Assembly: GCA_016292035.1 (NCBI GenBank)
Contig: JAEEZR010000010.1
Span: 29,535-93,534 of the forward strand
Direction: 5' to 3'
Length of the DNA stretch: 64,000 bases
Origin: Bacillales bacterium
Lineage (GTDB): Bacteria > Bacillota_I > Bacilli_A > RF39 > UBA660
Shown here: piece after piece, positions 1-64,000 of the stretch
Layout: every line of letters starts with the position of its first letter
Position numbering within the stretch: position 1 is the first letter of the stretch
Program-made: the position numbers and the translations under genes
The notes under the pieces: model-generated
Told to the model about the DNA's origin: nothing
Databases searched by the model: none
What the model saw: only the letters and a program-made list of their open reading frames with translations

Positions 1-917
1 GCATACCCATCTATATTACTATTATCTACTCCTATGACTGTTACTTCTGGATTATTCTTTTTAACTTCTTCTAATTTATCTTTAATACATAATATATATC
101 CACCTTTTATGCTAAGAGGTCCTTCAAAATATGTGTCTTCTCCTCTTAAACTTGTCAAAGTAGAGTCATCTGCTTTTTCAAAAGGCATAATAACTGCATA
201 TTCTCTTCCTTCAAAGACACCTAAAGAATGCGAAGTTACTTCTCCATTTAAGCAAAAATGAACTGTATTTCTTCCTACATTATAATTAAATGTAAATTCT
301 TCACCATCAAAATAAGTAGCTGATGACTTCATAATGTTTTGAGAAAAAGCTGGGCTTACCTTGCTGTTTTTTGGACTATACATAGTTTTATGTACAAGGC
401 AAAAGTCTTTTTTGCTTTCAAAGTTAGATTCATTGTTTATTATGTCTAAGTCAGATTCATCTAGAATAACTTCTTCATTATTTTCTATTAGAAAAGAAGT
501 TGCTTCTTCAAATGTCATTCCTAAATCTTTAATATTATTTGCACTTGATATTTGTTTATACTCTTCTAATACATTACTTAGAGATGCTTGAAGAGCTATA
601 CACTCATTTTTCTTTTCTTCAAGAGATTTTAATGATTCTCTTTTTTTGTAGTACTCTTCATTTGCTTTGTCATAATTACTTAATGCTTCATTTCTTTCTT
701 TAACTTTTTCTAAGTATTCTTTTCTTTTAAATAGTAATTTAGATAATAAGCTATAATTTAAAGGTGCAAGATGTTCATAAGGCATTTGTGGACTTTCTAA
801 TTTATCAATTTCTTTAATTTCATCATCTAATCTTTTTATTTCTTCACTAAGTGATTCATATCTAGCTAGTTCATCTTTAATCTTGCTTAGTTTTATTTCT
901 TTTATTTTATTTAACAT
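1..917 (-). CDS. Hypothetical protein, N-terminal 305 aa only (the gene runs off the left edge). N-terminus is coiled-coil.
   Basis: Absent from the ORF track because there is no stop in the window. My reverse translation from the ATG at 915-917 (GGAGG just upstream) reads MLNKIKEIKLSKIKDELARYESLSEE... and stays open to position 1. The + ORFs 34-261 and 361-591 are its antisense shadows. Confidence 0.6.
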   Translation of the reverse strand, partial: MLNKIKEIKLSKIKDELARYESLSEEIKRLDDEIKEIDKLESPQMPYEHLAPLNYSLLSKLLFKRKEYLEKVKERNEALSNYDKANEEYYKKRESLKSLEEKKNECIALQASLSNVLEEYKQISSANNIKDLGMTFEEATSFLIENNEEVILDESDLDIINNESNFESKKDFCLVHKTMYSPKNSKVSPAFSQNIMKSSATYFDGEEFTFNYNVGRNTVHFCLNGEVTSHSLGVFEGREYAVIMPFEKADDSTLTSLRGEDTYFEGPLSIKGGYILCIKDKLEEVKKNNPEVTVIGVDNSNIDGY

Positions 918-958
918 AAACCCTCCATTTAAAAAAAGAATAATGTAAATTCATTATT

Positions 959-1327
959 CTAAATCCATCTTGGTATATAAATATTTCTTGTTATTGTTTC
1001 TTTGTAATCTTCAAAATATTCAATTATTTTATTCATTACATATTCTTGAAGATTTGTAACTGCTGAATTTACCTTTAATGTAGATAGTTTATTAAGCATT
1101 TCTTTTTTAAATTTATTATCTGTAATAAATTTATACATAATATTATCTATTTTAGTTAACTTTTCTACTTCTCTTTGCGTTACTGTTTCTAATGAGAAAA
1201 TATAATCAGTATATATTTTTATTATTTGATATGTTTCTTTATCTCTTTCATTTATATCAGAATTAACTATTTTATAATAATTTTTGCATATGTTTACGAT
1301 TTGCTTGTTTTTATTAAAACTATTCAT
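959..1327 (-). CDS. Hypothetical protein (122 aa)
   Basis: Intact ORF in the dominant orientation with typical Lys/Asn/Ile-rich composition. No motif recognised. Confidence 0.5.
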   Translation of the reverse strand: MNSFNKNKQIVNICKNYYKIVNSDINERDKETYQIIKIYTDYIFSLETVTQREVEKLTKIDNIMYKFITDNKFKKEMLNKLSTLKVNSAVTNLQEYVMNKIIEYFEDYKETITRNIYIPRWI

Positions 1328-1421
1328 CTTTTATGTTACTCCTTATTCTAGTTACATTATATTATAATTGTTCTTTATATTGCAAGAGGAAGTTTTGTTT
1401 GCTAGTGCATTAAAAAGTACA

Positions 1422-2474
1422 TTATATTAATCTGAATATATCTTTTATTGTTACATATATCATTAATGCGATTAATAAGATTGTACCAATTGAATTAAGT
1501 ACAGTTTCTACTTTATCATTTAGTCTTTTGCCTTTAATTCTTTCAATAAGTAATAATAATATTCTTCCTCCATCGAATACAGGTATAGGTAGCAAGTTTA
1601 TTATTGCTACATTTATGCTTAAGTATGATATTAAATATAGAATATTTTCTAATCCTTTACTTTTTATATTATCAATCACTGAGTATATTCCAATTGGTCC
1701 GCTTAAGTTACTTGCTTTTATCTTACCGGTAATTAATTTGGATACTATTTTTACTAAACTAGTGCTTGAATAAAAAGTTTCAGTAAATGTATATTTAATA
1801 GATGCGATTAAGCCTCTTTCTTTTACTACTTTTGATCCTATTCCAAATACTGGGTATTTATTTCCTTCTTCATCTTCTTTTATTTCTGGTTTTACTACAA
1901 AGGTATATTCTTCATTATTTCTTAGAATTGTTATACTATATTCTTCTTTTACTTTAGAATATCTTGTTTCTAGAAGTAGATCATCAAAAGTATTTATTTT
2001 TTTATCATCTATTTTTAGTAGTAAATCCCCTTCTTTAATGCCTGATATGAATGCAGGAGATGCTTTTTCAACTAATCCAATATATGGTTTAGTTGAAGGT
2101 GCTCCATAGACTAGTGCACTAATAAATAGGAGTAAAATTGCTAATATAAAGTTAAATACTATACCCATTATTAGTATTAAGAATCTAGCTAAATAAGATT
2201 TATTTTCTAGTATCTGATCTTTTTTTATTCCCTTAGTTCTTCCTTCTTGAGTTGAAGCTATTGCATTATAACCACCTAGTGGTAAAAGTCTTAGTGAATA
2301 TAGTGTTTCATCGTTTTTCCTTTTGAAACTGAATATTTTAGGACCCATACCTATACTAAACTCATGAACATATACTCCTGATTTTTTAGCTGCTATAAAG
2401 TGTCCAAATTCATGAGCAAATACAATTATGCTTATAATGATAGAAAATATTATTAGTGTTATTATAAAGTTCAT
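1422..2474 (-). CDS. rseP: RIP metalloprotease RseP/RasP (M50 site-2 protease with PDZ domain)
   Basis: HEFGH zinc motif at the N-terminus, a central PDZ-like segment, the NLLPIPVFDGGR motif, and a position downstream of cdsA. Confidence 0.9.
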   Translation of the reverse strand: MNFIITLIIFSIIISIIVFAHEFGHFIAAKKSGVYVHEFSIGMGPKIFSFKRKNDETLYSLRLLPLGGYNAIASTQEGRTKGIKKDQILENKSYLARFLILIMGIVFNFILAILLLFISALVYGAPSTKPYIGLVEKASPAFISGIKEGDLLLKIDDKKINTFDDLLLETRYSKVKEEYSITILRNNEEYTFVVKPEIKEDEEGNKYPVFGIGSKVVKERGLIASIKYTFTETFYSSTSLVKIVSKLITGKIKASNLSGPIGIYSVIDNIKSKGLENILYLISYLSINVAIINLLPIPVFDGGRILLLLIERIKGKRLNDKVETVLNSIGTILLIALMIYVTIKDIFRLI

Positions 2475-2484
2475 ATATTCCTTC

Positions 2485-3273
2485 CTAGATTATTTTGGAT
2501 ATAAGGTTAAGTACAATTGCTAAAACTAGTAAACTGTCAAGTCTATCAAGTACTCCACCATGTCCTGGCATTATTGTGCCATAGTCTTTTATTTTAAAGT
2601 GTCTTTTAATAGCTGAGAATAGTAAATCTCCTGCTTGGGATACTAAAGATAATGCTATAGTAATTATTATTCCTTTTATTACTCCTACATGAAGAAGTCC
2701 TACTAATATTATAGAACTTATTATTGTAGACATTGTTACACCAACAATTAGCCCTTCTATTGTCTTATTAGGAGATATGCTTTTAGCTAATTTATGTTGT
2801 CCTATTAATTTGCCTCCAATATATGCAAATGTATCAGTTATTATTGTAATTGATAGCATGTATACAAATAAAAGTGGCTCATCTATTCTTATTAAACCTA
2901 TGCTGTTAAATCCTAGTCCAAGAAGTAATATTATTCCAACTAAGAAAAAAGCATCACTTATATTATATTTTTCATCTTTTCTATACACTATTAGAGGAAT
3001 TAGAAGTGTTAGAACTACTATTACTATTCTTTTTTCTAAATCTATATTAATATCAATAGGCCAGCAATATACCATTATTAATAGTAAACTTAGAAGTGAT
3101 AGTATCTTTATTTCTAGAGGTATAGGCTTTTCTGTTTCTTTTGCTTTTAACATTTCTAGAAGAGCAAGTATAGTTATAACTGTTGCTCCTAGATAAAACA
3201 CTTTGCCTCCTATTAGTAATATTGGAAGTAAAATTGCTACTGCCACTAGTGCACTTATTATCCTTTGTTTCAT
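2485..3273 (-). CDS. cdsA: Phosphatidate cytidylyltransferase
   Basis: Polytopic membrane protein with the C-terminal CdsA signature GDLLFSAIKRHFKIKDYGTIMPGHGGVLDRLDS. Confidence 0.9.
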   Translation of the reverse strand: MKQRIISALVAVAILLPILLIGGKVFYLGATVITILALLEMLKAKETEKPIPLEIKILSLLSLLLIMVYCWPIDINIDLEKRIVIVVLTLLIPLIVYRKDEKYNISDAFFLVGIILLLGLGFNSIGLIRIDEPLLFVYMLSITIITDTFAYIGGKLIGQHKLAKSISPNKTIEGLIVGVTMSTIISSIILVGLLHVGVIKGIIITIALSLVSQAGDLLFSAIKRHFKIKDYGTIMPGHGGVLDRLDSLLVLAIVLNLISKII

Positions 3274-3284
3274 TTAAAATCCTC

Positions 3285-4010
3285 CTAAAAGTTTAAATAT
3301 TCTATATCTTTATCTTCTTCTTTTGCTTCTTCAGTAACTTTTGAACTTACAAAACGATTTGTTTCTTCAATTTTATTAGTAGGAATCTCAGGTATTATTT
3401 CTGTTACTTCTACTCTTTCTACTTCGTCTTCTTTATAATCATTTATCGCTTTATTATAAATTGGGCTATTGTTTTTATAGTCATATTGTCCTGCTTTAAA
3501 TACAGGTACTTCTTCTTTAGGCTTTGAAGTTTCTGCTTTAAACTCATTATCTACTTTTACTTCTTCATCAGCAGCTTCATTTAAACTATTCATTTCACTT
3601 TCAGTTAGAAGTGTTACCATTTCACCTGATACATCATCAAATTCTTTTTCAACTTCTATTGAGTTTATTTTAATATAATTAAGTACTGGAAGCATTACTA
3701 TTGGAAATAATATTAATAATATTGTAAAAGCTTTACTAAGGTTAAACATTATACTTAATCTATATGATATTAGTATAAATACTATTACATTTGTTACTGG
3801 TACAAACAAAAGAACAGCCATTGCCCTATTTAGTTTAACAATATCTATTAGAACTATCAGATTATATACAGGGATAAATGATAGATTCTTATTTTTAAAA
3901 TTTTTAGAAAATACTTTATCTGTTGTAACGCAGCAAAATAAAGAATATGCTAATGTAATTACTTCAAAAAACATTATTACTTTTAAAAATCTTACAATTA
4001 TTTCGCTCAT
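3285..4010 (-). CDS. Hypothetical membrane protein with an acidic C-terminal tail
   Basis: Several N-terminal TM helices followed by a Glu/Lys-rich tail. It occupies the slot where uppS usually sits but has no UppS motifs. Confidence 0.55.
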   Translation of the reverse strand: MSEIIVRFLKVIMFFEVITLAYSLFCCVTTDKVFSKNFKNKNLSFIPVYNLIVLIDIVKLNRAMAVLLFVPVTNVIVFILISYRLSIMFNLSKAFTILLILFPIVMLPVLNYIKINSIEVEKEFDDVSGEMVTLLTESEMNSLNEAADEEVKVDNEFKAETSKPKEEVPVFKAGQYDYKNNSPIYNKAINDYKEDEVERVEVTEIIPEIPTNKIEETNRFVSSKVTEEAKEEDKDIEYLNF

Positions 4011-4110
4011 GTTTGTCCCTCTATTCTCTATTTATTATGATACAATATTTTGCCTTCTTTTACAAGGCAATTTTTCTTTATTATTTAATATAATATTATA
4101 GGTGAAAATA

Positions 4111-4389
4111 ATGAGTTTCTTTAATTTTCAAAAGATTGTTAGTGCATCATCTAGTTTTTTTAACTATGCTTCTAAAGCTACTTCTATGTTTAAAAGTATT
4201 ACCCCTACTATTAAAGATATTAAAAGTACAGTAGATACTTATAAATCAATTAAAAGCACTGCTAAAGATGCACATTTTAAGGAGATAGAATCTACTAATA
4301 GACCTGCTAGTGTATTTAAAAAGAAAATAGATAATAATAGATCAAATTTTATTGATTCTTTAACACTTTTTTATAAAAAAAAGAATTAG
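4111..4389 (+). CDS. Small hypothetical protein (92 aa, Lys/Ser/Thr-rich)
   Basis: ATG at 4111 is preceded by AGGTGA at good spacing (the track starts at the GTG at 4102). It is a lone + strand ORF that overlaps the trmK stop by 4 nt. No motif recognised. Confidence 0.35.
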   Translation: MSFFNFQKIVSASSSFFNYASKATSMFKSITPTIKDIKSTVDTYKSIKSTAKDAHFKEIESTNRPASVFKKKIDNNRSNFIDSLTLFYKKKN

Positions 4390-5003
4390 TATTTATAGCT
4401 ATCTATAGCTTTTATTACTAATTCTAATTCTTTGTTATCTACATTATTTATAATTTTAGAGTATTTGTGTTTTATATAATCATTTTTCTCTTTTAGTAGT
4501 TCTTTATTTTGATGATTATATCCAATTAATATTTCATTATTTGTTAGTTTTTGTTTACCTTTAGAAAATATAATTAGATTATAATATTTTCCCTTTTCTT
4601 TTATTATTTCTTCTAAATCTATTTTATAGCCTATAGAGTTCATTTCTTTTCTTAATATATCGTGATTATTATTTGAAATAGTAATTATTCTTTTTAATGG
4701 TACTTTATTATCTTTTATTATATTTAAAATAGTAAATGTTCCCATTCCTGATAATACTAAAGTGTAATCAGTTTCATTTTCTTTTAGGGTTACTCCATCT
4801 CCTACCCTGAAATCTATGAAATGTTTTAATTCTATATTTGTACTTTTTATTGCACTTTCTATAATATTATCTTTAATGTCAGATGCAATTGAATATATTC
4901 CTCTTTTAGCTAGTTTTTTACTTAAAAAGGCTTGATCGCATCCAACATCTATTACTTTTTCATTATCACTTATATATGAAGATATTACTTCTATTCTAGT
5001 CAA
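4386..5003 (-). CDS. trmK: tRNA (adenine22-N1)-methyltransferase TrmK-like
   Basis: Pattern [11 protein letters not shown] ... GDG ... LSGMGT ... resembles B. subtilis TrmK/YqfN. It lies just downstream of sigA, as in Bacillus. Confidence 0.7.
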
Positions 5004-6231
5004 TTAAGAAATCCTTTAACTTTTTAGCACGAGATGGATGACGTAGTTTTCTTAGAGCTTTTGCTTCTATTTGTCTGATTCTTTCTCTTGTTACTCCAAA
5101 TTTCTTTCCTACTTCTTCTAGAGTATGGCATGTTCCGTCATATAGTCCAAAACGAAGTTCTAGTACTTCTTCTTCTCTCTTTGTAAGAGTTTCTAATACG
5201 CCTTTTAATTCTTCTTTTAGCATTTCATATGTAGTATATTCTTCTGGTGACATTGTTCTTTCATCAGCTAAGAAATCTCCTAGATGTGAGTCATCTTCTT
5301 CACCAATTGGAGTTTCTAGTGATACTGGGTCTTGGCTTATCTTTTTTATTTCAATTATCTTGTCTAGTGATAATCCCATTTTTTTAGCTATTTCTTCTTC
5401 AGATGGTTCTCTATTTAAGTCTAGTGCTAGTTGTCTTTCAATTCTAGCCATTTTGTTAATTGTTTCAACCATATGAACAGGAACACGAATTGTTCTTGCT
5501 TGGTCTGCTAGAGCTCTTGTAATAGCTTGTCTAATCCACCAAGTTGCATATGTAGAAAACTTATAACCTTTTTCAAAGTCGAATTTTTCTACGGCTTTCA
5601 TTAAACCTATATTACCTTCTTGTATTAAGTCTAGGAATAAAAGTCCTCTTCCTACATATCTTTTAGCAATTGATACAACTAGACGAAGGTTACTTTCCGC
5701 TAATGTTTTTTTAGCTTCTTCATCACCTGCTGCTATTCTATGAGATATTTCTTGTTCTTCTTCTAATGATAAAAGGCTTATTCTACCTATTTCTTTAAGA
5801 TACATACGAACATTATCATTTACCGACATGTCTTTACTTTCACTAGCTAAGTCATCCATGTTAAGTTCTATATCTTCGTTTAATAAATCTCCATCAGAAT
5901 CGTCTTCATCTTCACTTCTAACTTCAATGCCATTTTCAGTTATTCTATTATATAAAGTATCATAGTCATTTGCGTCTAATTCTAAATTATTAGTGGCTTT
6001 AGCTATTTCTTCATATGTTAAGAAACCTTTCTTTAATCCAGATTCTATTAATTCATCTAGAATTTCTTCAAATGTCTTCATTTGTTTAACTTCTTTTATT
6101 TCTTTTTTAGCTTCTTTTAAAGTTAATTCTTCATCATTTTTAGTTTGATTACTTTTCTTAGTATCTTTTATTTCCTTAACTGCTGTTTTACTTTTCTTTT
6201 CCTCTTTTACTTCTTCTACTTTCTTTACCAT
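4996..6231 (-). CDS. sigA: Primary RNA polymerase sigma factor
   Basis: Regions 1.2-4.2 are present, including [13 protein letters not shown] and the region 4.2 [30 protein letters not shown]. The dnaG-sigA operon arrangement is conserved. Confidence 0.95.
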
Positions 6232-7946
6232 TTTAGCACCTCTTTTTTGATATTTTCTATTTTCATAGCTATTCTTTTCTTTTCTTCCTTATCTAGTGAA
6301 GACTTCATTTGATTAGTTAAAAGATCTATTTGTTTTTTTATTCTTAATTCTTTTATTCTTTCACAGTAGTCTTCAAGTTCTTCATTTGTATATTCATCTG
6401 AATCATTAAAAGCAAGAACTTCTTTCATAATACTATTTAAGTCGTCATGCAACGTAGTGTAGCATATAAAATCCGATAAGTCAAAACTTTTATTTTTATT
6501 GTAGTAGTTTATTATTTCTCTTGCTAGTTTTTTTCTATTATCATCATTTAAATATCCTAGATTATTTTCATAGTATTCAATTATCTTTGGATCAATCATC
6601 ATGAAATATAATATTTTAAGCTCGCTTTTATCGTATTTGTTATATACTTTTTTTACTACTACGTTTGTTTTTTCTTTCTTTTCTATTACTTTGTTGTTTG
6701 TTATTTTTTCTTTTATCAAAGATTCATCTATATTAAATTCTTTTGATAGTTCTTTTATTTTTAATTCTCTTAGTATATTATCATCTATCTTATTAATAGC
6801 TTCTATACTATCATTAATATATTTAGCCGCGACTGAAGAATCTTTTAAGTCTTTATTATTCTTTAAATAATTTAATTTAAAGTCAATAAAGCTTACTCTG
6901 TTTTTGTATGCTTCAGTAAAGGCTTCTTTTCCTTTAGCTAGGATTAATTCATCAGTGTCTTTATAGCCACTAAATAAGATTACCGTTGGCATTATAGAGT
7001 TTTCCATTAATTTATCACCAATAGCAATTGTAGCTCTTTTACCCGCATCGTCCTGGTCTAAGTTTAATACTACATTTATTTTCATGTTTTTTATTAAACT
7101 TAAATGTTCATTTGTAAAGCTTGTTCCCATCAGGGCAACTGCATTATCTATTCCTACTGTATGAAGCCTTATTATTTCCATCTGGCCTTCGCTTATAATT
7201 ATTTCTTTTTCTTTTCTTATAAAGTCTTTAGCGCGATGAAAGTTATATAACATACTCCCTTTTTTAAATATTGGTGTGTCTGTTGTATTAATATATTTAG
7301 CTTCATCATTTTCTGTATATTTTCTTGCCGAGTAGCCTACTTTGTTACCATATATATCACACAAGGTAAACATTATTCTGTTTCTAAACATGTCTTTTCC
7401 TGATGAGTTAGATAAACCTATTTGTTTTAATTTATCTAAGCTATACTGCTTTGACAAGCTATCAACAAGTCCACTATCTAAAGATAATCCTATATCAAAA
7501 AAATCTATAGTTTCTTTATCTAGTCCTCTTTTTTTAAGATATTCCATAGCTTCTTTACCTTTAGCAGAGTTTAGATTGTTTTTATAATATGAAGAAGCTA
7601 TTTCATATATATCGTATAAATCTTTATTTGGAAGATCTTTAACTTCTTTTTTTATATTTAAATTGATATTGGCGTTTTTGGCTAATATATCAAGAGCTTC
7701 TACAAATGATACTTTTAAATAGTTCTCAATAAATGTAATTACATTACCAGAGTTTTCACAGGTGAAGCATCTATAAATTTGCTTTTCTCTAGATACACTC
7801 ATTGAAGGAGAATGGTCATCATGAAATGGACATACTCCAAAATAGTTTTTACCTTTTTGAGTTAATGGGATATAAGAAGATATAACATCTACAATGTCGT
7901 TTGCTTCTTTTATCTGTCTTATTGTATCTTCATCTATCTTAGCCAT
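6225..7946 (-). CDS. dnaG: DNA primase
   Basis: Zinc ribbon [13 protein letters not shown]...CFTC, a TOPRIM segment (EGQMEII...[11 protein letters not shown]), and overlap with the sigA start. Confidence 0.95.
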
Positions 7947-8021
7947 TATTTACGCCCTCCCAATTACTATATACGACAAAATTTTAAAAAACACTTTTTT
8001 ATTTTTAAAAAAATTGGTGAA

Positions 8022-8534
8022 TTAATATCCACCAATTGTAAATTTGTTATCACTTACTACTATAAATGCATGAGAATCTATACTAGTAACTAAATCTTTT
8101 AATTTTTTGACTTTCTTATTAGTAGTACAAACTAGTATCATATATTTGTTAGATACTAAGTCTTTTCCTTGTATTTTTGATACACTTATAGCATATCCAT
8201 TATCTACTAAAGTTTTTACTATTTTTTTATCTTGTTTTACTACTATATTTACTGTTACATTACTTGTGACAAATCTGTCTGTTAAATACATTCCTACGTA
8301 TACTCCAGTAGCGTATCCTAGAGCATAAGACATGGCTACCAATACAATATACTCTTCTGTATTTAGAGCTTCTCTAACTATGAAGAACCATACTGTTACT
8401 TCTAAAAATGCAATTATCATTGCTAGGAATGTTTTATTTTTAACAATAAGCATTGTTTTTACTGTTCCTAGTGAAGTATCTAGTATTCTTGCAAAATATA
8501 CTATTAGACACATTAGTACTAAATTTTCTGGCAT
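8022..8534 (-). CDS. UPF0316 family membrane protein (DUF2179 C-terminal domain)
   Basis: About 170 aa, with 3 N-terminal TM helices and a C-terminal small alpha/beta domain typical of UPF0316/YebE-like proteins. Confidence 0.65.
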   Translation of the reverse strand: MPENLVLMCLIVYFARILDTSLGTVKTMLIVKNKTFLAMIIAFLEVTVWFFIVREALNTEEYIVLVAMSYALGYATGVYVGMYLTDRFVTSNVTVNIVVKQDKKIVKTLVDNGYAISVSKIQGKDLVSNKYMILVCTTNKKVKKLKDLVTSIDSHAFIVVSDNKFTIGGY

Positions 8535-8566
8535 ATTTTTCTCCTTTTGTAATCTTAATTATTAAT

Positions 8567-8590
8567 AAAAGTACCTTTTATGGTACTTTT
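8567..8590 (-). terminator. Intrinsic terminator after pilin gene P1
   Basis: Stem aaaagtacc/ggtactttt with a 6-nt loop, running into a T-rich tract on the minus strand. It is near-identical to the hairpin after pilin P5 at 51405-51430. Confidence 0.7.
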
Positions 8591-8596
8591 ATTATT

Positions 8597-10630
8597 TTAT
8601 CTTGTAGCTAATTTATAGCATTTGCTTCCATCAGCATTATATTTAGTCCATCCACTTGGACAAGTGTATACTGTTTCTTGGCCATCTGGACAATAAGCAG
8701 TTCCTGTTCTATACACTGGTGCACATGCTCCTGCTTCACTAGCTCCATATGTAATTGTACATGAGTATGACTGAGCTACTGTATAATAATCTCCTTGATA
8801 TATATAACCTATATATCCAATGTATGCATTATAGTTGGAAGCCATTTGATTATAGTATGTTTCAAATGCAGATAATGTTTTAGTTGATTGAGAGCAGCTT
8901 CCTCCGTTAACACTACAAACTGTATAATATACTAATCCATTAGAGCTAGACATGTATTGAACATTTTGGCTTGCTGTTTCATATTCTGATGTTCCTGTGA
9001 TTTTACTATATTTAGTTCCAGGACTTGTTTTCCATGTTCTAACGTTTTGAGCACATCCCCATACTCCGTTTGGACAGTTACCTAAATTACTAATTAATAC
9101 TCCGCTTTGGTTAGTTAATGCTGGTTTACTATATTGATGATAATTATAGTTTGCATCGCATCCCCATAGTGTGTAAGCATCATATTTACATCTTATATTA
9201 CCATTTTTACATGAAGCATAACTTGATGCATTTGTTACACATACATATCCTCCTGAAGAAGAACCCAAACTTGAATCAAGTGTTAGTGTTCCTGAAGCAC
9301 ATTTCCATGCTTGTGGCGCTACTATAGTACATGTTCTAGCACTTGTTACATTTGATGCTGTTAGTGTGCTTCCAGATAAACTACATCCAGTTCCTGATAC
9401 CGTTGCACCTGTTAATGTGTAGTTAGCTAATGCACTAATAGTAAATGTTCCACTGCTACCATATTCAACTTGTTTACTAGTTGGATTACTTGAACAATTT
9501 GTGCATGTTACTGATACTGTGAATTTTTGTTTTGGAAGTGTTACTATACATGATTTGTTTTCTTTTACATTAGATATTGATAGAACTGATGCATTTAATG
9601 AGCATCCTCCAGTTACTGTTGCACCTGTTAGGGTATATCCAGTTTTTGGTGATATAGTAAAGCTTGTTTCTTCTGCATGTTCTACTTGCTGTGTTGCTGG
9701 TGTACTTGTACAGTTATTACATGTTACTCCAACACTATATACCTTCTTCTTTAAATTTATTTCACATACTGAAGCGGCTGTTACATTTTCAATATAAACT
9801 ATTCCATCTACTAGTGAGCATCCACTTCCTGATACTGTTGCTCCTTCTAAAGTATAGCCTTCACCTGGCACTATTGGGAAAGAAGCACTAGCTCCTATTT
9901 CTATTTTTTGATTTGTACTAGAACCACTACATGTATCACAAGCTATTGTTACAGTATATTTTTGTTTAGCCAATTTAACATTACATGTATTAGTTCCTTT
10001 AGCATTATGGTAAGTTAATATATTTCCTTCTAAAGTACATCCTCCAGTTACTGTGGCATCCTCAACAGAATATGTTTCATCTGGTGTTATTGTAAATAAT
10101 GCATTAGCTCCTTTAGCAACTATTACTGTAGAGTTATCTACATTACCATTTTCTACTGTTACAGATACTTTAGCACTTTCATTTGTACTAAAACAGACAC
10201 ATGATCCAGTAGAACAGTCTACTGTTCCTTTTGCTATATCATCACCGGATATATCTGTAGTAAGTGAAGCCATATCTTCATTTGAGTAACAATACTTTTC
10301 GTTAGATAGTGATAAGCTTTTTACATGTCCTGTATCATCAAGCTCAACTAAATAGTTAAATTCTGTAGTATGAATATCTAGCTTACTACATCCTAGTGAG
10401 CCAAAAGATTCATCACAGTATAAAGAACTAGATTTAGAATGAAGAGCATCTGCTTGATACTTTTTTTCTGCTTCTTTCTTTATAGATTCTACTTGTATTG
10501 CAAAAGATTTTTTTCTAGATACCTCGTATGAATTTAATACTTTAGGTATTATTAAAAGCATCAATAATCCAATAAGAGCTATTACTGCTAAAAGCTCGAT
10601 TAATGTAAACCCTCTGTTTTTTCTTTTCAT
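8597..10630 (-). CDS. Modular type IV pilin-like protein P1 (677 aa): prepilin leader, a 140-aa Cys-containing head, 4 InlB-B-repeat-like modules, and a 237-aa Cys/Tyr/Gly-rich C-terminal domain.
   Basis: MKRKNRG/FTLIELLAVIALIGLLMLL is a class III signal with Gly-1, Phe+1 and Glu+5. The start is trimmed to the ATG at 10630 because the track's 26-aa extension lies over the promoter. Repeats described under the repeat feature at 9311-10168. Confidence 0.85.
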   Translation of the reverse strand: MKRKNRGFTLIELLAVIALIGLLMLLIIPKVLNSYEVSRKKSFAIQVESIKKEAEKKYQADALHSKSSSLYCDESFGSLGCSKLDIHTTEFNYLVELDDTGHVKSLSLSNEKYCYSNEDMASLTTDISGDDIAKGTVDCSTGSCVCFSTNESAKVSVTVENGNVDNSTVIVAKGANALFTITPDETYSVEDATVTGGCTLEGNILTYHNAKGTNTCNVKLAKQKYTVTIACDTCSGSSTNQKIEIGASASFPIVPGEGYTLEGATVSGSGCSLVDGIVYIENVTAASVCEINLKKKVYSVGVTCNNCTSTPATQQVEHAEETSFTISPKTGYTLTGATVTGGCSLNASVLSISNVKENKSCIVTLPKQKFTVSVTCTNCSSNPTSKQVEYGSSGTFTISALANYTLTGATVSGTGCSLSGSTLTASNVTSARTCTIVAPQAWKCASGTLTLDSSLGSSSGGYVCVTNASSYASCKNGNIRCKYDAYTLWGCDANYNYHQYSKPALTNQSGVLISNLGNCPNGVWGCAQNVRTWKTSPGTKYSKITGTSEYETASQNVQYMSSSNGLVYYTVCSVNGGSCSQSTKTLSAFETYYNQMASNYNAYIGYIGYIYQGDYYTVAQSYSCTITYGASEAGACAPVYRTGTAYCPDGQETVYTCPSGWTKYNADGSKCYKLATR
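9311..10168 (-). repeat. Four tandem coding repeats of about 70-73 aa inside P1
   Basis: Recurring pattern (Y/F)TV(T/S)VxC(T/N)NC ... F(T/P)I ... GYTL(E/T)GATV(T/S)G(G/S)GC(S/T)L ... NVT...C. Confidence 0.85.
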
Positions 10631-10663
10631 TTTCACAATAATCAACCTCTCTACTATACCTAA

Positions 10664-10692
10664 ATTATATATCAACTTTTTTACCTTTTCAA
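10664..10692 (-). promoter_or_regulatory. Sigma-A type promoter for P1
   Basis: On the minus strand, TTGAAA, a 17-nt spacer, then TATAAT. It lies between the lepA terminator and the P1 start. Confidence 0.55.
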
Positions 10693-10693
10693 G

Positions 10694-10723
10694 AATAAAA
10701 AATAGCATATTTTGTATGCTATT
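10694..10723 (-). terminator. Intrinsic terminator after lepA
   Basis: Stem aatagcata/tatgctatt with a 5-nt loop, followed by TTTTATT on the minus strand. It overlaps the lepA TAG stop. Confidence 0.7.
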
Positions 10724-12503
10724 CTTTTTTATCTACACTAAGTACTGATAAGAATGCTTCTTGTGGAACTTCTACGCTTCCTACTTGTTTCATTCTTTTC
10801 TTACCCTCTTTTTGTTTTTCTAATAGTTTTCTTTTTCTAGATACATCTCCACCATAGCATTTTGCAAGTACATTCTTTTTCATGGCAGAAAGTGTTTCTC
10901 TTGCTATTACACGAGTTCCAATAGAAGCTTGAATAGGAACAGTAAACATTTGCCTTGGTATTATTTCTTTTAAGTTTTCTACTATTATTTTTCCTCTTTG
11001 ATATGCATTATCTTTATGTACTATAACTGATAAGGCATCTACTAAGTCTCCATTTAGTAGTATATCTAGTTTTACTAATTTACTTTCTTTATAGCCTATA
11101 AATTCATAATCAAAAGAAGCATATCCTTTTGTAGAACTTTTTAATTTATTAAAGAAGTCATATACTATTTCAGATAGTGGTAGTTCATATATAACATTTA
11201 CTCTTTTAGAATCTACATATACATTATTTATGTATTTACCTCTTTTGTCTTGGCAAATAGTCATTACGCTTCCTACATATTCATTTGGTACGAATATATT
11301 TGCTTTTACATAAGGCTCTTTAATTGTTTTGATTTTTTGTTCTTCAGGCATTTTAGTTGGGCTATCAATATATACAACATCTCCATTAGTCATTTCAACT
11401 TCATATACTACTGATGGAGAAGTTGCTATTAATTCAATATTAAATTCTCTTTCTATTCTCTCTTCTATTATTTCCATGTGAAGAAGTCCTAGAAAGCCAC
11501 ATCTAAATCCAAAACCTAAAGCATCTGATTTTTCTATTTCAAACATAAGTGATGCATCATTTAATTTTAATTTTTGAAGAGCTTCTTTTAAGTTTTCAAA
11601 CTTAGAACTATCTATCGGATATAGTCCACTGTAAACCATTGGTTTTACTTCTTTATATCCGCTTAGTGCTGGAGCATCATTTTCTTCAAGTACAATAGTG
11701 TCTCCTACTTTAACATCTTCTATTGATTTAATAGACGCTGTTATATATCCTACTTCACCTGCTGATAGTTCGTTTCTAGAGCTATCCTTTGGAGTATGTT
11801 TTCCCATAGTTAGTACTTCATATACTGCACCAGTTGCTTTCATTTTTATTTTGTCATGTAGTTTTAATTTACCATCTACTACTCTAATAAGAGCAACTAT
11901 ACCTTTATAACTATCAAAATAGCTATCAAATATAAGAGCTCTTAATGGTTTATCTTCTCCTTTAGGAGAAGGTATTCTTTTTATTACTTCATCTAGCAGT
12001 GCTTCTACTCCTTCGCCTGTTTTTCCACTTACACAAAGGATTTCATCTCTATCAAATCCTATAGTTTGTACAAGTTCATCTTTTACTCTTTCAGGGTCAG
12101 CATTTGGAAGATCTATTTTATTAAGTACTGGGATTATTGTTAAATCGTTTTCCATAGCAAGATATAAGTTAGCTAGTGTTTGGGCTTCTATACCTTGAGT
12201 TGCATCAACTACAAGAATTGCTCCTTCACATGCAGCTAAGCTTCTACTTACTTCATAAGAAAAGTCTACATGACCTGGTGTATCTATTAAGTGAAAAGTA
12301 TAATCTTTATATTTAAGCTCTACTGCATTTAATTTAATTGTTATTCCTCTTTCTCTTTCAAGATCCATATTATCTAGTAGTTGTTCTTTCATTTCTCTTT
12401 TATCTACTGCATGAGTAATCTCAAGTATTCTATCAGCTAGAGTACTCTTACCATGATCTATGTGTGCGATTATTGAAAAATTTCTTATTTTGTCTTTATT
12501 CAT
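10719..12503 (-). CDS. lepA: Elongation factor 4 (LepA)
   Basis: [21 protein letters not shown]1 motif, [13 protein letters not shown], and the LepA-specific C-terminal domain. The ATG at 12503 has a GGGAGAG RBS, which makes the track's upstream ATG at 12518 less likely. Confidence 0.95.
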
Positions 12504-12540
12504 AAAGATCTCTCCCATGTAAGAGATTATATCAAAGTTT

Positions 12541-12574
12541 TATAAAAAAATAAACAACTGCTAGTTGTTTATTT
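12541..12574 (-). terminator. Intrinsic terminator after pilin gene P2
   Basis: Stem aaataaacaac/gttgtttattt with a 5-nt loop, followed by a T-run on the minus strand. Confidence 0.7.
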
Positions 12575-12580
12575 TTTTTA

Positions 12581-13519
12581 TTATGAATTGTAGCAAATTG
12601 CTCTGCCGCTTTTTTCTATTTTGCAAGCTACATACGGATTTTCCTCATATACATATATGGTTCCAGTATAATCTATATCTATTCTAACTGAATCATCTGG
12701 TACTTTCATAGTTATGCCATCATTATTACAATATCCTTCAATACCTGCTTCACCAAGATCATTTAACATTTGTGCTTTAATTTTGTTTAGTGTTATAGTT
12801 TTATTAGTATCCCAATAATTTCCTGGATAACATGTCAGTTTGCCATTATAAAACGCGCATGCTTCGTGTCCTAATACATTATCATTTTTGTCTATATAAG
12901 TTCTTATTAAATAGTTAGGATAATGCCCATGTTCATGTTCGCCTCGGACTTCATCAGTTATGATATGGAAATCTTCTACGGCAAAAGGTGGAACTTCGTT
13001 TGATGCATAATAAGTAAATCCTGGATATTCTGTATCTTTGTATGACCAATAAACATAATGGTCTTTCTTTATCGTCTTTCCTCCAATACAACTACAGCTA
13101 GATGTAGTACACTCTAGCTTTCCATTTTCTGAAAACTCATCTTCATCTATTTGTGATAAATCACCGCTCTTTACAAAGCAGTAGTTAGAGTCTTCTAGAG
13201 CTACTCCTGATATTTTATTATCGCTTCCAAACATTATTACATACTTTATGCCATTATCTGATATATCAAGTTTAACTTCATCATTACATGATTCGTTTAC
13301 TCCACTGCAATAAATGTCAATGTTTTTGCCATTCATTACATCTATTTGTTTTTGCTTATCTCCTGTTTTTATTAAACTTTCTACTTGAACTTTAAATGCT
13401 TCTTTCTTTCCTTTACTAAACATTCCTAGTACATTAGGCATTATTAAAAGCATTAGTATTGCAAGTATTGCAATAACTGCTAGAAGTTCTACTAACGTAA
13501 AACCATTTTTTCTTTTCAT
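12581..13519 (-). CDS. Type IV pilin-like protein P2 (312 aa)
   Basis: MKRKNG/FTLVELLAVIAILAILMLL prepilin motif. The head domain is shared with P1 and P3-P5. The C-terminal YVYW...LIRT...GHEAC..YNGKL.C module is shared with P3 and P4. Confidence 0.85.
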   Translation of the reverse strand: MKRKNGFTLVELLAVIAILAILMLLIMPNVLGMFSKGKKEAFKVQVESLIKTGDKQKQIDVMNGKNIDIYCSGVNESCNDEVKLDISDNGIKYVIMFGSDNKISGVALEDSNYCFVKSGDLSQIDEDEFSENGKLECTTSSCSCIGGKTIKKDHYVYWSYKDTEYPGFTYYASNEVPPFAVEDFHIITDEVRGEHEHGHYPNYLIRTYIDKNDNVLGHEACAFYNGKLTCYPGNYWDTNKTITLNKIKAQMLNDLGEAGIEGYCNNDGITMKVPDDSVRIDIDYTGTIYVYEENPYVACKIEKSGRAICYNS

Positions 13520-13562
13520 AAAATCACCTCTATTATTATAATATAAATAGATGTATCATTGA

Positions 13563-13599
13563 ATAAAAAGTACAGCTGGTTTACATATTAGCTGTACTT
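13563..13599 (-). terminator. Intrinsic terminator after the 233-aa hypothetical gene
   Basis: Stem aagtacagct/agctgtactt with a 12-nt loop, followed by TTTTT on the minus strand. Confidence 0.6.
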
Positions 13600-14299
13600 A
13601 TTTTAAATATAACCTATTAGGTACTTCTGTGCATTTAAAGTTTTCATCATATATATCGTTTTCTATTCTTATGATTTCATTTAGCTTACTATGTAGAAGA
13701 GGGTCACTTTTTGTAAATATTCTATATAGTAATTCTTTATATTCACTTGAAGTTATTATCTTTTTATACTTTTGTGATTTTTCCATCAACTCCTTAGTGT
13801 GTTTTGGTATCCTATAATTAAATATATAACACATTAATAAAGGAGCTTCCATTCTACTTAGTGATTCTATGTTTTGAAGGTAAGGAATATTTTGATAATG
13901 TTTACCACTTTTTTTGCATTTAACTTCATTTGTTCTTACATTAACAAACATTAAACCTTTATTATCATGAGCAAATTGAGAGTAAAAATATACTTTTTCT
14001 TCTTCTACTCTTATTGCTTCACTGTTATTAGCCATTACTAAAGGAAGAATAAATGCATTTTTTAGTATATAGTCAGTATCCATATGAAATCCAGTAAATA
14101 TTCCACTTTTCTTATATTCTTTTAATATATTGTATAAAATAGTTACATCTTTGTGCCATCTATCTTCTTCTTGAAGATTTAATTTAATAAGATTTTCATA
14201 TAACTTTCTAATATGATTACAATCACTTCTTTCAAGGCCTTCATTTCTTCCTTTTTCAAGTATAAGGCCAATTGATAATTCTATTTCATCAAGGTTCAT
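13598..14299 (-). CDS. Hypothetical protein (233 aa)
   Basis: Intact ORF with its own terminator. No motif recognised. Confidence 0.55.
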   Translation of the reverse strand: MNLDEIELSIGLILEKGRNEGLERSDCNHIRKLYENLIKLNLQEEDRWHKDVTILYNILKEYKKSGIFTGFHMDTDYILKNAFILPLVMANNSEAIRVEEEKVYFYSQFAHDNKGLMFVNVRTNEVKCKKSGKHYQNIPYLQNIESLSRMEAPLLMCYIFNYRIPKHTKELMEKSQKYKKIITSSEYKELLYRIFTKSDPLLHSKLNEIIRIENDIYDENFKCTEVPNRLYLK

Positions 14300-14363
14300 A
14301 TTATTCCTCCTTTCATAAAATTAAGTGTATTTTATCAAAAAGACCGTACTTTGTAAAGTACGG

Positions 14364-14954
14364 TTAATATATTATATTATTATCTTTATCAAATTTTACT
14401 TCTAAGAATTTTTTAGATGATAATAAATCACATAGGTGAACTATTCTTTGATATTTAGTTTGTGGTTTTGGAAGGACTTCATTTCCATCAAAGTCTTTAT
14501 TCCACTGTCCCATATGTGAAGATATCATGCTTTTTAATAGTTCTACTTCTTCGTTAGTTAGCTTTGTTTTATCTTTATTATCTTCTACTAATTTGGCAGC
14601 AAGAAGAGGATGATCTATTCTTGTATATTTTTCATTATCTCCTCTTTTTACTGAATCATGAAGTATTAGTGATAGTATTATCAAATCTTTTTCGTCATTT
14701 GTATAAAAGCATCCAAATGTTTCAGTATCAATTATTTCCTTAGCTATTCTGACTGCTGCTTTTGTATGTCTTAGAAGCCCTTTTTCTCCTTGTGAGAAGT
14801 CAGGATGATACTTTCCTGTAGAGGAAGCTGCTTCAGTAAAGAAGTAATCAGGCATCATTTTAATTAATACTTTTGCACTTTCTTTTATTCTATCACTTTT
14901 TATATAATTTATTTCTTTTTCAAATTCCTTTATTTTAGAATCCTCGGCCACCAC
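14364..14954 (-). CDS. HD-domain phosphohydrolase family protein
   Basis: GKYHP...LLRHT...LILHD segments are typical of small HD proteins. I favour the GTG at 14954 (AGGAGG 5 nt upstream) over the track's ATG at 15005, which would overlap the upstream gene by 71 nt. Confidence 0.7.
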   Translation of the reverse strand: MVAEDSKIKEFEKEINYIKSDRIKESAKVLIKMMPDYFFTEAASSTGKYHPDFSQGEKGLLRHTKAAVRIAKEIIDTETFGCFYTNDEKDLIILSLILHDSVKRGDNEKYTRIDHPLLAAKLVEDNKDKTKLTNEEVELLKSMISSHMGQWNKDFDGNEVLPKPQTKYQRIVHLCDLLSSKKFLEVKFDKDNNIIY

Positions 14955-16842
14955 CGCCACCTCCTGCAAAACCTGAGCCTCCTGAGAAGCCTCCACCAGA
15001 ACCACTACCAGAGCTGTATGAAGAACTTCTTGCTATAGCTTGAGACTGTGCTTGATAAGCACTGCTTACTGTTTTTGTTAATTGATTATTTAATGATGTG
15101 TTTAGGTTATGGACTAATATATAGTCATACACATTTATATTAAATCCTCTGCTTTCCTTATACTCATTAAATTTCATTTTCATTACTTTTTCTAGTTTAC
15201 TAGATACTCCTAGTATATTTGCATATACTAAGTATCTTTCCCATAGCGCTATTTCTGGTAAGTCTTTTTCATCAAATCTTCCAAAGTCTAGTAAGAATCT
15301 TTTAAATGCTTTCCATTTATAAAAGTGAAGTGCTCCTCTTTTTGTTCTTTTGTTAAATGCTAGAGCATATATACCAAATGCTGTTGATGATACAAATATT
15401 ATTGGAGTAATAAAGCTTATTATATTATTATTTACTAGCGCTATGCATAGTATATAACCTAAAAATGCATATAATACACTAAATACTTTTATATCTGTTG
15501 CATTTTCATAGAAGTTTTCTTTTATAGCATCATCTGTTACTATGTCTTTCCATCTATTATAACCATTTAAGTATGGGCTAGATGTACCATTAACTTTTTT
15601 AGCATATTTTTTAATCTGTGATAGTTTGACTTCTTTTCCTTTTGCTACTATGTCAAATAATAATTTAATTATTTCATTTTCTGCTTTAGTTAAATTATCT
15701 CTATCTAATAGTGTAAAAATATAATCATCATTTTCTGCTAATACACTTATTTTCTTTTTATAAATTAGATTTAGTATACTTGTAGAGAAAGCTTTTTCTG
15801 TAATTCTTTTAGAGAAAAGATATTCTATTAAAGTGACATCATAATCATCAATAAATTCTCTATTATATTCATTTTCTAATGTGTTTTTATATTCTATGTC
15901 ATGTTTAATTAATATATATATAGTTATTACTAATAATAAACATATATATAGTCCACTTATTACGTGTAGTATATTTTTTTTAGTTTTTTCTTTCATTCTT
16001 AATTCATTTATTTCTTCTGCTCTTACTTTTTCTACTTTTAATATACCATCTACTGCTTCTACTTGTGTATTCTTTTTAGCTTCTTTTACTAATCCTTTTG
16101 GAAATACCATTCTTGCATCTACTGATGTTTCTTTATATAGGTTATCTATATATAGAAGTAATCCTTCACATTTTTGTTCATTAGGGCAGTTTTTTCTTAC
16201 CTCTCCATCAGCAGGGCCATGAGCCCATACTTTTAGAGATGTTTCATTTACTTCTTTTGGTAAGTTTACTTTAATGTTAAGGTGTTTAATAGTGTCATCA
16301 AAATTGCTTCCTATGAATGCATAGTAAAGCTCACTTACATCTTCATGATTAACTACTACGTTCTCTACCTCATATTCAAGATAAAATAATGTACTTCCCT
16401 TATATGTTTCATTATACATTTTAATTGATATACCATTATTTATCTTTGATAGTTCATAACATCTTTTATTGTCAGAGCATTCATTAAAGTCTGTTATTTC
16501 GTATTCAAATATATCATAGTCTATATTTTTATTATACTTGTCTATTCTTCCTACTTTTATAAGTTTTAAATCGTCTGCATTATAAATACTATTATTAGAA
16601 AATGATACATTATCTGGATCAAAGTCTATTAGATTTTCATTTTTATATACTAAATCTCTTATATATTCATTAAATGATCCTTTTACTTTTATTACTTCTT
16701 TTACTAGTAAGTTTCCATTTTCTTTAATGTCTACGTTTTCTATTATATTTTCTACTGTATAATCTACTTTACTAGTTGCAATAGCATTAAGGACTGTTAC
16801 ATTAATAAATAATAAAAGTATTGTTAAAATAACTTTTTTCAT
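14935..16842 (-). CDS. DUF2207-family membrane protein with a Gly-rich C-terminal tail
   Basis: Signal peptide, large extracytoplasmic N-domain, TM helices, and the tail SGSGSGGGFSGGSGFAGGGGGGRGF that is characteristic of DUF2207 partners of LemA. Confidence 0.75.
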   Translation of the reverse strand: MKKVILTILLLFINVTVLNAIATSKVDYTVENIIENVDIKENGNLLVKEVIKVKGSFNEYIRDLVYKNENLIDFDPDNVSFSNNSIYNADDLKLIKVGRIDKYNKNIDYDIFEYEITDFNECSDNKRCYELSKINNGISIKMYNETYKGSTLFYLEYEVENVVVNHEDVSELYYAFIGSNFDDTIKHLNIKVNLPKEVNETSLKVWAHGPADGEVRKNCPNEQKCEGLLLYIDNLYKETSVDARMVFPKGLVKEAKKNTQVEAVDGILKVEKVRAEEINELRMKEKTKKNILHVISGLYICLLLVITIYILIKHDIEYKNTLENEYNREFIDDYDVTLIEYLFSKRITEKAFSTSILNLIYKKKISVLAENDDYIFTLLDRDNLTKAENEIIKLLFDIVAKGKEVKLSQIKKYAKKVNGTSSPYLNGYNRWKDIVTDDAIKENFYENATDIKVFSVLYAFLGYILCIALVNNNIISFITPIIFVSSTAFGIYALAFNKRTKRGALHFYKWKAFKRFLLDFGRFDEKDLPEIALWERYLVYANILGVSSKLEKVMKMKFNEYKESRGFNINVYDYILVHNLNTSLNNQLTKTVSSAYQAQSQAIARSSSYSSGSGSGGGFSGGSGFAGGGGGGRGF

Positions 16843-16878
16843 CTTTTCTCCTTAAAAAAGACTTACTATTAGTAAGCC

Positions 16879-17436
16879 TTAAAAATTCACTTTAACAGAA
16901 GAAGCTTCTTCTTCGTTTATTTTAAAGAATTCTTCTTCTTTAAAATTAAATATTTTAGCTACTATATTCGAAGGAAAAACCATTATTAAATTATTTAGTG
17001 TTAGTACTGAATCATTATATAGATTTCTTGATACTGCCACTTTGTTTTCTGTTTCTTTTAGAGTGTCTTGAAGAGATAAAAAGTTTTGATTAGCTTTTAA
17101 ATCTGGATAGTTTTCTGCTAGCGCAAATATACTTTTAATTCCAGTGTTTAGCATATCATATGCTTTCATTTCTTCTTCTTTTGTTTTAGCAACATTAAAT
17201 TTATTTCTAGCTTCAATTACTCCCTTTAGAGTTTCACTTTCATGAGAAGCATATCCTTTTACAGTTTCTACTATATTAGGAATTAAATCAAATCTTCTTT
17301 TTAGTTCAACATCTATTTGAGCCCATGAATCTTTTACTCTGTTTCTTTGTTTTATTAGTTTATTGTATACAGCTATTACATATAGTGCTACTAATAAGAT
17401 TAATGCTATTAATACTACTATTATTATTTTATCCAT
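16879..17436 (-). CDS. lemA: LemA family protein
   Basis: N-terminal TM helix followed by the LemA pattern YNKLI..RN.V...WAQIDVELKRRFDLIPN. Confidence 0.9.
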   Translation of the reverse strand: MDKIIIVVLIALILLVALYVIAVYNKLIKQRNRVKDSWAQIDVELKRRFDLIPNIVETVKGYASHESETLKGVIEARNKFNVAKTKEEEMKAYDMLNTGIKSIFALAENYPDLKANQNFLSLQDTLKETENKVAVSRNLYNDSVLTLNNLIMVFPSNIVAKIFNFKEEEFFKINEEEASSVKVNF

Positions 17437-17449
17437 AATAAATCCTTCC

Positions 17450-17989
17450 TTATACAGTCATTAATTCTTTTTCTTTTTCTTTATATTTTTCTTCAACCTT
17501 TAAATTATACTTATCAATTAATTCTTGTACATCGTCTAGATACATCTTTTCTTCATCTTCAGGATATTCTTCCCTTTTGATTTGATTGTTTGCATCTTGT
17601 CTTATATTTCTTAATGCTATTTTAGCTTCTTCAGTCATTTCTTTAACTTGTTTAACATAATTTCTTCTTGTTTCTTCTGTTAATTCAGGTACAGTTAAAT
17701 AAATAACTTCACCATTGTTTGTTGGTGCCATTCCTAGTTCAGCTGCAAATAGAGCTTTTTCTATTTCTTTTAATAAGCTTTTATCAAATGGCTTAATCAT
17801 TAATTGTCTTGCTTCTGGTACAGAAACAGTTGCAATTGTTTGAATTGGTGTTGGATTTCCATAGTAATCAATTGTTATTCCACTTAAAATGTTAGGGTTT
17901 GCTCTTCCTGCTCTTACTGTAGTGAATCTACTTTCTAGATTTTCTACTACTTTATCCATTTTTGATTTTACTTCGTTTTCGTTATACAT
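17450..17989 (-). CDS. frr: Ribosome recycling factor
   Basis: About 180 aa with VRAGRANPNIL and LTEETRRNYVKQVKE motifs. Confidence 0.95.
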   Translation of the reverse strand: MYNENEVKSKMDKVVENLESRFTTVRAGRANPNILSGITIDYYGNPTPIQTIATVSVPEARQLMIKPFDKSLLKEIEKALFAAELGMAPTNNGEVIYLTVPELTEETRRNYVKQVKEMTEEAKIALRNIRQDANNQIKREEYPEDEEKMYLDDVQELIDKYNLKVEEKYKEKEKELMTV

Positions 17990-18038
17990 ATTTTCTCCTT
18001 TAAATATATTATATTATAACTTACTTAACTAATAAAGC

Positions 18039-19007
18039 CTATTTATTATATTTATAGAAACCTTCTCCAGCGGCTTTACCTGTTTTACCTTCGTCCATAT
18101 ATTTATTGATAATATCAAGCATTCCATCAAAGTTATATGGAAGCATCATTTTCTTAAATAATGGGTCGAATAAGTCTGGTACTTTTTGATATTGAAGTAC
18201 AATATTTTTAGCTGTTTCTAATCCTACTGTATCTAGAATTTGGAAAGGTCCGAATGGAGCGCCTGTTCCTATTGTCCATGCTTTATCAATAGTTTCTGGA
18301 TCAGATATATCATTAGCTAGCATATCCATTGCACTAAGTAAGAATGGAACTAATAATGAGTTTAGTAAGTATCCTGATTTTTCATTTCTTACTGCAAGTG
18401 GAATCATTCTTATTGCTTTTGCAAATTCAATTATTTCATCAAAGTATACTGGATCAGTATCTTCATGTTTCATTATTTCTGCTACATTGTTTTTCCATAT
18501 AGTGTTAGCAAAATGCATTGCTAAATACTTATTAGGTCTTTTTGTATATTTTGCTAACTTAGAAGGTAAAAGAGTTGAAGAGTTTGTTACCACTACTGTC
18601 TTTTCTTCTAATTTAGTACTTATTCCTTCATAGAAAGAAGCTTTAACATCAAATAATTCAGTAATTGATTCAATTAATAAATCTGCATCTTTTAGTGCTT
18701 CTTCTTGAGAAGTAGTTATTTTAATATTAATATTATTAACTTTTTCAATACATTTATCTTTGTCAAAATCTTCTACTGAAGATAAACCTCTACACCAGTT
18801 TTTTGATGTTTCTGATTTATCTTTATCCATTAGATTAATTGCATCTATATATGTTTTAATTAAATTATTTATCTTTGTATTTATTTCAGGAATTGTGTTT
18901 TCATCATGTGTAAGTATTGTTACATCAAATCCACTGTAAGCACTTTGGAAAGCTATTTGACTTCCAAGAACTCCTCCTCCTGCTACTACTACTTTTTTAT
19001 AATTCAT
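18039..19007 (-). CDS. 3-hydroxyacyl-CoA dehydrogenase family protein (NAD-binding)
   Basis: N-terminal Rossmann motif VVVAGGGVLGSQIA. C-terminal GKTGKAAGEGFYKY is typical of the HBD/FadB family. Confidence 0.75.
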   Translation of the reverse strand: MNYKKVVVAGGGVLGSQIAFQSAYSGFDVTILTHDENTIPEINTKINNLIKTYIDAINLMDKDKSETSKNWCRGLSSVEDFDKDKCIEKVNNINIKITTSQEEALKDADLLIESITELFDVKASFYEGISTKLEEKTVVVTNSSTLLPSKLAKYTKRPNKYLAMHFANTIWKNNVAEIMKHEDTDPVYFDEIIEFAKAIRMIPLAVRNEKSGYLLNSLLVPFLLSAMDMLANDISDPETIDKAWTIGTGAPFGPFQILDTVGLETAKNIVLQYQKVPDLFDPLFKKMMLPYNFDGMLDIINKYMDEGKTGKAAGEGFYKYNK

Positions 19008-19071
19008 TTGTTATCATCTCCTTATTAAGTATATCACCTATTGCTTTTTTATCAAATGATTTGCATTAATT

Positions 19072-19992
19072 TTACTGTAAAGGTTCTTTGCTATTTCTTC
19101 TATCATCACTTATTAAAGATATAGGTGTTGATAGTTCTAGAACTCTTTCTATTATTCTTCTAGACTTTAATTTATCTACTCCGCTTTTAGTTTTGCTTAA
19201 GTGTTCATCTAAAGAATCTATATCTAAATTAGAAGTGAAAAATGTTATTTTTTTATTATCCATTCTACTTTGAAGTAGACTAGATAGTACTTCATCTCTT
19301 GACCAGTCTGTGTTATTTTCTGCTCCTATATCATCTAGTAAAAGTACATCTGCAGTTTCTAAGTCAGTAAATACTTGTCTATATGTATAGTCTTTATTAT
19401 CGAATGAATCTTTTAGCTTTCTTAAAAGTGATGGGACATAAACACTGATACATTTTTCACCTTTTAAGCTTAACTCATTTAATACTGCATTTATCATATA
19501 GCTTTTACCGCTTCCAAATGATCCATATAAATACATTCCTTTAACTTTAGGATATTCTTTCATAAACTTCTTTATATACTTTAAAGCCTCTACTCTATTT
19601 TGATCATCTACTAGTATTTCTTTTAGTCTAGCTGTTTTTAGTGATTCATTCATTTCATAGTACACCACTTTACTTTTAGAGCTTTCTTCTTTTTTCTTGT
19701 ATTTACATGGTGTATAGATAAAAACTAATTCTCCATCTTTGTTAGATGGATATTCTATGTATCCAGGGTAATCTTTATTACAACAGTGAAGTCCTTTACA
19801 ACCTTCGCATCCTTTTATATCGCATACTGTCTTTTGTAATTTAGTTGTATATTTAGCCAATTCTTTTTTATCCATTTTAAGTTTACTACATAAAGATGCA
19901 AATTTATTGTCTTCCATAGCTTCATCAAAGTATCTTAAGACATCCATTTTTAAATCTTTTTTATTTTTAGTAATATCTTTTATTTCTCTCAT
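19072..19992 (-). CDS. dnaI: Primosomal helicase loader DnaI
   Basis: Cys-rich N-terminal zinc domain, Walker A YGSFGSGKSY, Walker B LLLDDIGAE. It is translationally coupled to the upstream dnaB-type gene. Confidence 0.8.
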   Translation of the reverse strand: MREIKDITKNKKDLKMDVLRYFDEAMEDNKFASLCSKLKMDKKELAKYTTKLQKTVCDIKGCEGCKGLHCCNKDYPGYIEYPSNKDGELVFIYTPCKYKKKEESSKSKVVYYEMNESLKTARLKEILVDDQNRVEALKYIKKFMKEYPKVKGMYLYGSFGSGKSYMINAVLNELSLKGEKCISVYVPSLLRKLKDSFDNKDYTYRQVFTDLETADVLLLDDIGAENNTDWSRDEVLSSLLQSRMDNKKITFFTSNLDIDSLDEHLSKTKSGVDKLKSRRIIERVLELSTPISLISDDRRNSKEPLQ

Positions 19993-21308
19993 ACATACTC
20001 CTTAAGAAAATCTTCTAGTTCTTCTTTTTCTTCTTTTGCTATTTCCTTTTTAGACACATTATCTGAAAGCCATGATGGTATTTTAGATACTTTTTCTTCT
20101 TTAATTTCTTTCTTTTCTGTTTTCTCTTCTTTTACTTTTTTTAGTTTTTTATATTGCTTACCTGCATATTCCATAGCGTCTTCTGCAGTTTCTATTGAGT
20201 TTCTTTTCCATTCGCCTGCTAATGTTTCTACAAATGCTTTTACTAATCGATTGTCTTGTGTTTTTAATGTAAAATCTATAAGAACATTTACTACAGATGG
20301 ATTTAGTTTAATATCTACTAATAACATTTCAAGTATGTTCATATCTCTTGTTGTTGGTTTAGCCCCTTTATATTTACTTTTTAAGAAATCATAAGGTGAA
20401 GTGGATTCAAATACTTTTATTAGTTTTTTCTTTTCTGACTGAGTATTTTCATTTTTTGATATCTTCGCTACATCTTTTTTGTATATTAGTGATGGTGTTT
20501 TACCATTATTATTAAATTCATAATATTTCTTTATATTTTTTCTTAATTCATCTTTGTCTATTAGTCCCTTTTCATTTATGCTTACTTTAGCAATGTCAGC
20601 CATTGTTAATGCATCTACTCTATATAGATATGCTAGATGATTTATTAATTCTCTTACTGATTTATTAAGCGCTTTATCATTAAGTAAATTCTTTGGAAAG
20701 CTACTTATAAATGCATCAAAATCAAAATATGATTCATAAGATAATTCTCTTTTTATTTTAGAGGCTATTTCATCATTGTTTTCTATATCAAAGTTAGTAT
20801 AATTTTGACTTTTAAAAGTCATGTCAAATTTACTAGTTATATCTTTATACTCACTTAAATCTACTTTGGGTACTTTAAAGTAATTCTTTATTCTTGTATA
20901 TTCATCTTTTCCTACGTTTGTATAAAGTACATTATTAAATATTGGGTGATTAAAGAATTCACTTATAGATAAAGGACTATATAATTCATATATATAATTA
21001 TTAACACTGCCTTCTTTAACGTATGTTTTTAGAAGACCTACTGATTCTAGTTTTATCCTTGAATCTTTTAATAGTCTTATATTGGTTCCTAGATTAGTTA
21101 GTAAATGATGATGAGTTAATTCACTACTCATAAAGTTGGATACTTTTAGTTCATTATATAGAGAATTATATAGCATTACTGCATCTGATCCTATTATAGG
21201 CATATATAGCATGTTTAAAACAAGTTTATCGTTTTCAGTTAATAAACTTCTATTTATTACTACATATATATCTGCTGGTAATAGTGTATTCTCGCTCATC
21301 ATTTTCAC
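19989..21308 (-). CDS. dnaB: Replication initiation and membrane attachment protein (Bacillus DnaB type, DnaD-like domains)
   Basis: DnaB_2/DnaD-like C-terminal segment (VVNVLIDFTLKTQDNRL...ETLAGEWKRNSIETAEDAMEY), and a 4-nt overlap with dnaI as in Bacilli. Confidence 0.7.
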   Translation of the reverse strand: MKMMSENTLLPADIYVVINRSLLTENDKLVLNMLYMPIIGSDAVMLYNSLYNELKVSNFMSSELTHHHLLTNLGTNIRLLKDSRIKLESVGLLKTYVKEGSVNNYIYELYSPLSISEFFNHPIFNNVLYTNVGKDEYTRIKNYFKVPKVDLSEYKDITSKFDMTFKSQNYTNFDIENNDEIASKIKRELSYESYFDFDAFISSFPKNLLNDKALNKSVRELINHLAYLYRVDALTMADIAKVSINEKGLIDKDELRKNIKKYYEFNNNGKTPSLIYKKDVAKISKNENTQSEKKKLIKVFESTSPYDFLKSKYKGAKPTTRDMNILEMLLVDIKLNPSVVNVLIDFTLKTQDNRLVKAFVETLAGEWKRNSIETAEDAMEYAGKQYKKLKKVKEEKTEKKEIKEEKVSKIPSWLSDNVSKKEIAKEEKEELEDFLKEYV

Positions 21309-21386
21309 CTAAAATTATTGTATATTAAAGATAGTTTTATTTCAAGTAATTTACTGTCTTTATTAGATAAAAAAATAAGTGGGGAC

Positions 21387-21971
21387 TTATTTAAGTACCT
21401 CACTTATTTTATCTACTCCTACATATGATGCAGCATTATTATTATTGACTACTTTTATTAGTGTATAATCGTTTATTTGAAGTTCTTGTGGGTATGAATA
21501 ATTAGTTATAGATTTTTCTCCTTTTAAGTAACTATTCATTCCATTAGATAAGTCTACTTTATATACTTTTAGAGCCTTTTCTTTAGCTTTATAGTTTGAT
21601 ACTATTTGGTTAATATATAAACTATTTTCACTAAAATCACCTATTAATACAAAGTATTCTTTTTCTTCTCTTTTAAACATAGTTCCTGCATTTATATTTT
21701 CATAGTCTATTTTAGCTTCTTCTAGTTCTGGTTTAGTGTATCTATTATCAAACCAACCTAGTTTATGAGCACCTAGAGTTAGTCCATATATAACTAGGAA
21801 TACACCAAGTAATATTATTACTAATAGAGTAAAATCTTTAAATACTTTTGAAGTGTTTTCTTCTTTTACTATTTCTTTTTTAGTTTCTACTTTTTTAGTA
21901 GTTTTTTTAGGTGCTACTTTTGCACTTTTGTTAGTAATTTTTTTGTTTGTTTTCTTTTTTGCCTTTGCCAT
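21387..21971 (-). CDS. Hypothetical membrane-anchored protein with a Lys-rich N-terminus
   Basis: The ATG at 21971 has a GAGGT RBS, so the track's start at 22001 is less likely. Single TM helix. No motif recognised. Confidence 0.5.
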   Translation of the reverse strand: MAKAKKKTNKKITNKSAKVAPKKTTKKVETKKEIVKEENTSKVFKDFTLLVIILLGVFLVIYGLTLGAHKLGWFDNRYTKPELEEAKIDYENINAGTMFKREEKEYFVLIGDFSENSLYINQIVSNYKAKEKALKVYKVDLSNGMNSYLKGEKSITNYSYPQELQINDYTLIKVVNNNNAASYVGVDKISEVLK

Positions 21972-22028
21972 ATTAAATACCTCGAAATTAATATACCACA
22001 TTATATGATTTTTAACAAGGACACTTTT

Positions 22029-23006
22029 TTATTTTGTTATTGGAGTGCTTGAAGTTGATGACGCTATTTTAAGTAGTTCCATTTGAGATAAATCTTCTCC
22101 AATTAAGTAAAACTCTGTTCCGCTTTCTGACCAAGTTAGAGATGTTGGAGTTAATACACCTACTACCCCTTTATACATTACTATTTGAGCTGTAGTATTT
22201 ACAGTTTGATGGTTTTCACTCCTTTTAGCTTTTTCTTCTATTAGTGTAAAAGGTTTTTCTCCTTTATATGTTAGTATTACTCTTTCACTATTTTCTTCTT
22301 TTAGCATTTCTTCTTTTGAATAAGTAGTTCCTGCAGGTAAATACATTGGGTATACTACAGAATCAAGAGTGGTTGATGTTTCCTTTGATATATCTTCTTT
22401 AATATTATTTGATAATTTAAAGTAATCACTTTCATATTTTTTATTTGCTTCTATAAGTGTAATTTTCATTTCTAAAGCTATAGAGTTATTCTCATCTTTT
22501 ACATATACTTCTTTAGGAAGAAAAGTTTTCTTATCAAACTTTATTATTTCTTCTTTTAGCTGTGCATTGTTAGGATAATCCACTTTAGCACTTATTTCAT
22601 AGTATTCTTCTTTTGTCATTATAGTTCTTTCGCTATCTTTTTTGATATCGTTTAGTAGGCATTTTAATATATATGATTGGGAACTATTTACTGGCCATTC
22701 ACTTTGAAATTTAAAGCTTTTATTTAGTGAAGGTGTTACTACATAGACTCCTTCTTCATTTTTTAGTATTATTTGTTCATGGCTATTATTCTTGTTTATT
22801 AAAGATACTCTATAGTATGATTCTTTATTAGATACATCTACTTTGTAACTATACTTGTCATCATTTTGATATATAGTAAGATCTCCAACTAAATGATATG
22901 AATATAAACCTTCTATACTCTTTTCTATTTCACCTAATACATTATTATTTTTTGAACAACCACTTATTAAGATTATGCTCAATAAAGCAATTAATATTTT
23001 TTTCAA
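22029..23006 (-). CDS. Putative lipoprotein (possibly LolA-fold/DUF4367-like)
   Basis: Lipobox LISGC after a signal peptide. The fold assignment rests only on vague resemblance. Confidence 0.6.
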   Translation of the reverse strand: MKKILIALLSIILISGCSKNNNVLGEIEKSIEGLYSYHLVGDLTIYQNDDKYSYKVDVSNKESYYRVSLINKNNSHEQIILKNEEGVYVVTPSLNKSFKFQSEWPVNSSQSYILKCLLNDIKKDSERTIMTKEEYYEISAKVDYPNNAQLKEEIIKFDKKTFLPKEVYVKDENNSIALEMKITLIEANKKYESDYFKLSNNIKEDISKETSTTLDSVVYPMYLPAGTTYSKEEMLKEENSERVILTYKGEKPFTLIEEKAKRSENHQTVNTTAQIVMYKGVVGVLTPTSLTWSESGTEFYLIGEDLSQMELLKIASSTSSTPITK

Positions 23007-23110
23007 AATAACCTCCTTTAATTATTTCTAGTTAAGTATATTTTTTATGTATAAAAATATGATGCATAATTTATTGTTTTTTGTTTACTATATAAACATA
23101 AGGAGGGATT

Positions 23111-23320
23111 ATGCAGACATTACAAAAAATATGCCTTTGTTTAGTTATAGTAGGCGCAATTAACTGGGGCCTTGTAGGACTTTTTAGTTTTAATTTAGTA
23201 GAGGCTATATTTGGAGTTAATACTCTTCTTACTAATGTTATCTATACATTTGTAGGATTATCCGGCATTATTAACATAGGTCTTTTAGTTATGCCTTTTG
23301 AGGAAACTGCTAGAAAATAA
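23111..23320 (+). CDS. DUF378 family small membrane protein
   Basis: 69 aa with two TM helices and the VGAINWGLVGLF motif typical of DUF378. Strong AAGGAGGG RBS. Confidence 0.8.
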   Translation: MQTLQKICLCLVIVGAINWGLVGLFSFNLVEAIFGVNTLLTNVIYTFVGLSGIINIGLLVMPFEETARK

Positions 23321-23352
23321 AAATACAAGAGATTATCTCTTGTATTTTATTA

Positions 23353-24324
23353 TTACTTTTTGTATGTTTTACCATCGTAAGTAAGTGTCTTTTTATCTTT
23401 ACTATATTTGAATGTGAAATAATTATATTCTGTGATATCTCCAAAATAGTCTGATGTACGTCTATATTCATATGCTGCTATTATTTCATCTTTCTTTTCG
23501 TCATATCTCCATTCGCAAGATAATATATCAAACTTACTTAGACTTGTGATATCACATGTAGCATCTTTTTTAAGTACTATTTTTTTATCTCCATATTCAT
23601 ATGTTCCTGATATTTTTCTTTCAGTGTTAGCCATATAACCGAAGAATCTAATAATACTTAGAAGAACAATTACTCCTGCTAATGCTAGAGCTATTATCTT
23701 TAATAGTTTGCTATCTTTTGTTAATAAATTCTTATTTTTGTAAGCATTTTTAATACCATCTTTTTCAGTAGTAATTAGTTCAGTTAGTTTGTCTTTAAAT
23801 TCTTTATTGTTCCATGTAAAGAATATCATTGGTAGTTTTCCATACTGATGGATTGTTACTGATCTAAATATATAAAATACTCTGTTAGTTGATACTCCAG
23901 TTATTTTATTAAGAGGAATAGATATTTCTCTTCTTTTAAATGGTAAATACTTTTCTTTATATACTTCATTTTTTGTTAAGCATAACATAGTTTTACTTAC
24001 GCATTTATATAGGTAATTCATAAATAGATATAATATGAATAATCCTATTAAATAAAGAATCTCTTTTCCTAGTCTACCAAAGAAGTTATAGTTAAGTGCT
24101 CCAAAGTCTCCTTTAAAGTTAATAAATGTTATTACTGCTAGGAATAATAGTAAAATTCCAATATAAATCTTGTCTAGAGCAGATATAAATAATACTCTAC
24201 AAGTTACTAGTGCGTCTGACTTTTTTGATTCTTCTATTTCTCTTTCTTTTGCTAGAGCTGCTCTTTTGCTTTCAAGTTCTTTTTTCTTAGCATCATATTT
24301 TTCTTTTAGTTCATCTTTGTTCAT
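23353..24324 (-). CDS. Hypothetical membrane protein (possibly contains a bacterial PH-like domain)
   Basis: Coiled-coil N-terminus, TM helices, and a segment resembling bPH_2/DUF304 domains. Low certainty. Confidence 0.5.
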   Translation of the reverse strand: MNKDELKEKYDAKKKELESKRAALAKEREIEESKKSDALVTCRVLFISALDKIYIGILLLFLAVITFINFKGDFGALNYNFFGRLGKEILYLIGLFILYLFMNYLYKCVSKTMLCLTKNEVYKEKYLPFKRREISIPLNKITGVSTNRVFYIFRSVTIHQYGKLPMIFFTWNNKEFKDKLTELITTEKDGIKNAYKNKNLLTKDSKLLKIIALALAGVIVLLSIIRFFGYMANTERKISGTYEYGDKKIVLKKDATCDITSLSKFDILSCEWRYDEKKDEIIAAYEYRRTSDYFGDITEYNYFTFKYSKDKKTLTYDGKTYKK

Positions 24325-24395
24325 TTTTTACCTCCATTAAAAAAGTTTTCCTTTCTAAATTCAATTTTAGAATATAAGGAAAACTTTGTCAACGT

Positions 24396-25763
24396 TTATT
24401 CAGTTGTGACTATTATCTGAATTGTTTTTGTTTTACTTGTGTAAGTGAATTTAACATCTTCACCTGATACATATACAGGTACAGAATATGTTCCTGGTTC
24501 AGTAATATTGCTTAAATCAACGTATGCTTTTATTGATGAAGACTCTAATTTATCAAGAAGACTCTTAACACCCTTTACTGCGACTGTTACTTTAGCATCA
24601 TTTTCACTGGCTGCACTTGCTCTTAAATTTTCTTTAAGTCCTTCAGTTACAACTGTAATATTTTCATATTCTTTTGATGTTTCTTCTTCCATCTTAACAT
24701 TTATTGTTACTGCTGTTTCGCTTATGCTTCTTGCACCAGAAGGTTTATTAATAACTTTTTGATATACTTTATTTTCATAAAGGTTAGTTACATCAATATT
24801 TATTTCAATGTAGTTTAAGTCATTTAATACTACTTCGTCTGCATATACAGTTACATTTGTTACTGATGAAGTTATAGATGATATTGCACTTCCTGGTCTT
24901 ACTTCTCCAGTTGGTACTATCTTAAGTGGAACTGTTTTAGATGGAGATGTTATAGTTACAGTTGCTTTTACAGTACTTGGTACTACTTCAATTCCGTCCA
25001 CTTCACTACCATTTTCATCATACGCTACTAGTTTTACATTTTCTAGAGTATATGTTCCACTTTCTTTTGCACTTATTGCATTTACATCCACAATTGCTTT
25101 TACATTAGCAATTGTAGATAGTTTTTCTTTGTAACTTTTAATTATTATTTCATCTCTATCTAAAAGAACGTTACTTACAACTAGTGTTTGATCTAGTTTA
25201 TCTGTGTTAATTACATCTATTGATAGAGTTCTTACTTCACTTACTTTTGGATAAATAACTACAGTTACTTCTCCTGGGCTTAGTGTATATTTTAGATTTT
25301 TAACAGGATTATTGTATTCTAATGATACTTTATGTGTTCCTGCATCTAAATCTGAAAGGTCTACAGAAATTCTATGATTTCCTAGTTGTCTTGCTAGATA
25401 TAATTCACCAGATTTTCCTCTTAAGAATATATCTGCTTTTGTTGGAAGACCTTCTATTACAAATGCCTCTTCATTGTATTCACTTACTACATCTACGTTT
25501 GCTATTACGTCACTTTTGGTATCTGTTAATGCTGTTGTTTCACTATCTATAAATAGAAAACACATGAATGCTAGAAGTAGTGATATGTATAAAAGCACTG
25601 TTGGTTGATTTAGTATTTTATCTACTAGTCCAACTCTTACTTTGAATTTATCTTTAATAAAATATGCTATTTTACTTATTGGAGTTATTAATATTTTATC
25701 AAAGAAGCCAATAATTGCTTTGAACACTGTTACTAGTATATTATCTTTCTTATTGTCCTTCAT
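24396..25763 (-). CDS. cdaR: CdaA regulatory protein CdaR (YbbR-like repeats)
   Basis: N-terminal TM helix plus repeated YbbR-like beta domains of about 90 aa. It overlaps the 3' end of cdaA. Confidence 0.8.
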   Translation of the reverse strand: MKDNKKDNILVTVFKAIIGFFDKILITPISKIAYFIKDKFKVRVGLVDKILNQPTVLLYISLLLAFMCFLFIDSETTALTDTKSDVIANVDVVSEYNEEAFVIEGLPTKADIFLRGKSGELYLARQLGNHRISVDLSDLDAGTHKVSLEYNNPVKNLKYTLSPGEVTVVIYPKVSEVRTLSIDVINTDKLDQTLVVSNVLLDRDEIIIKSYKEKLSTIANVKAIVDVNAISAKESGTYTLENVKLVAYDENGSEVDGIEVVPSTVKATVTITSPSKTVPLKIVPTGEVRPGSAISSITSSVTNVTVYADEVVLNDLNYIEINIDVTNLYENKVYQKVINKPSGARSISETAVTINVKMEEETSKEYENITVVTEGLKENLRASAASENDAKVTVAVKGVKSLLDKLESSSIKAYVDLSNITEPGTYSVPVYVSGEDVKFTYTSKTKTIQIIVTTE

Positions 25764-26595
25764 TTTCTTTTTCCTCCTTTTCTTCTATAGGAGTTTCTTC
25801 TATTTCATCTGCATCATAGAAAGTTTCTTTATGAGGAGTTAATTCTTCAATTAATGTCATTCTCATGTCTTCTAGTGTCATGTTGTATTTTAAGTCTCCT
25901 TCTATTGCTAAACTTACTCTTCCTGTTTCTTCACTTACTACTAAAGCTATAGCGTCAGATATTTCAGATATACCTAAAGCTGCTCTGTGTCTTGTTCCTA
26001 ATCTTTTAGATATACTTGGATTTAAACTTGTAGGAAGAACGCTTCCTGCACATGTTATTCTATCTCCTTGAAGTATTACTGCTCCGTCATGTAAAGGGTT
26101 ATTAGGGAAGAATATACTTATTAATAGTTCAGAAGATACGTCTGCATATAATTTAGTTGAGTTTTCTATGTATTGATTTAGCCCATAGTCTCTTTCAATT
26201 ACCATTAATGCTCCGATTCTATTTTTTCTTAAATATTCTACTGCTTGCATTATTTCATAGACTACTTTTTCTCTTTCATCTACAGTAAGTACTTTATGTC
26301 TTCCTAGAAGTTGACTTCTCCCAATGCTTTCAAGTACATTTCTTATTTCAGGTTGGAATATTACTACAAGGGCTAGTGGTGCGTAATCTATAACATATTC
26401 CAGTAATACACCTACTGTATTTAGATTTAGCCAAACACTTAAAAACTTAAGAGCTATTACTATTAACAGTCCTTTAAATATTAGAGTTAATTTAACATTA
26501 TTTTTAATATATTTAAGAATGTAATAAAATATTAACCAAAGAATAGCTACATCTAGTATTTTGGTAAATAAGTTATATATTTCATTTAGGGTCAT
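25750..26595 (-). CDS. cdaA: Diadenylate cyclase CdaA
   Basis: Three TM helices followed by a DAC domain with DGAVIL and GTRHRAALGISE motifs. Confidence 0.9.
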   Translation of the reverse strand: MTLNEIYNLFTKILDVAILWLIFYYILKYIKNNVKLTLIFKGLLIVIALKFLSVWLNLNTVGVLLEYVIDYAPLALVVIFQPEIRNVLESIGRSQLLGRHKVLTVDEREKVVYEIMQAVEYLRKNRIGALMVIERDYGLNQYIENSTKLYADVSSELLISIFFPNNPLHDGAVILQGDRITCAGSVLPTSLNPSISKRLGTRHRAALGISEISDAIALVVSEETGRVSLAIEGDLKYNMTLEDMRMTLIEELTPHKETFYDADEIEETPIEEKEEKENEGQ

Positions 26596-26693
26596 ATCTA
26601 TACTACCCCTCCTTCTACTTTCCAGTGTAATTATATAATAAAAAAGATATATTTACTATATCTTTTATTATTTTTAACACATTTCTTTACGAA

Positions 26694-27113
26694 TTAATTA
26701 TTATTTTGTTCAGGGTTAATTTCTTCTAGTTTAGCTTCAGCTACTTGAGTATTTGCTGCTTCAAGTTCTGGGTTAACTGGTGTTTCTTCTAAAGTTGGTG
26801 TTTCAAAAGCAACGGTTTCAGGTGCTGGGGCACTTTCAACATTTATATTTTCTACATTTTCAGGATTAGCTATTACTACTTCTTCTAGATTTGGTACATT
26901 TGATTCAAAATCAAGTATTTCTTCATTACTTTCTTCCTTTACAGGAGCTGCTGGCGCTACTGGCTCAGATGCGTTTATACTTTCTCCTTTAAACTCAGAT
27001 TTATTTTTGTTCTTTCCTTCGATTAAAAATCCTACTAAAGCAAATAGAAGAACACCTGCTGCTACAAAGAACCATATATAGTTTTCTGCTAAGAAATTCA
27101 TCACATTTTCCAT
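26694..27113 (-). CDS. Hypothetical membrane-anchored acidic Pro/Glu-rich protein
   Basis: One TM helix followed by a low-complexity acidic tail. Confidence 0.5.
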   Translation of the reverse strand: MENVMNFLAENYIWFFVAAGVLLFALVGFLIEGKNKNKSEFKGESINASEPVAPAAPVKEESNEEILDFESNVPNLEEVVIANPENVENINVESAPAPETVAFETPTLEETPVNPELEAANTQVAEAKLEEINPEQNNN

Positions 27114-27174
27114 TTTTATCCTCTCCTTATGTTAATTTAATTTTATCAAAATATAATAAATATTTCAATATAAT

Positions 27175-28257
27175 TTATTCTTCAGATGGGTTTGTATTAC
27201 CAATAATTGATAAGTTTTTACCTTTAGGCATTATTTGTACCCAAGTGTTTCCATCATTTAGTTTTATTTCTTCGTTTGTATCTTTATATTTATATACTGT
27301 TTTTCCTGCTCTTGATGTTTTTTCCCAAGTTATAGGATAAGCATAACCATTAGTTATATAATATCCTTCTCCACTAGTTATATTTGTAAGAGCTTGCCTT
27401 CCATATCTATCATATGAGTGGTTTTCTACTTCATATACTATTATATTTTTAGTAGTATATTGTTTTCCTGTATCAATGTCTGTATGAGCTTCTGTTTCAC
27501 CATAACCATTTGCCATACTTCTTTTATATACTTTGTTTTCAGGATCATAATCATATTTTGTTGTTTGATAATTAGAATATTCAATATCTATATGATCTGC
27601 TTTTTTAGATAGTTCTTTTTCATTTAGATTAATTTCATCTATTGAGTATTTAAATAATTTACCTTTGTCAGATGTTGTTCTAAATCCACTAGCGTTTACT
27701 CCTTTTTTAATTAAAGATCCTTTAGTGAATCCAGTGTGTTCATATGCTCTGTTAAGTCCTGATTCTCTATAAAAATAAGTCCCCTCATAATATATTCCAT
27801 CTAAGTGATCCATTTTTAAAGAGTCCATATCATTATAAGCTTCTGTGCTTCCTCCCCAGTGAATATATATTGCATCATTTTCTAGTGCATAATCTAAAAA
27901 GTATATTCTTGAGCTTCTTACTGATCCTATTTTTTCTGGCATTTTATCAAGAGAGCTATATAAAGCCATTATTCTTGTTATTCCACCTTCTACTATTATT
28001 TCATAGTTTAAATATGAATCTTGAAGCCCTGCATGAGGCCATGCATTATGATTGTTATTTATCATAACAGCTACTGATCTATCAGTGCTGTCTTCATCAA
28101 ATATTTTTAATTTTTTTACTACTACAGGTTCTTTTTCTTTTTCTGGAGTACTTTCTTTTGGCTTTTTGTCTATAAATGTTTTATAGCCTATAAAAGCTCC
28201 TGCTGCAATTATTATTAAAGCTAATATTCCTAAAATTATTTTTAGTGGTTTTTTCAT
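27175..28257 (-). CDS. DUF3048 domain protein (YerB-like)
   Basis: VAVMINNNHNAWPHAGLQDS...EGGITRIMALY...GSVRSSRIYF matches my memory of the DUF3048 signature. Confidence 0.75.
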   Translation of the reverse strand: MKKPLKIILGILALIIIAAGAFIGYKTFIDKKPKESTPEKEKEPVVVKKLKIFDEDSTDRSVAVMINNNHNAWPHAGLQDSYLNYEIIVEGGITRIMALYSSLDKMPEKIGSVRSSRIYFLDYALENDAIYIHWGGSTEAYNDMDSLKMDHLDGIYYEGTYFYRESGLNRAYEHTGFTKGSLIKKGVNASGFRTTSDKGKLFKYSIDEINLNEKELSKKADHIDIEYSNYQTTKYDYDPENKVYKRSMANGYGETEAHTDIDTGKQYTTKNIIVYEVENHSYDRYGRQALTNITSGEGYYITNGYAYPITWEKTSRAGKTVYKYKDTNEEIKLNDGNTWVQIMPKGKNLSIIGNTNPSEE

Positions 28258-28332
28258 ATACTACACTTCCTCTAGTATTATTATAATTCATAATTAACTT
28301 AATTATTTTAACAAATAAAAAGAGTTTACATT

Positions 28333-28845
28333 TTACTGTATACTCTTATCTAGTGTGTTTCTACTTGTAATTTCTTTAAGAATTTCATCAAATACAATTC
28401 TATACATTTTATCTTTAGCTTCTAATTCATCTGTTTCTTTTTTATATTTTCTTATTATAGAACTATAATATGCTTCATCTTTAAAGTTTTCACTTTTATA
28501 TGATTCCTTAGCTTTGTTAGATATCCATTTTATTATAGATTTATTTTCTACCATTGTTTTTTCTGCAACTGTTTGTTCTTTTCCAACTAAACTTTCTAGT
28601 TTAATTAAACCCTCTGTAGATAAATGCCCCAATAAAACATAGTATTCTTCTCTTAGTGTTTTTAAATATAAGTCTAATTTATCTTTTTGATTATTTAGAT
28701 CTTCTATGCTTAGTTTTTTCTTTTCAAGTGCTTCTTTGTTATTAATACTTATAGACATTTGAATTTCATCTTCTATCTTTTTTTCTAAGCATGAGCATCT
28801 ATATTCAACATCCAACATATTTTTTATTAATACTATGTTTTCCAT
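28333..28845 (-). CDS. Hypothetical coiled-coil protein (170 aa)
   Basis: The ATG at 28845 has an AAAGGAG RBS and lies 1 nt after the upstream stop. The track's start at 28914 would overlap by 68 nt. Confidence 0.55.
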   Translation of the reverse strand: MENIVLIKNMLDVEYRCSCLEKKIEDEIQMSISINNKEALEKKKLSIEDLNNQKDKLDLYLKTLREEYYVLLGHLSTEGLIKLESLVGKEQTVAEKTMVENKSIIKWISNKAKESYKSENFKDEAYYSSIIRKYKKETDELEAKDKMYRIVFDEILKEITSRNTLDKSIQ

Positions 28846-28846
28846 A

Positions 28847-29347
28847 TTACCTACTCCTTTTTGTTCTTTCTTGAGTCGATTCAATAGTAAATTTAATTTC
28901 TTTTTTTCTTTCAATGCAGCTTTCTTTATATCTTTTCATAGCTGCTAATCTTTCATTAATATATTCTTTAGCTACTAATGATTTTCTTCCATTATTGTTT
29001 ATTGATACTTTTACATATTTTAATGATTTGATGCTCTCATCAACTTCACCTATTAAAGCTGTTACTTCTGATAATAATTCTTTTAGTTCTTCAGTTGACG
29101 CCATCATTATACGATTATTATATCTTCTTTCTGCAGTATCAAGTTCTTTTACTGCTAGGTTAAATTCTTCTCTGACAGAGTCAATTAATACTTCTAAATC
29201 AGTTATATACTTTTTAGATTCTTCGCCCATATTTTCTCTTAGTTTAACATATTCACACATTAAATCGTGATGCATTTGAAACAATCTTTTATATTCTGCT
29301 CTTGCCATGGCATAATCACGTACTACGCGCAAGTTACTTAATATCAT
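28847..29347 (-). CDS. Hypothetical coiled-coil protein (166 aa)
   Basis: Intact ORF forming a two-gene unit with 28333-28845. No motif recognised. Confidence 0.55.
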   Translation of the reverse strand: MILSNLRVVRDYAMARAEYKRLFQMHHDLMCEYVKLRENMGEESKKYITDLEVLIDSVREEFNLAVKELDTAERRYNNRIMMASTEELKELLSEVTALIGEVDESIKSLKYVKVSINNNGRKSLVAKEYINERLAAMKRYKESCIERKKEIKFTIESTQERTKRSR

Positions 29348-29403
29348 ATTTAATACATCCTTTCTTAATGCGTTTTATTATAACATAGCACACTTTTCTT
29401 AGC

Positions 29404-29428
29404 AATAAAAAAGCACTCATTAGTGCTT
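29404..29428 (-). terminator. Intrinsic terminator after ssrA
   Basis: Stem aagcact/agtgctt with a 4-nt loop, followed by TTTTATT on the minus strand, 12 nt after the tmRNA CCA end. Confidence 0.7.
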
Positions 29429-29439
29429 ACTCTTCTTTT

Positions 29440-29794
29440 TGGTGGAGCTGACGAGGAATGACCTCGTGTCCAAAATACCAGCTGCGCAGGTCTTTAATTA
29501 CAAGTTTAGCTAGTTTCAGATTTCAAAAAGTTATATGGATTGCTAGCCTTCCCTAACTTTTCTAAGACTATAAATATTCTTTATTTAGTATAGACACCTA
29601 AATAATATAGTTCACTTTTATGAACCCAGCCTTTCTCTCGTGAACAAAGAGAAAAGTGAGCCACCCTAGACCTTAATTAGGCAAAAACAGGTGAGAAATT
29701 ATAATCGTTTCCGGTTATTTAAATTGTTGGATTTATAGTATCCCTACTACTTGAACCCACGTGCACGACTATCCTGTCGAATCAAAACAGCCCC
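29440..29794 (-). ncRNA. ssrA: tmRNA (transfer-messenger RNA)
   Basis: On the minus strand the 5' end is GGGGCTGTTTTGATTCGACAGGATAGTCG. The 3' end is GGACACGAGGTCATTCCTCGTCAGCTCCACCA (T-arm plus acceptor plus CCA). An internal tag ORF follows TTAAATAACC, analogous to the B. subtilis resume context. Confidence 0.9.
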
Positions 29795-29804
29795 ATGCAT
29801 GATA

Positions 29805-29834
29805 ATTATATCATACTGAGGCTGTTATAGTCAA
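29805..29834 (-). promoter_or_regulatory. Promoter of ssrA
   Basis: On the minus strand, TTGACT, an 18-nt spacer, then TGATATAAT (extended -10). It lies about 10 nt upstream of the mature 5' GGGG. Confidence 0.6.
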
Positions 29835-29858
29835 TTAATAACTGTACTTAGTTTGATA

Positions 29859-30797
29859 CTAGTTATATACAGTTTCTATTGGCCCACATGCTGCAATTCC
29901 ATCATTATATAAGTCACAATGGTCACTATTAGAAAACTGAAGTACCCTAGTTTTGGCTGAATAATTATATACCCAGAATCCTCCGTATATGTTTTCAGAA
30001 TCACCTATACGAAGTGATACGTAACTTGTGTCATAACTTGTTAGAGATTCATCTACTGTTATTCCTAAAGATGATTCAACATTTTGTATTAATTTGTTTA
30101 ATGTTGCGCTACCAGTTCTATCGGAAGATACCCATCCATTTGGTTTTTGACAAGCTAATTTTCCATTATAGTATACACACGCTTCATGCTCTACTGTTTC
30201 TTTATTAGTTCTTATAAGTACTAATCCATTTGTTAAAGATAAGTCACTAAGTCTTGTTTTTGCTGTTGATGGGTAAGATCCTTGTGCATATTCTGTGTTG
30301 TTTCCACCTTCAGTTTTTGTCCAGTATACATATGGACTATTTCCGCCATTTGTATTAGACTGTCCTAAGCAAGAGCATTCACCATTATCACATGAAAGTG
30401 TTCCATTTTTTACAAATTCTTCTTCATTTATGTTTGAAGAATATGATTCATTAACATAGCAGTAGTTTGAGTCTTCTACGGCTATAAAATCAACTTTTCC
30501 ATTTGGCCCAAAATCTACTATGTATTTAGCGTCTGTATCTGTTGTATCTAGTTTTGTTTCACTATTACATATATTTTCAATATTGTAGCAGTAATAATTT
30601 CTAGTATTATTTGATAATGAATCAGATTGTTTTTGACTTTCTGCTATTCTAACTATACTTTCAACTTTTACTTTGAATGCATCTTTTCTTCCTTTTTCAA
30701 ACATATTTAAAACGTTTGGCATTATAAGCAACATTAATATTGCTAGTATTGCTATTACTGCTAAAAGCTCTACTAATGTAAATCCTTTTTTATTCAT
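29859..30797 (-). CDS. Type IV pilin-like protein P3 (312 aa)
   Basis: MNKKG/FTLVELLAVIAILAILMLL. The ATG at 30797 avoids overlap with P4. It shares the head and the YVYW/GHEAC C-terminal module. Confidence 0.85.
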   Translation of the reverse strand: MNKKGFTLVELLAVIAILAILMLLIMPNVLNMFEKGRKDAFKVKVESIVRIAESQKQSDSLSNNTRNYYCYNIENICNSETKLDTTDTDAKYIVDFGPNGKVDFIAVEDSNYCYVNESYSSNINEEEFVKNGTLSCDNGECSCLGQSNTNGGNSPYVYWTKTEGGNNTEYAQGSYPSTAKTRLSDLSLTNGLVLIRTNKETVEHEACVYYNGKLACQKPNGWVSSDRTGSATLNKLIQNVESSLGITVDESLTSYDTSYVSLRIGDSENIYGGFWVYNYSAKTRVLQFSNSDHCDLYNDGIAACGPIETVYN

Positions 30798-30810
30798 ATA
30801 ATCATTCCTT

Positions 30811-31830
30811 TTAGTCTTCCAAATTATCATATACGTTTCCTGTGTTTATATAGGTATTACCATTAATAGTTACTATTTCACCTTTATCTATATAGTAATA
30901 CTTGCCTAAATTATATATGTATGTGACACCATTTACAACATTATTAAACACTAAATTGCCGTCCATTCTTTTTAAAAAATCCAAAGTTCCATTTGTCCTG
31001 TCAAAACAAAAAGGTCCACCAACAACAGAATTATCGACTAAAGATTGGGATTGTAAGCACATATATGGGTTAAAACCAGCGCTTATAAGTATTGGTTTTA
31101 ATTCCTCACCCGTTTCAATATTATCAAATGCATTTTTCTTAAAACATGTTGTTTTAGTAGTACTCTTAGCACATATTTCATGTCCTAGAACGTAGCCGTT
31201 ATTTAGTGTTGTTCTAAAGAACAAATTTCCTAGTGTTTCATAACTGGTTAATGCATTTGATGGATATGTTCTATCTGTAAATAATTCACCTTCTACTGTG
31301 TAATTAATGCATTTACCATTTTCATATGTGCATCTTCTTCTACCGTAAGTAATTGTATGATTCCAGTATACATATGTATTATTAGCTGGATCTAGATTTT
31401 CACATACACATACTCCATTTATGCATGTAAGAGGCTTTCCTTCTACTAAATCCTCTTCATTTATATTTGCATTATAATTATCGCTCACATAGCAATAGTT
31501 ACCATCTTCTATAGCTATTGATTTAACGTTATTTTTTCTATTAAATGTTACTTGGTATTTTGCCCCGTTTTCTGATACTGATAGTTGTTTACTATCTTCA
31601 CACTCATCTAATCCTTCACAGTATAAATTAATATTTTTTCCTTCTAATGTATCTGTTTGAATTTGTTTTTGTGCTGATTCTACAATATTGCCTACTTGTA
31701 CTTTGAAGGCATTTTTCTTTCCTTTAGAGAACATGCCAAGTACATTTGGCATTATAAGTAACATTAGTATTGCTAGTATTGCTATTACTGCTAGAAGTTC
31801 TACTAATGTGAATCCTTTTTTATTTTTCAT
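30811..31830 (-). CDS. Type IV pilin-like protein P4 (339 aa)
   Basis: MKNKKG/FTLVELLAVIAILAILMLL. It shares the head and the YVYW...GHEIC module, and has a distinct Asn/Gly/Tyr-rich C-terminal end. Confidence 0.85.
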   Translation of the reverse strand: MKNKKGFTLVELLAVIAILAILMLLIMPNVLGMFSKGKKNAFKVQVGNIVESAQKQIQTDTLEGKNINLYCEGLDECEDSKQLSVSENGAKYQVTFNRKNNVKSIAIEDGNYCYVSDNYNANINEEDLVEGKPLTCINGVCVCENLDPANNTYVYWNHTITYGRRRCTYENGKCINYTVEGELFTDRTYPSNALTSYETLGNLFFRTTLNNGYVLGHEICAKSTTKTTCFKKNAFDNIETGEELKPILISAGFNPYMCLQSQSLVDNSVVGGPFCFDRTNGTLDFLKRMDGNLVFNNVVNGVTYIYNLGKYYYIDKGEIVTINGNTYINTGNVYDNLED

Positions 31831-31867
31831 GTTTACCTACTTTCTAGAAATATAATAACATAGCTAT

Positions 31868-31899
31868 AAAAATAACTGCAATTGATTTGCAGTTATTTT
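31868..31899 (-). terminator. Intrinsic terminator after asnS
   Basis: 12-bp stem aaaataactgca/tgcagttatttt followed by a T-run on the minus strand. Confidence 0.7.
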
Positions 31900-31913
31900 A
31901 CTTTAGTTTACAA

Positions 31914-33302
31914 TTAATATTCACAGCTTCCTGGTGTTCTTGGATAAGGAATAACATCTCTTATGTTTTCAACTCCTGTTAAATACATAATTAGTCTTTC
32001 AAATCCCATTCCAAATCCAGAGTGATAACATCCTCCGAATCTTCTTAGATTCATATACCAGTCTACTGTTTCCATAGCAACATTACATTCTTTAGCACGT
32101 GCAACTAGTTTTTCATAGTTATCTTCTCTTTGAGAACCACCAATTAATTCACCTGCTCCTGGTACTTCTAGATCTACTGCTGCTACTGTCTTATGATCAT
32201 CGTTTTCTTTCATATACCATGCTTTTATTTCTTTAGGCCAGTTAGTTATGAATACTGGACTGTTAAAGTGCTCTGTTATATATTTTTCATGTTCTTTAGC
32301 GATGTCATCATCATAGTCAGGAGTAAACTCGAAATCTACACCACTTTCCTTTAAGAGGGTAATAGCATCGTGGTGAGTTATTCTTACGAAGTTAGATGCA
32401 AGTAATTTTGTTAGCTTATCTTTTAATGTGTTATCTACGAATTGGTTTAGAAAATCTATTTCTTCAGGACATTTGTCTAGTACATATTTTACTATGAACT
32501 TTAGCATTTCTTCTTCTATGTCCATTACCTTATCTAGATCACAGAAAGCTATTTCTGGTTCAATCATCCAAAATTCGTTTGCATGTGTTTTAGTGTTTGA
32601 GTTTTCTGTTCTAAATGTTGGTCCGAATGTATAAATTTTCTTAAATGCTAGGGCAAATGTTTCACCTTGAAGTTGTCCACTTCCTGTTATATATGTTGCT
32701 TTGTTAAATAAGTCTTCTTTCCAATCAATTTTGCCATCTACTTTTTTGATGTTATTTAAATCAAGTGTTGTTACTTTAAACATTTGATCAGGGTCTTCAC
32801 AAGCAGCTGTTGTTAAAAGAGGAGTATGTACATATACATAGTTGTTCTTTTGGAAGTATTCGTGAATAGCCATTGCAGCTACACTTCTTACTTTAAATAC
32901 TGCTTGGAATAGGTTTGTTCTAGGACGAATATAAGCTTGTTCTCTTAAAAATTCTCTTGTTGGTCTTCCTTTAGCTTGAAGAGGATAATCTTCATCACAG
33001 TCTCCTTCTAGTTTAATATTTTCTACTTTAAGTTCGTATTCTTGACCTGATCCTTCTGACTTAATTAAAGTACCTTCTACTGTTATAGCAGCGCCTATTG
33101 GATACTTAGATATTTCTTCAAAGCTACTTAATTCATTTGTATATACTAGTTGCAAATGTTTAAAACATGTTCCATCAGAAAAATCTATGAATCCAAATTC
33201 TTTTTGTTTTCTATGGTTTTTAATCCATCCTGATATTGTTACTTGTGTTCCAAGTAATTCTTCATATTTTTCATGTAATTCTTTTAAATCCATTTTTATC
33301 AT
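31914..33302 (-). CDS. asnS: Asparagine--tRNA ligase
   Basis: Class IIb synthetase with an N-terminal OB fold, FRTENSNTKTHANEFWMIEPE (motif 2 region) and a C-terminal GFGMGFERL motif 3. The upstream T-box has an Asn specifier. Confidence 0.92.
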   Translation of the reverse strand: MIKMDLKELHEKYEELLGTQVTISGWIKNHRKQKEFGFIDFSDGTCFKHLQLVYTNELSSFEEISKYPIGAAITVEGTLIKSEGSGQEYELKVENIKLEGDCDEDYPLQAKGRPTREFLREQAYIRPRTNLFQAVFKVRSVAAMAIHEYFQKNNYVYVHTPLLTTAACEDPDQMFKVTTLDLNNIKKVDGKIDWKEDLFNKATYITGSGQLQGETFALAFKKIYTFGPTFRTENSNTKTHANEFWMIEPEIAFCDLDKVMDIEEEMLKFIVKYVLDKCPEEIDFLNQFVDNTLKDKLTKLLASNFVRITHHDAITLLKESGVDFEFTPDYDDDIAKEHEKYITEHFNSPVFITNWPKEIKAWYMKENDDHKTVAAVDLEVPGAGELIGGSQREDNYEKLVARAKECNVAMETVDWYMNLRRFGGCYHSGFGMGFERLIMYLTGVENIRDVIPYPRTPGSCEY

Positions 33303-33315
33303 CCTTTCTAAATAT

Positions 33316-33540
33316 AAAAAAACAGTGTCCTCCCTCTTAGGGACGAAACACTGCTTAGATTCCGCGGTACCACCCAGTTTATCTATAAATAGATCACTTT
33401 AGGATTTAACGCATTCCTTACGTATATATTTACTTAATTTCAATATATCACTCAGAAGTGTTATTCAGTTTAAGCATATTATCAATTTTCCACCAATCAT
33501 TGACTCTCTATAAATCGTTTTTAAACTTACTTCTCTTCTT
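33316..33540 (-). promoter_or_regulatory. T-box leader riboswitch controlling asnS
   Basis: On the minus strand there is an AGAGAG stem I base and a candidate specifier AAC-A (33460-33462, in GAATAACAC). The conserved T-box GGGTGGTACCGCG is at 33363-33375. A terminator (cagtgt...acactg) plus T7 follows at 33316-33353. Confidence 0.8.
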
Positions 33541-33587
33541 CATTGATTTATTAAAGTATAGCATATTTTATTTCAAAAGAAAAGCGT

Positions 33588-33875
33588 TTATTTTGTAGGA
33601 TAAACGCTTGCTTGTTTTTTATCTTTTCCTTTTCTTTCATACTTTACTATTCCGTCTACTAAAGCAAATAGTGTATGATCTTTACCCATTCCACAGTTTA
33701 CACCTGGATAAATTTTAGTTCCTCTTTGACGATAAATGATATTTCCTTCTTTAGCAAATTCTCCGTCGCTTTTCTTAGCACCAAGTCTTCTACCTTCAGA
33801 GTCTCTACCGTTCTTAGTTGAACCAACACCTTTTTTAGATGCGAATAGTTGTAAATCTAAAATCATAAATTTCAT
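33588..33875 (-). CDS. rpmA: 50S ribosomal protein L27 with a cleavable N-terminal propeptide
   Basis: [26 protein letters not shown]. The LQ(L/F)FA-SKKG Prp cleavage context matches the Firmicutes type. GAGGAGG RBS lies 8 nt upstream. Confidence 0.95.
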
Positions 33876-33878
33876 CTA

Positions 33879-34184
33879 TTAGTCCTCCTCAATATTAATA
33901 TTATCTTTGTAAGTACTTTCTAGTTCTTTTAATGATTCATAAAGATTTAATAATAATGTATTAGTTATATTATCTTTCTTTATATTTTCTAGAGTAAACA
34001 TTTCTTTTTGACTATAAGAGATTGCTTCTTTGTCAAATCTAAGAATTGCATTTACAGTAACTATTAAACTAGTACTTACTCCAGCACATACTATATCTTT
34101 CCCATATTTATCATACATAGCATGGCCTTCTATTTTTATGCTAGTAATTATATTATTTTCTTTTTTAAAATAAGCTTTAATCAT
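33879..34184 (-). CDS. prp: Ribosomal-processing cysteine protease Prp
   Basis: About 100 aa, located between rplU and rpmA, with GHA...DIVCAGVS catalytic His/Cys motifs. Confidence 0.9.
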   Translation of the reverse strand: MIKAYFKKENNIITSIKIEGHAMYDKYGKDIVCAGVSTSLIVTVNAILRFDKEAISYSQKEMFTLENIKKDNITNTLLLNLYESLKELESTYKDNINIEED

Positions 34185-34186
34185 AA

Positions 34187-34489
34187 TTACTTACCAATTT
34201 TTTTAATTTCAATTTTAGTATATGGTTGTCTATGACCATGTTTAACTCTTGAAGATTTAGTTTTATTTTTGTATTTGAATACAACTATCTTCTTTTGTTT
34301 ACCATGTTTAAGTACTTTAGCAGTTACTGTAGCACCATTAATATATGGAGCACCAATTTCACCGTTTAAGTATAAAACTTTGTCAAAAACAACGTCAGTG
34401 TTTACTTCATTATCTAGTTTTTCAACATAAAGGATATCTCCTTCGTTAACTAAATATTGTTTTCCACCAGTAACAAATATTGCTTTCAT
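34187..34489 (-). CDS. rplU: 50S ribosomal protein L21
   Basis: [14 protein letters not shown]...KFKRK-like basic C-terminus. First gene of the L21-Prp-L27 operon. Confidence 0.95.
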
Positions 34490-34580
34490 TTATTATTCCT
34501 CCTTCAATAAGACTCGCCATTAAGGTGTCTACGCTTATAAACCTTTTCTGTGCGGTTGTAGAGAAAGATTTTCTACAAAC
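34490..34580 (-). promoter_or_regulatory. Candidate L21 ribosomal-protein leader
   Basis: A 5' UTR of about 90 nt between the promoter and the GGAGG RBS contains the hairpin gtttgtaga...tctacaac. Firmicutes carry a structured L21 leader at this position. Identity not verified. Confidence 0.4.
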
Positions 34581-34586
34581 GTAGTA

Positions 34587-34615
34587 ATTTTATCATATTA
34601 TGGCTTTTAAGTCAA
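34587..34615 (-). promoter_or_regulatory. Promoter of the rplU-prp-rpmA operon
   Basis: On the minus strand, TTGACT, a 17-nt spacer, then TAAAAT. Confidence 0.55.
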
Positions 34616-34619
34616 ACCT

Positions 34620-35543
34620 TTATCTGTTTTTTCTTGCTTCTTTTATTAGTTTTAATGCAGCTTCTGGATTATCTGTTAAATAAGCTAGTTTTTCTGCTTC
34701 TTTGGATAATAATATTTTTTTTATTGCTTTGCTATGTATTTGATTTATTCTTTGTCTTCTAACACCATATATTTTGGCTATTTCTTCAAATGTTAATTCT
34801 TTCCCTGTAGTATATCCACATTTATATAGAAGAATATCTTTTTCTCTTTCTGAAAGTGTATTCATTCCTCTTATAATGTTTAATAAATTCTTTAAAGATT
34901 CTTTAGTTAATTTATTAACTACTAATTCTTCTGGATTATAAGTAGAGTCTGCTACATTATCTTTTATAGTTTTTTCTTCATCTTCATCTATATATGTTTC
35001 TAGGCTTATAGAATTAAGTGATGTTACTTCTAGTTCTCTTACTTTCTTTTCTTTTATATTTAAAGCTTTAGCTACTTCACTTCTTGAAGGAAGTCTACCA
35101 TATTCTTTTTTATATTCATTAATAAACTTATTGAATTTATTTATAATTGTATTACCATGCCATGACATCTTAGTTGCTTTAGTATTCTTTTGGGCAAATT
35201 TTTGAATATATGATGTAATGTTTGGAGTAGCATATGTAGATAGTTTCTCTTTTCTATTTAAATCAAAGTTCTTTATAGCTACATATAAACCAAGTATTCC
35301 TTCTTCTATAAGATCCAATTCATCTAATCCTGCTTTTTTATATTTTAATGCAATGCCCCTTACTAATTTTAGATTATGAACTATTAATTTGTTAGTAGCT
35401 TTCATGTTTCCTTCTTGACTTTCTTTAATTAGTATTCTTTCTTCTTTTTTAGTTAGTACTGTTAAGTTATCAAAGTCTTTATAAAACATTCTCTTTATAT
35501 TACTTACATCTATTTTATCAAGTTCAGTTAGTTCTTTTTTCAT
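34620..35543 (-). CDS. Sigma-70 family RNA polymerase sigma factor (alternative, SigA-like domains 2-4)
   Basis: Region 2 (NLKLVRGIALKYKKAGLDELDLIEEGILGLYVAIKNFD), a region 3 segment, and the region 4.2 HTH FEEIAKIYGVRRQRINQIHSKAIKKI. Region 2.3/2.4 reads TYATPNITSYIQKF instead of the TYATWWIRQ of the primary sigma. Confidence 0.8.
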   Translation of the reverse strand: MKKELTELDKIDVSNIKRMFYKDFDNLTVLTKKEERILIKESQEGNMKATNKLIVHNLKLVRGIALKYKKAGLDELDLIEEGILGLYVAIKNFDLNRKEKLSTYATPNITSYIQKFAQKNTKATKMSWHGNTIINKFNKFINEYKKEYGRLPSRSEVAKALNIKEKKVRELEVTSLNSISLETYIDEDEEKTIKDNVADSTYNPEELVVNKLTKESLKNLLNIIRGMNTLSEREKDILLYKCGYTTGKELTFEEIAKIYGVRRQRINQIHSKAIKKILLSKEAEKLAYLTDNPEAALKLIKEARKNR

Positions 35544-35624
35544 CTAGAGGTCACCGCCTTTCATTGAGTATATTGTAGCATTTATTGTACAAATAGTAAA
35601 TAAAAAAGCAGCATAAAAACTGCT

Positions 35625-36047
35625 TTAATACCTATTTTCTCTTTCTAAGTCTCTTTTCTTTATTGTTTCTCTTTTATCATAAAGTTTTTTACCTCTTGCT
35701 AGAGCTAAAAGAACTTTAGCTTTATTATTCTTTATATAAACTTTTAGAGGCACTAGTGTATATTTATTAAGTTCTATTTGCTTAGAAAGTTTATTTATTT
35801 CATTTTTATGAAGAAGTAGTTTTCTTTCTCTTCTTTCATCATGATTAAATATATTACCTTCTTCATATTTAGCAATATATGTATTAGTTAAATATACTTC
35901 ACCTTTTTTTATTCTAGCATATGAGTCATCTAATGAAACTGAACCTTTTCTAATACTTTTTATTTCAGTGCCTTTAAGTTCTATTCCAGCTTCTATTTCA
36001 TCTATTATTTCATAGTTGAATCTAGCTTTTCTATTTACTATTTCCAT
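35625..36047 (-). CDS. smpB: SsrA-binding protein
   Basis: [10 protein letters not shown]...GTEIKS...[10 protein letters not shown] motifs. It overlaps the 3' end of rnr. Confidence 0.95.
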
Positions 36048-38128
36048 CTTTCAAGCCCCACTACTGTAAAATCAACATGTCTTAATTCTTTAGATGCATT
36101 TATACATTTTACTTTTATTTTTTGTCCTAGATTAAATGCTACTTGTCCTTTTCTTGCGTATACAAGAGTAAAGTCTTCAGATGAGTTAAAGTATCCTTTT
36201 AGATCTTCATAGTTTACAAATCCTTCTACATAGTTACTTGTTACTACAAAGAATCCATTTTTGTTAATTGTATCTATTTTAGCATCATATATGTCTCCTA
36301 TATGGTCTTCCATGTATTCTGCTATTTTCATGTCTTCTACTTCGTATTCACATTCATCGCTTCTTCTTTCAGTCATGCTTATGTGTTCACATGCTTCAGA
36401 AAGACCTCTTGCTATTTCATCTAAACTAACACCAATGTTTTCTTTAAATATAGCTACTTTAATCATATAGTGAAGAAGTAAGTCAGAAAATCTTCTTATT
36501 GGAGAAGTTTCATGTGTATACTTTTTACTTCCTAGTCCATAGTGGCCTATATTTTCTGGAGAATATACGGCTTTTTGCATGCTTCTTAATAGTTTCTTAC
36601 TTAGTATTTCTTCATCTTTTGTACCTTTTATTGTACTTATTATTTTTTGTATATTCTTATTTGACATATCAGAATAATCAAATTTACCTTTAAGAGTATA
36701 TCCTAGAGCACTCATAAGCTTTAGGAACTCTTCTATTTTTTTAGGTGTAGGAGTTGCGTGTACTCTATAGATTCCATAATCACTAACTTCTGTTAAAAGA
36801 TCAATAGAGCTTTCGTTTGAAGCTATCATGAATTGTTCAATTAGAGTTTGTCCTTCTCCTTCTTCATATTTCTTTATTTCTTTTACTTTTCCGTTTTCAT
36901 CTACTATTAGTTTTATTTCATCAGAGGCAAATTCAATTTCTCCTCTTTCTCTTTTGTTTTGCTTAAGTATTTTAGATAATTCATTCATTTTAAGAAGAGT
37001 TTCTCTAAATTCTTCATATCCTTCTACGTGTTCACCTTTTAATACTTTGTTAACGTCATCATAATTCATCTTTTTTCTAGATTTAATAACGCTTGGGAAT
37101 ATACTTTTATTTAGGATATTACCATATTCATTTATTTCCATTTTGCATGATACTGCTTTTCTATATACCCCTTCATTAAGTGAGCATATACCATTTGATA
37201 ATTCTATTGGAAGCATAGGCTCTACTTTATCTGCCATGTATGTAGAATTACCTTTGTTATAGGCATCTTTAAAAGTGGCACTATTCCATTTAACATAAGA
37301 AGTAACATCAGCTATAGATACTGTTAATTCATAGTTTCCATTATCTAGCATTTTTAAACTGATAGCGTCATCTATATCTTTTGTATCTATTCCATCTATT
37401 GTAAAGATTTCTTCATTAGTTAAATCTACTCTTCCTTTAAATTCTTCTTTAGTTACTTCAGTAGGTAAATGTTTTACTTCTTCTTCAGTTTCTTTAGAAA
37501 ATCCAGTAGGTACTTCCATTTCTGCCATTATTTCTAGAGTATCTATGTCTGGTGAGTTTTTATGACCTATTTTTTTATCTACTTTAGCATATATATCATC
37601 TTTATCTTGTCTTGTACTTCTTAAAGATACTATTTCTCCTTCAACTAGAGGAATATCGCTTTCTTCAAGAATAATATTTAGTTTATATGGTTTTAGTGGT
37701 TTAACATAGGTTACATTATTTTCTATACATACTTCAGCAAGTGGTAGACTTCTTTCAAGAACTCTTTTAACTCTTGCTTCTAATCCATCTCTTGTTACAA
37801 ATTTTTCAAGTAAGCATGTGTCACCATTTTGAGCATCTTGAAGATTTCTTTTATCAATAAATAAATCATCTTCTTTATCTATTAGTGCCCATGCATTTCC
37901 TGAAGCAACTACTTCTACTTTAGCTTTAAAGTATTCATCTGTAGCTAGCTTGAAAGTATTCTTTTTGCAGGAAATTAACTGTCCTTCGTTTACTAGCTCA
38001 TATAAAACTTCTAGAAGACTTTTAATATCTTCTGATGTATAATCCTTCTTTATATGTTTGATTATATCTATTGGATCTAATTTTTTATTATTAGAATGAT
38101 TAAAAACACTTAATACTTTTTCTTTCAT
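36038..38128 (-). CDS. rnr: Ribonuclease R
   Basis: N-terminal HTH/cold-shock-like region, RNB catalytic domain ([15 protein letters not shown]), and a C-terminal S1 domain. Confidence 0.92.
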
Positions 38129-38260
38129 ATATCTTCTTCCTTACTATGTTTATTATACTATATAGGCATAAAAAAACAAATAGATTAATTAATAACTATT
38201 TGTTTTTTAATTCACTTTAATGATTTTTATGTGCAATATTCACTCGTTTTAAGATATAGT

Positions 38261-38473
38261 TTATATACTTAAGAATAATGAAATTGCGATAAATAAGAAT
38301 CCCATTATGAATGTAAGTCTAGTTAGGAATTTTTCTGGTCCTCTTTCTTTCATTTGACCCATTAACATAGAGTTTCCTCCAGTTATTATTTGGCCAGCAT
38401 CTGATGCTTTACCACTTTGTAAAAGTACTAAAGCTATTAATATTATTGATACTATTATTAATACTATTTCCAT
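38261..38473 (-). CDS. secG: Preprotein translocase subunit SecG
   Basis: 70 aa with two TM helices and LLQSGK...GG motifs. Its position between eno and rnr matches Bacillus. Confidence 0.85.
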   Translation of the reverse strand: MEIVLIIVSIILIALVLLQSGKASDAGQIITGGNSMLMGQMKERGPEKFLTRLTFIMGFLFIAISLFLSI

Positions 38474-38494
38474 TTTTACACCTCAGGTAATATT

Positions 38495-39742
38495 TTAACC
38501 TATTTCGCTTTCTTTTTCAATATTTTCTTCTATTTCTAGAAGTCTATTATATTTAGATAGTCTTTCTCCTCTAGAAGTAGAACCACTTTTCATAAATGGT
38601 ACATTCATAGCAACAGCTAAATCACTTATGAATGAATCAGGTGTTTCTCCTGAACGATGACTCATTATACATGTATATTTATTTTGTTTAGCAAGCACTA
38701 TTGTTTCTAGTGTTTCGTAAAGAGTACCTATTTGATTTGGTTTAATTATAATTGCATTACATAGACCCATTTCAATGCCTTTTTTAAGTATTTCTTTATT
38801 AGTTACAAATAAATCGTCACCTACTATACTTATCTTTTTACCAAGGGCTTCTGTTATTAGTTTAAATCCTTCAAAGTCTTCTTCTGCATAAGGATCTTCT
38901 ATACTTATTATTGGATATTTTTTTAGTAAATCCTTATAGTATTCTAGAATTTCTTCTCTATTTAAATTTTTATTATCTATATTATAAGTATCTGTTTCAC
39001 TATTATAAAATGATGTAGCAGCAACGTCTAATGCAATAAATATATTCTTTCCAGGGATATATCCAGCTGTTTCAATTGCTTTTACTATTAGAGTTAATGC
39101 TTCTTCGTTATTCTCTAGATCAGGAGCAAATCCTCCTTCATCACCTACACCAGTAGATAATCCTTTTTCTAGTAATATTCCTTTTAGTGAATGGAATATT
39201 TCTGAAGCTGCTCTTAAGCTTTCTTTAAATTCTTTAAATTTAGGCATTATCATAAATTCTTGAATATCAATATTATTAGCAGCATGTTTACCACCATTTA
39301 ATATATTAAACATACAATATGGGATTTTAGTTTCTCTTTTATTTAAATACTCATATACTTCAAGGTTATTATCTAGTGCAGCAGCTTTAATAGCAGCAAT
39401 ACTAACACCTACTATTGCATTAGCTCCTAGAGTAGATTTGTTTTCTGTTCCATCTAGTTTTATCATTATTTTGTCTATTTCCTTTTGACTTTCAACTTCT
39501 ACTCCTAAAAGAGCTGCTCTTATAACAGTATTAACATTATTTACTGCTTTTAATACTCCTTTACCCATGTATCTTTCATCGTTGTCTCTAAGTTCTAGTG
39601 CTTCTCTTTTACCTGTTGAAGCACCAGAAGGTACACCGAAAGTACCTTTTGAACCTTTTTCAGTATATACACTTACTTCAAGTGTTGGGTTACCTCTTGA
39701 ATCTAATATTTCTCTTGCTTTTATATCTACTATCTTACTCAC
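38495..39742 (-). CDS. eno: Enolase
   Basis: [13 protein letters not shown]-terminus, [17 protein letters not shown]. Confidence 0.95.
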
Positions 39743-39897
39743 TATCTAATCCCTCCATATTTAAATTATACTACTATTTTCCTAAAAATAACAGGAGGTT
39801 TACACTTTTATTTTCAGTACTAATTTAAGTACAATTAATGTTGACTTTTTGTATTTAATGTGCTACTATATATAACATTAAAAAAAGGGGCTAAAAT

Positions 39898-40803
39898 ATG
39901 AAAAGCAAAGAAGAACTACTAAGTAGAAAAGAATTAGATAGAAAAACTAGAAAAAAACATTTTGATGCTGGGGAATTTAGTGCTATTAGAGATCTAGTAA
40001 AAGTAAGCCCAGTTTCAGCAATTGGTGAACTACAGCGTTATATATATAATTATCCTGAGGATCTTTTTGCTATGTGCTTTTATATTAGTACCCTTATATC
40101 TATTAGAGAATTTGGTCGTGCCAAAGTTGAACTTCAACGTTTTGGCTTTGATGATATTCATGCTTGTAAAAGTAAAATAAGCGAAAAGCAATACAGAAAA
40201 ATACTTGAATGTTTTGTTTCTTCATTAGTTAAGCTTTTTATACATACAAAAGATTACCTTAAGGCTTACCAATTAGTTAATAATTATCCTAAAATTAAAT
40301 ATTGGAATTTTAATGGTAGTAGTTCTCTTTACTTTTGTAAGCACAGGGCTGGTATGGTAGATGAGGATGATAACTTCAATTACATTTTTAGTCAAATATC
40401 TAATTATAGTGAGGAAAGATTTTTAGAGCTTTTAAAAATACATACATTGCAAGAAGAAGATGATGGAAAAGTACACAATGATGTCTTTAACGCTGATTTT
40501 CCACTGGATAAAGCTTTAGAAGAAGTTAGACAAATTGTTTTAAGACAAAAAAACAGAAGCGCTTTTGTACATTTATTTGAAGATGTTTATACATTTAGAT
40601 ATGATAATTGTGGAAGAGTTAATAATAAAATGACTAATTACTTTAGGGTTGTTACTTTTCACGATACTACAAATATCATTACTATGTGTCCTGCTTATGA
40701 AATAGAAGGACTTGAGGTAACTGATATTAACTATTTAAGAGAAGATAATAATGTAAGAAGATTAAGTCAAATAGATAAGTTTAATAAGAAATATGGCTTA
40801 TAG
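39898..40803 (+). CDS. Hypothetical protein (301 aa, helical-repeat-like)
   Basis: Intact + strand ORF with an AAGGGG RBS region, upstream of the FemAB-type gene. No motif recognised. Confidence 0.55.
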   Translation: MKSKEELLSRKELDRKTRKKHFDAGEFSAIRDLVKVSPVSAIGELQRYIYNYPEDLFAMCFYISTLISIREFGRAKVELQRFGFDDIHACKSKISEKQYRKILECFVSSLVKLFIHTKDYLKAYQLVNNYPKIKYWNFNGSSSLYFCKHRAGMVDEDDNFNYIFSQISNYSEERFLELLKIHTLQEEDDGKVHNDVFNADFPLDKALEEVRQIVLRQKNRSAFVHLFEDVYTFRYDNCGRVNNKMTNYFRVVTFHDTTNIITMCPAYEIEGLEVTDINYLREDNNVRRLSQIDKFNKKYGL

Positions 40804-40832
40804 CTGTGTTATAATTATGAAGGAGGAAAAAT

Positions 40833-42095
40833 ATGAATATTAGGGAATTAACTAAAGAAGAATTTGATAACTTTTCAAAAAACCATATGCTTGGTAGTTT
40901 TTATCAAACTAGTTCATATGGAAATGTTATGGAAAGCGAAGGATATACTTCTATTTATGTAGGCGGTTTTAAAGATGATGAATTAATGGCAGGAGCTTTA
41001 ATTCTTTCTAAAACAATATCTCTTAATGTAAAATACGGATATAGTCCAAGGGGATTTCTAGTAGATTACTTTGATAAAGAAACATTTAGTGAGTTTATTA
41101 AAGCATTAAAGTCTTACTTTTCTAAGAAAGGCTTTGCATTTATTAAGATTGACCCTATTATCACTTTATCAATTTTAAATAATAAAAATGGTAATAAGAC
41201 TCTTAACTCTACTTCTGCTAATTTGATAAATACATTAGAAGAAAATGGTTTTAAGAAACTTAAAGATAATTTATATTTTGAGAGTATACTTCCTAGATTT
41301 AACCCTATTATTAATTTAAAAGATTTTAGTTATAATAAGGTAGATCCAAAGATATATAATAAAATTTCTAAATTTCAATCTAAAGGTTTAACTCTTAATA
41401 AATGTGATATATATGATATAAATGCTTTTTATGAGTTTGTTAAGAGAAAAAATGATTATTCTAGTGATTTTTATAAAACTATATTTAAAGAGTTTAGTGA
41501 AAAAGATATGGCTGATTTATATTTAATTAGTATGGATTATCATTCATATTTGCATCACTTACAAGAGGATATTACTATTGAAGAAGTACTAAATGAAAAA
41601 ATTAATAGAATACTTCAAATGGATCCATCTAACAAGTCTATATTAAACGAAAAGATGAATAGTGATAAAAAACTAAATGATATTAATGAAGAAATAGCAT
41701 CTGTTAATCAAAAGATTCAAAATGGCACTACTAAAGAAGACATTGCTAGTGCATTAGTTATTAAATATAATGGTATTGCTACTATATTTGCTTCTGGTTT
41801 TAATAAACAATATAATAAGTTACTTCCTAATCATTTCATGCACTACTATCTAATAGATCATTATAAAGAGGAAGGATTTAAATTCTTTGATTTAAATGGT
41901 ATTACAGGTGACTTTAGTGATAGTAATCCATATAAAGGATTAAATGACTTTAAGATTGGATTTAGTCCTGTTATATTTGAATATATTGGAGAATTTGATT
42001 TAGTAATTAACAATACTAAATATTCTCTTCTACTTTCTACTAAAGCAATTCAAAGAGAATTCACAAAAAAAGGACTTAAGAGTACAAACTCTTAA
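40833..42095 (+). CDS. FemAB-family peptidoglycan interpeptide-bridge aminoacyltransferase
   Basis: About 420 aa with two GNAT-like lobes separated by a coiled-coil insertion (aa ~240-300). N-terminal FYQTSSYG and C-terminal FDLNGI...YKGLNDFKIGF match the FemX/FemA pattern. Confidence 0.8.
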   Translation: MNIRELTKEEFDNFSKNHMLGSFYQTSSYGNVMESEGYTSIYVGGFKDDELMAGALILSKTISLNVKYGYSPRGFLVDYFDKETFSEFIKALKSYFSKKGFAFIKIDPIITLSILNNKNGNKTLNSTSANLINTLEENGFKKLKDNLYFESILPRFNPIINLKDFSYNKVDPKIYNKISKFQSKGLTLNKCDIYDINAFYEFVKRKNDYSSDFYKTIFKEFSEKDMADLYLISMDYHSYLHHLQEDITIEEVLNEKINRILQMDPSNKSILNEKMNSDKKLNDINEEIASVNQKIQNGTTKEDIASALVIKYNGIATIFASGFNKQYNKLLPNHFMHYYLIDHYKEEGFKFFDLNGITGDFSDSNPYKGLNDFKIGFSPVIFEYIGEFDLVINNTKYSLLLSTKAIQREFTKKGLKSTNS

Positions 42096-42114
42096 GTCTT
42101 TTTTTATTTATTAA

Positions 42115-42633
42115 TTACTTTAAAGCTTCAAGTAATTCAGCTTTTTTCATTGTAGTGTATCCTTCGATACCTTTTTCTTTAGCTATTTCTTTTAATTCAG
42201 CTACAGTTTTGCTTGATAAATCAGTTGTTTCTTTTTTAGCTTCTTTTGTTTCAGCTTTAGGAGCTTTTACAGCTTTTCCTTCTAAACCATCTTTAGCTAT
42301 TTTAACTAATTTAGCAAATTCATTCATGTCAACTATTGCTAGTTCAGATAACATCTTTCTGTTGATTTCAACACCAGCTTTTTGTAGTCCATTAATGAAT
42401 TTAGAATAACTAATATCATTTTGTCTACAAGCAGCATTTATTCTTGTTATCCATAATTTTCTGAAGTTACCTTTATTTTTCTTTCTGTCGTTGAAACTAT
42501 ATCTTCCTGAATGCATTAATTGTTCTTGAGCACTCTTATATAGTCTGTGTTTGCTTCCAAAGTAACCTTTAGCAGCTTTTAATACTTTTTTTCTTCTTTG
42601 TCTACTAACAATTCCGCCTTTAACTCTTGTCAT
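42115..42633 (-). CDS. rplT: 50S ribosomal protein L20 with a 55-aa C-terminal extension (Rho_N/HeH-like motif)
   Basis: Canonical L20 covers aa 1-117 (MTRVKGG..RRKKVLK..GYFG..). Then comes a Lys/Ala/Glu linker and [30 protein letters not shown]. Confidence 0.93.
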
Positions 42634-42639
42634 TTACTA

Positions 42640-42834
42640 CTACCCCCTTAATGCTTTCTTGTATCTATTTGTATCAGCTTGTGATAAAGTAGATCCCTTT
42701 CTGTGATCTCTGTTGAAGCTTGTTGGCTTCTTTCCTGTTTTATGGTTTGCTCCTGGTTTACCAATTTTAGTGCTTCCACCAGGTCTTACTGTAACTTTTT
42801 TAGCTATTCCTTTATGTGTCTTTTGTTTTGGCAT
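42640..42834 (-). CDS. rpmI: 50S ribosomal protein L35
   Basis: MPKQKTHKGIAKK..., 64 aa, located between infC and rplT. Confidence 0.95.
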   Translation of the reverse strand: MPKQKTHKGIAKKVTVRPGGSTKIGKPGANHKTGKKPTSFNRDHRKGSTLSQADTNRYKKALRG

Positions 42835-42855
42835 ATCTTTCTCCTTCTTTCTTTT

Positions 42856-43377
42856 TTATTTAGGTGCTACTACAAGGCTAATACTTCTTCCTTCAAGTTT
42901 AGCTTCTTCACTAATACTTCCGTGTTCGCTTAGTCCTTCAGCAAATTTTTCTATTACTTCTTTTCCTAGTTCTGGATGCGCAATTTGTCTACCTTTGAAT
43001 CTTATAGACACTTTAATTTTGTGACCTTTTTCAAGGTAACTACTTGCGTTTCTTAATTTAGTTTCGAAGTCATGTTTATCAATTGTAACGGATAAACGGT
43101 ATTCTTTTAAATCAAGATTTTGTTCTCTTTGTTTTTTCTTTTGTTCTTTTTCTTTCTTTAGTTTTTCATATTTAAACTTATTATAGTCAATTACTTTGCA
43201 TACTGGTGTAGGGCCGTTAGCACTCATAAGTACTAGATCAAGTCCTGCATATCCTGCTAGTGTTAGAGCATCTTGTTTACTTTTAATACCAAGTTTTTCT
43301 CCATTTGGTCCTATGACCATCATTGAATCAACATTTATTTGTTCATTAATTAGAACATCGTCTTTTTGCTTTGCTAT
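42856..43377 (-). CDS. infC: Translation initiation factor IF-3 (non-AUG ATA start)
   Basis: IAKQKDDVLINEQINVDSMMVIGPNGEKLG is a canonical IF-3 N-terminus. GGAGGTG lies 7 nt upstream of the ATA at 43375-43377. The track's 20-aa extension is Cys/Phe-rich non-IF3 sequence that overlies the leader. Confidence 0.9.
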   Translation of the reverse strand: MAKQKDDVLINEQINVDSMMVIGPNGEKLGIKSKQDALTLAGYAGLDLVLMSANGPTPVCKVIDYNKFKYEKLKKEKEQKKKQREQNLDLKEYRLSVTIDKHDFETKLRNASSYLEKGHKIKVSIRFKGRQIAHPELGKEVIEKFAEGLSEHGSISEEAKLEGRSISLVVAPK

Positions 43378-43520
43378 TTTAAAGCACCTCCAAATATAAA
43401 AGTGAATGCATAATATGCATCCACTTAAAAACTTCAAAATGATTAATTTCTTAGCTTTTTACCTACTTACCTATTATAAGTCAGGTGAGTGCGTGGATGC
43501 ACTGCTTTCTCTTTTTCGTA
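43378..43520 (-). promoter_or_regulatory. Candidate L20 leader (infC operon autoregulatory 5' UTR)
   Basis: A 5' UTR of about 140 nt with a long-range helix: gtgcatccac pairs 9 of 10 positions with gtggatgcat about 75 nt downstream. The position matches the Firmicutes L20 leader. Identity not verified. Confidence 0.45.
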
Positions 43521-43524
43521 TTAA

Positions 43525-43553
43525 ATAATACACTATAATCTATTATATGTCAA
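43525..43553 (-). promoter_or_regulatory. Promoter of the infC-rpmI-rplT operon
   Basis: On the minus strand, TTGACA (overlapping the pbp TGA stop), a 17-nt spacer, then TATTAT. Confidence 0.55.
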
Positions 43554-45700
43554 GAGTTTATTTGAGTTTCTTTCTTTTCTTCTTTTTTCTCAACATATAT
43601 TGGCTCTAAAGTAATGTCAATGATTTCACTTGGATTTACTTTTTTACCTCTTAAATCTGTATTCTTTGCGTATCCAAAGCCACTATATTTAAATTTAGTT
43701 CCTACTAGTTTTCCATATATTTCTAGATCATTCTTACTAAAGCCTTCTACATTTATATGGCTTAGATTATTATCATTAGTTAATAAGAATACTTTATCAT
43801 TAGAGTTAACTACTGCTCCTTTATTAGGGTACTGATTGATTACTTTAGTTCCACTTCCTATTACTATTATATTTGATTTAGTGTCTTTTAATGTTTCTTT
43901 AGCAAGTGTTACATCTTTATTTATTAAAGATGGCATTTTAAATTCATTTTTTACTTCATCTACATACTTACCTGTTATTCCTAAGTATGAGCTTATATCC
44001 TGCACTAATCCTCTATATGCTTCTTGTGGAAGAGACATAGATGTTATTTTACTTGCTGCTATATATACTAGTATTTGTGGATCATCTGCTGGGAATAATG
44101 CTGCAAAGCTTCTTATGTAGTCATAGTATCCAGTTAAGTATCTTCCTGTGTTTGGATCAGCTATTTCTGCTGTACCTGTTTTACCAATAGTTACTACTGG
44201 AGAAGTCTTATATCCAGTAGAAGCTGCAACTGGGTCATCAGAGTTTACTGCTCCCCACATTAATTTTTTCATTTTATCAATTGTTTTTTTACTTGCTACT
44301 TGTCTTACTTCTGTTCTTTCATTTTCTAATATTACATTTCCTTTTGAGTCAGTTACTTTCTTTACTATATATGGTTTTAATATAACTCCATCATTAGCAA
44401 TAGAAGTAAATGCCTGGACCATTTGAACTGGTGTAACTGTCATACCTTGTCCAAATGAAGCATTAGCTACTTCTATATCAACTTTGAATGGAAGTGTTCC
44501 ATATTCTTCATTAGGAAGATTGATTCCTGTTTTTTCACCTAGACCTAGTTTAGTATAGAAGTCTTTTAGCATCTTTCCGCCTTGTCTTAATGCGAGTTTT
44601 GATGCCGCTACGTTTGATGATGCCATATATCCTTGGTCATAAGTGATCTCTCCCCATCCCCATGTGTTCCAGTCACTTATTTTGTATCCATCAACCACTA
44701 TATTACCTGACATATATTTTTCTTTTTCATCATATAATCCATTTTCGATAGCACTCATAAATGAGAATGTTTTCATTGTAGAACCAGGTTCATATGTATA
44801 AGAAACAAATGGATCATAATAACTCTTTATATTTTTAGTATTGGGATCAAAACTAGGGTTAGATGCTACTGCTAGTATTTCTCCTGTTTTAGCATTAGTT
44901 ACACTTACACTAGCCCATTCAAGGTATGATGCTTCTTCCATTTTTGCAAGAGCTTGTTCTGCAAATAATTGGATATTAGTATCAATAGTTAAGTAAATAT
45001 TATCTCCATTTTCAGCTGCTACTACATTTTCTTTAGCTCCTGCCATTTTATATCCGTAGATATCTCCTTCATATTCTCTTGAACCATTTTTACCAGTTAA
45101 TTCATCATTAAATTCTAGTTCTACTCCCATTTCTCCAACTACACTACCGTCTTCATACGTTTTAGCATATCCTAGAGTATAACTTAGGAAGTCTCCATTA
45201 GGGTAATATCTTTTTACGCTTTTTATGAAGTCTATTCCTGGTAGTTCTAATTTTTCTATTTGTTCTTTTACGAGTTCAGTTATTCCTCTTCCACCAGGGC
45301 CAAGTTCAACTTGGTATACATCTGGTATATTTAATAAGTATAGTATATCTTCTTCGCTCATATTGATGATAGGACTTAATGCTTTTGCTGTTTTTTCTTT
45401 ATCTACTACGTGATTAGGACTAGACATATCAGTAGTTCTACTTGGTTCTAGATACGCTATTACAGTATATGAGTTAATATTTACAGATAATATATTTCCT
45501 AAAGAATCATATATAGTTCCACGCTCAGCAAATATTTTTTCTTTAACAGTATTTCTACTTTCTGCAAATGCAGTTAAGTCAATTCCGTCCACAGTTTTAC
45601 TAAGTACTATATAAGATAATCTTACAGATATTACTGCAAATAAAAAAACAACAACTAATATAAATAGCTTATATATTTTTACAGTTCTTGTTTTTTTCAT
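43550..45700 (-). CDS. Class B penicillin-binding protein (FtsI/PBP2B type) with C-terminal PASTA domains
   Basis: N-terminal TM helix, STMK (SxxK), SSN (SxN), KTGTA motifs, and two C-terminal PASTA-like repeats. It follows ftsL in the dcw cluster. Confidence 0.9.
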   Translation of the reverse strand: MKKTRTVKIYKLFILVVVFLFAVISVRLSYIVLSKTVDGIDLTAFAESRNTVKEKIFAERGTIYDSLGNILSVNINSYTVIAYLEPSRTTDMSSPNHVVDKEKTAKALSPIINMSEEDILYLLNIPDVYQVELGPGGRGITELVKEQIEKLELPGIDFIKSVKRYYPNGDFLSYTLGYAKTYEDGSVVGEMGVELEFNDELTGKNGSREYEGDIYGYKMAGAKENVVAAENGDNIYLTIDTNIQLFAEQALAKMEEASYLEWASVSVTNAKTGEILAVASNPSFDPNTKNIKSYYDPFVSYTYEPGSTMKTFSFMSAIENGLYDEKEKYMSGNIVVDGYKISDWNTWGWGEITYDQGYMASSNVAASKLALRQGGKMLKDFYTKLGLGEKTGINLPNEEYGTLPFKVDIEVANASFGQGMTVTPVQMVQAFTSIANDGVILKPYIVKKVTDSKGNVILENERTEVRQVASKKTIDKMKKLMWGAVNSDDPVAASTGYKTSPVVTIGKTGTAEIADPNTGRYLTGYYDYIRSFAALFPADDPQILVYIAASKITSMSLPQEAYRGLVQDISSYLGITGKYVDEVKNEFKMPSLINKDVTLAKETLKDTKSNIIVIGSGTKVINQYPNKGAVVNSNDKVFLLTNDNNLSHINVEGFSKNDLEIYGKLVGTKFKYSGFGYAKNTDLRGKKVNPSEIIDITLEPIYVEKKEEKKETQINS

Positions 45701-45704
45701 ATTA

Positions 45705-46001
45705 TTACTCCTCTGTTGAAACTCTTCTTATATTACTATTATTATACCCCAAACCATAAGTTGTTGCAACAGCTTCAACATTGTCTAAAGATGCTAGTTC
45801 ATTAATTTTCATTTCTAAACTTGCATTAATATTTTCTTGTTTAGCAATTTTTTCTTTTATGCTTTCTACTTCAAAATTGGTTTTTGAAATAAAAGCCATA
45901 GATAAAGAACCACCGAAAATATTTCCGATTATTAAAACACCTATTAAGAAACGTAATGTTCTTTCACCTCTAAATAAGTTTTTCTTTCTGTTCTTTATCA
46001 T
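45705..46001 (-). CDS. ftsL: Cell division protein FtsL
   Basis: 98 aa bitopic protein with a TM helix and a coiled coil, located between rsmH and pbp. Confidence 0.75.
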   Translation of the reverse strand: MIKNRKKNLFRGERTLRFLIGVLIIGNIFGGSLSMAFISKTNFEVESIKEKIAKQENINASLEMKINELASLDNVEAVATTYGLGYNNSNIRRVSTEE

Positions 46002-46014
46002 ATTCTTTCTCCTT

Positions 46015-46917
46015 TTATATTTTTTCTATTATTCTTAGTTTTGCACTTCTACTTCTATTATTGTCTTCTAGTTCTTTATCAGTAGCCACTAATGGCTTTC
46101 TTGTTATATTTATAGCTTTTGCTTTCATATCATCTGGCACTACTGGTAGTTTCTTTGAAAGCGGATTATCGCTTGTTAATTCTTTAAAAACCTCTTTTAC
46201 TATTCTATCTTCCAAACTATGAAAAGAAATAATACATAGTCTTCCATGAGGAGCCAATAAATCAAATGCATCTTTAATGGAACTTTCTAAAATTCGAAGT
46301 TCATCATTAACTTCTATTCTTATTGCTTGAAATGTTTTCCTACAAGGATTTTCTTTTCTTCTATAACTTTCTGGGACATTATTCTTAATTATCTCAGCAA
46401 GTTCTAGTGTAGTGTTAATTGGTCTATTATTTACAATAGCTTTAGCAATTGATTTAGCATTTGCTTCTTCCCCATAGCAATATAGTAAATTGATTAAATC
46501 GTTAAGTGAATATTCATTTACTACTTCTTTGGCACTTAACTTTTGCCTTCTATCCATTCTCATGTCTAGAGGTGCGTCTTTATGAAAACTAAAACCCCTT
46601 GAAATTTCGTCAAGTTGTGGAGAGCTAACCCCTAGATCGAATAGTATTCCATCTACTGGTTCTTTAATATACTCTTTCATATTCTTAAAATTTGTATGAA
46701 AGATTTTAAAGTTATTACCTATCTTACTTAGTTTTTCACTGCTATAAGTAACTGCTTCCTCATCTTGATCAAAGGCGAATAGGAACCCCTCAGTTTCTAA
46801 TCTCTTCAAAATTTCCCCTGAATGGCCAGCATAGCCAAGTGTTGCATCGATATATTTGCCACTAGCCTTAATGTTTAATCCTTCAATTGATTCATCTAAT
46901 AATACACTCTTATGCAT
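46015..46917 (-). CDS. rsmH: 16S rRNA (cytosine1402-N4)-methyltransferase
   Basis: HKSVLLDESI..., DATLGYAGHS, FDLGVSSPQLD motifs. The ATG at 46917 has a GGAGGAG RBS, so the track's start at 46962 is less likely. Confidence 0.93.
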   Translation of the reverse strand: MHKSVLLDESIEGLNIKASGKYIDATLGYAGHSGEILKRLETEGFLFAFDQDEEAVTYSSEKLSKIGNNFKIFHTNFKNMKEYIKEPVDGILFDLGVSSPQLDEISRGFSFHKDAPLDMRMDRRQKLSAKEVVNEYSLNDLINLLYCYGEEANAKSIAKAIVNNRPINTTLELAEIIKNNVPESYRRKENPCRKTFQAIRIEVNDELRILESSIKDAFDLLAPHGRLCIISFHSLEDRIVKEVFKELTSDNPLSKKLPVVPDDMKAKAINITRKPLVATDKELEDNNRSRSAKLRIIEKI

Positions 46918-47347
46918 TTTCTCCTCCAGTAAATAAATTTTCTGCAATGTCTGCAAAGGCATCTAGATTACTCTCCATGAAAGTATTAAACGCATCCTCA
47001 GCCCATACTTCTATGTGTTCGTTTACGCCAATTATAACGCAGTTCTTTGTTAAATTGGCGTAACGAACGAGTGGTGAGGTAATATTAATTCGACCTTGCT
47101 TATCGAATTCGCTAGTGGATGCTCCGCCTAAGAAAAATCTATTGAAGTTTCTGACGTCGCCTTTAGTAAATGGAAGAGAAGCAAGTTTGTTAGTAATCTT
47201 CTCCCATTCAGATTTTGAATAAATGAATAAACATTTATCTAGACCACGAGTAACGATAATTTCGTCGCCCAAATCATATCTGAATTTAGAAGGAATAATT
47301 AATCTGCCTTTTTCATCAATACTGTGATGATATTCTCCCATTAGCAT
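46910..47347 (-). CDS. mraZ: Transcriptional regulator MraZ
   Basis: Two SpoVT/AbrB-like repeats with DEKGRLIIPSKFR and DKQGRINI motifs. First gene of the dcw cluster. Confidence 0.93.
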   Translation of the reverse strand: MLMGEYHHSIDEKGRLIIPSKFRYDLGDEIIVTRGLDKCLFIYSKSEWEKITNKLASLPFTKGDVRNFNRFFLGGASTSEFDKQGRINITSPLVRYANLTKNCVIIGVNEHIEVWAEDAFNTFMESNLDAFADIAENLFTGGENA

Positions 47348-47356
47348 TTTAATCCC

Positions 47357-47391
47357 CCACTTTCTTCCACTTCACTCCACTATCTACCACT
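47357..47391 (-). promoter_or_regulatory. MraZ operator: four direct AGTGG boxes at exact 10-bp spacing
   Basis: The plus strand shows ccact at 47357, 47367, 47377 and 47387. On the minus strand this is AGTGGtagatAGTGGagtgaAGTGGaagaaAGTGGggga, immediately upstream of the mraZ ATG. Confidence 0.75.
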
Positions 47392-47490
47392 ATTTTACAT
47401 TAATACTTTTTTCTTGTAAATAGCAAAATTAAAAAAAATAAAAGTTTTTTTAAAGTTGTACACCTTCTTTACAAATAGATGTTTTTTAAC

Positions 47491-47523
47491 TACAAAAAAC
47501 AGAAAATATTTCTATTTTCTGTT
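47491..47523 (-). terminator. Intrinsic terminator after the 1267-aa gene
   Basis: 11-bp stem aacagaaaata/tattttctgtt with a 4-nt loop, followed by TTTTTTG on the minus strand. Confidence 0.75.
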
Positions 47524-47531
47524 TGATTTTG

Positions 47532-50500
47532 TTAGCATGAACAACTAATGGATGAAGGCAATCCTGGCCCTTTAGGACAAGTACTTGCACTACTATTGCA
47601 GTAGTTCTTTAGACAATTTGTATCTGTTCCAACACATTTATAATAGTTAGATACACCTTTTGTTCCTCCGTTACAAGTCCAGCTTCCGCTTGCTGCTCCG
47701 CTTCCTGTATTAGTATATTTGACTGAGCATCCTTTAATTGTACCGGTTGTTCCATTACATTCATAAGAAGCTGTCCAATACCATTTGTTACCAGATCCTG
47801 AGTATGCTGTCCTTGTGACTGTACAGGAACTTTTTACTGCTTTTACTGTACAAGTAACATTATTAGTAACATTTCTAACTGTCAGTGTACTTCCTGATAG
47901 AGAACATCCTGTTCCTGTTACTGTTGATCCAGATAATTTATAATTATTAGATGCAGTAAGTGTAAAAGTAGCATTTGATGAGTGATTGATTAATGCACTA
48001 GATGGATTTGACGAACATCCTGTACATGAAACTGATACTGTGTATTGTTTAATTGGAATATTAACGTTGCAGCTTACATTACTTGTAACATTGCTTGCTG
48101 TTACTGTGCTTCCAGAGATTGTACAACCTCCAGTTACTGTAGCTTTTGATATATCATAGTTTTCGTTTGCTGTTATAGTAAATGATGCATTAGAGCCATA
48201 TTCTACTATTTGTGAATTACTTGAAGTAGTGCCGTTTGTTACTGATAAGTTAACGGTATACTTAAGTTTGTTCATTGAAGCTACACACGATCTATCTTTT
48301 CCGACATTATACGCTGTTATTTTTCCATTTTCGGCTTTGCATCCACTTGATGTTGTTGTTAGAGTGTTAATATCATATCCAGTTGATGCTGTAACTGTTG
48401 ATACAGTTGTTTCTCCTGGAGCCACTTCAACATAGCTAGGAGCTGCACTTCCGTGATCAACTATAAATCTTATTTCATATGCAAGTGGTGATAAAGTTAC
48501 GGTGCATGTTTGATTGTTATAAGCATTCTCTATTGATAAGGCATTTCCTTTTAGTTTACATCCTTCTCCACTTACTGTAGAATGTCTGATCATGTATCCT
48601 TCTTTAGGATTAATTGTTAATACTTTATCAGAATGTTTTTCTACTTCAAATGATACTTCTGATTCTTTACAGTTTTCACATATAACATTTACTTTGACAT
48701 TTTCATATGGAAGTATTCTATATGGATTATCTACTGTTCCGTCAGCATCATTAGTTAGAACATCATTATTTAATGATATTACCGGTCTTATAGCATAGTT
48801 TTTATCAACTGTCATTGCTTGGAATGAACCATATGTTCCGCTTCTTCCATTTACTTCATAAATATATCCTACTGCTTTTGCAGTTGAACTAGTAGTTGAT
48901 GCTATTTTAGCTGGTGACATTGTCCACCATCTTTGGTTACCCATGATTGATGAACCAATACTATTTAAATAATACCATGCTTTTGAGTTCCCTTTTCCAG
49001 AACTTCCTCCTGCAAATACTATCTCATCTATAGTCATTAGGGCTATTGGATATTTAAGTGATTCATTTCCGTTTTTAGTGCTATATCTATCTGATAATTC
49101 TTCACATGCATATGATGGCTCATCTATTTTATAAGCTCTCTTATAAGCATTAGTATATACAGTTGTTTTTATTTTACCATTGTCTTTTATTGTATATGTT
49201 CCATTATATATTGATGAATCACCACAGTAGATAGCATTCCTATTTATATAGTTAGAATATCTTACTAGATTTCTACTATAATAGTTATCTATCATAAGTT
49301 TTACATCTGAATCATATATATTAGTTCTTAACTCATCTAGATCACTATAAGAACTTCCATACATATATCTAATAGCACTTGGATATATTTTATCGTTAAA
49401 GTTACTAGATGCTATTGAAGCATTTGTAGTTGAAGGATTTGGTCCTACATAAAGAAGTCTTACACCATTTCCTTCATTATTAGAGTTGGTTCTAATTATT
49501 CTCCAATATAGTTCTTTTCCTTCATTATTTTTACCGAATATTACCCAGTTATTTGTTACATTTCCTCTATAAAAATATACTCTTGATTTATCTTGTGTAT
49601 CAGTTGTGTAGTATATTTCTCCTGTGTTATTATTTTTGTCTACTTTATTATAGTCTATGCTTGCTGCTGATATGCTTTTATTATCATCTAATATCTTTTC
49701 AGATAATACATGACTTTTTGTTTTTGCAATTACTGTGCATGTAGTATCTTCCACTACATTTTTTACTGTAAGTTCATTATTTTCATTTAAAATGCAGTTT
49801 GTTTCATTAGATGAAGTAACGTCTGCATTTCTTAAAGTAAATCCACTAGTTGCTGTTATTGCAAATGTAGCATTGCTTCCTTCATATACACTTTTTTGTC
49901 CGAAGTTACTAGTGCAGTTTGAACATAAAACTGTTACTGTATGTTTTGGCTTTGGTTCTGGTGGTATTTTAGGTAGTGATATATTGTAAGATACATTTTT
50001 AGTTACGTGTACTTTCAGTATATCTTCTTCAAGTAAACATCCTCCACCATTATAGTAAGCTCCTTGTGTTGTGTAACCTTCTTCTGGAATTAAAGTATAA
50101 GTTAAATCTTGACCATATGCTTGATCGCTTTCTGTTATTGTGCTTGGATTTGCTCCTGTTATATTTACATTTACTGAAAAGAATTCTTGATTTAAAGTGA
50201 CTTTGCATCTACCATTTTTAGTTATATATGCACTTACAAGATTACCACTTACTGTGCATCCTTCATATCCTTCAGTAGTGGCACCTTCTAGTATATATCC
50301 TTCTTTTGGTTCTATTATTCTATTAACTTCTTGACCATATTCTACTTCAAATAGTGATTCAAATCCCGCCTGTGCTTCATCAGAAGTGAAATAAAAATAA
50401 TATTTCTCTTTATCCAGTTTTATATTACATACTGTATTTTTTTCTATATTAGTTGCTAATACTTTTAAGTTGTTTTCTTCATCTATATATAATTTACAGT

Positions 50501-51335
50501 GATTGTTTTCTTCTTCTAGTGGTTCATCTTCTTCTAACTCTTCTTCTTCGTCATCTACAAGTAGTTTAAGAGCGTTGATAGTATACTTTCTTGTATTAAG
50601 AGCTAGAGGCTTGCTCTTATTTCTTGATTCTAATTCTTCTTCACTTATAACTTCAGCAGAATCTATATCATATCCGTCTTCTGGAGTTAATGTAAATGTT
50701 TCTGAACCACCTACATGTACATATTTAGCTTCAGCATCAGGTGTTGCGCCTTCAACATTTAGTGTTACTATTCTTTTATTTTCTTCATATTCTGTTTTAT
50801 CTAGGAAACATGTTACATGAGTTTTAATTATTTTTCCTTGATCTATGTTTTGTTCAGTTCCTGTTTCTTTGAATATTATATTATATTTTACTTCATGGAT
50901 TTGTCCTTTAGAGATTATATTTTTTTCAGGCTCTAGTGTTCCTTTTGAAAGGATTATTTCTTCGCCTGGGGTACTAGGAACTGGTGTTTCTGATAAAAGA
51001 TTTCCATCTGTTCCATCAATTGTTTGAACATATACATTATTAGTGTAACTGTTTTCTTCCATTGTTAGAGTGCATGTATAGTCTACTGCTACATCAGAGT
51101 CACTTATAAAATAAACTCTAGTTGATCCTTCGCCTTTCCATCCAGGGAAAACATTTTCAGATGCTTCAGGAGAAGATACTACATATTCTACTTTTCCTAG
51201 TCTAGCTGTCTGTACAGTGCTGCTTGATGATTCTCCTCCATAGTTAAAAACAAAGTAAGCTAACGCTGTACTTGTTACTAACATAATTAGCGATAAAAAG
51301 ATAATTACTGATAAAACCATTGATTTCTTCTTCAT
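47532..51335 (-). CDS. Giant secreted or anchored repeat protein (1267 aa). Layout: N-terminal hydrophobic signal (not a prepilin), unique domain, 4 InlB-B-repeat-like modules, a 335-aa globular insert, 4 more modules, and a Cys-rich cap ending SCSC.
   Basis: The ORF is intact. The N-terminus is MKKKSMVLSVIIFLSLIMLVTSTALAYFVF. The modules are homologous to those of pilins P1 and P5. There is no LPXTG motif. Confidence 0.85.
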   Translation of the reverse strand: MKKKSMVLSVIIFLSLIMLVTSTALAYFVFNYGGESSSSTVQTARLGKVEYVVSSPEASENVFPGWKGEGSTRVYFISDSDVAVDYTCTLTMEENSYTNNVYVQTIDGTDGNLLSETPVPSTPGEEIILSKGTLEPEKNIISKGQIHEVKYNIIFKETGTEQNIDQGKIIKTHVTCFLDKTEYEENKRIVTLNVEGATPDAEAKYVHVGGSETFTLTPEDGYDIDSAEVISEEELESRNKSKPLALNTRKYTINALKLLVDDEEEELEEDEPLEEENNHCKLYIDEENNLKVLATNIEKNTVCNIKLDKEKYYFYFTSDEAQAGFESLFEVEYGQEVNRIIEPKEGYILEGATTEGYEGCTVSGNLVSAYITKNGRCKVTLNQEFFSVNVNITGANPSTITESDQAYGQDLTYTLIPEEGYTTQGAYYNGGGCLLEEDILKVHVTKNVSYNISLPKIPPEPKPKHTVTVLCSNCTSNFGQKSVYEGSNATFAITATSGFTLRNADVTSSNETNCILNENNELTVKNVVEDTTCTVIAKTKSHVLSEKILDDNKSISAASIDYNKVDKNNNTGEIYYTTDTQDKSRVYFYRGNVTNNWVIFGKNNEGKELYWRIIRTNSNNEGNGVRLLYVGPNPSTTNASIASSNFNDKIYPSAIRYMYGSSYSDLDELRTNIYDSDVKLMIDNYYSRNLVRYSNYINRNAIYCGDSSIYNGTYTIKDNGKIKTTVYTNAYKRAYKIDEPSYACEELSDRYSTKNGNESLKYPIALMTIDEIVFAGGSSGKGNSKAWYYLNSIGSSIMGNQRWWTMSPAKIASTTSSTAKAVGYIYEVNGRSGTYGSFQAMTVDKNYAIRPVISLNNDVLTNDADGTVDNPYRILPYENVKVNVICENCKESEVSFEVEKHSDKVLTINPKEGYMIRHSTVSGEGCKLKGNALSIENAYNNQTCTVTLSPLAYEIRFIVDHGSAAPSYVEVAPGETTVSTVTASTGYDINTLTTTSSGCKAENGKITAYNVGKDRSCVASMNKLKYTVNLSVTNGTTSSNSQIVEYGSNASFTITANENYDISKATVTGGCTISGSTVTASNVTSNVSCNVNIPIKQYTVSVSCTGCSSNPSSALINHSSNATFTLTASNNYKLSGSTVTGTGCSLSGSTLTVRNVTNNVTCTVKAVKSSCTVTRTAYSGSGNKWYWTASYECNGTTGTIKGCSVKYTNTGSGAASGSWTCNGGTKGVSNYYKCVGTDTNCLKNYCNSSASTCPKGPGLPSSISCSC
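47832..48704 (-). repeat. C-terminal block of four tandem modules of about 72 aa in the 1267-aa protein
   Basis: aa 878-1168, for example YTVSVSCTGCSSNPSSALINHSSNATFTLTASNNYKLSGSTVTGTGCSLSGSTLTVRNVTNNVTCTV. Confidence 0.85.
49722..50774 (-). repeat. N-terminal block of four more divergent modules in the 1267-aa protein (the first is interrupted by an acidic insertion)
   Basis: aa 188-538. Acidic insert DDEEEELEEDEPLEEE at aa ~260-276. The fourth module has the full CxNC...C...C pattern. Confidence 0.7.
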
Positions 51336-51362
51336 TTATCTCATCTCTATTCTATATAGATT

Positions 51363-51391
51363 ATTATATACCGTTTAAAGATTTTTATCAA
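51363..51391 (-). promoter_or_regulatory. Promoter of the 1267-aa gene
   Basis: On the minus strand, TTGATA, a 17-nt spacer, then TATAAT. Confidence 0.55.
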
Positions 51392-51404
51392 GTTTTTAGT
51401 CATA

Positions 51405-51430
51405 ATAAAAAGTACCTTTTAAGGTACTTT
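51405..51430 (-). terminator. Intrinsic terminator after pilin gene P5
   Basis: Stem aaagtacc/ggtacttt with a 6-nt loop. It overlaps the TAA stop and is followed by TTTTTATT on the minus strand. Confidence 0.65.
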
Positions 51431-53030
51431 AATTACAACTACAATTATATCCTGAAGAACTTACATTTATACCAGCAACACTTGTGCTTGATAAACTTGT
51501 ATTACAATATGAACGTATATTTCTTCTAGTTGTGCTTGTACACATTCTGTTAGGATTTGAGCTTCCGTAACTTCCACCATTACACTGAGTACTTCCATAG
51601 AAGCAGTTTACAATGCTACCAGTTTTTCCGCCGGTGCATGTGAATGACCCATAAAATCCTGATGTTGGTTTAGTTGTTGTACAATTAGAACTTGAAGAAC
51701 AATAAACTGTGCAGCTAGATGATTTAGCAGTTACAGCACATGTTTTATTAGATGTTACATTAGACGCTGTTAAAGTGCTTCCTGAAAGAGTACATCCTCC
51801 TGTTACTGTTGCTCCTTCTAAAGAATAACCACTTGATGCTGTCAGTGTAAATGTAGCATTTGTATTATAATCAACTGTTTGACTAGAAGTATTTAAAGTA
51901 CATCCTGTACATGTAGCTGAAACTGTAAATTGTTGTTTAGGCGCTGTTACGGCGCATGTAGTAGCAGCTGTTACATTGTTTAAACTTACTGTACTTCCTG
52001 AAAGTGTGCATCCTCCTGTTACTGTTGCACCTGTTAGGGTATATCCTGTATTTGCAGCGATAGTAAATGATGTATTAGTAAATGCCTCAACATTTTTTTC
52101 TTCACTTGCTGGTGTACAGTTAGTACATGTTAGCTTAATTTTATATGATTGTACTCCTAGAGATACTCTACATGTAGTATCTGCTAATACATTTGTTACT
52201 GATACTTTACCATTTTCTAGTGTGCATCCATCTGACACTGTGGCATTGTTTAGATTATATCCAGTATTAGCTGATATATTAAAGTATACATTTGATCCAG
52301 CCATAACGGTTCTTGTACTTGTAGCTGGTGTACAATTAGTACATACTAAATCTACTTTATAGCTTGCTACTGGAAGTGTTATAGTGCATGCTTTATTTGA
52401 AGTAACATTTGATGCTTTTAGAATATTATCTTCTAGTGTGCATTCTCCTTCAACAGTTGCATCTTCTAGTGTATATCCAACATTAGGAGTGATTACAAAT
52501 AGTGCATCCGTTCCTTTATCTACTAGTGCATAAGGCATATCACTTTTACCATTGTTAACTGTAACTGATACTTTCTTTTTACCTTCTATTACAACACAGC
52601 TGCAGCTCTCTCCTGTACATTCTACTGCACCATTTTTAATGTCACTCGTATTTATATCGAATTCTTTAGTTGTGTCTACATCTTTTATATAGCATAAGCT
52701 TCCATCAGATACTGTTAGATGTGATACTTTACCACGTTCATTTAATTCTATTTTATATTTCTTATCGGTTTTTAAAAGATCTAATGATGTACATCCTAGG
52801 CTTGATAGAGATTCATCACAGTATACTCTTCCCGTCGCTCCAGTTAGTCCATCAGCCATGTATTTCTTTTCAGCTTCTTTTTTTATTGATTCAATTTCAA
52901 TTTTAAATGCATCTTTTTTTGCTGCTCCAAACATGTTTACTACCTTAGGATAAATAAGTAGCATAAGTACTGCTACTACTCCTAGTACGGCTAAAATTTC
53001 GACCAAAGTAAAACCTTTTTTATTTTTCAT
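51429..53030 (-). CDS. Modular type IV pilin-like protein P5 (533 aa): prepilin leader, head, 4 InlB-B-repeat-like modules, and a 96-aa Cys-rich cap ending NCSCN.
   Basis: MKNKKG/FTLVEILAVLGVVAVLMLL. The head aligns with P1 (ESIKKEAEKKY..YCDES..LGC). The repeats are at aa 154-437. Confidence 0.88.
   Translation of the reverse strand: MKNKKGFTLVEILAVLGVVAVLMLLIYPKVVNMFGAAKKDAFKIEIESIKKEAEKKYMADGLTGATGRVYCDESLSSLGCTSLDLLKTDKKYKIELNERGKVSHLTVSDGSLCYIKDVDTTKEFDINTSDIKNGAVECTGESCSCVVIEGKKKVSVTVNNGKSDMPYALVDKGTDALFVITPNVGYTLEDATVEGECTLEDNILKASNVTSNKACTITLPVASYKVDLVCTNCTPATSTRTVMAGSNVYFNISANTGYNLNNATVSDGCTLENGKVSVTNVLADTTCRVSLGVQSYKIKLTCTNCTPASEEKNVEAFTNTSFTIAANTGYTLTGATVTGGCTLSGSTVSLNNVTAATTCAVTAPKQQFTVSATCTGCTLNTSSQTVDYNTNATFTLTASSGYSLEGATVTGGCTLSGSTLTASNVTSNKTCAVTAKSSSCTVYCSSSSNCTTTKPTSGFYGSFTCTGGKTGSIVNCFYGSTQCNGGSYGSSNPNRMCTSTTRRNIRSYCNTSLSSTSVAGINVSSSGYNCSCN
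51720..52571 (-). repeat. Four tandem coding repeats of about 71 aa inside P5
   Basis: Same consensus as the P1 repeats. A 41-nt stretch (52009-52049) matches P1 (9603-9643) at 39 of 41 positions. Confidence 0.85.
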
Positions 53031-53057
53031 CTACATCTACCTACCTACTATAACATT

Positions 53058-53086
53058 ATTATATATAATTATATATTATTTTTCAA
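53058..53086 (-). promoter_or_regulatory. Promoter of pilin gene P5
   Basis: On the minus strand, TTGAAA, a 17-nt spacer, then TATAAT. Confidence 0.55.
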
Positions 53087-53088
53087 CA

Positions 53089-53114
53089 TTAAAAAGAAGC
53101 ACAATGCGCTTCTT
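53089..53114 (-). terminator. Intrinsic terminator after the prepilin peptidase gene
   Basis: Stem aagaagc(g)c/g(a)gcttctt with a short loop, followed by TTTTT on the minus strand. Confidence 0.55.
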
Positions 53115-53860
53115 TAAAATACATAACCCATACTGGATAATATATATATTATTATGCATGATAATAATAGGAACGGTCCGAATGGAATTAGATTTTCATT
53201 ATATTTTTCATCGAGTAAGAAGTAAGCTATTAAAGCTAGAACGCTAGCTACAAATAATGAAAGAAGTCCATTAAATGTTCCAAGAGCAAGTCCTATAGGA
53301 AGCATTAATTTTACATCTCCTCCTCCAAGGCTTTCTCTTTTAAATACTTTATCTCCTACTATTTTTACTAATAACATAATTACAAATAATACTACCATTC
53401 CAACTATTTTTAATTTGTAGTCATTAAATGAACTAAATGATATATATGTTATTAGTATTAATAGAGTTGATCCAAATACTACTCTATCTGATACGTAATA
53501 ATATTTAAAGTCACTTACTGCAGTTACTGAACATGCACTTATTAATATTAGTGGCACTATTATATCCGCAGTTAATCCATAATACAAATAACTACACATA
53601 AATGTTATACCAGTAAATAATTCTACTATTAAGCTACTTATATCTATATGCGCTTTACAATATGAGCATTTACCTTTTAGGCATATATAAGATATTACTG
53701 GAATGTTCATATACCATTTAAGTGGTTTTAAGCAGTTATCGCATCTACTTCCTGGTTTTATTATACTTATATTATTTGGTATTCTATATCCTATGCAAGC
53801 ATAGAAACTTCCAAGAAGTAAACCAAGCACTAAAAATGCTCCCCCATAAAATACTGTCAT
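53114..53860 (-). CDS. Prepilin peptidase (A24 family, PilD/ComC type)
   Basis: N-terminal Cys pairs CDNC...CSYC, polytopic membrane protein, catalytic Asp contexts AVSDFKYY and GGGDVKLM. Confidence 0.88.
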   Translation of the reverse strand: MTVFYGGAFLVLGLLLGSFYACIGYRIPNNISIIKPGSRCDNCLKPLKWYMNIPVISYICLKGKCSYCKAHIDISSLIVELFTGITFMCSYLYYGLTADIIVPLILISACSVTAVSDFKYYYVSDRVVFGSTLLILITYISFSSFNDYKLKIVGMVVLFVIMLLVKIVGDKVFKRESLGGGDVKLMLPIGLALGTFNGLLSLFVASVLALIAYFLLDEKYNENLIPFGPFLLLSCIIIYILSSMGYVF

Positions 53861-53870
53861 TATATTCCTC

Positions 53871-55748
53871 CTATTTAAGTATTTCTGAACTTACGTTGTA
53901 CATTGGAACTAATACTGATATCATTATACCACCTACTACTACTGCTAGGAATACTAGTAGTATAGGTTCTACCATTGTTTTTAGAGTATTTGCTAAAGAA
54001 CGTTGTTCTCTTTGATAGTACTCACTTATTTTTTCAAGCATGCTAGCAAGTTGTCCAGTTTGTTCACCTGTTGATATCATATAATATGCAAGTTCTGGTA
54101 TAGCCCAGCTTTCCTTAAATGATAATGACATTTTTTCACCTCTTAATAGGTTTGAAATTGTATCATACATTATCATTTTATAGAATTCATTATTAGTTAT
54201 TTTACTTAAGATATCAATTGTATCTGTAAGTAATACATTGTTTTTATTAAGTACTGCGAATGTTTTCGCAAATAAGTTCATTTCATTATAGATAACTATG
54301 TTACCTACTACTGGTATATGCATGTATGCATATTGAACTACTGTTCTAAATGCTTTTACTTTCTTATATAGTATTGAGAATACCAATATAATAGCTAATA
54401 TAGCTACAAATAATATACCAACATTATTTCTTAAGAAGTCTGATAGTTTTAATAAGAATAATGTTATACCTGTCATTTCTGCATTCATTGAATCATATAC
54501 TTTTTTGAATTGAGGTACTATGTATACAACCATGAATGTTATAACAGTTACTGCAAATATAAGTACTATAGATGGATAAGTTAATGCACTTATCATTTGT
54601 TTTCTTGTAACTTCTTTTTCTTGATAATAATTTGACATATCATCTAGAGTTCCTTCTAGATCACCTATTAATTCAGCTGCTTTTATCATGTTAATTAAAA
54701 GAGCTGGGAACACTTTGTTTTGTTTTTCTAATGCAGATGAGAAGTTTTCACCTACAGATAATTCATATATTAATGAAGAATATACCTTTTTATATTTTCT
54801 TCTATTATCTTGTTTAGCTAATATTTTAATAGCGTCTATTAATGGAATACCAGCTTTCAAATATGTGGATAATTGTGTTAACCAGAATACTAAGTCTTTA
54901 TTCTTCATTTGTTCATTCATGTGTGATTTCTCACCATGTATGAAATTTATCCACCAGTTAGTAGTTATTTCATATACTTCATATCCTTCATCAATTAAGA
55001 ATGAGTGTACATCTAGTCTAGATAAAGATGGGAAGTATCCTGTTATTAATTTGCCTTCTTTATTTCTTGCTAAATATCTATATACTTGTTTCTTTTCAGT
55101 TCTTTCAGCATCTTTACCAAATTTATCAATAAATAATACTTCAAGTTCTCTTTCTTTTTTATTTTTATAGTATTTAACTAATGATATATTATTCCATTTG
55201 TTTACAAAGTAATTAGATATAGACTTAGGTGCATTTTTAGTTGCATATGTTGTCTTTTCTCTAATCATTTTAATTCTTTTAGCAGATTTATCTACAAATC
55301 CACTAAGTGAACTATATATAAATATAGGGAAAGAATAGAATATTACTTTTAATACTTTAAATGAACCTCTTCCGATTGCCTTTAGTAGTAAATATAGCTC
55401 AGTTACTATTGGTTTAAGAGAATATTTGTATACAGCTTTGCCTACTATTCCTACATATTTAGCAATAAACTTAGATGCATACATTATTGCTACAAAAATA
55501 TAACTAAATACAGTAAAAATATTAGTGACTAAAAAGTCAAATGCTTTAAATAAACCTACTGATGTGTATGATAGTGTTTTTATTATTTCGCCAAATAATC
55601 CTACTACTATTTTTTTTATTAATAAAAATATACTTTTAAAAAAGTCTACAAAGAATTTAACTATAGGATTCATATTCCTATTAGTAGAGACGGAACTATT
55701 CTTTTTTTTCTTGGTTTGCTTTGGTTTTGCTTTTTTATATGTTTTCAC
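53871..55748 (-). CDS. Type IV filament platform protein (GspF/PilC/ComGB family) with a 220-aa N-terminal extension
   Basis: GTG start with GGAGG 8 nt upstream. The canonical N-domain begins at YRYLARNKEGKLITG (aa ~223). There are two T2SSF repeats (LSTYLKAGIPLIDAIKILAKQ and FAVLNKNNVLLTDTIDILSKI) and 3 core TM helices. Confidence 0.88.
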   Translation of the reverse strand: MKTYKKAKPKQTKKKKNSSVSTNRNMNPIVKFFVDFFKSIFLLIKKIVVGLFGEIIKTLSYTSVGLFKAFDFLVTNIFTVFSYIFVAIMYASKFIAKYVGIVGKAVYKYSLKPIVTELYLLLKAIGRGSFKVLKVIFYSFPIFIYSSLSGFVDKSAKRIKMIREKTTYATKNAPKSISNYFVNKWNNISLVKYYKNKKERELEVLFIDKFGKDAERTEKKQVYRYLARNKEGKLITGYFPSLSRLDVHSFLIDEGYEVYEITTNWWINFIHGEKSHMNEQMKNKDLVFWLTQLSTYLKAGIPLIDAIKILAKQDNRRKYKKVYSSLIYELSVGENFSSALEKQNKVFPALLINMIKAAELIGDLEGTLDDMSNYYQEKEVTRKQMISALTYPSIVLIFAVTVITFMVVYIVPQFKKVYDSMNAEMTGITLFLLKLSDFLRNNVGILFVAILAIILVFSILYKKVKAFRTVVQYAYMHIPVVGNIVIYNEMNLFAKTFAVLNKNNVLLTDTIDILSKITNNEFYKMIMYDTISNLLRGEKMSLSFKESWAIPELAYYMISTGEQTGQLASMLEKISEYYQREQRSLANTLKTMVEPILLVFLAVVVGGIMISVLVPMYNVSSEILK

Positions 55749-55823
55749 AAATAGTACCTCCTCTATTCTTTTTTACTATTTCTATAATATCATATTTCTT
55801 TTTATATTAAAAGAATTTTTTTA

Positions 55824-55856
55824 AAAAGAAAAGAACTTTACTTTCGTAAAGTTCTT
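55824..55856 (-). terminator. Intrinsic terminator after the 601-aa gene
   Basis: 11-bp stem aagaactttac/gtaaagttctt with a 4-nt loop, followed by a T-rich run on the minus strand. Confidence 0.7.
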
Positions 55857-55864
55857 ATTTTATA

Positions 55865-57670
55865 TTATTCTTCACTTTTGATAAAGTCTACGCTTGTTGT
55901 GTCAATTACGTTTCCTTGTTCATCTTTTAAGATTAAATCTACTTCGTAATATCCATCTTTGTCTGCATCAACTACTACTTCATCTAATTGTGAGAAACTA
56001 TTAGCATCTTTAAGTTCAACTGGAGCACCATTAACATCATCAATTACTTCACCGTTGTATTTAATAGTTACTGTTGAGCCTTCTGCTTTTTCTTTAACTA
56101 CTGCAGTTATTGTTCCATTAAATGTAACATTTTCTCCTGCACCATAAGTATTTTCATATGTTTCAACAAATCTATCTGTTGATTCTTGTTCTTCAAGATT
56201 AATGTACTCATAATATGATGATATGTCTTCAATTGTTGGTGAATCTACTGAACAGTAATCATATCCGCATCTTTCGTAGTATACAGTGTATTCATCTAAT
56301 TCAGTATCATCTGTTAATACGTAGTTGTTAGAATATTGATCAATAACTATTTCTGTTGGATATGTAGGTGTTTCTTCATATACTTCCATAGCATAATCTG
56401 TTGTTTTAACTGTTTTTCCTTCTTCATCTTTTAGAGTAAATGTAAGTAAGTAATTTCCTTCTTTACTTGCAGTCATGTCATTAGAATATTCTATATTACT
56501 TGAAGAAACATTTACTGTATATAGTAAACCTTGTGCAGTTTCTGAGAAAGTGTCTACTCCATTTTCATTATTCCATGAAAGTGTTCCAGCTCCTTCATAA
56601 GTTACATACATTTTATAATCTTTGCTTTCATCCAATTCACTACTTGAAACTGATACTGAGAATGGTGCTTCTACAGCTTTTATACGTTCAGATGTTCCAT
56701 CACTTAATTCAATGAATGTATACTTACTGTTATCTTTGTCTAGATATATAAGTTGTGTTCCTGAAGCGTATGGATTATCAACTTTTGCAGTATCTTCTCC
56801 TAAATCAATGTTATTGTTAGATGGATCAACAATTATTGAAGGGCTTCCTTCTATTTCGTTATTATTTATAACACTTGCATTGTTTGTAGTTGATACTTCA
56901 CTTGAGCTTCCACTGATTCTTGCTCTTGAATCACTATATTCATTTTGATTTGTAATGTTTATGTTATCATTAACAACAACTTTAGAATCGTTGATAGTTA
57001 ATGCATAATAAGAAGCATCTACATCCATTTTTCCAATAGTAACATCAGTTGAATCTACTATTTGTATTGCCACTCTATCTTCATAGCTTCTTCTTTCAGT
57101 TATATTAACATTTAAATTTGTTAGTGATACTTTTTGATTAGTATTAATTTTAATACCATATGATTTAATTAGTTGTTTTGAGAAGTTTATTGTTTTTCCT
57201 TTTCCATCAATTGTTACTTCTCTATCAATTAAAATTGGTTTTGATAAACCTGTTAAGTCATTTTGTAATTCTAGTGTAGTAGCGGCATTTTCAGTTTGTG
57301 CTAGAGTCAATACTAATTCTTCATAAGAAGATATTTCGTCTTTTGTTATTACATTACCATTATCATCTCTAGTTACACCAAATAATGTCTCACTTACTAC
57401 AGTTCCATCTGCTTTTACCCATTTACCAGTTTCAGTATTATATTTAACTATTGATGCTGGGTTAATTGATGGTGGTAATAATTCAGCAGTAATCCTATTT
57501 ACATATATTCTATCTGCAGCTATATAAATGTTGTCGATTTCTGCTCTATTATTTACTGTTGTAGTAGCCATTGTTTTAGCTTCACTTTGTGTTATAATAG
57601 TTGCTTTTGCATTAGTAAGTGGCACTAATAATAGAATTGTAAATAGTATCCCATATATTATTTTTTTCAT
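55865..57670 (-). CDS. Secreted protein (601 aa), possibly a beta-helix region plus acidic Ig-like C-terminal domains
   Basis: Sec signal MKKIIYGILFTILLLVPLTNAKA. VTIDGKGKTINF and short repeated V/I-x-V-x-N rungs suggest a parallel beta-helix. No anchor motif. The fold call is tentative. Confidence 0.7.
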   Translation of the reverse strand: MKKIIYGILFTILLLVPLTNAKATIITQSEAKTMATTTVNNRAEIDNIYIAADRIYVNRITAELLPPSINPASIVKYNTETGKWVKADGTVVSETLFGVTRDDNGNVITKDEISSYEELVLTLAQTENAATTLELQNDLTGLSKPILIDREVTIDGKGKTINFSKQLIKSYGIKINTNQKVSLTNLNVNITERRSYEDRVAIQIVDSTDVTIGKMDVDASYYALTINDSKVVVNDNINITNQNEYSDSRARISGSSSEVSTTNNASVINNNEIEGSPSIIVDPSNNNIDLGEDTAKVDNPYASGTQLIYLDKDNSKYTFIELSDGTSERIKAVEAPFSVSVSSSELDESKDYKMYVTYEGAGTLSWNNENGVDTFSETAQGLLYTVNVSSSNIEYSNDMTASKEGNYLLTFTLKDEEGKTVKTTDYAMEVYEETPTYPTEIVIDQYSNNYVLTDDTELDEYTVYYERCGYDYCSVDSPTIEDISSYYEYINLEEQESTDRFVETYENTYGAGENVTFNGTITAVVKEKAEGSTVTIKYNGEVIDDVNGAPVELKDANSFSQLDEVVVDADKDGYYEVDLILKDEQGNVIDTTSVDFIKSEE

Positions 57671-57689
57671 TTTTTCTCCTTCCTTTATT

Positions 57690-58577
57690 TTATCCTATAA
57701 TTGCTTTTTTAACATTATAAGTTGTATTGTTTAGTTTTATTTTTGCTACTGAGTTAATTTGATCTTTATCAACTATTATAGCTTTTATACTTTCATCATA
57801 TCTTCCAAGATATTTGTCAGCGGCATTATATACTGCATATACTTCTTTAGCTTGTGCTTCAGTTAATTCTGTGTCATTCTTTATAAGTATTATCTTGTAA
57901 GAAATATCAAGTCCATCTACAGCCTCATATCTGTATTTATAATCATCTAGTACAGTTATTGTTACTGTAGCCATTTTACCAGAGTCGCTACTTTTAACAG
58001 TTATAACAGCTTTACCTGGCTTAACAGCAGTTACTGTACCTTTAGCATCAACTTTTGCAACTGCTTCATTATCTGATGAGTAAGTTAATCCAGTGTTTAG
58101 TACGCCACTAGGATATACGCTTGCACCTATTTCATAAGTACTGCCTATTTCTAGATTAACACTTGTTGCTTTAACATTTACTTTAGTTACAGTTAGTTTA
58201 TAGCAAGAGCAACTTTCTGTATTTAAAGCATATCCTTTATCACAAGTTAGTGTGCAAACACTTGCTACCGGTTCAGTGGGTTTTTCTTCTTTACTAGGTT
58301 CTTTTTTATTCCATTTTGCAACTAAAACCATATCTTCAGTAACTTCTAGATCAAAGTCATATTTTTCTCCATCTAGTTCCCATCTTGCAAAAGAATATCC
58401 TTCTTTAGTTGGATCTTCAGGCTTAGTAACTTTTCCTCCTTTTTCTACATTTTGGCTTTGTACTTTAGTACCACCATTACTATCAAATTCTACTAAGTAT
58501 TCTTTCTTAGAACAACTACATGCAGTTAAGACAGTAAGTGCAAATACTAAAAGCACTGCTATTTTTAGTTTTTTCAT
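57690..58577 (-). CDS. Lipoprotein with a Listeria-Bacteroides (Flg_new) repeat, a CxC Cys-cluster and a Big_2-like Ig domain
   Basis: Lipobox LTAC. YLVEFDSNGGTKV...PTKEGYSFARWELDGEKYDF...MVLVAKW is the classic Flg_new repeat. CTLTCDKGYALNTESCSC cluster. ...AVAKVDAKGTVTAVKPGKAVITVKS is Big_2-like. Confidence 0.8.
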   Translation of the reverse strand: MKKLKIAVLLVFALTVLTACSCSKKEYLVEFDSNGGTKVQSQNVEKGGKVTKPEDPTKEGYSFARWELDGEKYDFDLEVTEDMVLVAKWNKKEPSKEEKPTEPVASVCTLTCDKGYALNTESCSCYKLTVTKVNVKATSVNLEIGSTYEIGASVYPSGVLNTGLTYSSDNEAVAKVDAKGTVTAVKPGKAVITVKSSDSGKMATVTITVLDDYKYRYEAVDGLDISYKIILIKNDTELTEAQAKEVYAVYNAADKYLGRYDESIKAIIVDKDQINSVAKIKLNNTTYNVKKAIIG

Positions 58578-58605
58578 TTTGTCTCCTTTCTAATACTTTT
58601 AGGTA

Positions 58606-58663
58606 AGCAAAAAGGGATTATGAAAACACAATAACGGTTAAATTAATGTATTATCATAATCCC
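58606..58663 (-). promoter_or_regulatory. Terminator-like hairpin inside the 5' UTR of the lipoprotein operon (candidate attenuator or riboswitch expression platform)
   Basis: On the minus strand, GGGATTATGA (58654-58663) pairs perfectly with TCATAATCCC (58614-58623) across a 30-nt loop and is followed by TTTTTGC. It lies about 40 nt after the predicted TSS and about 30 nt before the GGAGA RBS. Confidence 0.5.
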
Positions 58664-58701
58664 TCCCCCTAAGTAACCCAATAGTATTACTTACATTTTT
58701 G

Positions 58702-58730
58702 ATTATAATTAAGTTAGAAAAAAATGTCAA
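58702..58730 (-). promoter_or_regulatory. Consensus sigma-A promoter of the lipoprotein/601-aa operon
   Basis: On the minus strand, perfect TTGACA, a 17-nt spacer, then perfect TATAAT. Confidence 0.7.
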
Positions 58731-58756
58731 ATAAAATGAGAGTTTTTGAGCCTTTT

Positions 58757-59458
58757 TCAGGCATTTTGTATCTTATATATTACATAATTATGGTTTCTTT
58801 TTACTTTGTTTATATTGTCTATATAATCAGTTTTTCTAAAGTTAAAGTCTATTAGTTTTCTTTCCAATAATAGTTTGTTTAATTTACTATCTATTCCTTT
58901 AAATTCTTCATATATATTTATCAGTATAAATATAAATAAATATATAGCTAGTATCTTACCTATTATAAAAAATATTAGTGGGGTTAATACTAAGCTTATT
59001 AATAAAGTTACTTTAATGCTTTGCTTATATGGAAGAATATAGTCTAATAAATTATTTAATAGTCTTCCTCCATCTAGTGGAATTATTGGTAGTAGATTAA
59101 ACTTAAGTAATAATATATTTATCATGTATATTTTTTCATATGTTATATTTCTAATTATTCCTAGTGTATTTAGCTTATACATTAATAATATAAATAATAT
59201 CTGCACTAGGGGGCCACTTATAATCATTAGTATTTCTTTATATATTTTAGTATTTAAACTACTTTCTAATTTAGTTATTCCTCCGAATAAATATATTTCT
59301 ATTTCTTTTACTTTCATTTTTAGAAGACTACCTACTATACAGTGACCTAATTCATGAATAATAATTGATATAATTAATACAAATGTATAATCAAAGTATC
59401 CCGATAAAAATGATAGGAGTAATGCTATATATGTTATTATATTTATTTTAATTTTCAA
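58757..59458 (-). CDS. M50 family site-2 metalloprotease (SpoIVFB-like, no CBS domain)
   Basis: HELGH in TM helix, LLPIIPLDGGRLL motif. Overlapping gene pair with an M23-like protein, as in spoIVFA-spoIVFB. Confidence 0.75.
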   Translation of the reverse strand: MKIKINIITYIALLLSFLSGYFDYTFVLIISIIIHELGHCIVGSLLKMKVKEIEIYLFGGITKLESSLNTKIYKEILMIISGPLVQILFILLMYKLNTLGIIRNITYEKIYMINILLLKFNLLPIIPLDGGRLLNNLLDYILPYKQSIKVTLLISLVLTPLIFFIIGKILAIYLFIFILINIYEEFKGIDSKLNKLLLERKLIDFNFRKTDYIDNINKVKRNHNYVIYKIQNA

Positions 59459-60026
59459 TATATGGCCTATAGTCTAATACTTCATCATCTTTATAAAAAG
59501 ATAAGTATAAATAATCATTATTAGTTTGACCTAGCACTCTATCTTTTTCTATGTAGTCATATACTTTTAGATCATGTACATCTATATTTGAATAGATTAC
59601 ATTTATTCCATTACTTTGCTCGATTATTATACTATCCATATCATCTTTTTTTCCTATAAAACATATAAGGCCACTATTAAGGGCTTTTATAGTATAACCT
59701 TTATTAGTTTTTAATAATACTCCATTTAGGTAGTCTTTCTTTTCTTCATATATTAAGTTCTTTTCTTTACTTACTGTTTGCAGTGCATTATCTTTTATAT
59801 CTTTTATTTTTAATATATAGTCATTATATATTTTATTAACTTTAGAGAAGTTTATATTTTCTTTATATACTATATCTTTTATTCTTTCTTTAAATTTGGT
59901 ATTTGTTTTAGATATTATTAATATAGTTAATACTATTATTGCTACTACTAGAGATTTTTTTAATAATCTGTTTATATAATCTACTATGTTTAGTTTATTT
60001 CTTTTTAGATAGTCTTCTACTTTCAT
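59448..60026 (-). CDS. Membrane-anchored degenerate M23/LytM-domain protein (SpoIVFA-like)
   Basis: N-terminal TM helix. The C-terminal G.ICFIGKKDDMDSIIIEQSNGINVIYSNID...V..YDYIEKDRVLG follows the LytM fold pattern without the catalytic His residues. Confidence 0.6.
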   Translation of the reverse strand: MKVEDYLKRNKLNIVDYINRLLKKSLVVAIIVLTILIISKTNTKFKERIKDIVYKENINFSKVNKIYNDYILKIKDIKDNALQTVSKEKNLIYEEKKDYLNGVLLKTNKGYTIKALNSGLICFIGKKDDMDSIIIEQSNGINVIYSNIDVHDLKVYDYIEKDRVLGQTNNDYLYLSFYKDDEVLDYRPYIEN

Positions 60027-60088
60027 TTATTTCACCCATAAGTATTTTATGTCTTGAACTTTTTATGTATTACATTTAAACTATAAGT

Positions 60089-60442
60089 ATGAAGAAGATT
60101 AATGAAAGTTTAATAATTGAAAAGAAAAGTAAATTTATAGGAATACTTTATGAAGTAAATAGTGAGGAAGAAATTAAAGATATTCTTAATTATTTAAAGA
60201 ATGAACATAAGAAAGCTAGACATATTTGCTATGCCTATAAGATTGGTCCCTTAGCTAAAAAAAGTGATGATAAAGAACCTAGTGGTACTGCTGGTAATCC
60301 TATTTATAATACTATTATGATGAATAACTTAGATAATGTTTTAATAGTTGTTATTCGTTATTTTGGCGGTACTCTTTTAGGAACTGGACTTTTAACAAGA
60401 AGTTATTCTAAAGCTGCTTCTTCTTTAATTAGTAACAAATAA
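60089..60442 (+). CDS. IMPACT/YigZ family protein, N-terminal (UPF0029) domain only
   Basis: SKFIG...ARHICYAYKIG...DDKEPSGTAGNPI motifs. At 117 aa it lacks the usual C-terminal DUF1949 domain. Confidence 0.75.
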   Translation: MKKINESLIIEKKSKFIGILYEVNSEEEIKDILNYLKNEHKKARHICYAYKIGPLAKKSDDKEPSGTAGNPIYNTIMMNNLDNVLIVVIRYFGGTLLGTGLLTRSYSKAASSLISNK

Positions 60443-60524
60443 TATTTTTAACATATAATATAATAGATAAAGATATAGTTAACTAAGGTTTAGTTAATAA
60501 TCCATGGATATATCTTTATCTTTT

Positions 60525-60854
60525 TTATGTAAATAATTTTCCTAAGACTTTACCTATTTTTTTAAAAAAAGATATTACTACTTTTTTACTTTCTTCTCCT
60601 ATCTTAGCAGATATTTTAGATATACCATTACTATAGTCTTTAGTGCTTGTATCTATATAATTATTTATATTTAAATCTTTACCATTTTTTATGTCTTCTT
60701 CAAATCTTTTCATAGCTTCATTTGTTATTTGTGATTTTTTATATTCTTTGTATTCATAGTAGCCATTGCTTTTGGAGTAAAGTACTAATAAATACATTGC
60801 AAATAATAATCCTAAAATAACTAATCCTTTATTAGGCTTTTTCTTTTTATCCAT
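60525..60854 (-). CDS. Small membrane protein, YqxA-like by position
   Basis: 109 aa with one TM helix, immediately downstream of spoIIP, where B. subtilis has yqxA. No sequence motif verified. Confidence 0.4.
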   Translation of the reverse strand: MDKKKKPNKGLVILGLLFAMYLLVLYSKSNGYYEYKEYKKSQITNEAMKRFEEDIKNGKDLNINNYIDTSTKDYSNGISKISAKIGEESKKVVISFFKKIGKVLGKLFT

Positions 60855-61743
60855 TTTGTTTCTCCTTTATATATTCATTAATAGCCCATGCAAGTACTTC
60901 AAGTGAGTTATTAATTTCTTCTAAATTTGAATCTACTCCTCCTACTTCTATTAATGTGCTTATGGCATCTAAATCTGGATTATAGCTTCCTTTGTAAGGA
61001 CTTCTTCTATCTACTACTCCTCTTGTTAATCCTTTATATTTGCTTTCTATTATTTCATATAATCTAGGAGCAAAATTTATATTGTTTTCTTCTTTTGTAT
61101 GCTCATATCCCATAAGAAACATTAATTTAGCATATGGCTTATTATCTATATTTATTAAAGTTATATCTTTTTTTGCACTGTCTCTATGTATATCTATCAT
61201 ATATTTAATAGATGGATTATTTATAAGTGCTGTTCTTGCATAGTTTTCACTAGCGTGGTAACTATCATTATAGTTTAAGTTATTTCTATTTAAGTATTCC
61301 TTTATACTATTTGTTTCTATAATAGATTCTATTCCATACTTTTTTAGGTGTTCTTTTAATATAGCGGAAGCTATCATAACTGTTGGTTTTATTGAATAAT
61401 GAAATGATGTTCTTTCATATTCTTCTGTCTGATGAGTATTATATATATACATTATTGGATTATCTTCTTTTTCTTCTTCTAGATATACAAATCCTCCAAT
61501 TGGGTCTATTAGTTCTTCATCCTTCACCTTTATATTTAATAGTTTTCTTGGTGTTATATAGCTCGATACTTTAGATAGTACTAATGGAGGTTTATTAGTT
61601 ATACTATTCATTAATGATTCTAATAAGTATTCTTTTATTTTACTGTTATTTACTATTTTAATTATTATTAATAATAAAAAGATGACTGGTATACTTCTTT
61701 TAATAAAGGCTTTCATAATATCACCTTTTAAAGTATAAGTCAT
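60847..61743 (-). CDS. spoIIP: Stage II sporulation protein P family amidase
   Basis: IYNTHQTEEY and IDIHRDS motifs, an N-terminal TM helix, and gpr-spoIIP synteny. Confidence 0.75.
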   Translation of the reverse strand: MTYTLKGDIMKAFIKRSIPVIFLLLIIIKIVNNSKIKEYLLESLMNSITNKPPLVLSKVSSYITPRKLLNIKVKDEELIDPIGGFVYLEEEKEDNPIMYIYNTHQTEEYERTSFHYSIKPTVMIASAILKEHLKKYGIESIIETNSIKEYLNRNNLNYNDSYHASENYARTALINNPSIKYMIDIHRDSAKKDITLINIDNKPYAKLMFLMGYEHTKEENNINFAPRLYEIIESKYKGLTRGVVDRRSPYKGSYNPDLDAISTLIEVGGVDSNLEEINNSLEVLAWAINEYIKEKQNG

Positions 61744-61764
61744 CTTTTGTAAAAAATTAGTCGA

Positions 61765-62421
61765 TTAAAGTAATCTATTTATAGAAAGAGATATAATACT
61801 TGAGTTATTTTCTACTAGTTCATTTATTTCTTCTTTTGTAATTATTAATTTTTCTTCTTCTAATATAAGTGGCACTCCTATAGTTATAAGAGGAGCTTTT
61901 ATTGTTTTCTTACTTATAACGTCTTCTCCTATTAATAGTTTAGAATTAGATATTTCTATTATTTTACCAATATTATTTATTTCTTTTGTGTTTAGAGAGT
62001 CTATTAATACTACTAAATCTATATTTAATTCTTTTACAAGTGCTTTTATAAATTTAAGAGTGTTTATATTAGTTACTTTCATAGTGTCTTTATATATTTT
62101 CATTTGATTAGTTACTATTTTTTCTATAGTTAAATATCCTAATTTATCTACTGATACTTCTTTATTTCCTAGCCCTATAAATAATATATTACTATTTTTA
62201 TTAATACTCATTTCCTTTAATAGCTCATTTATACTATCTTGAACTAGTCGAATAGTATTTTCTATGTCTACTCCTTCTTCATATTTTATAGTTATTATTT
62301 TTTCTTTCTTACTACTTAATTTAGATATATATAAACCCTTTTCTATTTTTATATAGTTTTCCTCTTTATTAGAGTCTTTTACTCTAGTACTTTCTTCTAG
62401 ATAAAGCCCTTGTTTTTTCAT
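61765..62421 (-). CDS. gpr: Compact GPR-like (A25 germination protease family) endopeptidase, 218 aa
   Basis: ILFIGLGNKEVSVDKLGY compares with the Bacillus LIVGLGNWNVTPDALGP. DLVVLIDSL compares with DFVIAIDAL. PLITIGVPL compares with PVIAIGVPT. It is divergent from rpsT, as in Bacillus. Confidence 0.65.
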   Translation of the reverse strand: MKKQGLYLEESTRVKDSNKEENYIKIEKGLYISKLSSKKEKIITIKYEEGVDIENTIRLVQDSINELLKEMSINKNSNILFIGLGNKEVSVDKLGYLTIEKIVTNQMKIYKDTMKVTNINTLKFIKALVKELNIDLVVLIDSLNTKEINNIGKIIEISNSKLLIGEDVISKKTIKAPLITIGVPLILEEEKLIITKEEINELVENNSSIISLSINRLL

Positions 62422-62513
62422 ATAATCACCTATTTATAATTTTCCTATTTCTCTTGCTTTTTATACACTTTTTTGATAAAATCATTTTGTTATCAAAAAG
62501 GAGGAAAGTAATA

Positions 62514-62777
62514 ATGGCAAATATTAAAAGTCAAAAGAAAAGAGTTATAACTAACAGAAAAGCTACTGTCCTTAATAATGATGTTAAAGAATCTATGAAG
62601 ACAGCTATTAAAAAATTTGAAAAAGCTCTTAGTGTTAGTAAAGAAGAAGCACAAAATAAATTAGCTGTTGCTATCAAAGCTATTGATAAAGCTCAAAGTA
62701 AAGGCGTTATTAAGAAGAACACAGCTAGTAATTATAAATCAAGAATTACATTAAAGTTTAATTCTCTAAGCAAGTAA
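62514..62777 (+). CDS. rpsT: 30S ribosomal protein S20
   Basis: MANIKSQKKRV... start at 62514 with an AAAGGAGGA RBS. The track's 20-aa extension is rejected. Confidence 0.93.
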   Translation: MANIKSQKKRVITNRKATVLNNDVKESMKTAIKKFEKALSVSKEEAQNKLAVAIKAIDKAQSKGVIKKNTASNYKSRITLKFNSLSK

Positions 62778-62815
62778 TACTTGCTTTTTTTATTTGGCAA
62801 TATTACAATTAAAAT

Positions 62816-63721
62816 ATGAAGAAAATAGGAAATTTGATTTTTACAATTTTTTTAATGGGTAGTGTGGTATTTGTATATTTAAATGTGGATACAATAAGTG
62901 ATTTTATAGTTTCTTTTTTAATGGATAATAAAAGTGTTGTTATTAAAGAAAGCAATCAATATGAATTATCTTATGATTATTTATTCTTTCATAACGATGA
63001 AGACTTTATTCCCTATTCATATGATGATTTATTAAACATATATTACAATATATTAAATAGAGGTTATGATACATTTACTTTTTATTGCCCTAAAGAATAT
63101 GAGAACTGCGCTAATGACATAGAAAAAATAGCTGATAATGAAGAATTGATGAGTAATATTAATGGCTATGTACATCCATATAATAGTTTTGAGAGATTGG
63201 AACTTTATATATCTTCTCTTAATGAAATAACTATTGATGTTATACATAAATATACTCCTGAAAAAATAGATACATTAAATGCTAAAGTTATAAGTATTAT
63301 AAATAGTTTAGATTTAAAAGATAAAAGTATTAAAGATAAAATAAGTCTTATTCATAATTATATAGTTAATAATTCAGAGTATGATAAAGATAAGGCTGAT
63401 AATAAGTTCTCACCTTATGATGCTTCTAGTGCATATGGTAACTTAATAGAAGGCTTTGGAGTTTGCTCAGGTTATTCTGACGCAATGAGTATATTTCTTA
63501 ATTATTTAAATATACCTAATATGAGAGTAAATAGTAAAAACCATGTATGGAATTTAGTATACATAGATGGTCAATGGTTACATCTTGATCTTACATGGGA
63601 TGATGTAGATAATAAAAAGTATTCTAACAATTATTTTTTAATAACAACTGATAAATTAGAAAAGTTAGATCAAACAGAACATAGCTTTGATAGAGAGTTT
63701 TTTAAAGAGGCTAATTATTAA
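62816..63721 (+). CDS. Transglutaminase-like (cysteine protease fold) domain protein with an N-terminal TM anchor
   Basis: GVCSGYSDAMSIFLNYLNIP...KNHVWNLVYIDGQWLHLDLTWDD gives the Cys-His-Asp arrangement of the transglutaminase core. Confidence 0.75.
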   Translation: MKKIGNLIFTIFLMGSVVFVYLNVDTISDFIVSFLMDNKSVVIKESNQYELSYDYLFFHNDEDFIPYSYDDLLNIYYNILNRGYDTFTFYCPKEYENCANDIEKIADNEELMSNINGYVHPYNSFERLELYISSLNEITIDVIHKYTPEKIDTLNAKVISIINSLDLKDKSIKDKISLIHNYIVNNSEYDKDKADNKFSPYDASSAYGNLIEGFGVCSGYSDAMSIFLNYLNIPNMRVNSKNHVWNLVYIDGQWLHLDLTWDDVDNKKYSNNYFLITTDKLEKLDQTEHSFDREFFKEANY

Positions 63722-63750
63722 TTAGCCTCTTTTATTCACCAATCAACATT

Positions 63751-64000
63751 TTATTTATCTATAAAATTTATTACTTCGTTAATTGTGTTATTAAAATTAT
63801 CATAGTCTGTATTAAACCAGTTTATATTATCAAATTGATTGTTATACCAAGTATATTGTCTTTTTGCAAATTTCTTAGTATTTCTTTTTATGTTTTCTAT
63901 TGCTTCTTCTAAAGATACTTTGTTATCTAAATATTCTATTATTTCTTTATAGCCTATTAAGTCTTTTGTTTTCTTTTTATCTTTTAATAGTTTTACTTCT
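63751..64000 (-). CDS. miaA: tRNA dimethylallyltransferase, C-terminal 82 aa (the gene enters from the right edge)
   Basis: My reverse translation reads ...[41 protein letters not shown]...FIDK*, matching the conserved MiaA C-terminal region. Stop at 63751-63753. Confidence 0.75.

Follow-up and report, generated by a model that had tools for sequence, protein, structure and literature searches.

A probable modular type IV pilin with a strain-variable Cys-rich end domain from an uncultured gut bacterium

Results

The P1 locus

We analysed a gene, P1, in a 64-kb stretch of DNA (64,000 nucleotides, hereafter the window) from an uncultured gut bacterium. P1 lies between lepA and a gene for a DUF2179 protein, and is contained in an open reading frame that spans 8597-10708(-). 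The features of P1 in the order of reading, followed by the assembly genes found in the same window, are:

10664-10692, minus strand: sigma-70-like promoter, TTGAAA-17-TATAAT, directly past the lepA terminator hairpin (10694-10730); from a sequence scan and an inverted repeat
10646-10652, minus strand: ribosome-binding site AGAGAGG, read from the sequence
8597-10636, minus strand: P1 coding sequence, intact; 679 aa from GTG 10636, 677 aa from ATG 10630; stop codon 8597-8599
10466-10636, minus strand: predicted class III signal peptide (Gly at the end of the leader, F+1, E+5) with the long alpha-1 helix; PF07963 and TIGR02532 above cut-off, modelled helices at aa 10-32 and 37-62
10175-10465, minus strand: globular portion of the head (aa 56-152), with 6 Cys; fastest-evolving part of P1 between species, pLDDT <50
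9308-10174, minus strand: stalk, aa 153-441, made of four modules of ~72 aa each, predicted tandem beta-grasp, divergent InlB B-repeat-like; from the model, Foldseek, weak PF18998 matches and DNA repeats
9197-9307, minus strand: N-terminal tip frame, WKCxSGTLTxDxxxGSSSGxYVCxTNAS..., conserved in tip types A, B and C; 84% aa identity between a type A and a type B strain
8666-9196, minus strand: tip core, type A, the portion exchanged between strains; 26% aa and 32-53% nt identity (L001/L088 versus L087)
8600-8665, minus strand: C-terminal tip frame, YxCPSGWTxYxxxxxKCYKxATR, common to tip types A to D
8563-8594, minus strand: intrinsic terminator hairpin of P1, GTACC...GGTAC stem, which recurs 3′ of the paralogue P5 and of orthologues
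53114-53860: PilD prepilin peptidase (A24_N_bact and Peptidase_A24), adjoining P5
53871-55748: PilC/GspF platform protein (T2SSF/GspF), beside the PilD gene

The start codon of P1 is probably GTG 10636 and not ATG 10630, because the ribosome-binding site (10652-10646) is 9 nt before the former versus 15 nt before the latter, the database copy of P1 (P0007) is 679 aa long, and the leader of the orthologues is 9 residues long. An earlier note on this DNA had given P1 its own promoter and terminator, and both hold: the promoter-like site at 10692-10664, the best of the region, matches at 11 of 12 positions, and there is a terminator hairpin at 8563-8594. The near-identity of the P1 and P5 terminators had been ascribed to a duplication that took in the 3′ flank. 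The two flanks do have a hairpin core in common, AAAGTACC(A/T)TAAAAGGTACTTTT (33 nt at 91%), but a match this short gives no more than a hint of such a duplication.

P1 is present, whole or in part, on six independent contigs, and the gene is intact in every one of them; it is thus not a decaying pseudogene, an outcome that the earlier note had allowed for. DNA reads of P1, at a depth of 2-4 fragments, were identical to the window, with no differences across four samples; none of the RNA sequencing runs that we searched contains the gene.

The pilin head

P1 begins with the class III signal motif MKRKNRG/FTLIELLAV, written M(K)MKRKNRG/FTLIELLAVIALIGLLMLLIIP. As in type IV pilins, a short basic leader ending in Gly is followed by about 21 hydrophobic residues with Phe at +1 and Glu at +5, and both PF07963 (31.6 bits; cut-off 21.2) and TIGR02532 (27.4 bits; cut-off 16.3) match above their cut-offs. 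The AlphaFold model of the head places helices at 10-62 and strands at 83-87, 92-97 and 103-108, at a pLDDT of only 31-48. The window holds five pilin genes with one shared head type, every product being at least 312 aa long; these five paralogues all keep Glu5 and the full alpha-1 helix, and so do the orthologues. The platform and peptidase genes lie 40 kb from P1. We found no PilB/GspE assembly ATPase among the scanned ORFs of at least 150 aa in the window, and no small conventional major pilin in these 64 kb.

The stalk

P1 has its head and its four stalk modules in common with P5 (51429-53030), as had been proposed; over this length the identity is 47% (206/441 residues, E = 4e-126), and the similarity ends exactly at aa 441. 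Direct DNA repeats in the stalk are spaced 216-219 nt apart, which is the module period. The stalk was modelled at a pLDDT of 84-93 (AlphaFold), and Foldseek matched it to the tandem beta-grasp rods of surface proteins (6fwv, Bacillus anthracis TIE; 7yl4, YwfG; 7avh, SHIRT) at a probability of 0.89-1.0, and to the InlB B-repeat (7pv9/9qr4, InlB392) at 0.84-0.94. PF18998 (InlB B-repeat/Flg_new_2) gave weak matches in 8 of 17 modules, the best single module having an E value of 0.028; the P1 modules stay below its gathering threshold, and P1 as a whole has no Pfam match to it even at E values up to 1. P0022, a match to the P1 head-plus-stalk query (E = 1.3e-8), is itself above the PF18998 cut-off at 45 bits. 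By its model, its Foldseek matches and the link through P0022, the stalk qualifies as a predicted row of tandem ~70-aa beta-grasp beads homologous to accepted PF18998 members. Each module has 2-4 Cys, and a CxxC opens modules 2-4. In GTDB genomes the head-plus-stalk profile returned only matches of the N-terminal helix, to unrelated pilins and to distant uncultured Bacilli (CAG-433, CAG-524), and no close relative.

The end domain and its other carriers

The end domain comprises aa 442-677 (677-aa numbering; nt 8600-9307), 236 residues that are unrelated to the tail of P5. It was described earlier as rich in Cys, Tyr, Gly, Ser and Asn and as different from the P5 tail; the computed composition (S 12.7, Y 11.9, G 10.2, T 10.2, N 7.2 and C 5.9%, with 14 Cys) and the stop of P1/P5 similarity at aa 441 bear this out. 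Sequence searches of Pfam, NCBIfam and PDB returned no match for the domain, and it has neither a match to a toxin or enzyme family nor a catalytic motif. The AlphaFold model (4 sequences) reached a pLDDT of 43, with no improvement within the full-length model, and Foldseek on this low-confidence model returned only noise (E >0.05, probability <0.2). Profile searches and structure prediction, which had been proposed as a check, thus gave no housekeeping family and no confident fold.

The frame is conserved across four types of tip core, and the number of Cys is even in each (14 or 16). A search of 5.8e9 proteins with the tip found only P1 itself, P0008 and P0009; exhaustive phmmer against 1.84e9 representatives gave just P0008 and P0010; the type B tip found only P0008; and neither GTDB species genomes nor viral contigs had a match to the tip profile. 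The P1 tip is therefore very rare, with a handful of gut-metagenome copies in all that was searched (5.8e9 and 1.84e9 proteins, GTDB, JGI and viral contigs). Contrary to the earlier claim it is not unique, since relatives exist: a type A tip (54% identity) terminates the non-pilin protein P0009, and the framed domain occupies an internal position in P0014. Outside pilins, stalk modules are also carried by P0006, P0015, P0022 and L089 (ORF 2612-3718). P1 thus has the make-up of a modular pilin, in which a pilin module precedes modules that are also found outside pilins (the stalk in P0006, P0015, P0022 and L089, the tip in P0009).

The signal peptide of P0009 contains a motif, AGTYAFF, that resembles the SipW class; as this is its sole resemblance to that class, we call its head only 'non-pilin'. 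We rejected a TasA/camelysin identity for this head, which has no Pfam, NCBIfam or PDB match and no BLAST similarity to P0006.

Strains differ in the tip core

The gene order lepA-P1-DUF2179-dnaG-rpoD is kept in L001, L083, L084, L087 and L088, and the synteny around P1 is conserved in the sister species (the species of L088). The gene order indicates that P1 has long resided in this place, between lepA and the gene for DUF2179, in at least two species. Three strains of the sister species have flanks that are 97-100% identical and heads and stalks that are 94% identical, yet they carry two tip cores, types A and B. Between L001 (type A) and L087 (type B) the flanks are 97-100% identical in nucleotides, and amino acid identity is 94% in the head, 94% in the stalk, 84% in the N-frame, 26% (49/187) in the core and 73% in the C-frame. 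Types A and B are still homologous, with 14 Cys each, and their divergence is global, with indels.

Two assemblies that are independent of each other, L083 and L087, both have the type B tip joined to the same flanks; mis-binning of these contigs is unlikely, because both of them themselves carry the 97-100% identical flanks. The DUF2179 gene begins 56-62 nt downstream of P1, past the terminator, with no small ORF between; strains of types A and B share it at 97-100% identity. Several known sources of variation were considered for this site and rejected: a shufflon of the PilV/Rci kind (the window has no alternative segments, no inverted repeats flank the tip, and the terminator and the DUF2179 gene follow directly), silent cassettes (the window has no second copy of the tip), the variable protein of a diversity-generating retroelement (DGR; the tip DNA is not repeated within the window, and the divergence is global with indels), and a polymorphic toxin-immunity pair (the downstream gene is 97-100% identical in A and B strains, with no intervening small ORF).

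We compared constraint on the parts of P1 between the window and L088, which are both type A but belong to different species. The tip core has 92% aa identity and an omega of 0.077 (dS 0.72), the stalk 68% aa identity and an omega of 0.35, and the head globule 60% aa identity (50-73% nt identity, dS about 1.9); omega is 0.081 for lepA and 0.096 for dnaG. Within one allele class the type A core is thus constrained like LepA, and is the most conserved part of P1. The earlier expectation of gradual diversifying selection in the tip relative to the stalk is contradicted, as the opposite is seen within the allele class (0.077 for the core, 0.35 for the stalk). Tip variation consists in the replacement of whole cores between conserved frames.

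That the variable end domain is a ligand-binding tip was also part of the earlier note. It is the part in which strains differ (26% identity in the core versus 94% in head and stalk), which fits a tip that determines specificity; ligand binding as such stays a putative function.

Discussion

Taken together, we consider it fairly probable that P1 is a modular type IV pilin adhesin, with a putative binding role, whose tip acts as an exchangeable specificity cassette. A prepilin peptidase of the PilD type would process the class III leader, and the pilin head would place P1 in a type IV filament, most likely at its tip or close by. The rigid four-bead rod would put the end domain about 10-15 nm off the fibre, where this disulfide-stabilised domain may bind an external ligand, such as a glycan or protein on the host, on mucus or on another cell. 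Homologous recombination could be anchored in the conserved frames, so that whole cores would be swapped between strains and between carrier proteins, altering specificity while leaving the assembly part untouched. Against this reading, 14 extracellular Cys in the protein of an anaerobe need an oxidising pathway.

The class III signal peptide might instead serve solely for the export of a long adhesin and its anchoring in the membrane, the wall or a short pseudopilus, P1 being no filament subunit; archaeal sugar-binding proteins with class III signal peptides offer a parallel. PilB ATPase and a small major pilin were indeed not found in the window, its five pilin-like genes are all large, and the same stalk or tip modules are borne by P0006, P0009 and L089 behind ordinary or SipW-like signal peptides, which means that a fibre is not intrinsically required for this payload. 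We nevertheless regard mere anchoring as unlikely, given that genes next to the paralogue P5 encode a PilC/GspF platform protein and a PilD peptidase, and that Glu5 and the full alpha-1 helix, which are important for polymerisation, are kept in five paralogues and in orthologues. The absence of a small major pilin from the window, the single head type of all five paralogues and the strong promoter-like site of P1 itself could also be taken to mean that P1 is the major or shaft subunit of a 'bottle brush' fibre with many stalks and tips along its length, and between species no part of P1 diverges as much as the head globule (60% aa, 50-73% nt identity), as is typical of the exposed surfaces of major pilins. 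This arrangement seems more doubtful still: an appendage of 520 aa on every subunit would be sterically demanding, P1 is 40 kb away from the platform and peptidase genes, and published modular pilins have been argued to sit at the tip (PMC8179133).

Replacement of a C-terminal core between strains behind a conserved N-terminal carrier is also the pattern of polymorphic toxins, and the end domain might be such a toxin, or a bacteriocin-like effector, delivered by the fibre. We find this very improbable, as no immunity gene co-varies with the core (the DUF2179 gene behind the terminator is 97-100% identical in type A and B strains), no toxin or enzyme family or catalytic motif was matched, the Tyr/Gly/Ser/Cys composition is typical of binding domains, and types A and B remain homologous with 14 Cys in each. 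There is just as little reason to suppose that tip diversity is made within each genome by a programmed mechanism (shufflon inversion, pilS-like silent cassettes or a DGR) and not by allelic replacement. PilV of IncI plasmids provides a precedent (PMC9045228), and the conserved frames could act as recombination sites; however, tblastn and blastn found no second copy of the tip, full or partial, in the 64-kb window, the tip has no flanking inverted repeats, the window allele showed no difference in four samples (depth 2-4), and 26% aa identity with indels between A and B is not adenine-specific substitution.

A broader extension of the modular pilin adhesin reading is possible, though we hold it more tentatively. 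The end domain would be an undescribed binding fold and a portable specificity cassette, with ancient, well-conserved allele classes (A, B, perhaps C and D) under balancing selection in gut Bacilli, a proposal built on two classes (A and B) from a handful of contigs. Recombination in the frames would have moved the cassette between strains, between species and between two different carriers for fibres or surface display, one with a type IV pilin head and the other with a head of the SipW/TasA-like or Sec type.

While modular pilins are known, the evolution of their payloads has barely been studied, especially in uncultured monoderm gut bacteria. The P1 locus is a clean natural experiment: at one and the same chromosomal site, assembly and stalk parts that hardly differ are joined to two deeply diverged tip cores, each of them highly constrained. 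Should the tips have different ligands, host or microbial, this would show how gut commensals alter their colonisation or partner specificity via cassette exchange, and the end domain would define a new family of disulfide-rich binding domains.

Several known systems resemble P1 in part. PapG (classes I-III) and FimH of chaperone-usher pili are two-domain adhesins with allele classes; as in P1, a part that is incorporated into the fibre carries a distal domain, in P1 putatively a binding one, that occurs within a species in discrete, deeply diverged classes. P1 differs from them in fibre system, fold and phylum, and in that its binding role is a proposed one. The stalk modules are like the beta-grasp rods of PF18998 and similar proteins (InlB, YwfG, TIE, SHIRT) in their size of ~70 aa, tandem arrangement, structural match and weak sequence match; they differ in falling below the Pfam cut-off, in having 2-4 Cys each, CxxC being the opening motif of modules 2-4, and in being mounted on a pilin head. 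The PilV tip adhesins of the type IVb pili of IncI1/IncI2 conjugative plasmids (the shufflons of R64 and TP114) vary by Rci-mediated inversion of adjacent segments within one genome (PMC9045228). P1 has the same layout of a constant N-terminal part with alternative C-terminal ends, which in PilV, a minor pilin, determine what the pilus binds. Unlike in PilV, the variation of P1 is allelic between strains, alternative segments and inverted repeats are absent from the window, and the sequences are unrelated.

P1 is also like the modular type IV pilins of Streptococcus sanguinis, PilB with its vWA module and PilC with its lectin module (Raynaud et al. 2021, PMC8179133). That paper documents pilins onto which adhesive modules are grafted, and notes multi-domain cases and modules that have no database signature. 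Like PilB and PilC, P1 combines a class III pilin module with C-terminal modules that are not pilus-specific, in a monoderm host and with a proposed role in adhesion at the fibre tip. In contrast to them, P1 carries not one but five extra domains, four beta-grasp beads and the tip, and this tip is an orphan Cys-rich domain whose core is replaced between near-identical strains and which is also found on a non-pilin carrier.

The P1 gene and its control signals

The open reading frame of P1, the modular pilin gene beside lepA, spans 8597-10708 on the minus strand and carries the prepilin motif MKRKNRG/FTLIELLAV. In Pfam/NCBIfam searches this signal passed the cut-offs of both PF07963 (31.6 bits; cut-off 21.2) and TIGR02532 (27.4; cut-off 16.3), while the next-best families (GspG, ComGC, ComGD) matched only the first ~60 residues.

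Control signals of P1
10694-10730: hairpin after the lepA stop, upstream of P1
10692-10664, minus strand: promoter-like TTGAAA-17-TATAAT (11 of 12 positions; the region's best)
10652-10646, minus strand: ribosome-binding site AGAGAGG (spacing 9 nt to GTG 10636, 15 nt to ATG 10630)
8563-8594: terminator hairpin 3' of P1

The promoter and terminator that an earlier note had assigned to P1 were both recovered; the terminator core, GTACC/GGTAC, recurs 3' of the paralogous pilin gene P5 (33 nt, 91%) and, in a diverged version, 3' of the orthologue on contig L088. The same note had started translation at ATG 10630, from which residues are numbered here. GTG 10636 is probably the true start, because of its 9-nt spacing from the ribosome-binding site, the 679 residues of the database copy and the 9-residue leaders of orthologues.

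Head and stalk

As read previously, P1 and P5 share a head and a four-module stalk: they are 47% identical across residues 1-441, where similarity ends. Four modules of 71-73 aa each make up residues 153-441; in the DNA they show as repeats with a period of 216-219 nt. The full-length AlphaFold model (input alignment of seven sequences) has pLDDT 84-93 over the modules and <50 in head and tip. In the PDB, Foldseek matched the stalk to tandem beta-grasp rods from Gram-positive surface proteins, namely B. anthracis TIE (6fwv, probability 1.0), YwfG (7yl4, 0.99), SHIRT (7avh, 0.89) and the InlB B-repeat (7pv9/9qr4, 0.84-0.94), as well as to di-ubiquitin-like ISG15. PF18998 (Flg_new_2, divergent InlB B-repeat) weakly matched 8 of 17 modules (best E 0.028), and the database protein P0022, which scores 45 bits on PF18998, matches the P1 stalk at E 1.3e-8. 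Together with the model, these matches identify the stalk as a divergent, Cys-bearing InlB-B-repeat-like rod.

Nearly all stalk modules (window 9308-10174 and paralogues) carry an N-V-T sequon (SNVTSxxTC) at a fixed position, and CxxC opens modules 2-4 but not module 1; structure, glycosylation or redox are candidate reasons for this conservation. The head globule (10175-10465) is 50-73% identical in nt and 60% in aa between species (dS ~1.9), against 80-90% nt for housekeeping neighbours, a gap that may stem from past recombination or from selection acting on exposed surface. The L001 allele (866-2881) lacks eight residues, VCFSTKES, at the head-stalk junction, and with them one Cys of a conserved CxC, leaving an odd Cys count; L087 (435-2474), L088 (2681-4720) and the window keep them.

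A rare end domain

Residues 442-677, the tip, are high in Ser, Tyr, Gly, Thr and Asn and contain 14 Cys. Searches of Pfam, NCBIfam and PDB sequences were empty, so no well-known housekeeping family there claims this domain, which the earlier note had called unique. A tip-only AlphaFold model reached pLDDT 43 and gave only noise in Foldseek. A search of 5.8e9 clustered proteins retrieved, besides the tip itself, P0008 (83%) and P0009 (52%) and nothing else; exhaustive phmmer of 1.84e9 representatives yielded no more than two matches, P0008 and P0010 (39%), a fragment of 146 aa. The tip was not found in GTDB species genomes or viral contigs, and occurred at a single locus, L083, in JGI metagenomes. 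Sequencing runs that contain the P1 gene are labelled gut metagenome, and no RNA run is among them; what the DNA runs yielded was fragments at low depth, identical to the window.

Replacement of the tip core between strains

The arrangement lepA / P1 / DUF2179 / dnaG / rpoD, or its ends, was found on six contigs (L001, L084, L088, L083, L087, L085/L086); thus P1 is a stable resident of the lepA-DUF2179 locus. L001, L087 and L088 come from separate samples but represent one species, given a flank identity of 97-100%. Within it the tip core has been replaced.

Identity between L001 and L087
Head: 94% aa
Stalk: 94% aa
Tip N-frame: 84% aa
Tip core: 26% aa (49/187); 32-53% nt
Last 22 residues: 73% aa
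DNA 3' of the ORF: back to 97-100%

The two core classes, type A (that of the window) and type B, are still homologous (tblastn E 7e-38; 14 Cys in each). Type B is not an assembly chimera, since L083 and L087, assembled independently, both join it to the shared flanks, and it recurs in P0010.

Several known routes to such variation were weighed. Silent cassettes are opposed by the lack of a second tip copy in the window, and a shufflon by the absence of inverted repeats around the tip. Divergence is global, with indels, and the window has no template repeat, which argues against a DGR. A toxin-immunity pair is disfavoured by the downstream gene, which is identical whether the strain is type A or B and is separated from P1 by nothing but the terminator.

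The organism of the window belongs to a sister species of the L001/L087/L088 species (housekeeping dS against L088, 0.5-1.1), and both window and L088 tips are type A.

Constraint, window versus L088
Tip core: 92% aa, omega 0.077, dS 0.72
lepA: omega 0.081
dnaG: omega 0.096
Stalk: 68% aa, omega 0.35
Head globule: 60% aa, dS ~1.9

The comparison with L001 ranked the regions identically. Diversifying selection in the tip relative to the stalk, which the earlier note had proposed checking, was not seen within type A, where the tip core is the more constrained of the two. The low tip-core omega and shared ranking indicate strong constraint within each class, the variation being whole-core replacement, not gradual diversification. 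Pseudogene decay, also raised earlier, was ruled out, as every copy is intact with omega well below 1. The L088 tip is a mosaic: segments corresponding to window 9140-9095 and 8932-8843 are nearer the window (0.91-0.93) than conspecific L001 (0.79-0.89), which suggests between-species recombination within the tip.

Frames and other carriers

Every tip version is bracketed by an N-frame, WKCxSGTLTxDxxxGxSSGxYxCVTNA, and a C-frame, YxCPSGWTxYxxxxxKCYKxAT. The frames also enclose two further cores: one of 164 aa with 16 Cys behind a pilin head and two modules (P0012/P0033), and an internal one of 195 aa with 16 Cys, followed by another stalk module (P0014). The tip is reused on another carrier, P0009, where a type A-like version (54%) comes after a non-pilin N-terminus (MKNKMYLIIAVATLIAFTVAGTYAFF), an FN3-like stretch and Cys repeats resembling GCC2; Pfam, NCBIfam, PDB and BLAST comparison gave no confirmation of a TasA-like head.

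On L089, the P0033 pilin (two modules, then a framed tip of type C) comes after a homologue of the 233-aa hypothetical protein of the window, in the position that the window gives to a different pilin, P2. Directly downstream (2612-3718) lies a modular protein whose signal, ISLAYFTSD, is a textbook case of the SipW class; it continues with a CarboxypepD_reg-like domain, which scores below the Pfam cut-off, and then with P1-type stalk modules. In more than one genome, therefore, a pilin-headed carrier of these modules has a SipW-type carrier as its neighbour. On L088 (24-2597) a 237-aa hypothetical protein lies directly upstream of lepA, with no P2-type pilin between (compare window 12581-13519), pointing to P2 insertion in the window's lineage or loss in that of L088.

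Pilus genes in the window

The window has five such prepilin genes, P1 and P5 among them. Peptidase and platform genes lie directly upstream of P5:
51429-53030: P5, paralogue of P1
53114-53860: prepilin peptidase
53871-55748: PilC/GspF platform protein, 625 aa

No PilB-type ATPase was found among scanned window ORFs of at least 150 aa. The platform protein has ~220 additional N-terminal residues ahead of its GspF-homologous part (model match from aa 217-223). Upstream, 55865-58577 encodes two additional surface/adhesive proteins near the pilus genes: one of 601 aa, which has a pectate-lyase-like adhesive domain (PF20585), and one of 295 aa that combines a Flg_new repeat with a Big_2 domain.

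Interpretation

A position at the filament tip has been argued for modular pilins (PMC8179133). By analogy, P1 would sit on a type IV filament, most probably at the fibre tip, and its end domain may bind a ligand; the conserved frames could serve recombination as anchors. For alternative pilin tips, the closest functional precedent is PilV, which is switched by a shufflon (PMC9045228), but the genetic mechanism of tip alternation is different here.

Follow-up and report, generated by a model that had tools for sequence, protein, structure and literature searches.

The adjacent genes P4 and P3, which lie between asnS and ssrA in the 64,000-nucleotide stretch of DNA analyzed here (the window), probably encode co-transcribed bimodular pilins that would act as interchangeable, pilus-displayed adhesive subunits and belong to a set of recombining paralogues; we put the chance that this reading is correct at about two in three. 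Judged by analogy, both proteins would most likely serve as adhesive subunits that can replace one another in a single type IV pilus. The window comes from an uncultured gut bacterium with a small genome and is part of a metagenome-assembled genome of 1.1 Mb (76% complete, 3% contamination; genome size about 1.1-1.4 Mb).

P4 and P3 as coupled prepilin genes

The initial annotation had described P4 and P3 as adjacent ORFs of 339 and 312 aa separated by 13 nt, and we found both the ORFs and the spacer as described (Table 1). Both are genes of the type IV pilin type; they are tightly coupled and lie apart from those of the pilus machinery. The start of P3 was taken at MNKKGF; a longer ORF from 30830 exists, but its start is unlikely to be the true one. 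No further ORF of at least 60 aa was found on the minus strand between asnS and ssrA. As read from the sequence, the spacer with its RBS would couple P3 to P4. An earlier statement that no promoter-like element separates the two genes needs some correction, as a 10/12 match is present at 30938..30910 in the 3' end of P4, but shuffled sequence yields matches of this kind at least as often, which makes co-transcription of P4 and P3 likelier.

Table 1. Features of the asnS-ssrA interval and related genes, numbered from the first nucleotide of the window.
Feature	Position	Strand	Basis
tmRNA gene ssrA, conserved right flank of slot	29440..29794	-	Rfam RF00023, 104 bits; blastn
Terminator 3' of ssrA	29411..29428	-	Terminator scan
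ssrA promoter TTGACT, 18 nt, TATAAT (11/12, with TG)	29805..29834	-	Sequence and promoter scan
P3, bimodular type IV prepilin, 312 aa	29859..30797	-	ORF, Pfam, TIGR, alignment, AF2, module profile
P4-P3 spacer, 13 nt with RBS AAGGAA	30798..30810	-	Read from sequence
P4, bimodular type IV prepilin, 339 aa	30811..31830	-	ORF, Pfam, TIGR, alignment, AF2, module profile
P4 RBS GTAGGT, 3' of candidate promoter	31840..31835	-	Read from sequence
Candidate P4-P3 promoter TTGCAG, 18 nt, TATTAT with TG (TGtTATTAT)	31852..31881	-	Read from sequence
Hairpin AAAATAACTGCA...TGCAGTTATTTT 3' of asnS	31869..31899	-	Candidate intrinsic terminator
asnS (asparagine--tRNA ligase, 459 aa), conserved left flank of slot	31914..33293	-	ORF, PF01336 and PF00152
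T-box leader upstream of asnS	33336..33552	-	Rfam RF00230, 136.7 bits
P2, third module-bearing member within the window, 312 aa	12581..13519	-	Pfam, TIGR, alignment, module profile
Prepilin peptidase, PilD-like	53114..53860	-	PF01478, 58 bits, at C17:82762-83085 of the genome
PilC-like platform protein, two T2SSF domains	53871..55748	-	PF00482, 98 and 83 bits

The gap after the asnS stop measures 83 nt (31831-31913), in agreement with the initial annotation. It holds a hairpin, likely the intrinsic terminator of asnS, which is kept in the relative L160 and is present upstream of a pilin in L159. Since a simple promoter scan did not call the TTGCAG/TATTAT site in this gap, a P4-P3 promoter at this position is one that we infer; the block of -10 box and RBS 5' of P4 is kept in all five aligned intergenic regions. 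The asnS product shares 95-99% aa identity with those of L076 and L160, and the genes of relatives are source-annotated as asparagine--tRNA ligase. At the other end, no terminator was found between the P3 stop and the ssrA promoter. The tmRNA gene was called with Rfam and missed by ARAGORN, and the ORFs downstream of ssrA gave nothing convincing against Pfam and PHROGs.

Both proteins carry the common pilin head noted earlier. PF07963 (N_methyl, cut-off 21.2 bits) matched P4 with 34.8 bits and P3 with 31.2 bits (E 1e-8 and 1.5e-7), and TIGR02532 (cut-off 16.3 bits) matched them with 29.7 and 29.8 bits. Each begins with a class III signal peptide, MKNKKG followed by FTLVELLAVIAILAILMLLIMP in P4 and MNKKG followed by FTLVELL in P3, and the two share the invariant hydrophobic alpha1 head FTLVELLAVIAILAILMLLIMPN with Glu at +5. 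In P4, the leader and alpha1 belong to a small pilin module (residues ~1-145), followed by a divergent YVYW/GHEIC module (~150-255) and a tail (255-339) that is unique to P4 and as rich in Asn, Gly and Tyr as originally quoted; in P3, the pilin module extends to ~145 and a C-terminal YVYW/HEAC module occupies ~150-312. There are 12 Cys residues in P4 and 10 in P3. The AF2 models have a 54-residue alpha1 helix (residues 8-61 in P3 and 9-62 in P4), then a four-stranded sheet and a second alpha/beta domain. Their pLDDT exceeds 88 across residues 11-140, with 86.9 for P3 and 74 for P4, whose residues 257-339 were unpredicted. The predicted extended alpha1 on an antiparallel sheet corresponds to a pilin-type fold. 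Foldseek of the P3 and P4 models gave no match to a solved pilin headgroup, and a profile search of PDB sequences matched the alpha1 head alone.

The genome has a complete PilB/PilC/PilD set, made up of the PilD-like and PilC-like proteins encoded in the window and a PilB-like assembly ATPase (PF00437, 421 bits) on contig C52; two Tad-like loci are also present. The PilD-like protein is the presumed processing enzyme for P3 and P4. Neither protein scored as a Com pseudopilin: the matches reached 34-38 bits for ComGC (cut-off 75) and 29-33 bits for ComGE (cut-off 49) and were confined to the head, and the genes sit between asnS and ssrA.

A cysteine-rich module in a dispersed pilin family

P2, P3 and P4 had been said to share a second module that is absent from P1 and P5. 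Our alignments bear this out: the motifs YVYW, (I/F)RT, GHE(A/I)C and K..C are present in all three, and the module profile was blank in P1 and P5. The module is a separate cysteine-rich domain of ~145 aa with the pattern YVYW...IRT...GHEAC. The further statement that the proteins diverge completely after it holds for residues ~255-339 of P4, which are unique, but P3 stays alignable via the helix TLNKLIQNVESSLG and a terminal C...G.A.C. Nor can P2-P4 be seen as plain subunits next to decorated P1 and P5, as was proposed, since a second domain decorates P2-P4 as well.

The module is rare, with 198 representatives among 1.84 billion proteins, and is always C-terminal. Its N-terminal partners are pilin, TasA/Peptidase_M73 (camelysin), fn3, Flg_new, DUF285 and DUF5411, and it also occurs on TM-anchored and lipoprotein-type surface proteins. 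From this distribution, the C-module appears to be a mobile domain in its own right. Because it is separate and also present on non-pilin proteins, P3 and P4 count as bimodular pilins as understood by Raynaud et al. (2021). We found no relatives of the module in Pfam, in PDB sequences or with Foldseek, and it was not found in 60 relatives of the genome, two of the same genus included; the C-terminal half of P4 had no relative in a search of 5.8 billion proteins. A PilJ-like dual-pilin fold was considered and dropped, as Pfam matches of 15 module sequences were at chance level (PilJ_C, E 0.08 in one). Compact, well predicted and disulfide-rich, the C-module would be a good target for structure determination and for glycan and protein binding screens.

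The initial annotation had placed P2-P4 in a three-gene subfamily, which proved too narrow. The genome encodes 26 prepilin-like ORFs, at least 16 of them with the C-terminal module; 16 of the 19 matches to the module profile are pilin-headed, and two non-pilin carriers are a Zn-ribbon-TM protein and a protein with a degenerate head. Besides P3 and P4, at least 14 further family members are dispersed among housekeeping genes. Such dispersal, earlier regarded as unusual, is the rule for pilin genes in this lineage; a contiguous pilus operon in relatives, against which the initial annotation had set its own reading, was looked for and not seen. Most family genes are single units, each with a promoter-like site, RBS and terminator, and in two other pairs the genes are 8 and 22 nt apart. 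A start codon, leader and RBS were seen in every one of the 17 upstream regions inspected, and a -10-like box in most; terminators are present at most copies and internal stops are absent. The globular parts are 27-45% identical, with Cys residues, YVYW, RT and HE.C conserved across the alignment. The family phylogeny is star-like, and P3 and P4 are not recent duplicates. About 1.3% of the genome DNA encodes the two-domain family and ~2.7% pilin-like genes overall, a share that points to pilus-displayed binding modules as a main interface with the surroundings. Uncultured Bacilli with small genomes are frequent inhabitants of the guts of herbivores and humans.

We considered whether the head might serve only for export or membrane anchoring, with the C-module acting at the cell surface or on short pseudopili. 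P3 and P4 could then be likened to archaeal class III signal-peptide binding proteins or to T2SS-type pseudopilins, and their scores against the NCBIfam ComGC, GspG and PilA models are all far under the cut-offs. In addition, simple TM-anchored proteins and lipoprotein-type proteins carry the module, which therefore does not need a filament to function. However, all 16 module-bearing copies strictly retain Glu+5 and the entire alpha1N, which is more constraint than a mere anchor needs, whereas TM-anchored carriers show no conservation of this kind, and the genome has the complete PilB/PilC/PilD set. We therefore regard a pure anchor as quite improbable.

If P3 and P4 are instead interchangeable subunits of one pilus, the prepilin peptidase would cleave their leaders after Gly, and the near-identical alpha1 heads would allow all paralogues to enter the same filament. 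The body of that pilus would probably be built mainly of a 152-aa paralogue with the same head and no module (C35:66706-67164), which makes a stronger major-pilin candidate than P2-P4. The small pilin module would be braced by disulfides, and the C-modules would be shown on the filament as ligand-binding caps. That sixteen bulky subunits share one machine is an assumption, against which the two Tad-like loci count, and the adhesive role of the module is one that we infer solely from analogy and from its terminal position on surface proteins.

Alternatively, each paralogue could be a major pilin forming its own homopolymeric filament, the cell or population switching between them by differential expression, which would amount to antigenic or functional variation. 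Every copy has a full head, RBS and promoter-like site, the heads are almost invariant, as polymerizing subunits would need, and the variable slot described below recalls the five major pilin alleles at the pilB-tRNA-Thr locus of P. aeruginosa (10.1101/150227). On the other hand, with a second domain and 280-340 aa the paralogues are roughly double the size of a typical major pilin, described modular pilins are minor subunits (PMC8179133), and a same-head paralogue without the module exists. Near P4 there is no homopolymer tract or invertible repeat, and no reverse transcriptase (PF00078) was found in the 76% complete genome, for which reason DGR diversification is not supported either. Alternative major pilins thus seem unlikely to us.

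A broader, tentative possibility is that in this lineage the cysteine-rich cap is a universal swappable tip, carried by scaffolds as unrelated as pilins, TasA/camelysin fibres and membrane anchors, which would provide a combinatorial adhesin repertoire with a new ligand-binding fold. Recombination at the NYCY...C.C junction of pilin module and cap, under frequency-dependent selection, would then keep the diversity, and the ~16 pilin-headed copies together with the asnS-ssrA slot would form a population-level repertoire.

The slot after asnS and recombination among paralogues

Downstream of asnS lies a standing slot with strain-variable pilin content. A pilin slot lies 3' of asnS in all four closest genomes, with different pilins in each and flanks that are 86-94% identical; L076, L160 and L169 each have different pilins at this place. 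In blastn comparisons, homology to L076 and L160 is lost at the asnS stop and picks up again exactly at the P3 stop, and homology to L160 ends again just past the ssrA terminator. In 18 family-level relatives, asnS and ssrA are not adjacent. Together with the slot in the four closest genomes, this replaces the earlier picture of a one-off insertion between asnS and ssrA. A 2.2-kb blastn match had suggested that the 5' third of the L160 pilin is orthologous to P4; this was dropped, as the identity in sliding windows falls from 87% to 60% and is paralogue-like. Neither the ssrA promoter nor the asnS 3' end was matched when they were used as exact patterns against JGI metagenome contigs. The ENA assemblies ERZ28594698, ERZ28653768 and ERZ28653829 derive from samples that contain the organism or near relatives of it. 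The slot offers a ready marker for metagenomic strain typing and a natural setting in which to follow how pilins diversify in monoderms; to our knowledge, such diversification has been documented to date mainly in Neisseria and Pseudomonas.

Variable DNA next to a tmRNA gene, a classic integration site of islands, raises the question of whether P4-P3 are cargo of a mobile element that targets ssrA and has no relation to host pilus biology. The DNA on both sides of ssrA does vary between close relatives, and the failure to find the module in the 60 relatives mentioned above fits its horizontal acquisition. However, the pilins flank ssrA on its 5' rather than its 3' side, the asnS-ssrA interval is free of integrase and recombinase ORFs, and the GC content of P4-P3 (0.30) equals that of the surroundings. 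Moreover, fourteen other family members reside elsewhere among housekeeping genes, and the promoter block after asnS is kept in all relatives aligned. We consider an ssrA island very unlikely.

Evidence for recombination comes from one clear mosaic and from the slot polymorphism. The nearest relative of P3, P0002, is a recombinant with the pilin module from a paralogue lineage and the C-module from the P3 lineage. Its first ~400 nt share 92-98% nt identity with the paralogue C20_7233, and the remainder 72-85% with P3. Partition trees group P0002 with C20_7233 (SH-aLRT 99) and with P3 (SH-aLRT 100), respectively, and dS is 0.31 in the first part and 0.81 in the second. The dN/dS values of the pilin genes are 0.10-0.19 (0.04 for asnS), which indicates that genes of the P3/P4 type are functional and under purifying selection.

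Codon identity is 0.60 in the head against 0.47 expected, compared with 0.54 against 0.53 in the body. Because this excess is modest, frequent gene conversion of the heads is not supported, and with longest exact shared stretches of 26-49 nt among the copies, a description of the heads as near-identical nucleotide blocks would be overstated. These values also bear on the idea that the copies are silent or decaying, either pseudogenes or a pilS-like store of sequence that is copied by gene conversion into a single expressed locus. Many paralogues with conserved 5' and variable 3' ends, the exact shared stretches and the one recombinant are what such cassettes would give, but the copies have a start, leader, RBS and promoter-like site, and most a terminator, without internal stops and with a dN/dS of 0.1-0.2. 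Furthermore, 40% of the identical head residues are encoded by different codons. Silent cassettes are hence an explanation to which we give hardly any weight. For expressed, interchangeable adhesive subunits, alleles could be swapped by homologous recombination via the conserved head and flanks, and the diversity among paralogues and strains would reflect selection for different ligands or escape from recognition by phage or host.

Relation to known pilin and surface-protein systems

A fixed slot with varying pilins is known from Pseudomonas aeruginosa, in which pilA groups I-V occupy the conserved pilB-tRNA-Thr locus (Harvey et al., 10.1101/150227). In both cases the slot lies by a small stable-RNA gene between conserved flanks and contains pilin alleles that vary by strain and are in some cases accompanied by an extra gene, and pressure from phage and host is the proposed driver. 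In P. aeruginosa, however, there is one major pilin per genome, encoded beside the assembly ATPase, whereas the asnS-ssrA slot is far from the machinery and houses one or two members of a large two-domain family. The pilE/pilS system of Neisseria likewise has many pilin-related sequences, conserved in the 5' part and variable in the 3' part, that recombine with one another. Unlike the promoterless pilS copies, which are without the 5' head, the genes described here are complete, have their own signals and are under purifying selection; none of the 17 upstream regions showed the pilS-type lack of promoter, RBS and 5' head, and no dedicated conversion machinery is evident.

Mollicutes have multigene families of variable lipoproteins, such as vlp, vsp and vsa of Mycoplasma, which are switched by homopolymer tracts or site-specific inversion. 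As in those families, a relative of the Bacilli with a reduced genome devotes a sizeable share of it to paralogous surface proteins with a conserved N-terminal export or anchor part and variable exposed parts. Here, however, a type IV pilin head forms the anchor, and no element that could act as a switch turned up.

The closest parallel is with the modular pilins, of which an InterPro survey found more than 1,200 (Raynaud et al., 2021; PMC8179133) and which present binding modules on type IV pili (PMC8179133). In Streptococcus sanguinis, PilB combines a pilin with a vWA module and PilC with a lectin module (PMC8179133). P3 and P4 resemble them in joining a small class III signal-peptide pilin module to a grafted C-terminal module also known from proteins other than pilins, in their monoderm low-GC Bacillota background and in the presumed role of displaying a binding module on a pilus. 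They differ in that the grafted module is cysteine-rich and has no Pfam, PDB or fold match. At least 16 copies are present per ~1.1-1.4 Mb genome rather than one or two, the genes stand one by one among housekeeping genes and outside a pil locus, modules are reshuffled between paralogues, and the content of the locus varies among close relatives. The P3/P4 family is thus not a new kind of system but the modular-pilin design with a previously undescribed cysteine-rich module.

Organization of the asnS-P4-P3-ssrA locus

The adjacent genes P4 and P3 are a real feature and of a kind already known: they encode modular type IV pilins. The whole locus lies on the minus strand in the order rplU-ysxB-rpmA, T-box, asnS, P4, P3, tmRNA gene and tmRNA terminator, and the coordinates, lengths, spacers and motifs that the initial annotation quoted for the pair proved correct. 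The tmRNA gene gives a full-length Rfam match of 104 bits, whereas ARAGORN detects none in the window; annotation pipelines using ARAGORN alone would overlook it. There is no terminator between the P3 stop codon and the ssrA promoter in this genome or in the relatives' loci L160 and L076, and pilin transcripts probably run on into the tmRNA precursor, stopping at the ssrA terminator.

Features of the locus, of the source genome (contigs C20 to C52) and of related loci (L numbers)
Feature	Location	Strand	Remarks
T-box leader	33552..33336	-	Rfam 136.7 bits
asnS	31914..33293	-	
asnS-P4 spacer			83 nt
P4	31830..30811	-	339 aa
P4-P3 spacer			13 nt, contains AAGGAA
P3	30797..29859	-	312 aa
P3-tmRNA spacer	29795-29858	-	64 nt; strong promoter TTGACT, 18 nt, TATAAT
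tmRNA gene (ssrA)	29794..29440	-	
ssrA terminator	29428..29411	-	
Two coiled-coil ORFs 3' of ssrA	window 28333-29347	-	166 and 193 aa, no family
DUF3048 gene	window 27175-28257		synteny restarts here
PilD-like and PilC-like genes	window 53.1-55.7 kb		
PilB-like ATPase gene	C52		alone, adjoining polC, with a 119-aa pilin
152-aa paralogue	C35:66706-67164	-	family head and pilin module, without C-module
Operon resembling a minor-pilin operon	C35:16073-18744	+	
Two Tad-like loci	C30:25375-30319; C22:60848-64481		
278-aa protein	C20:39107-39940	-	N-terminal zinc ribbon, one TM helix, C-module at the end
C-module in 1393-aa ORF	C45:29413-29790	+	
Array of three family pilins	L159 1-1309		contig of P0002
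Other sequence 3' of ssrA	L076 8571-11266		two other coiled-coil ORFs, extra 313-aa pilin, 134-aa ORF
NUDIX gene 3' of ssrA	L160 4673-5185		
Fic-domain gene and 57-59-aa ORF	L160 700-1541; L169 134-967		between rpmA and asnS
SpoIIGA-like protease and sigE-like sigma factor genes	L068 4453-5929; L077 993-2462		genomes of about 1 Mb

Bimodular pilins and the C-module

Both proteins open with a canonical class III signal peptide (P4 MKNKKG/FTLVELL, P3 MNKKG/FTLVELL), which matches PF07963 with 34.8 bits in P4 and 31.2 bits in P3, and TIGR02532 with about 30 bits in both. The Com, Gsp and PilA equivalog models matched P3 and P4 in the head only, with scores far under their cut-offs. An AlphaFold2 model of P3 from a 30-sequence family alignment (mean pLDDT 86.9) has a 54-residue alpha1 helix (8-61), a four-stranded sheet with a Cys-braced hairpin up to about residue 145, and a second alpha/beta domain at 156-306. 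P4 is well modelled to about residue 255, and its N/G/Y-rich tail (257-339) is without prediction.

The second domain, a Cys-rich C-module, is a separate evolutionary unit that also occurs on non-pilin proteins; P3 and P4 are therefore bimodular pilins as Raynaud et al. 2021 (PMC8179133) use the term, with an undescribed module. Searched with a profile, 1.84 billion representative proteins yielded just 198 carriers, with the module C-terminal in all and a pilin head on about one in seven among the matches listed. Other carriers begin with a TasA/SipW-type "ATYAYF" N-terminus (one exceeds the Peptidase_M73 cut-off), with a TM anchor and an ALDDLY motif after it, or with lipoprotein signals; still others have domains of the fn3, Flg_new, DUF285 or DUF5411 families. 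No Pfam family, PDB sequence relative or Foldseek match (PDB, BFVD) exists for the module, and it was not found in the 60 relatives searched, two of the same genus included. That P3 and P4 serve only as anchors for surface display is less well supported than their being modular type IV pilins.

Size and evolution of the pilin family

The source genome is a 1.10-Mb MAG (56 contigs, 76% complete, GC about 28%), and the related loci come from an uncultured gut and rumen lineage of Bacilli with genomes of 0.8-1.3 Mb. A pattern scan found 26 prepilin-like ORFs, half of which (13, of 281-339 aa) align to P3 and P4 nearly end to end, with near-invariant heads and globular parts of 27-45% identity. 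Conserved are YC...C, NYCY, L.C....C.C, YVYW and (I/V)RT, and further on GHEAC..YNNK..C, YWDTD..T..KLK..ME..LG....C and a Cys-rich end. A profile of the C-terminal part has 19 matches in the genome, 16 of them pilin-headed, so the "three-gene subfamily" first proposed is the window's share of a far larger family; the profile detected nothing in P1 or P5, as had been claimed. Most members stand alone among housekeeping genes with their own -10-like box, RBS and terminator, and three pairs are tightly coupled, P4-P3 and two more with spacers of 8 and 22 nt.

The family phylogeny has a star-like shape, in which P4 and P2 form long orphan branches and P3 and P4 do not group as sisters; among 5.8 billion proteins there is no relative of P4's C-terminal half. 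P3 has a single close relative, P0002, which is encoded on an ENA metagenome contig and is 70% identical. P0002 is a recombinant of two paralogue lineages: its first ~400 nt share 92-98% identity with the paralogue C20_7233 and the remainder 72-85% with P3, module-wise trees group it with C20_7233 (SH-aLRT 99) in one and P3 (SH-aLRT 100) in the other, and dS of the two parts is 0.31 vs 0.81. On its contig the first pilin stops 13 nt short of P0002, a spacing identical to that of P4-P3, and the asnS-P4 spacer has its homologue, hairpin included, in the spacer 3' of P0002.

Codons at identical residues are identical in 60% of cases in the heads (47% expected) and in 54% in the bodies (53% expected), and the longest exact nucleotide matches between heads are 26-49 nt; head likeness is upheld mainly at the protein level. 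Purifying selection is evident from a dN/dS of 0.10-0.19 for family genes vs 0.04 for asnS; these are therefore functional genes whose constraint is relaxed yet real, and their being silent cassettes is less well supported. As to a DGR, no reverse transcriptase was found in the genome (76% complete), and there is no obvious phase-variation tract near P4.

Assembly genes and the pilin slot after asnS

The pilus assembly genes are dispersed too. The best candidate major subunit is the 152-aa paralogue, which sits immediately 5' of a dnaE-like gene, and the idea that P3 and P4 are alternative major pilins is less well supported. The minor-pilin-like operon encodes a 212-aa protein whose pilin-like head is degenerate (MKKGFISM, without Glu+5) and which ends in the C-module, followed by pilin-like proteins of 166 and 508 aa. 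The Tad-like loci, additional to the PilB/PilC/PilD set, encode a CpaF/TadA-type ATPase, TadB/C-like proteins, a ParA/CpaE-like protein and small pilins. For P3 and P4 as modular type IV pilins, the most likely course of events would begin with cleavage after Gly by the prepilin peptidase; the invariant alpha1 would let any family member join the single type IV pilus, the C-module would be exposed as a binding cap, and paralogue and allele diversity may reflect ligand differences or evasion of recognition by phage or host.

asnS and ssrA are non-adjacent in 18 family-level relatives, both same-genus representatives included. In the closest genomes available asnS is always followed by a pilin, never an identical one. 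Where this genome has P4 and P3, L160 (asnS 99% aa, flanks 90-94% nt) has one 292-aa pilin, whose best paralogue match here is 54%; L076 (asnS 95% aa, flanks 86-92% nt) has a 182-aa acidic ORF and a 307-aa pilin, 51% to P3; and L169 (asnS 89% aa) has another different pilin (partial). In L076 nucleotide homology ends at the stop codon of asnS and in L160 within the pilin head; in both it restarts exactly at the P3 stop codon. The -10 and RBS block 3' of asnS is kept in all these genomes and, on L159, also precedes a pilin in a different setting. DNA past the ssrA terminator is strain-specific as well. Where asnS is 86-88% identical the neighbourhoods are others, with pilin genes again nearby.

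The rpmA-asnS Fic-domain gene is in neither the window nor L076, and family pilin genes adjoin sporulation-type sigma factor genes in L077 and L078. A reading of P4 and P3 as island cargo is less well supported than that of modular type IV pilins in a polymorphic slot, to which the closest parallel is the P. aeruginosa pilA locus, strain-variable and situated between pilB and tRNA-Thr (10.1101/150227).

Follow-up and report, generated by a model that had tools for sequence, protein, structure and literature searches.

A type IV pilus-like locus of uncultured gut Bacilli that encodes platform, peptidase and large prepilins, with its ATPase probably elsewhere in the genome

Type IV filament genes that include a platform protein, a prepilin peptidase and several large prepilins, with no ATPase gene in the same 64 kb of DNA, raise the question of whether the ATPase is missing from the machine or only from the neighbourhood. 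A locus that truly lacked an ATPase would overturn a rule that all characterised type IV filaments obey. The first-pass annotation of the 64-kb stretch analysed here (the window) left two alternatives: an ATPase encoded at a distant locus and supplied in trans, or a reduced variant of the machine.

Four units in a row, bounded by promoters and terminators, occupy the minus strand from 58730 to 47532 (Table 1). All six ORFs of the locus were verified at the coordinates that the first-pass annotation had given, and their family matches agree with its description. The three promoters that it had proposed coincide with the three best promoter-like matches of the region, each directly 5′ of a start codon, although promoter-like sites overall are not above chance (64 found, 66 expected). 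In unit ii, TGATATTAT and a GAGGAGG ribosome-binding site lie 5′ of the GTG start of the platform gene. Terminators are in excess (8 found, 2.9 expected); of those proposed after each unit, three were recovered by the scan, and the fourth, an AT-rich hairpin that escaped the GC rule of the scan, was found by eye. The dcw cluster described beside the locus is present, limited to mraZ-rsmH-ftsL-like-pbp2B and then infC.

Table 1 Features of the locus and prepilin genes elsewhere in the window (↓, position of the break in the class III signal)
Feature	Unit	Coordinates	Strand	Evidence
Promoter-like site	i	58702..58730	-	TTGACA-17-TATAAT, 12/12 match
295-aa lipoprotein	i	57690..58577	-	Flg_new + Big_2, lipobox
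601-aa secreted protein	i	55865..57670	-	Weak Pectate_lyase_5 (adhesive-domain) match
Terminator-like hairpin	3′ of i	55831..55856	-	11-pair stem + T-run
Platform, PilC/GspF family, 625 aa, GTG start	ii	53871..55748	-	Pfam T2SSF
A24 prepilin peptidase, 248 aa	ii	53114..53860	-	A24_N_bact 99.1 bits, Peptidase_A24 55.4 bits
Terminator-like hairpin	3′ of peptidase gene	53093..53115	-	10-pair stem
Promoter-like site	iii	53058..53086	-	11/12 match
533-aa modular prepilin	iii	51429..53030	-	N_methyl; class III signal MKNKKG↓FTLVE
Terminator-like hairpin	3′ of 533-aa prepilin gene	51409..51430	-	9-pair stem
Promoter-like site	iv	51363..51391	-	11/12 match
1267-aa surface or secreted repeat protein	iv	47532..51335	-	No family match
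Terminator	3′ of 1267-aa gene	near 47525-47495	-	AT-rich hairpin + T-run, by eye
339-aa prepilin, tandem with the next		30811..31830	-	N_methyl
312-aa prepilin, from MNKKG↓FTLVE		29859..30797	-	N_methyl at residues 12-36
312-aa prepilin		12581..13519	-	N_methyl
677-aa modular prepilin, paralogue of 533-aa prepilin		8597..10630	-	N_methyl at residues 28-53

The platform protein matches Pfam T2SSF in two stretches, corresponding to domains (165.7 bits), and its residues 223-622 cover positions 1-400 of the 401 positions of the GspF model, indicating a complete GspF/PilC core. A profile search of the PDB retrieved Myxococcus xanthus PilC (3jc8, E 7e-57), and in an AlphaFold model (pLDDT 73.8) the cytoplasmic domain resembles those of EpsF, OutF and PilC (TM 0.83-0.89). 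Among NCBIfam models it scored 256 bits against GspF, 244 against PilC and 153 against ComGB, missing all the equivalog cut-offs (424, 700 and 240 bits, respectively); the two PilC equivalogs gave 244 bits (NF052607) and 210 bits (NF052606), each with a cut-off of 700. The protein also carries an additional helical N-terminal extension of ~200 residues overall, moderately hydrophobic by hydropathy (residues ~28-185), for which comparison of the AlphaFold model gave no structural match. The peptidase gene starts 10 nt 3′ of the platform gene.

A genome scan identified 475 stretches in species-representative genomes that encode a relative of the platform. Comparison of their neighbourhoods, a check proposed with the first-pass annotation, showed that platform and peptidase adjoin in every untruncated locus among the best 80 of the 475 stretches. 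The pair is kept in hundreds of species of uncultured gut Bacilli with low GC content, and within the clade of the window the platform hardly varies in its cytoplasmic N-domain. In many relatives the pair is located after dnaG-sigA-trmK, and its location in the window is derived. Hence, the earlier description of the locus as long-resident holds for the pair within the clade but not for its present position.

Five ORFs of the window are prepilins, with N_methyl or TIGR02532 matches and the class III signal peptide G↓FTL(V/I)E. Besides the 533-aa prepilin these are the four that had been reported elsewhere in the window (ORFs 8597-10708, 12581-13519, 29859-30830 and 30811-31830), all of which match N_methyl. 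The 533-aa prepilin combines a pilin module of ~145 aa with three four-Cys repeats of ~72 aa each and a C-terminal end rich in Cys. Over its full length it shares 42% identity with the 8597-10708 prepilin, whose start (MKRKNRG↓FTLIE) is residue 27 of that longest ORF. The 29859-30797 prepilin, which has 323 aa if read from the first ATG, and the 30811-31830 prepilin are paralogues, and the 12581-13519 prepilin is 44% identical to both. Widespread modular pilins that reach 860 residues have been described before (PMC8179133).

The 1267-aa protein had no match in Pfam, NCBIfam or PDB. It begins with a signal or anchor sequence ending in TALAYF, followed by a central unannotated domain of ~330 aa (residues ~544-874) and then by repeats and a Cys-rich end like those of the pilins; its C-terminus and the 533-aa prepilin are 42% identical over ~390 aa. 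This protein is no prepilin: it is a non-pilin paralogue with pilin-type repeats and a Cys-rich end. The central domain recurs in proteins of ~510 aa encoded by relatives, adjoining either the peptidase gene (L017, L018, L072 and L080) or the ATPase gene (L140, L137 and L133).

The first-pass annotation had called the large proteins of the locus cargo, a description that does not stand, since they are modular type IV pilins and one non-pilin paralogue. In a related reading, the 601-aa and 1267-aa proteins would be exported as cargo by a pseudopilus resembling type II secretion. The platform gene is flanked by secreted-protein genes, and the best NCBIfam models of the platform and of the relatives' ATPase are GspF and GspE, as in T2SS. 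However, both scores are far under the equivalog cut-offs, the host is monoderm, the window has no secretin (GspD), GspC, GspL or GspM gene, and relatives lack homologues of the 601-aa protein and of the lipoprotein near the platform. Moreover, no separate cargo is evident, and the supposed cargo proteins are prepilins or share pilin modules. We consider a secretion system of this kind very unlikely.

The absence of an ATPase gene from the 64-kb window, claimed in the first-pass annotation, was borne out: a six-frame Walker-A scan detected DnaI and LepA only, and tblastn with the ATPase of the clade found no T2SSE ATPase. Likewise, the 50 window ORFs scanned include none of the PilM/N/O, PilT, secretin or GspC/L/M families, the first and third of which had been reported missing. 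Two readings of this absence would dispense with the ATPase altogether. In one, the genome has no T2SSE ATPase at all, and the locus is either a remnant in decay or a system that forms filaments or processes pilins independently of an ATPase. In the other, the genome has lost its T2SSE ATPase and keeps an intact platform, peptidase and pilins, in which case the pilins would be processed, displayed or assembled with no dedicated ATPase. The first is favoured by the empty 64 kb and by synteny with the closest ATPase-bearing contig (L140): both breakpoints around the ATPase module fall within the window, on the secG side and on the dnaB/dnaI side, and the module is at neither. However, the window also lacks tdk, ppdK, tig and greA, the housekeeping genes on either side of the ATPase gene in relatives, and therefore the whole ATPase-bearing segment lies elsewhere. 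The genes for the platform, the peptidase and all five prepilins are intact, and their promoters and ribosome-binding sites are good.

The relatives bear most directly on this question. In seven loci of a sister clade, a T2SSE (PilB/GspE-type) ATPase gene lies after the peptidase gene in convergent orientation, forming a separate unit even though it adjoins the peptidase. In the sub-clade of the window, the ATPase gene is never within 10 kb of the platform-peptidase pair; these genomes carry a highly conserved T2SSE ATPase of 440-460 aa in a separate module, with the order tdk, xerC-like gene, ~120-aa prepilin (121-122 aa) and ATPase, seen in independent assemblies. Platform and peptidase are absent from 62 of 80 ATPase-carrying low-GC metagenome contigs, 14 of these 62 having full 10-kb flanks on both sides. 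The ATPase is a bona fide T2SSE protein (Pfam 415 bits, GspE 484, PilB 464, ComGA 266; the cut-offs of 630 for GspE and 300 for ComGA are both missed) with a tetracysteine motif. Across the 120 best database clusters its conservation is 84% or higher, and the contigs concerned reach 1.29 Mb. Its alignment to the GspE model begins at position ~106, and it therefore lacks the N-terminal domain.

A physical link comes from the species Clostridium sp. CAG:628, of the same sub-clade, whose platform is 63% identical to that of the window. Its platform-side contigs L183 and L185 overlap the ATPase-side contigs L168 and L169 (99.0-99.2% nucleotide identity over 6.17 kb), which places the start of the ATPase gene 13,829 nt (13.8 kb) from that of the platform gene; L160 and L021 link platform and ATPase contigs in the same way. 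The window extends only 8.2 kb on the side where CAG:628 has the ATPase, and for its genome we infer an ATPase that would act in trans. An ATPase gene just outside the window in the same operon, which the first-pass annotation named as the finding that would refute its reading, is thus nearly what the analogy with relatives predicts, except that the gene is a separate transcription unit. Of the two original alternatives, the distant ATPase fits the pattern of relatives, whereas the reduced variant does not, given that the lineage carries T2SSE. With an ATPase in all sampled relatives of both sub-clades wherever the relevant DNA could be reached, we regard a genome without any T2SSE ATPase as highly improbable, and loss of the ATPase from an otherwise intact system as more improbable still. 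The evidence argues against an ATPase-less machine; the ATPase gene would simply be unlinked, an arrangement common among type IVa and Com pili.

A Com-type DNA-uptake pilus, in which the small ATPase-side pilin would be the ComGC analogue, would share much of this parts list. The Com pilus of Bacillota (ComGA, ComGB, ComGC-GG and ComC) likewise has minimal parts (ATPase, platform, peptidase and pilins) without PilM/N/O or PilT, encodes its peptidase apart from its ATPase and has a small pilin of ~100-120 aa. Com-type pili normally also lack PilM/N/O. The ~120-aa prepilins beside the ATPase match the ComGC model weakly, as best or second-best hit. However, they miss the ComGC cut-off, as do the window pilins (29-37 bits, cut-off 75); the ComGA and ComGB cut-offs are missed too, and platform and ATPase score much higher against GspF/PilC and GspE/PilB. 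A comGA-GG operon is lacking, the partner of the platform gene is the peptidase gene rather than the ATPase gene, and comEA, comEC and comF were not seen in the window. In addition, the pilins here are very large, and the repeat and Cys-rich modules of all five suggest ligand binding. An uptake pilus is therefore unlikely, in our estimation, relative to an adhesive type IV pilus.

The best match is with the T4aP of monoderms (Clostridia; the pil locus of Streptococcus sanguinis), which have in common with the present system a PilC/GspF platform, an A24 peptidase, canonical G↓F..E prepilins and, here by way of the relatives' genes, an ATPase of the PilB/GspE type that bears a tetracysteine motif. 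Adjacent pilB and pilC are the common T4aP arrangement, whereas the ATPase gene here is apart from the platform gene. Other differences are the extended platform, the ATPase without an N-terminal domain, pilin modules that are unannotated four-Cys repeats, and the lack of PilM/N/O and PilT in the window and in the Pfam-annotated flanks of platform or ATPase in relatives. S. sanguinis PilB and PilC are large modular minor pilins (PMC8179133, PMC9934059), as the large pilins described here would be. Multiple loci are usual for T4aP and Com systems (PMC6668835), and the genes here are likewise in more than one locus. We conclude, with a probability of roughly 0.85, that the locus is part of a scattered T4aP-like system of uncultured low-GC spore-forming gut Bacilli; with the same confidence, the missing ATPase gene would reflect dispersed gene order rather than a reduced machine.

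The window encodes an inner-membrane PilC-like platform and a prepilin peptidase, together with five large modular pilins and an accessory protein that is conserved and not a pilin. In the scattered system, the peptidase would cleave the G↓FTL(V/I)E leaders, and a hexameric PilB/GspE-type ATPase encoded elsewhere in the genome would drive the platform, which would polymerise the pilins. The major subunit is likely to be the ~120-aa prepilin encoded beside the ATPase in relatives. The large Cys-rich modular pilins may be minor adhesive subunits, probably displayed at the tip or surface. The system is mildly unusual in its extended platform N-terminus, its large Cys-rich modular pilins and its conserved unannotated accessory domain. 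In a further reading, which we consider doubtful, the clade would run a minimal three-protein machine: next to PilD and a short PilB, PilC would replace PilM/N/O through its N-terminal helical extension of ~200 aa. This machine would display giant Cys-rich modular pilins and the accessory protein.

A dispersed type IV pilus would thus be kept in a large group of uncultured gut Bacilli with reduced genomes (CAG:628-, CAG:524- and CAG:1000-type genomes). In this system PilC is extended, PilM/N/O are not seen, several of the Cys-rich modular pilins are very large, and an accessory domain has no annotation. The large pilins and the accessory domain are candidate adhesins for attachment to host or particles, in organisms not yet growable.

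The two proteins of unit i are probably neighbours outside the pilus machine. Among 164 related loci the 601-aa protein has no homologue, and the 295-aa lipoprotein is matched through its Flg_new repeat alone, in two unrelated loci.

ORF calling recovered all six genes that the first-pass annotation had placed between 58577 and 47532, in four units on the minus strand, and Pfam confirmed the four additional prepilins that it had reported outside this locus (see table). The promoters proposed at 58730, 53086 and 51391 are exactly the three best-scoring promoter-like sites of the region. The hairpin/T-run sites proposed as terminators are present after units i, ii and iii, and for unit iv an AT-rich hairpin is visible in the sequence. 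The window has a G+C content of ~28% and carries nearly all of its genes on the minus strand. The platform gene starts at a GTG codon, with GAGGAGG as ribosome-binding site and TGATATTAT as extended -10 element; residues 223-622 of its product cover positions 1-400 of the 401 in the NCBIfam GspF model.

The same annotation had found no T2SSE ATPase in 64 kb, and this observation held. A six-frame scan of the window for the Walker-A motif returned only DnaI and LepA, a tblastn search of the window with an ATPase of the same clade gave no match, and a Pfam scan of 50 window ORFs identified no PilM/N/O, PilT or secretin. Measured from the platform gene, the window reaches 53.9 kb on one side and 8.2 kb on the side where a relative, Clostridium sp. 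CAG:628, has its ATPase.

The platform protein has a family of ~600-aa homologues with 54-78% identity. Scanning one genome per species, we found 475 stretches encoding a relative. The best 80 of the 475 all come from uncultured gut 'Bacilli', 'Tenericutes' or 'Clostridium sp. CAG' genomes, including CAG:628, CAG:524 and CAG:1000, and in every untruncated locus among these 80 the peptidase gene lies directly 3′ of the platform gene. We conclude that platform and peptidase are a conserved two-gene unit. The housekeeping genes around the pair vary between species. Many relatives carry the pair after dnaG-sigA-trmK and a small divergent ORF; in the window it lies between a spoIVFB-like gene and mraZ, and since the dnaG-sigA-trmK site (4102-4389) is empty of it, its position here is derived. 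Many relatives have this small ORF (90-116 aa, no family match) immediately upstream of, and divergent from, their platform gene. Its window homologue, 40% identical to the copy in locus L013, lies beside trmK, 50 kb from the platform gene. This ORF may belong, as a conserved partner, with the pilus genes or with trmK.

Seven of the best 80 platform loci have a PilB/GspE-type ATPase gene just past the peptidase gene, on the opposite strand. Clade ATPases were recognised by the GEIRD motif and tblastn; those beside the peptidase carry a GATGTGKS Walker A, GEIRD, TGH and a tetracysteine. Given the opposite strands, this ATPase is a separate transcription unit even when it adjoins the peptidase. 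All seven loci fall into one sub-clade of a tree of the platform core, and the window platform belongs to the other, larger sub-clade, in which no ATPase was found within 10 kb of a platform gene. A homologue search with the sister-clade ATPases as queries returned only matches of at least 70% identity, all of them sister-clade. The ATPase of the window's clade is a genuine T2SSE protein, scoring 415 bits against Pfam T2SSE, 484 against GspE, 464 against PilB and 266 against ComGA; among its best 120 database clusters, which lie on contigs of up to 1.29 Mb, identity never falls below 84%. One sister-clade genome (L079) has a Tad-like set directly 3′ of the platform-peptidase pair, comprising two TadE-like ORFs, a ParA/CpaE-like ATPase, a CpaF-like ATPase and two TadB/C-like ORFs, identified only from inspection of the sequence and a single weak tblastn match; the PilB-type ATPase follows 1 kb past this set.

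Scanning metagenomes with the ATPase, we obtained 80 low-GC contigs. On 62 of these contigs no platform or peptidase gene is visible; 14 of the 62 extend the full 10 kb to either side. The CAG:628 platform locus (L021) and contig L160 share an overlap of 97.5% identity. Independent assemblies for the ATPase side and for the platform side, obtained via the ATPase P0280 (99.6% identical; also P0346) and the CAG:628-type platform P0361, share the gene series ppdK, dnaB-like, dnaI, mvaI-like, mscL, with 99.0-99.2% identity over a 6.17 kb overlap. The composite CAG:628 map begins with the ATPase, followed by a 122-aa prepilin, xerC-like, tdk, ppdK, dnaB-like and dnaI, and continues through mscL to the platform and peptidase. 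Thus, in a species of the window's own sub-clade (platform identity 63%), 13,829 nt separate the ATPase start from the platform start, with the two genes on opposite strands. The module of tdk, xerC-like gene, ~121-aa prepilin and ATPase was found in another species too, including on a 702-kb contig, and also in L140, where it lies between secG and dnaB/dnaI. Of the ATPase-bearing contigs, L140 resembles the window most closely (amino-acid identity 81% for enolase, 85% for SecG and 77% for L20). The gene for the 120-122-aa prepilin invariably diverges from that of the unlinked ATPase and comes after the xerC-like recombinase gene and tdk; its product is likely the major pilin, and the window has no gene of this size class.

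Both breakpoints of the module in L140, on the secG side and on the dnaB/dnaI side, lie inside the window with the module at neither, and we conclude that the module has moved relative to the L140 arrangement. The housekeeping genes that travel with the module (tdk, ppdK, tig and greA) are also absent from the window, where tdk would have been detected by the Walker-A scan; their absence favours relocation over loss. Gene dispersal is the best explanation for the headline claim of a type IV filament locus that lacks an ATPase. We put at roughly 85% the probability that the ATPase of the window's genome is encoded in trans, with the proposed mechanism included in that estimate; a separate-locus ATPase is demonstrated only in relatives.

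Features of the window and of relatives (L-numbers denote loci or contigs of relatives; other positions are those of the window)
Feature	Positions	Strand	Basis or remark
Lipoprotein, unit i	57690-58577	-	Flg_new and Big_2 domains
601-aa protein, unit i	55865-57670	-	weak match, Pectate_lyase_5-like adhesive domain
Platform	53871-55748	-	Pfam T2SSF 165.7 bits, two domains
A24 prepilin peptidase	53114-53860	-	Pfam/NCBIfam
533-aa prepilin (pil533)	51429-53030	-	leader MKNKKG/FTLVE; Pfam/NCBIfam
Additional prepilins	8597-10708 (pil677); 12581-13519; 29859-30830; 30811-31830		Pfam
Central domain of 1267-aa protein, ~330 aa	48696-49700 (aa ~544-874)	-	YWRIIR..., WWT.SP, IRPVISL motifs
Central-domain proteins in relatives	L018 12698-14236; L140 11645-13168; L017 12675-14261		
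120-122-aa prepilin	L160 9500-9868; L140 9386-9748; L170 1015-1380		
Small divergent ORF, window	4102-4389	+	
Small divergent ORF, relatives	L003 9608-9883; L013 8071-8364; L065 9499-9801; L071 9520-9807; L078 5918-6190; L079 9201-9545; L083 755-1105		
Tad-like set	L079 12254-16831		
Sporulation genes	58757-62421		
Reduced 'dcw cluster'	43550-47347	-	
Ribosomal protein L20	42115-42633	-	Rho_N-like, residues 138-171 (Pfam Rho_N, E 2.6e-10)

The remaining interest lies in the PilC extension, the Cys-rich modular pilins and an unannotated accessory domain. The platform has ~200 extra N-terminal residues, of which 28-185 are predicted to be helical (pLDDT ~70-86) and are only moderately hydrophobic; the helices are lysine-studded and the architecture is conserved across the clade. 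The extension had no sequence match, and a fold search with the platform model also found none. Such extensions are also present in sister-clade platforms with an adjacent ATPase (the L083 platform has 686 aa), so the extension is not an ATPase substitute.

In sequence, platform and ATPase resemble T4aP/T2SS-type components more than ComGA and ComGB. The component list, with no PilM/N/O or PilT seen, looks Com-like. None of the platform, the pilins or the clade ATPase reached an NCBIfam equivalog cut-off. T4aP and Com systems usually have their genes dispersed (PMC6668835). We read the window system as a dispersed monoderm type IV pilus of uncultured gut Bacilli. Genomics papers on RF39/RFN20 make no mention of pili or competence. 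A paper on TANB77 pilins (PMC11680825) describes an unrelated Tad pilus in Clostridia.

A ~145-aa pilin module is common to all five window pilins. Among them, pil533 and pil677 (42% identity) are paralogues of each other, as are the three ~310-340-aa pilins (44%). Large modular pilins are already a widespread class, with >1,200 proteins of up to 860 residues (PMC8179133); size by itself is not exceptional. Repeats of ~72 aa with four Cys each are common to pil533, pil677 and the 1267-aa protein, and pil533 shares its Cys-rich C-terminal end with the latter. The 1267-aa protein is not a prepilin and has no match in Pfam, NCBIfam or PDB sequences, nor does its central domain, for which single-sequence AlphaFold gave a pLDDT of 31. 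This domain recurs in ~510-aa proteins that relatives encode beside the peptidase or the ATPase, and we conclude that this family serves the pilus system as a conserved accessory. The N-termini of the ~510-aa proteins end in ..SLAYFTA.., a pattern that we take to resemble SipW/TasA-type signals; no NCBIfam or Pfam model supports such a signal.

No relative has homologues of the unit i lipoprotein and 601-aa protein near its pilus genes; we rejected them as machine parts, and they are probably mere neighbours. The window contains spoIIP, gpr, a spoIVFB-like M50 peptidase, PBP2B and FemAB genes, from which we infer that the host belongs to the Bacilli, has a cell wall and probably forms spores. 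The sporulation genes (spoIVFB-like M50 peptidase, M23 peptidase, spoIIP and gpr) are located immediately upstream of the locus, and in the CAG:628 species the same M23-M50 pair is found past the ATPase, at a distance of ~9 kb. The 'dcw cluster' consists only of mraZ, rsmH, an ftsL-like ORF and pbp2B, directly followed by infC-rpmI-rplT in place of mur and fts genes. The ribosomal protein L20 encoded there has a C-terminal Rho_N-like domain.

What the first reader, a model, noticed from the sequence alone, without database searches (positions are those of the whole stretch)
47532..51335. 1267-aa non-pilin protein built from the same modules, with a TasA/SipW-like N-terminus and a large globular insert
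Seen in the sequence: the protein downstream of pilin P5 has eight modules homologous to the pilin stalk modules, in blocks at aa 188-538 and 878-1168. It carries the same type of Cys-rich cap ending SCSC, while P5 ends NCSCN. It lacks the G/FTLxE prepilin motif. Its N-terminus (hydrophobic core, then TSTALAYFVFNYGG) resembles the AYF-type signal region of SipW-dependent TasA/camelysin-like proteins. That resemblance is inference from memory of the family and is weak. A 335-aa insert (aa 541-876, nt 48708-49715) with motifs YFYRGNVTNNWVIF, LYWRIIRTN, WWTMSP and YAIRPVISL splits the two module blocks. The first module carries an acidic insertion (DDEEEELEEDEPLEEE). There is no LPXTG or other recognisable anchor. 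Inference: the same stalk-plus-cap design appears to be delivered by two different routes, one pilin-type and one Sec/SipW-type. Alternatively this protein is a non-polymerising partner that docks on the filament.
Basis: partly seen in the sequence, partly recalled or inferred. Interest (0 to 1): 0.7.

Follow-up and report, generated by a model that had tools for sequence, protein, structure and literature searches.

The report
TasA-headed mosaic adhesin beside pilin genes
This gene encodes a very large exported surface protein of an uncultured low-GC gut-type bacterium, with a TasA-like (biofilm-fibre) head in place of a pilin head, carrying the stalk repeats and cysteine-rich tip of the neighbouring type IV pilin plus a lectin-like binding domain, which suggests that adhesive "payloads" are swapped between two different fibre-building systems.

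Summary
The ORF at 47532-51335 (minus strand) encodes 1267 aa with eight stalk modules in two blocks. Its Cys-rich cap is homologous to that of the adjacent pilin P5. It has no prepilin motif and no LPXTG, and it carries a 335-aa globular insert.

The N-terminus is more than a signal. It is a signal peptide (ALA|YF) followed by a ~160-aa beta-sandwich domain. This domain belongs to a large family: 5045 clusters at 50% identity, found at the protein N-terminus in all 150 best hits. The family links to Pfam Peptidase_M73 (TasA/camelysin), and the best PDB fold match is the TasA fibre.

The insert is a distant DUF6273-type, C-lectin-like binding domain. In related MAGs, paralogues of it are diversified by diversity-generating retroelements (DGRs). 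The modules are weak relatives of the InlB B-repeat.

In relatives the same globular domain sits behind TasA-like heads (most), prepilin heads (few) or plain signals.

A 1368-aa orthologue (60% identity) keeps the architecture but has a different cap. The gene order pilD-P5-target recurs in another contig.

Most likely this is a TasA-type counterpart of a modular pilin. SipW dependence and polymerisation remain untested, and no sipW lies in the window. I rate it a new variant of a known kind, of moderate to high interest.

The parts
51258..51335 (-). Signal peptide, aa 1-26 (MKKKS, then a hydrophobic core, then TSTALA). The predicted cleavage is ALA|YF.
   Evidence: Sequence. The residues at -3 and -1 are small in all 19 aligned family N-termini. 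This parallels the TasA signal-peptide cleavage site; TasA's signal peptide is removed by SipW and its donor strand is residues 28-38 (PMC9674648), while the exact -1/+1 residues are from my memory. Cleavage itself is inferred, not shown.
50775..51257 (-). TasA/camelysin-like N-terminal beta-sandwich domain, aa 27-187. It includes the putative donor strand YFVFNY.
   Evidence: hhalign against the family: 92% probability, E 6.5e-7. AF2 model: seven strands, pLDDT 69.7. Top Foldseek PDB hit: TasA fibre 8aur_A, E 2.5e-4. Family members hit Pfam PF12389.
49713..50774 (-). Stalk block 1, aa 188-541: four modules of ~70 aa, weakly related to the InlB B-repeat.
   Evidence: Module HMM hits. Seven of 16 modules hit Pfam Flg_new_2, best E 7.5e-5.
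50469..50630 (-). Acidic insertion inside module 1, aa 236-289, including DDEEEELEEDEPLEEE.
   Evidence: Sequence. The module HMM splits this module into 190-235 and 290-309.
48708..49712 (-). Globular DUF6273-type (C-lectin-like) domain, aa 542-876.
   Evidence: 505 homologues. AF2 pLDDT 90.6, pTM 0.92. Foldseek against BFVD hits phage DUF6273 proteins, E 1e-5 to 1e-3. Seven of 58 family members hit PF19789.
48792..48911 (-). Hypervariable loop region of the globular domain, aa 809-848, between WWTMSP and IRPVISL. It is the equivalent of the DGR variable region in paralogues.
   Evidence: Highest column entropy of the family alignment. The same stretch is the VR of DGR cassettes in L024 and L045. 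In this window it has 34% GC and there is no TR or RT.
47826..48707 (-). Stalk block 2, aa 877-1170: four modules. The last is 62% identical to the last module of P5.
47535..47825 (-). Cys-rich cap, aa 1171-1267 (10 Cys, ends SCSC), homologous to the cap of pilin P5.
   Evidence: blastp E 1e-11. Shuffle z = 6.0, 0 of 2000 shuffles reached the score. No PDB relative.
51363..51391 (-). Promoter-like site (TTGATA-17-TATAAT) in the P5-target spacer.
   Evidence: Consensus scan only, 11 of 12 matches.
51409..51430 (-). Terminator-like hairpin overlapping the end of the P5 gene, so the target looks like its own transcription unit.
   Evidence: Consensus scan only.
51429..53030 (-). Modular type IV pilin P5 (533 aa): prepilin N-terminus, four modules, Cys cap.
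   Evidence: Pfam N_methyl E 5.6e-7; modules. A P5-like pilin sits immediately upstream of a target orthologue in L089.
53114..53860 (-). Prepilin peptidase (PilD).
   Evidence: Pfam A24_N_bact E 1.5e-28 and Peptidase_A24 E 9e-15.
53871..55748 (-). PilC/GspF-type platform protein with an N-terminal extension of ~220 aa.
   Evidence: Pfam T2SSF E 5.6e-49; NCBIfam GspF and PilC models match aa 217-623.

Best explanation
The gene encodes an exported mosaic surface adhesin of about 137 kDa. It is the TasA-type counterpart of a modular type IV pilin.

Domain order (shown): signal peptide; TasA/camelysin-fold N-terminal domain; four modules weakly related to the InlB B-repeat; a DUF6273-type, C-lectin-like ligand-binding domain; four more modules; and a Cys-rich cap shared with the neighbouring pilin.

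Proposed mechanism (inferred):
1. The protein is exported by Sec.
2. The signal peptide is removed at ALA|YF by a signal peptidase. The TasA precedent points to a SipW-type enzyme encoded elsewhere in the genome.
3. The freed N-terminal strand and its beta-sandwich then attach the protein by beta-strand complementation, as in TasA or BsaA fibres. The partner could be further copies of itself or another subunit at the cell surface.
4. The repeat stalk projects the lectin-like domain and the cap away from the cell to bind a ligand.

The C-terminal modules and cap were exchanged by recombination with pilin genes. The same payload is therefore displayed on two unrelated N-terminal carriers.
For: Domain identities
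- N-domain versus the family: hhalign 92% probability, E 6.5e-7.
- A profile search finds 5045 clusters at E<=1e-3. In all 150 best hits listed the domain starts within the first ~24 residues, in proteins of 97-1254 aa.
- 28 of 61 distant members hit PF12389 Peptidase_M73, best E 1.5e-10.
- The best PDB fold match is the TasA fibre 8aur_A (E 2.5e-4, probability 1.0). The archaeal bundling pilus 7ueg also appears in the list.
- In the monomer model the stretch just after the signal is disordered (aa 34-46, pLDDT below 50), as expected of an unpaired donor strand.
- The cleavage-site pattern (small residue, x, A or G, then Y/F-F) is conserved in all aligned members. F at +2 and alternating hydrophobic residues parallel the TasA donor strand, residues 28-38 with F29 and I32 (PMC9674648).

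SipW in relatives
- SipW-type peptidases (TIGR02228, 98-102 bits against a cutoff of 51.85) are encoded in related MAGs.
- In L052, sipW is followed, after a 151-aa ORF of unknown family, by a SYAIF-type member of the family.

Globular domain
- 505 homologues and a confident model.
- Structural matches to phage DUF6273 proteins.
- The hypervariable loop coincides with the VR of DGR cassettes in L024 and L045. In L024, 23 of 28 mismatches lie at TR adenines, and an RT and a bAvd-like gene are present.
- DUF6273 is described as a C-lectin-like receptor-binding domain (PMC10743442).

Carrier swapping
- Architecture census.
- Cap homology with P5.
- Last-module identity of 62% to P5 and 58% to the 703-aa pilin.
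- Orthologue with a different cap.

Other
- No other anchor is present.
- A precedent for TasA-family oligomers held at the membrane, and for a link to type IV pilus genes, is C. perfringens BsaA/BsaC (PMC11580942).
Against: - The target itself hits neither PF12389 nor TIGR04088.
- The N-domain model has only moderate confidence (pLDDT 69.7) and the TM-score to TasA is 0.42.
- No signal peptidase gene lies in the 64-kb window.
- In most related loci the family genes are not next to sipW.
- No stand-alone TasA-like major subunit was seen in the window or the first set of loci. The apparent N-domain-only ORFs were almost all cut by locus ends or frameshifts, and the one interior exception (L060 813-1478) directly abuts a globular-domain match. 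Complete ~170-185-aa members do exist elsewhere.
- A 1240-aa C-terminal load on every subunit may be sterically hard to fit into a TasA-like fibre.
Confidence: 0.5

Rival explanations
1. Pilus-linked protein. The protein is a substrate of, or a docking partner on, the adjacent type IV pilus system. Either it is pushed through the wall by the pilus machinery, as BsaC and BsaA are in Clostridium perfringens, or it binds P5-containing pili through the shared cap and modules.
For: - The gene order pilD, P5, target is conserved in a second contig, L089.
- In L081 the orthologue follows another module-bearing pilin.
- A complete single-domain family member, P0210, lies 21 nt upstream of a prepilin gene in three assemblies.
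- Cap and modules are shared with P5.
- T4P-dependent secretion of proteins from a sipW-tasA-like operon has been published (PMC11580942).
Against: - The target has its own promoter-like site and follows a terminator-like hairpin.
- The full orthologue in L088 has no classical pilin neighbour.
- Across 53 N-domain genes in related MAG loci, only 2 have a prepilin ORF within 3 kb, which is about the chance expectation.
- The window has five pilin genes in 64 kb, so adjacency to one is not rare.
Confidence: 0.25
2. Uncleaved signal-anchor. The N-terminal helix stays in the membrane. The protein is then a monomeric type II membrane-anchored adhesin, and the TasA-like sandwich serves only as the membrane-proximal spacer.
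For: - It is the only hydrophobic segment and no other anchor exists.
- AF2 draws one continuous helix across residues 3-33, running through the AYF motif.
- BsaA oligomers are reported to be membrane-anchored (PMC11580942).
Against: - The motif (small residue, x, A, then Y/F-F) is conserved at the end of the hydrophobic core across a family of thousands. This is what a cleavage site needs and what a plain anchor does not.
- TasA-family proteins that have been characterised are processed by SipW (PMC9674648).
Confidence: 0.2
3. Ordinary Sec/SPase I secreted adhesin. The TasA-like sandwich is just one more beta-sandwich spacer with no assembly role, and the similarity to the pilin reflects only local domain shuffling.
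For: - A-L-A|Y-F is a textbook SPase I site.
- The related MAG CAKOIS encodes a bacterial-type SPase I as well as a SipW-type one.
- Family genes mostly stand alone among housekeeping genes.
Against: - The N-domain is at the extreme N-terminus in all 150 best hits and carries many unrelated payloads: Gp10_C, BspA LRR, ALK_LTK glycine-rich, DUF285, fn3. That behaviour is typical of a carrier or assembly module rather than a spacer.
- The mature N-terminal strand is among the best conserved parts of the domain.
Confidence: 0.2
4. Artefact. The long ORF is an assembly chimera, or a fused pseudogene made from an N-domain-globular gene joined to the 3' half of a pilin gene.
For: In relatives the globular domain is nearly always C-terminal, and this is the only case in the census with modules after it.
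Against: - An independent contig (L088) carries a 1368-aa orthologue that is 60% identical over 1235 aa with the same domain order.
- Fragments of two more orthologues exist.
- DNA identity of the target's modules to P5 is only ~69%, so there has been no recent fusion.
Confidence: 0.02

Closest known systems
TasA (Bacillus subtilis), BsaA (Clostridium perfringens) and camelysin; Pfam PF12389 Peptidase_M73
   Same: A signal peptide ending in small-x-A followed by an aromatic-F start of the mature chain. A beta-sandwich domain with the PG(W/D)..TK.F.v.N motif (the TasA sequence used for this motif comparison is from my memory). Family-level HMM links. The best PDB fold match is the TasA fibre.
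   Different: TasA and BsaA are single-domain proteins of ~26 kDa encoded next to sipW. Here the domain is only the first 15% of a 1267-aa protein, no sipW is nearby, the target itself is below the Pfam and TIGR04088 thresholds, and fibre formation is untested.
Modular type IV pilins (Streptococcus sanguinis PilB and PilC; PMC8179133, PMC9934059)
   Same: The same design logic: an N-terminal polymerisation module carrying C-terminal adhesive modules. The neighbouring P5 and the 703-aa pilin are such modular pilins and share the target's modules, and P5 its cap.
   Different: The target has no class III signal (prepilin motif) and no pilin alpha-1 helix and head. Its carrier is a TasA-like sandwich.
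DUF6273 (PF19789) domains: phage tentaclins and DGR target proteins (PMC10743442), and the N-terminal domain of the Thomasclavelia ramosa IgA protease ThomasA (PMC12402451)
   Same: Structural matches to phage DUF6273 proteins. HMM hits for 7 of 58 family members. The WW..SP ... VRP motif is shared. In paralogues the C-terminal loop is a DGR variable region.
   Different: The target's own domain is below the Pfam threshold. It is internal rather than terminal. It has no TR or RT and no GC-rich VR in the window. No solved structure matches it.
InlB B-repeat / Listeria-Bacteroides repeat (PF18998 Flg_new_2)
   Same: Units of ~70 aa with the G-Y-x-(L/F) core and a T-V-T-style beta pattern. Seven of 16 modules give hits, best E 7.5e-5.
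   Different: The matches are weak. Most modules carry conserved Cys residues (up to four per module), which may form disulfides.
T4P-dependent secretion of the sipW-bsaA-bsaB-bsaC products in C. perfringens (PMC11580942)
   Same: A TasA-family protein genetically associated with type IV pilus components in a Gram-positive bacterium.
   Different: In C. perfringens the link was shown by mutant secretomes and the genes sit in a sipW operon. Here the only evidence is conserved gene order with pilD and a pilin.

Membership tests
TasA/camelysin (Pfam PF12389 Peptidase_M73) | The protein itself matches the family HMM at or above the gathering score. | tested here: not met
   No PF12389 hit for the full protein or for aa 1-188, even at E<=10.
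TasA/camelysin (Pfam PF12389 Peptidase_M73) | Homology reachable through intermediate sequences. | tested here: met
   Target to N-domain family: hhalign 92% probability, E 6.5e-7. Family to PF12389: 4 of 17 members (best E 6.2e-5) and 28 of 61 members (best E 1.5e-10).
TasA/camelysin (Pfam PF12389 Peptidase_M73) | A beta-sandwich (jellyroll) fold like TasA. | tested here: met
   AF2 model with seven strands. The top Foldseek PDB hit is 8aur_A, the TasA fibre: E 2.5e-4, probability 1.0, but TM only 0.42, and the model pLDDT is 69.7.
TasA/camelysin (Pfam PF12389 Peptidase_M73) | Fibre assembly by N-terminal donor-strand exchange. | not testable with these tools
This needs AlphaFold-Multimer or biochemistry.
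TasA/camelysin (Pfam PF12389 Peptidase_M73) | The gene is encoded next to a sipW signal peptidase. | tested here: not met
   No SPase I of either type is found in the window by motif search or phmmer. SipW-type genes do exist in related MAG loci L014, L052 and L063.
SipW-cognate signal peptide (NCBIfam TIGR04088) | A match to the model at or above 19 bits. | tested here: not met
   The target has no hit at E<=10. The relative P0006 scores 12 bits, E 0.18, covering the hydrophobic core up to AYF.
Type IV pilin | A class III signal with G|F-T-L-x-E and the hydrophobic alpha-1 helix (Pfam N_methyl). | tested here: not met
   The motif is absent from the target and present in five other ORFs in the window. 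There is no N_methyl hit.
DUF6273 (Pfam PF19789) | The domain itself matches the family HMM. | tested here: not met
   No PF19789 hit for the insert at E<=10. Seven of 58 homologues hit it, best E 3.8e-5.
DUF6273 (Pfam PF19789) | A fold shared with DUF6273 proteins. | tested here: met
   Foldseek against BFVD gives 7 hits at E<=1e-3, 3 of them named DUF6273 domain-containing proteins; 5 more DUF6273-named proteins appear at weaker E, with target-normalised TM up to 0.57. In the PDB only marginal C-type lectin matches are found.
DGR target protein | A VR with a cognate TR showing adenine-specific mismatches, plus a nearby RT. | tested here: not met
   No repeat of the VR-equivalent stretch and no YxDD ORF are found in the window, and the stretch has 34% GC against 58% in true VRs. 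The feature is met for paralogues in L024 and L045.
InlB B-repeat (Pfam PF18998 Flg_new_2) | The modules match the family HMM. | tested here: inconclusive
   Seven of 16 modules hit it at E<=1, best 7.5e-5. The target module shown scores 14.9 bits against a cutoff of 23.6.
Sortase-anchored (LPXTG) surface protein | A C-terminal LPXTG motif followed by a hydrophobic tail. | tested here: not met
   No LPXTG-like motif and no C-terminal hydrophobic segment; the protein ends in SCSC.

The most novel reading that the evidence does not exclude
TasA-like N-domains may be a second, general, self-assembling carrier for adhesive payloads in uncultured gut Bacilli, interchangeable by recombination with type IV pilin N-termini. 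Cells would then build donor-strand-exchanged fibres, possibly heteropolymers drawn from dozens of paralogues. Those fibres would display lectin-like heads diversified by paralogy and by DGRs. This 1267-aa protein would be the extreme case: it carries a complete pilin-type stalk and cap.
Probability: 0.25. Interest if true: 0.8.

Novelty: new variant of a known kind. Interest (0 to 1): 0.6.

Why it matters
Two ways of building Gram-positive surface fibres are known in some detail: type IV pili, whose modular pilins carry adhesive modules, and TasA-type donor-strand fibres, known as plain single-domain subunits.

This locus shows one stalk-and-cap payload on both kinds of N-terminal head in neighbouring genes. 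The wider family of thousands of clusters shows TasA-like heads carrying many different adhesin-type domains, some hypermutated by DGRs.

If the head really polymerises, TasA-type fibres would be display scaffolds for variable binding domains in poorly known, small-genome members of the gut microbiota. That would give a direct handle on how these organisms attach to hosts or other cells. It would also give a testable case of module exchange between two unrelated filament systems.

Tried and rejected
- Direct Pfam and NCBIfam scans of the whole protein and of each part gave nothing significant.
- Exact-sequence look-ups of the target and of MraZ found no record, so the source organism stays unidentified. 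The best genome-collection relatives of the globular domain are only 41% identical.
- A single-sequence search with the N-domain found one fragment. A search with the last two modules plus the cap found one weak hit. The cap and module lineage is therefore barely sampled.
- The first metagenome scan, using the full protein, found nothing.
- Foldseek of the insert against the PDB gave no significant match. The cap against PDB sequences gave nothing. The module profile against the PDB gave only E>=0.34.
- Signal-peptidase motif searches (regular expressions) on the window and on 1.15 Mb of loci found nothing. This was because the local SipW-type enzymes read SPSMTP. phmmer with B. subtilis SipW and SipS sequences recalled from memory found them, and NCBIfam then confirmed them.
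- I tested whether the family is generally adjacent to prepilin genes. It is not: 2 of 53, the chance level.
- I tested whether the target's own lectin-like domain is a DGR target. It is not: no TR, no RT and no GC-rich VR.
- I looked for N-domain-only "major subunit" genes next to the family genes in the first loci. Nearly all were truncations or frameshift pieces, and the one interior case (L060) directly abuts a globular-domain match.
- I considered an assembly chimera and rejected it on the basis of the L088 orthologue.

Full report
**1. Observation**

The ORF at 47532..51335 lies on the minus strand and encodes 1267 aa. It sits immediately downstream of a cluster made of a PilC-like platform gene (53871-55748), a prepilin peptidase gene (53114-53860) and the modular pilin P5 (51429-53030). 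It lies upstream of mraZ-rsmH-ftsL-pbp2B.

The window has ~28% GC and carries five prepilin genes scattered among housekeeping genes.

- The N-terminus MKKKS..TSTALAYFVFNYGG, with no prepilin motif.
- Eight stalk modules. An HMM built from the four P5 modules alone recovers them at aa 190-309 (split by an acidic insertion), 330-382, 387-456 and 466-541, and at 881-948, 953-1022, 1026-1096 and 1098-1170.
- A 335-aa insert at aa 541-876.
- A C-terminal cap with 10 Cys. It aligns with the P5 cap well beyond what composition explains: z = 6.0, and 0 of 2000 shuffles reached the score.
- No LPXTG motif and no second hydrophobic segment.

**2. The N-terminus is a domain, not only a signal**

Homologues of the insert turned out mostly to be ~500-aa proteins that begin in the same way: a K-rich start, a hydrophobic core, then S/T-x-A-Y/F-F, followed by a ~150-aa region with PGW..TKTFTV.N.

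- The target's first 188 aa align to a profile of these N-domains with 92% probability, E 6.5e-7.
- Four of 17 members hit Pfam Peptidase_M73 (camelysin/TasA).
- A profile search of 1.84 billion representatives found 5045 clusters at E<=1e-3. In all 150 best hits listed the domain lies at the extreme N-terminus, in proteins of 97-1254 aa.
- Of 61 of the more distant hits, 28 match Peptidase_M73, best E 1.5e-10. Their C-terminal parts carry unrelated domains: Gp10_C, BspA-type LRR, the ALK/LTK glycine-rich domain, DUF285 and fn3.
- An AlphaFold2 model of aa 1-190 (pLDDT 69.7) shows a helix at 3-33, a disordered stretch at 34-46 and a seven-stranded sandwich.
- Its best PDB match is the cryo-EM TasA fibre 8aur_A (E 2.5e-4). 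The archaeal bundling pilus 7ueg also appears in the list.

The target itself does not reach PF12389 or the TIGR04088 "SipW-cognate signal" model. Membership therefore rests on transitive homology and fold.

The residues at -3 and -1 before Y/F-F are small in every aligned sequence. This is what a signal-peptidase site requires. In TasA the signal peptide is removed by SipW, and residues 28-38 form the donor strand, with F29 and I32 as contacts (PMC9674648). The target's mature start would be YFVFNY.

**3. Signal peptidase**

The window has no SPase I gene of either type.

In the related MAG loci, phmmer found three SipW-type genes, in L014, L052 and L063. The query sequences were B. subtilis SipW and SipS recalled from memory. 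NCBIfam confirmed the hits independently: TIGR02228 at 98-102 bits against a cutoff of 51.85.

In L052, sipW is followed by a 151-aa ORF and then by a 643-aa family member that starts ...SYAIFKVD. The same MAG also has a bacterial-type SPase I.

SipW-type processing is therefore plausible in this lineage, but it is not shown for this protein.

**4. The insert**

The domain has 505 homologues in the large protein database. In species-representative genomes it has 321 copies, many per genome. All are in uncultured gut Bacilli or "Tenericutes"-labelled MAGs and in Clostridium sp. CAG:628.

- The AF2 model is confident: pLDDT 90.6, pTM 0.92.
- No solved structure matches it. There are only marginal, partial matches to C-type lectin domains.
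- Against predicted viral structures it matches gut-phage proteins, several of them named DUF6273 domain-containing proteins, at E 1e-5 to 1e-3.
- Seven of 58 family members hit PF19789.
- DUF6273 has been described as a C-lectin-like domain of phage receptor-binding proteins that are DGR targets (PMC10743442). It is also the N-terminal domain of the T. ramosa IgA protease (PMC12402451).

The family's most variable stretch is target aa 809-848, between WWTMSP and IRPVISL. In two related loci that same stretch is a genuine DGR variable region:
- In L024 a 138-nt template repeat lies downstream. Of 28 mismatches, 23 are at template adenines. A bAvd-like gene and a reverse transcriptase follow (RVT_1, E 2.7e-15).
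- These VR/TR pairs are 58% GC islands in DNA of ~25% GC.

The window's copy has 34% GC over this stretch, no template repeat and no RT. The insert is therefore a fixed member of a ligand-binding domain family that is under diversifying pressure.

**5. Modules and cap**

Seven of 16 modules give weak hits to the divergent InlB B-repeat, Flg_new_2, best E 7.5e-5.

The last module of the target is 62% identical to the last module of P5 and 58% to the last module of the 703-aa pilin. At the DNA level, target and P5 modules are ~69% identical. The exchange is therefore old and in register at the C-terminal end.

The cap has no relative in the PDB and almost none in the protein database.

**6. Architecture census and orthologues**

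Across loci and hits the globular domain follows three kinds of N-terminus:

| N-terminal part | ORFs |
|---|---|
| TasA-like head | 112 |
| TasA-like head plus one module | 6 |
| Plain signal plus module(s) | 23 |
| Prepilin N-terminus | 4 |

The target's order (head, four modules, globular domain, four modules, cap) was unique in that set.

A second metagenome scan then found further orthologues:
- L088 holds a 1368-aa orthologue, 60% identical over 1235 aa, with the same order. It has five distal modules and a different C-terminal Cys domain, which weakly resembles the C-terminal domain of another pilin in the window.
- L089 holds a partial pilD, a 688-aa P5-like pilin with seven modules and the same ...NCSCN cap, and then the start of a target orthologue.
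- In L081 a third orthologue fragment follows a pilin whose C-terminus matches the window's 703-aa pilin.

The gene is therefore real and conserved, its caps are exchanged with pilins, and it tends to sit beside module-bearing pilin genes.

That tendency is not general for the family: only 2 of 53 N-domain genes have a prepilin gene within 3 kb, which is the chance level. In the window the target follows a terminator-like hairpin and a promoter-like site, by consensus scans only.

**7. Interpretation**

What is shown is a mosaic exported protein whose parts are identified with varying strength. The TasA-fold head is supported by transitive homology and fold. The globular domain is identified well. 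The repeats are identified weakly. The cap is known only as a pilin-shared element.

What is inferred is signal-peptide cleavage at ALA|YF, probably by a SipW-type enzyme, followed by strand-complementation attachment or polymerisation through the head. The stalk would then present the lectin-like domain and the cap.

I put about 0.5 on that full mechanism. I put much more, about 0.85, on the domain assignments and on the statement that one payload design occurs on two unrelated N-terminal carriers.

The rivals are:
- A functional tie to the adjacent pilus system. C. perfringens gives a published precedent for T4P-dependent export of products of a sipW-tasA-like operon (PMC11580942).
- An uncleaved membrane anchor.
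- An ordinary secreted adhesin with no assembly role.
- An artefact, which is excluded by the orthologue.

**8. Novelty**

Each part belongs to a known kind. The combination was not found described in the paper searches made here: a TasA-like head used as a carrier for a pilin-type stalk and cap plus an internal DUF6273-type domain. The same holds for the family-wide pattern of TasA-like heads carrying diverse, sometimes DGR-diversified, payloads.

I class it as a new variant of a known kind, with interest 0.6.

Noticed in passing
L024 1-3937 (CAKOIJ010000029.1) and L045 5069-5614: Complete DGR cassettes sit next to paralogues of the globular domain. In L024 the VR is at 1151-1287 and the TR at 1527-1664, with 23 of 28 mismatches at TR adenines, followed by a bAvd-like gene (2500-2841) and a reverse transcriptase (2828-3937, RVT_1 E 2.7e-15). 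The VR and TR are 58% GC islands in DNA of ~25% GC.
   Followed up: yes
L052 7700-10939 (CAKOIS010000004.1): A SipW-type signal peptidase (TIGR02228, 98 bits) is followed directly by a 151-aa ORF of unknown family and then by a 643-aa SYAIF-type protein carrying the globular domain. The layout resembles tapA-sipW-tasA. In L014 and L052 sipW follows typA and a queH-like gene.
   Followed up: partly
window 8597-10708, 12581-13519, 29859-30830, 30811-31830 (all minus strand): Four more prepilin genes are scattered among housekeeping genes (sigA, dnaG, lepA, asnS). One (703 aa) has four of the same modules and a 230-aa Cys-rich C-terminal domain. Three (312-339 aa) share another Cys-containing C-terminal domain, which reappears weakly as the cap of the L088 orthologue.
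   Followed up: partly
L089 726-2792: The P5-like pilin of a related genome has seven modules instead of four and the same cap. Module number therefore varies between relatives.
   Followed up: no
window 53871-55748 (minus strand): The PilC/GspF-type protein has an extra ~220-aa N-terminal region before the part that matches GspF and PilC models (aa 217-623). No ATPase (PilB) gene was identified among the ORFs I scanned.
   Followed up: no
window 55865-57670 and 57690-58577 (minus strand): Two further secreted or surface proteins lie upstream of pilC. One is a 601-aa protein with a pectate-lyase-like adhesive domain (PF20585, E 1.8e-6). The other is a 295-aa lipoprotein-like protein with a Listeria-Bacteroides repeat and a Big_2 domain.
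   Followed up: no
window 42115-42633 (minus strand): The ribosomal protein L20 homologue is 172 aa long. It has a lysine- and glutamate-rich C-terminal extension ending in a motif that looks like SAP or the Rho N-terminal domain ([30 protein letters not shown]). This was judged by eye only.
   Followed up: no
L082 8001-9214 (GCA_036642495.1; the same in L083 and L084): A complete 171-aa single-domain member of the TasA-like N-domain family (P0210) lies 21 nt upstream of a 225-aa prepilin gene, after ylbD-ylbE. At the equivalent position in L001 there is a prepilin gene instead.
   Followed up: partly
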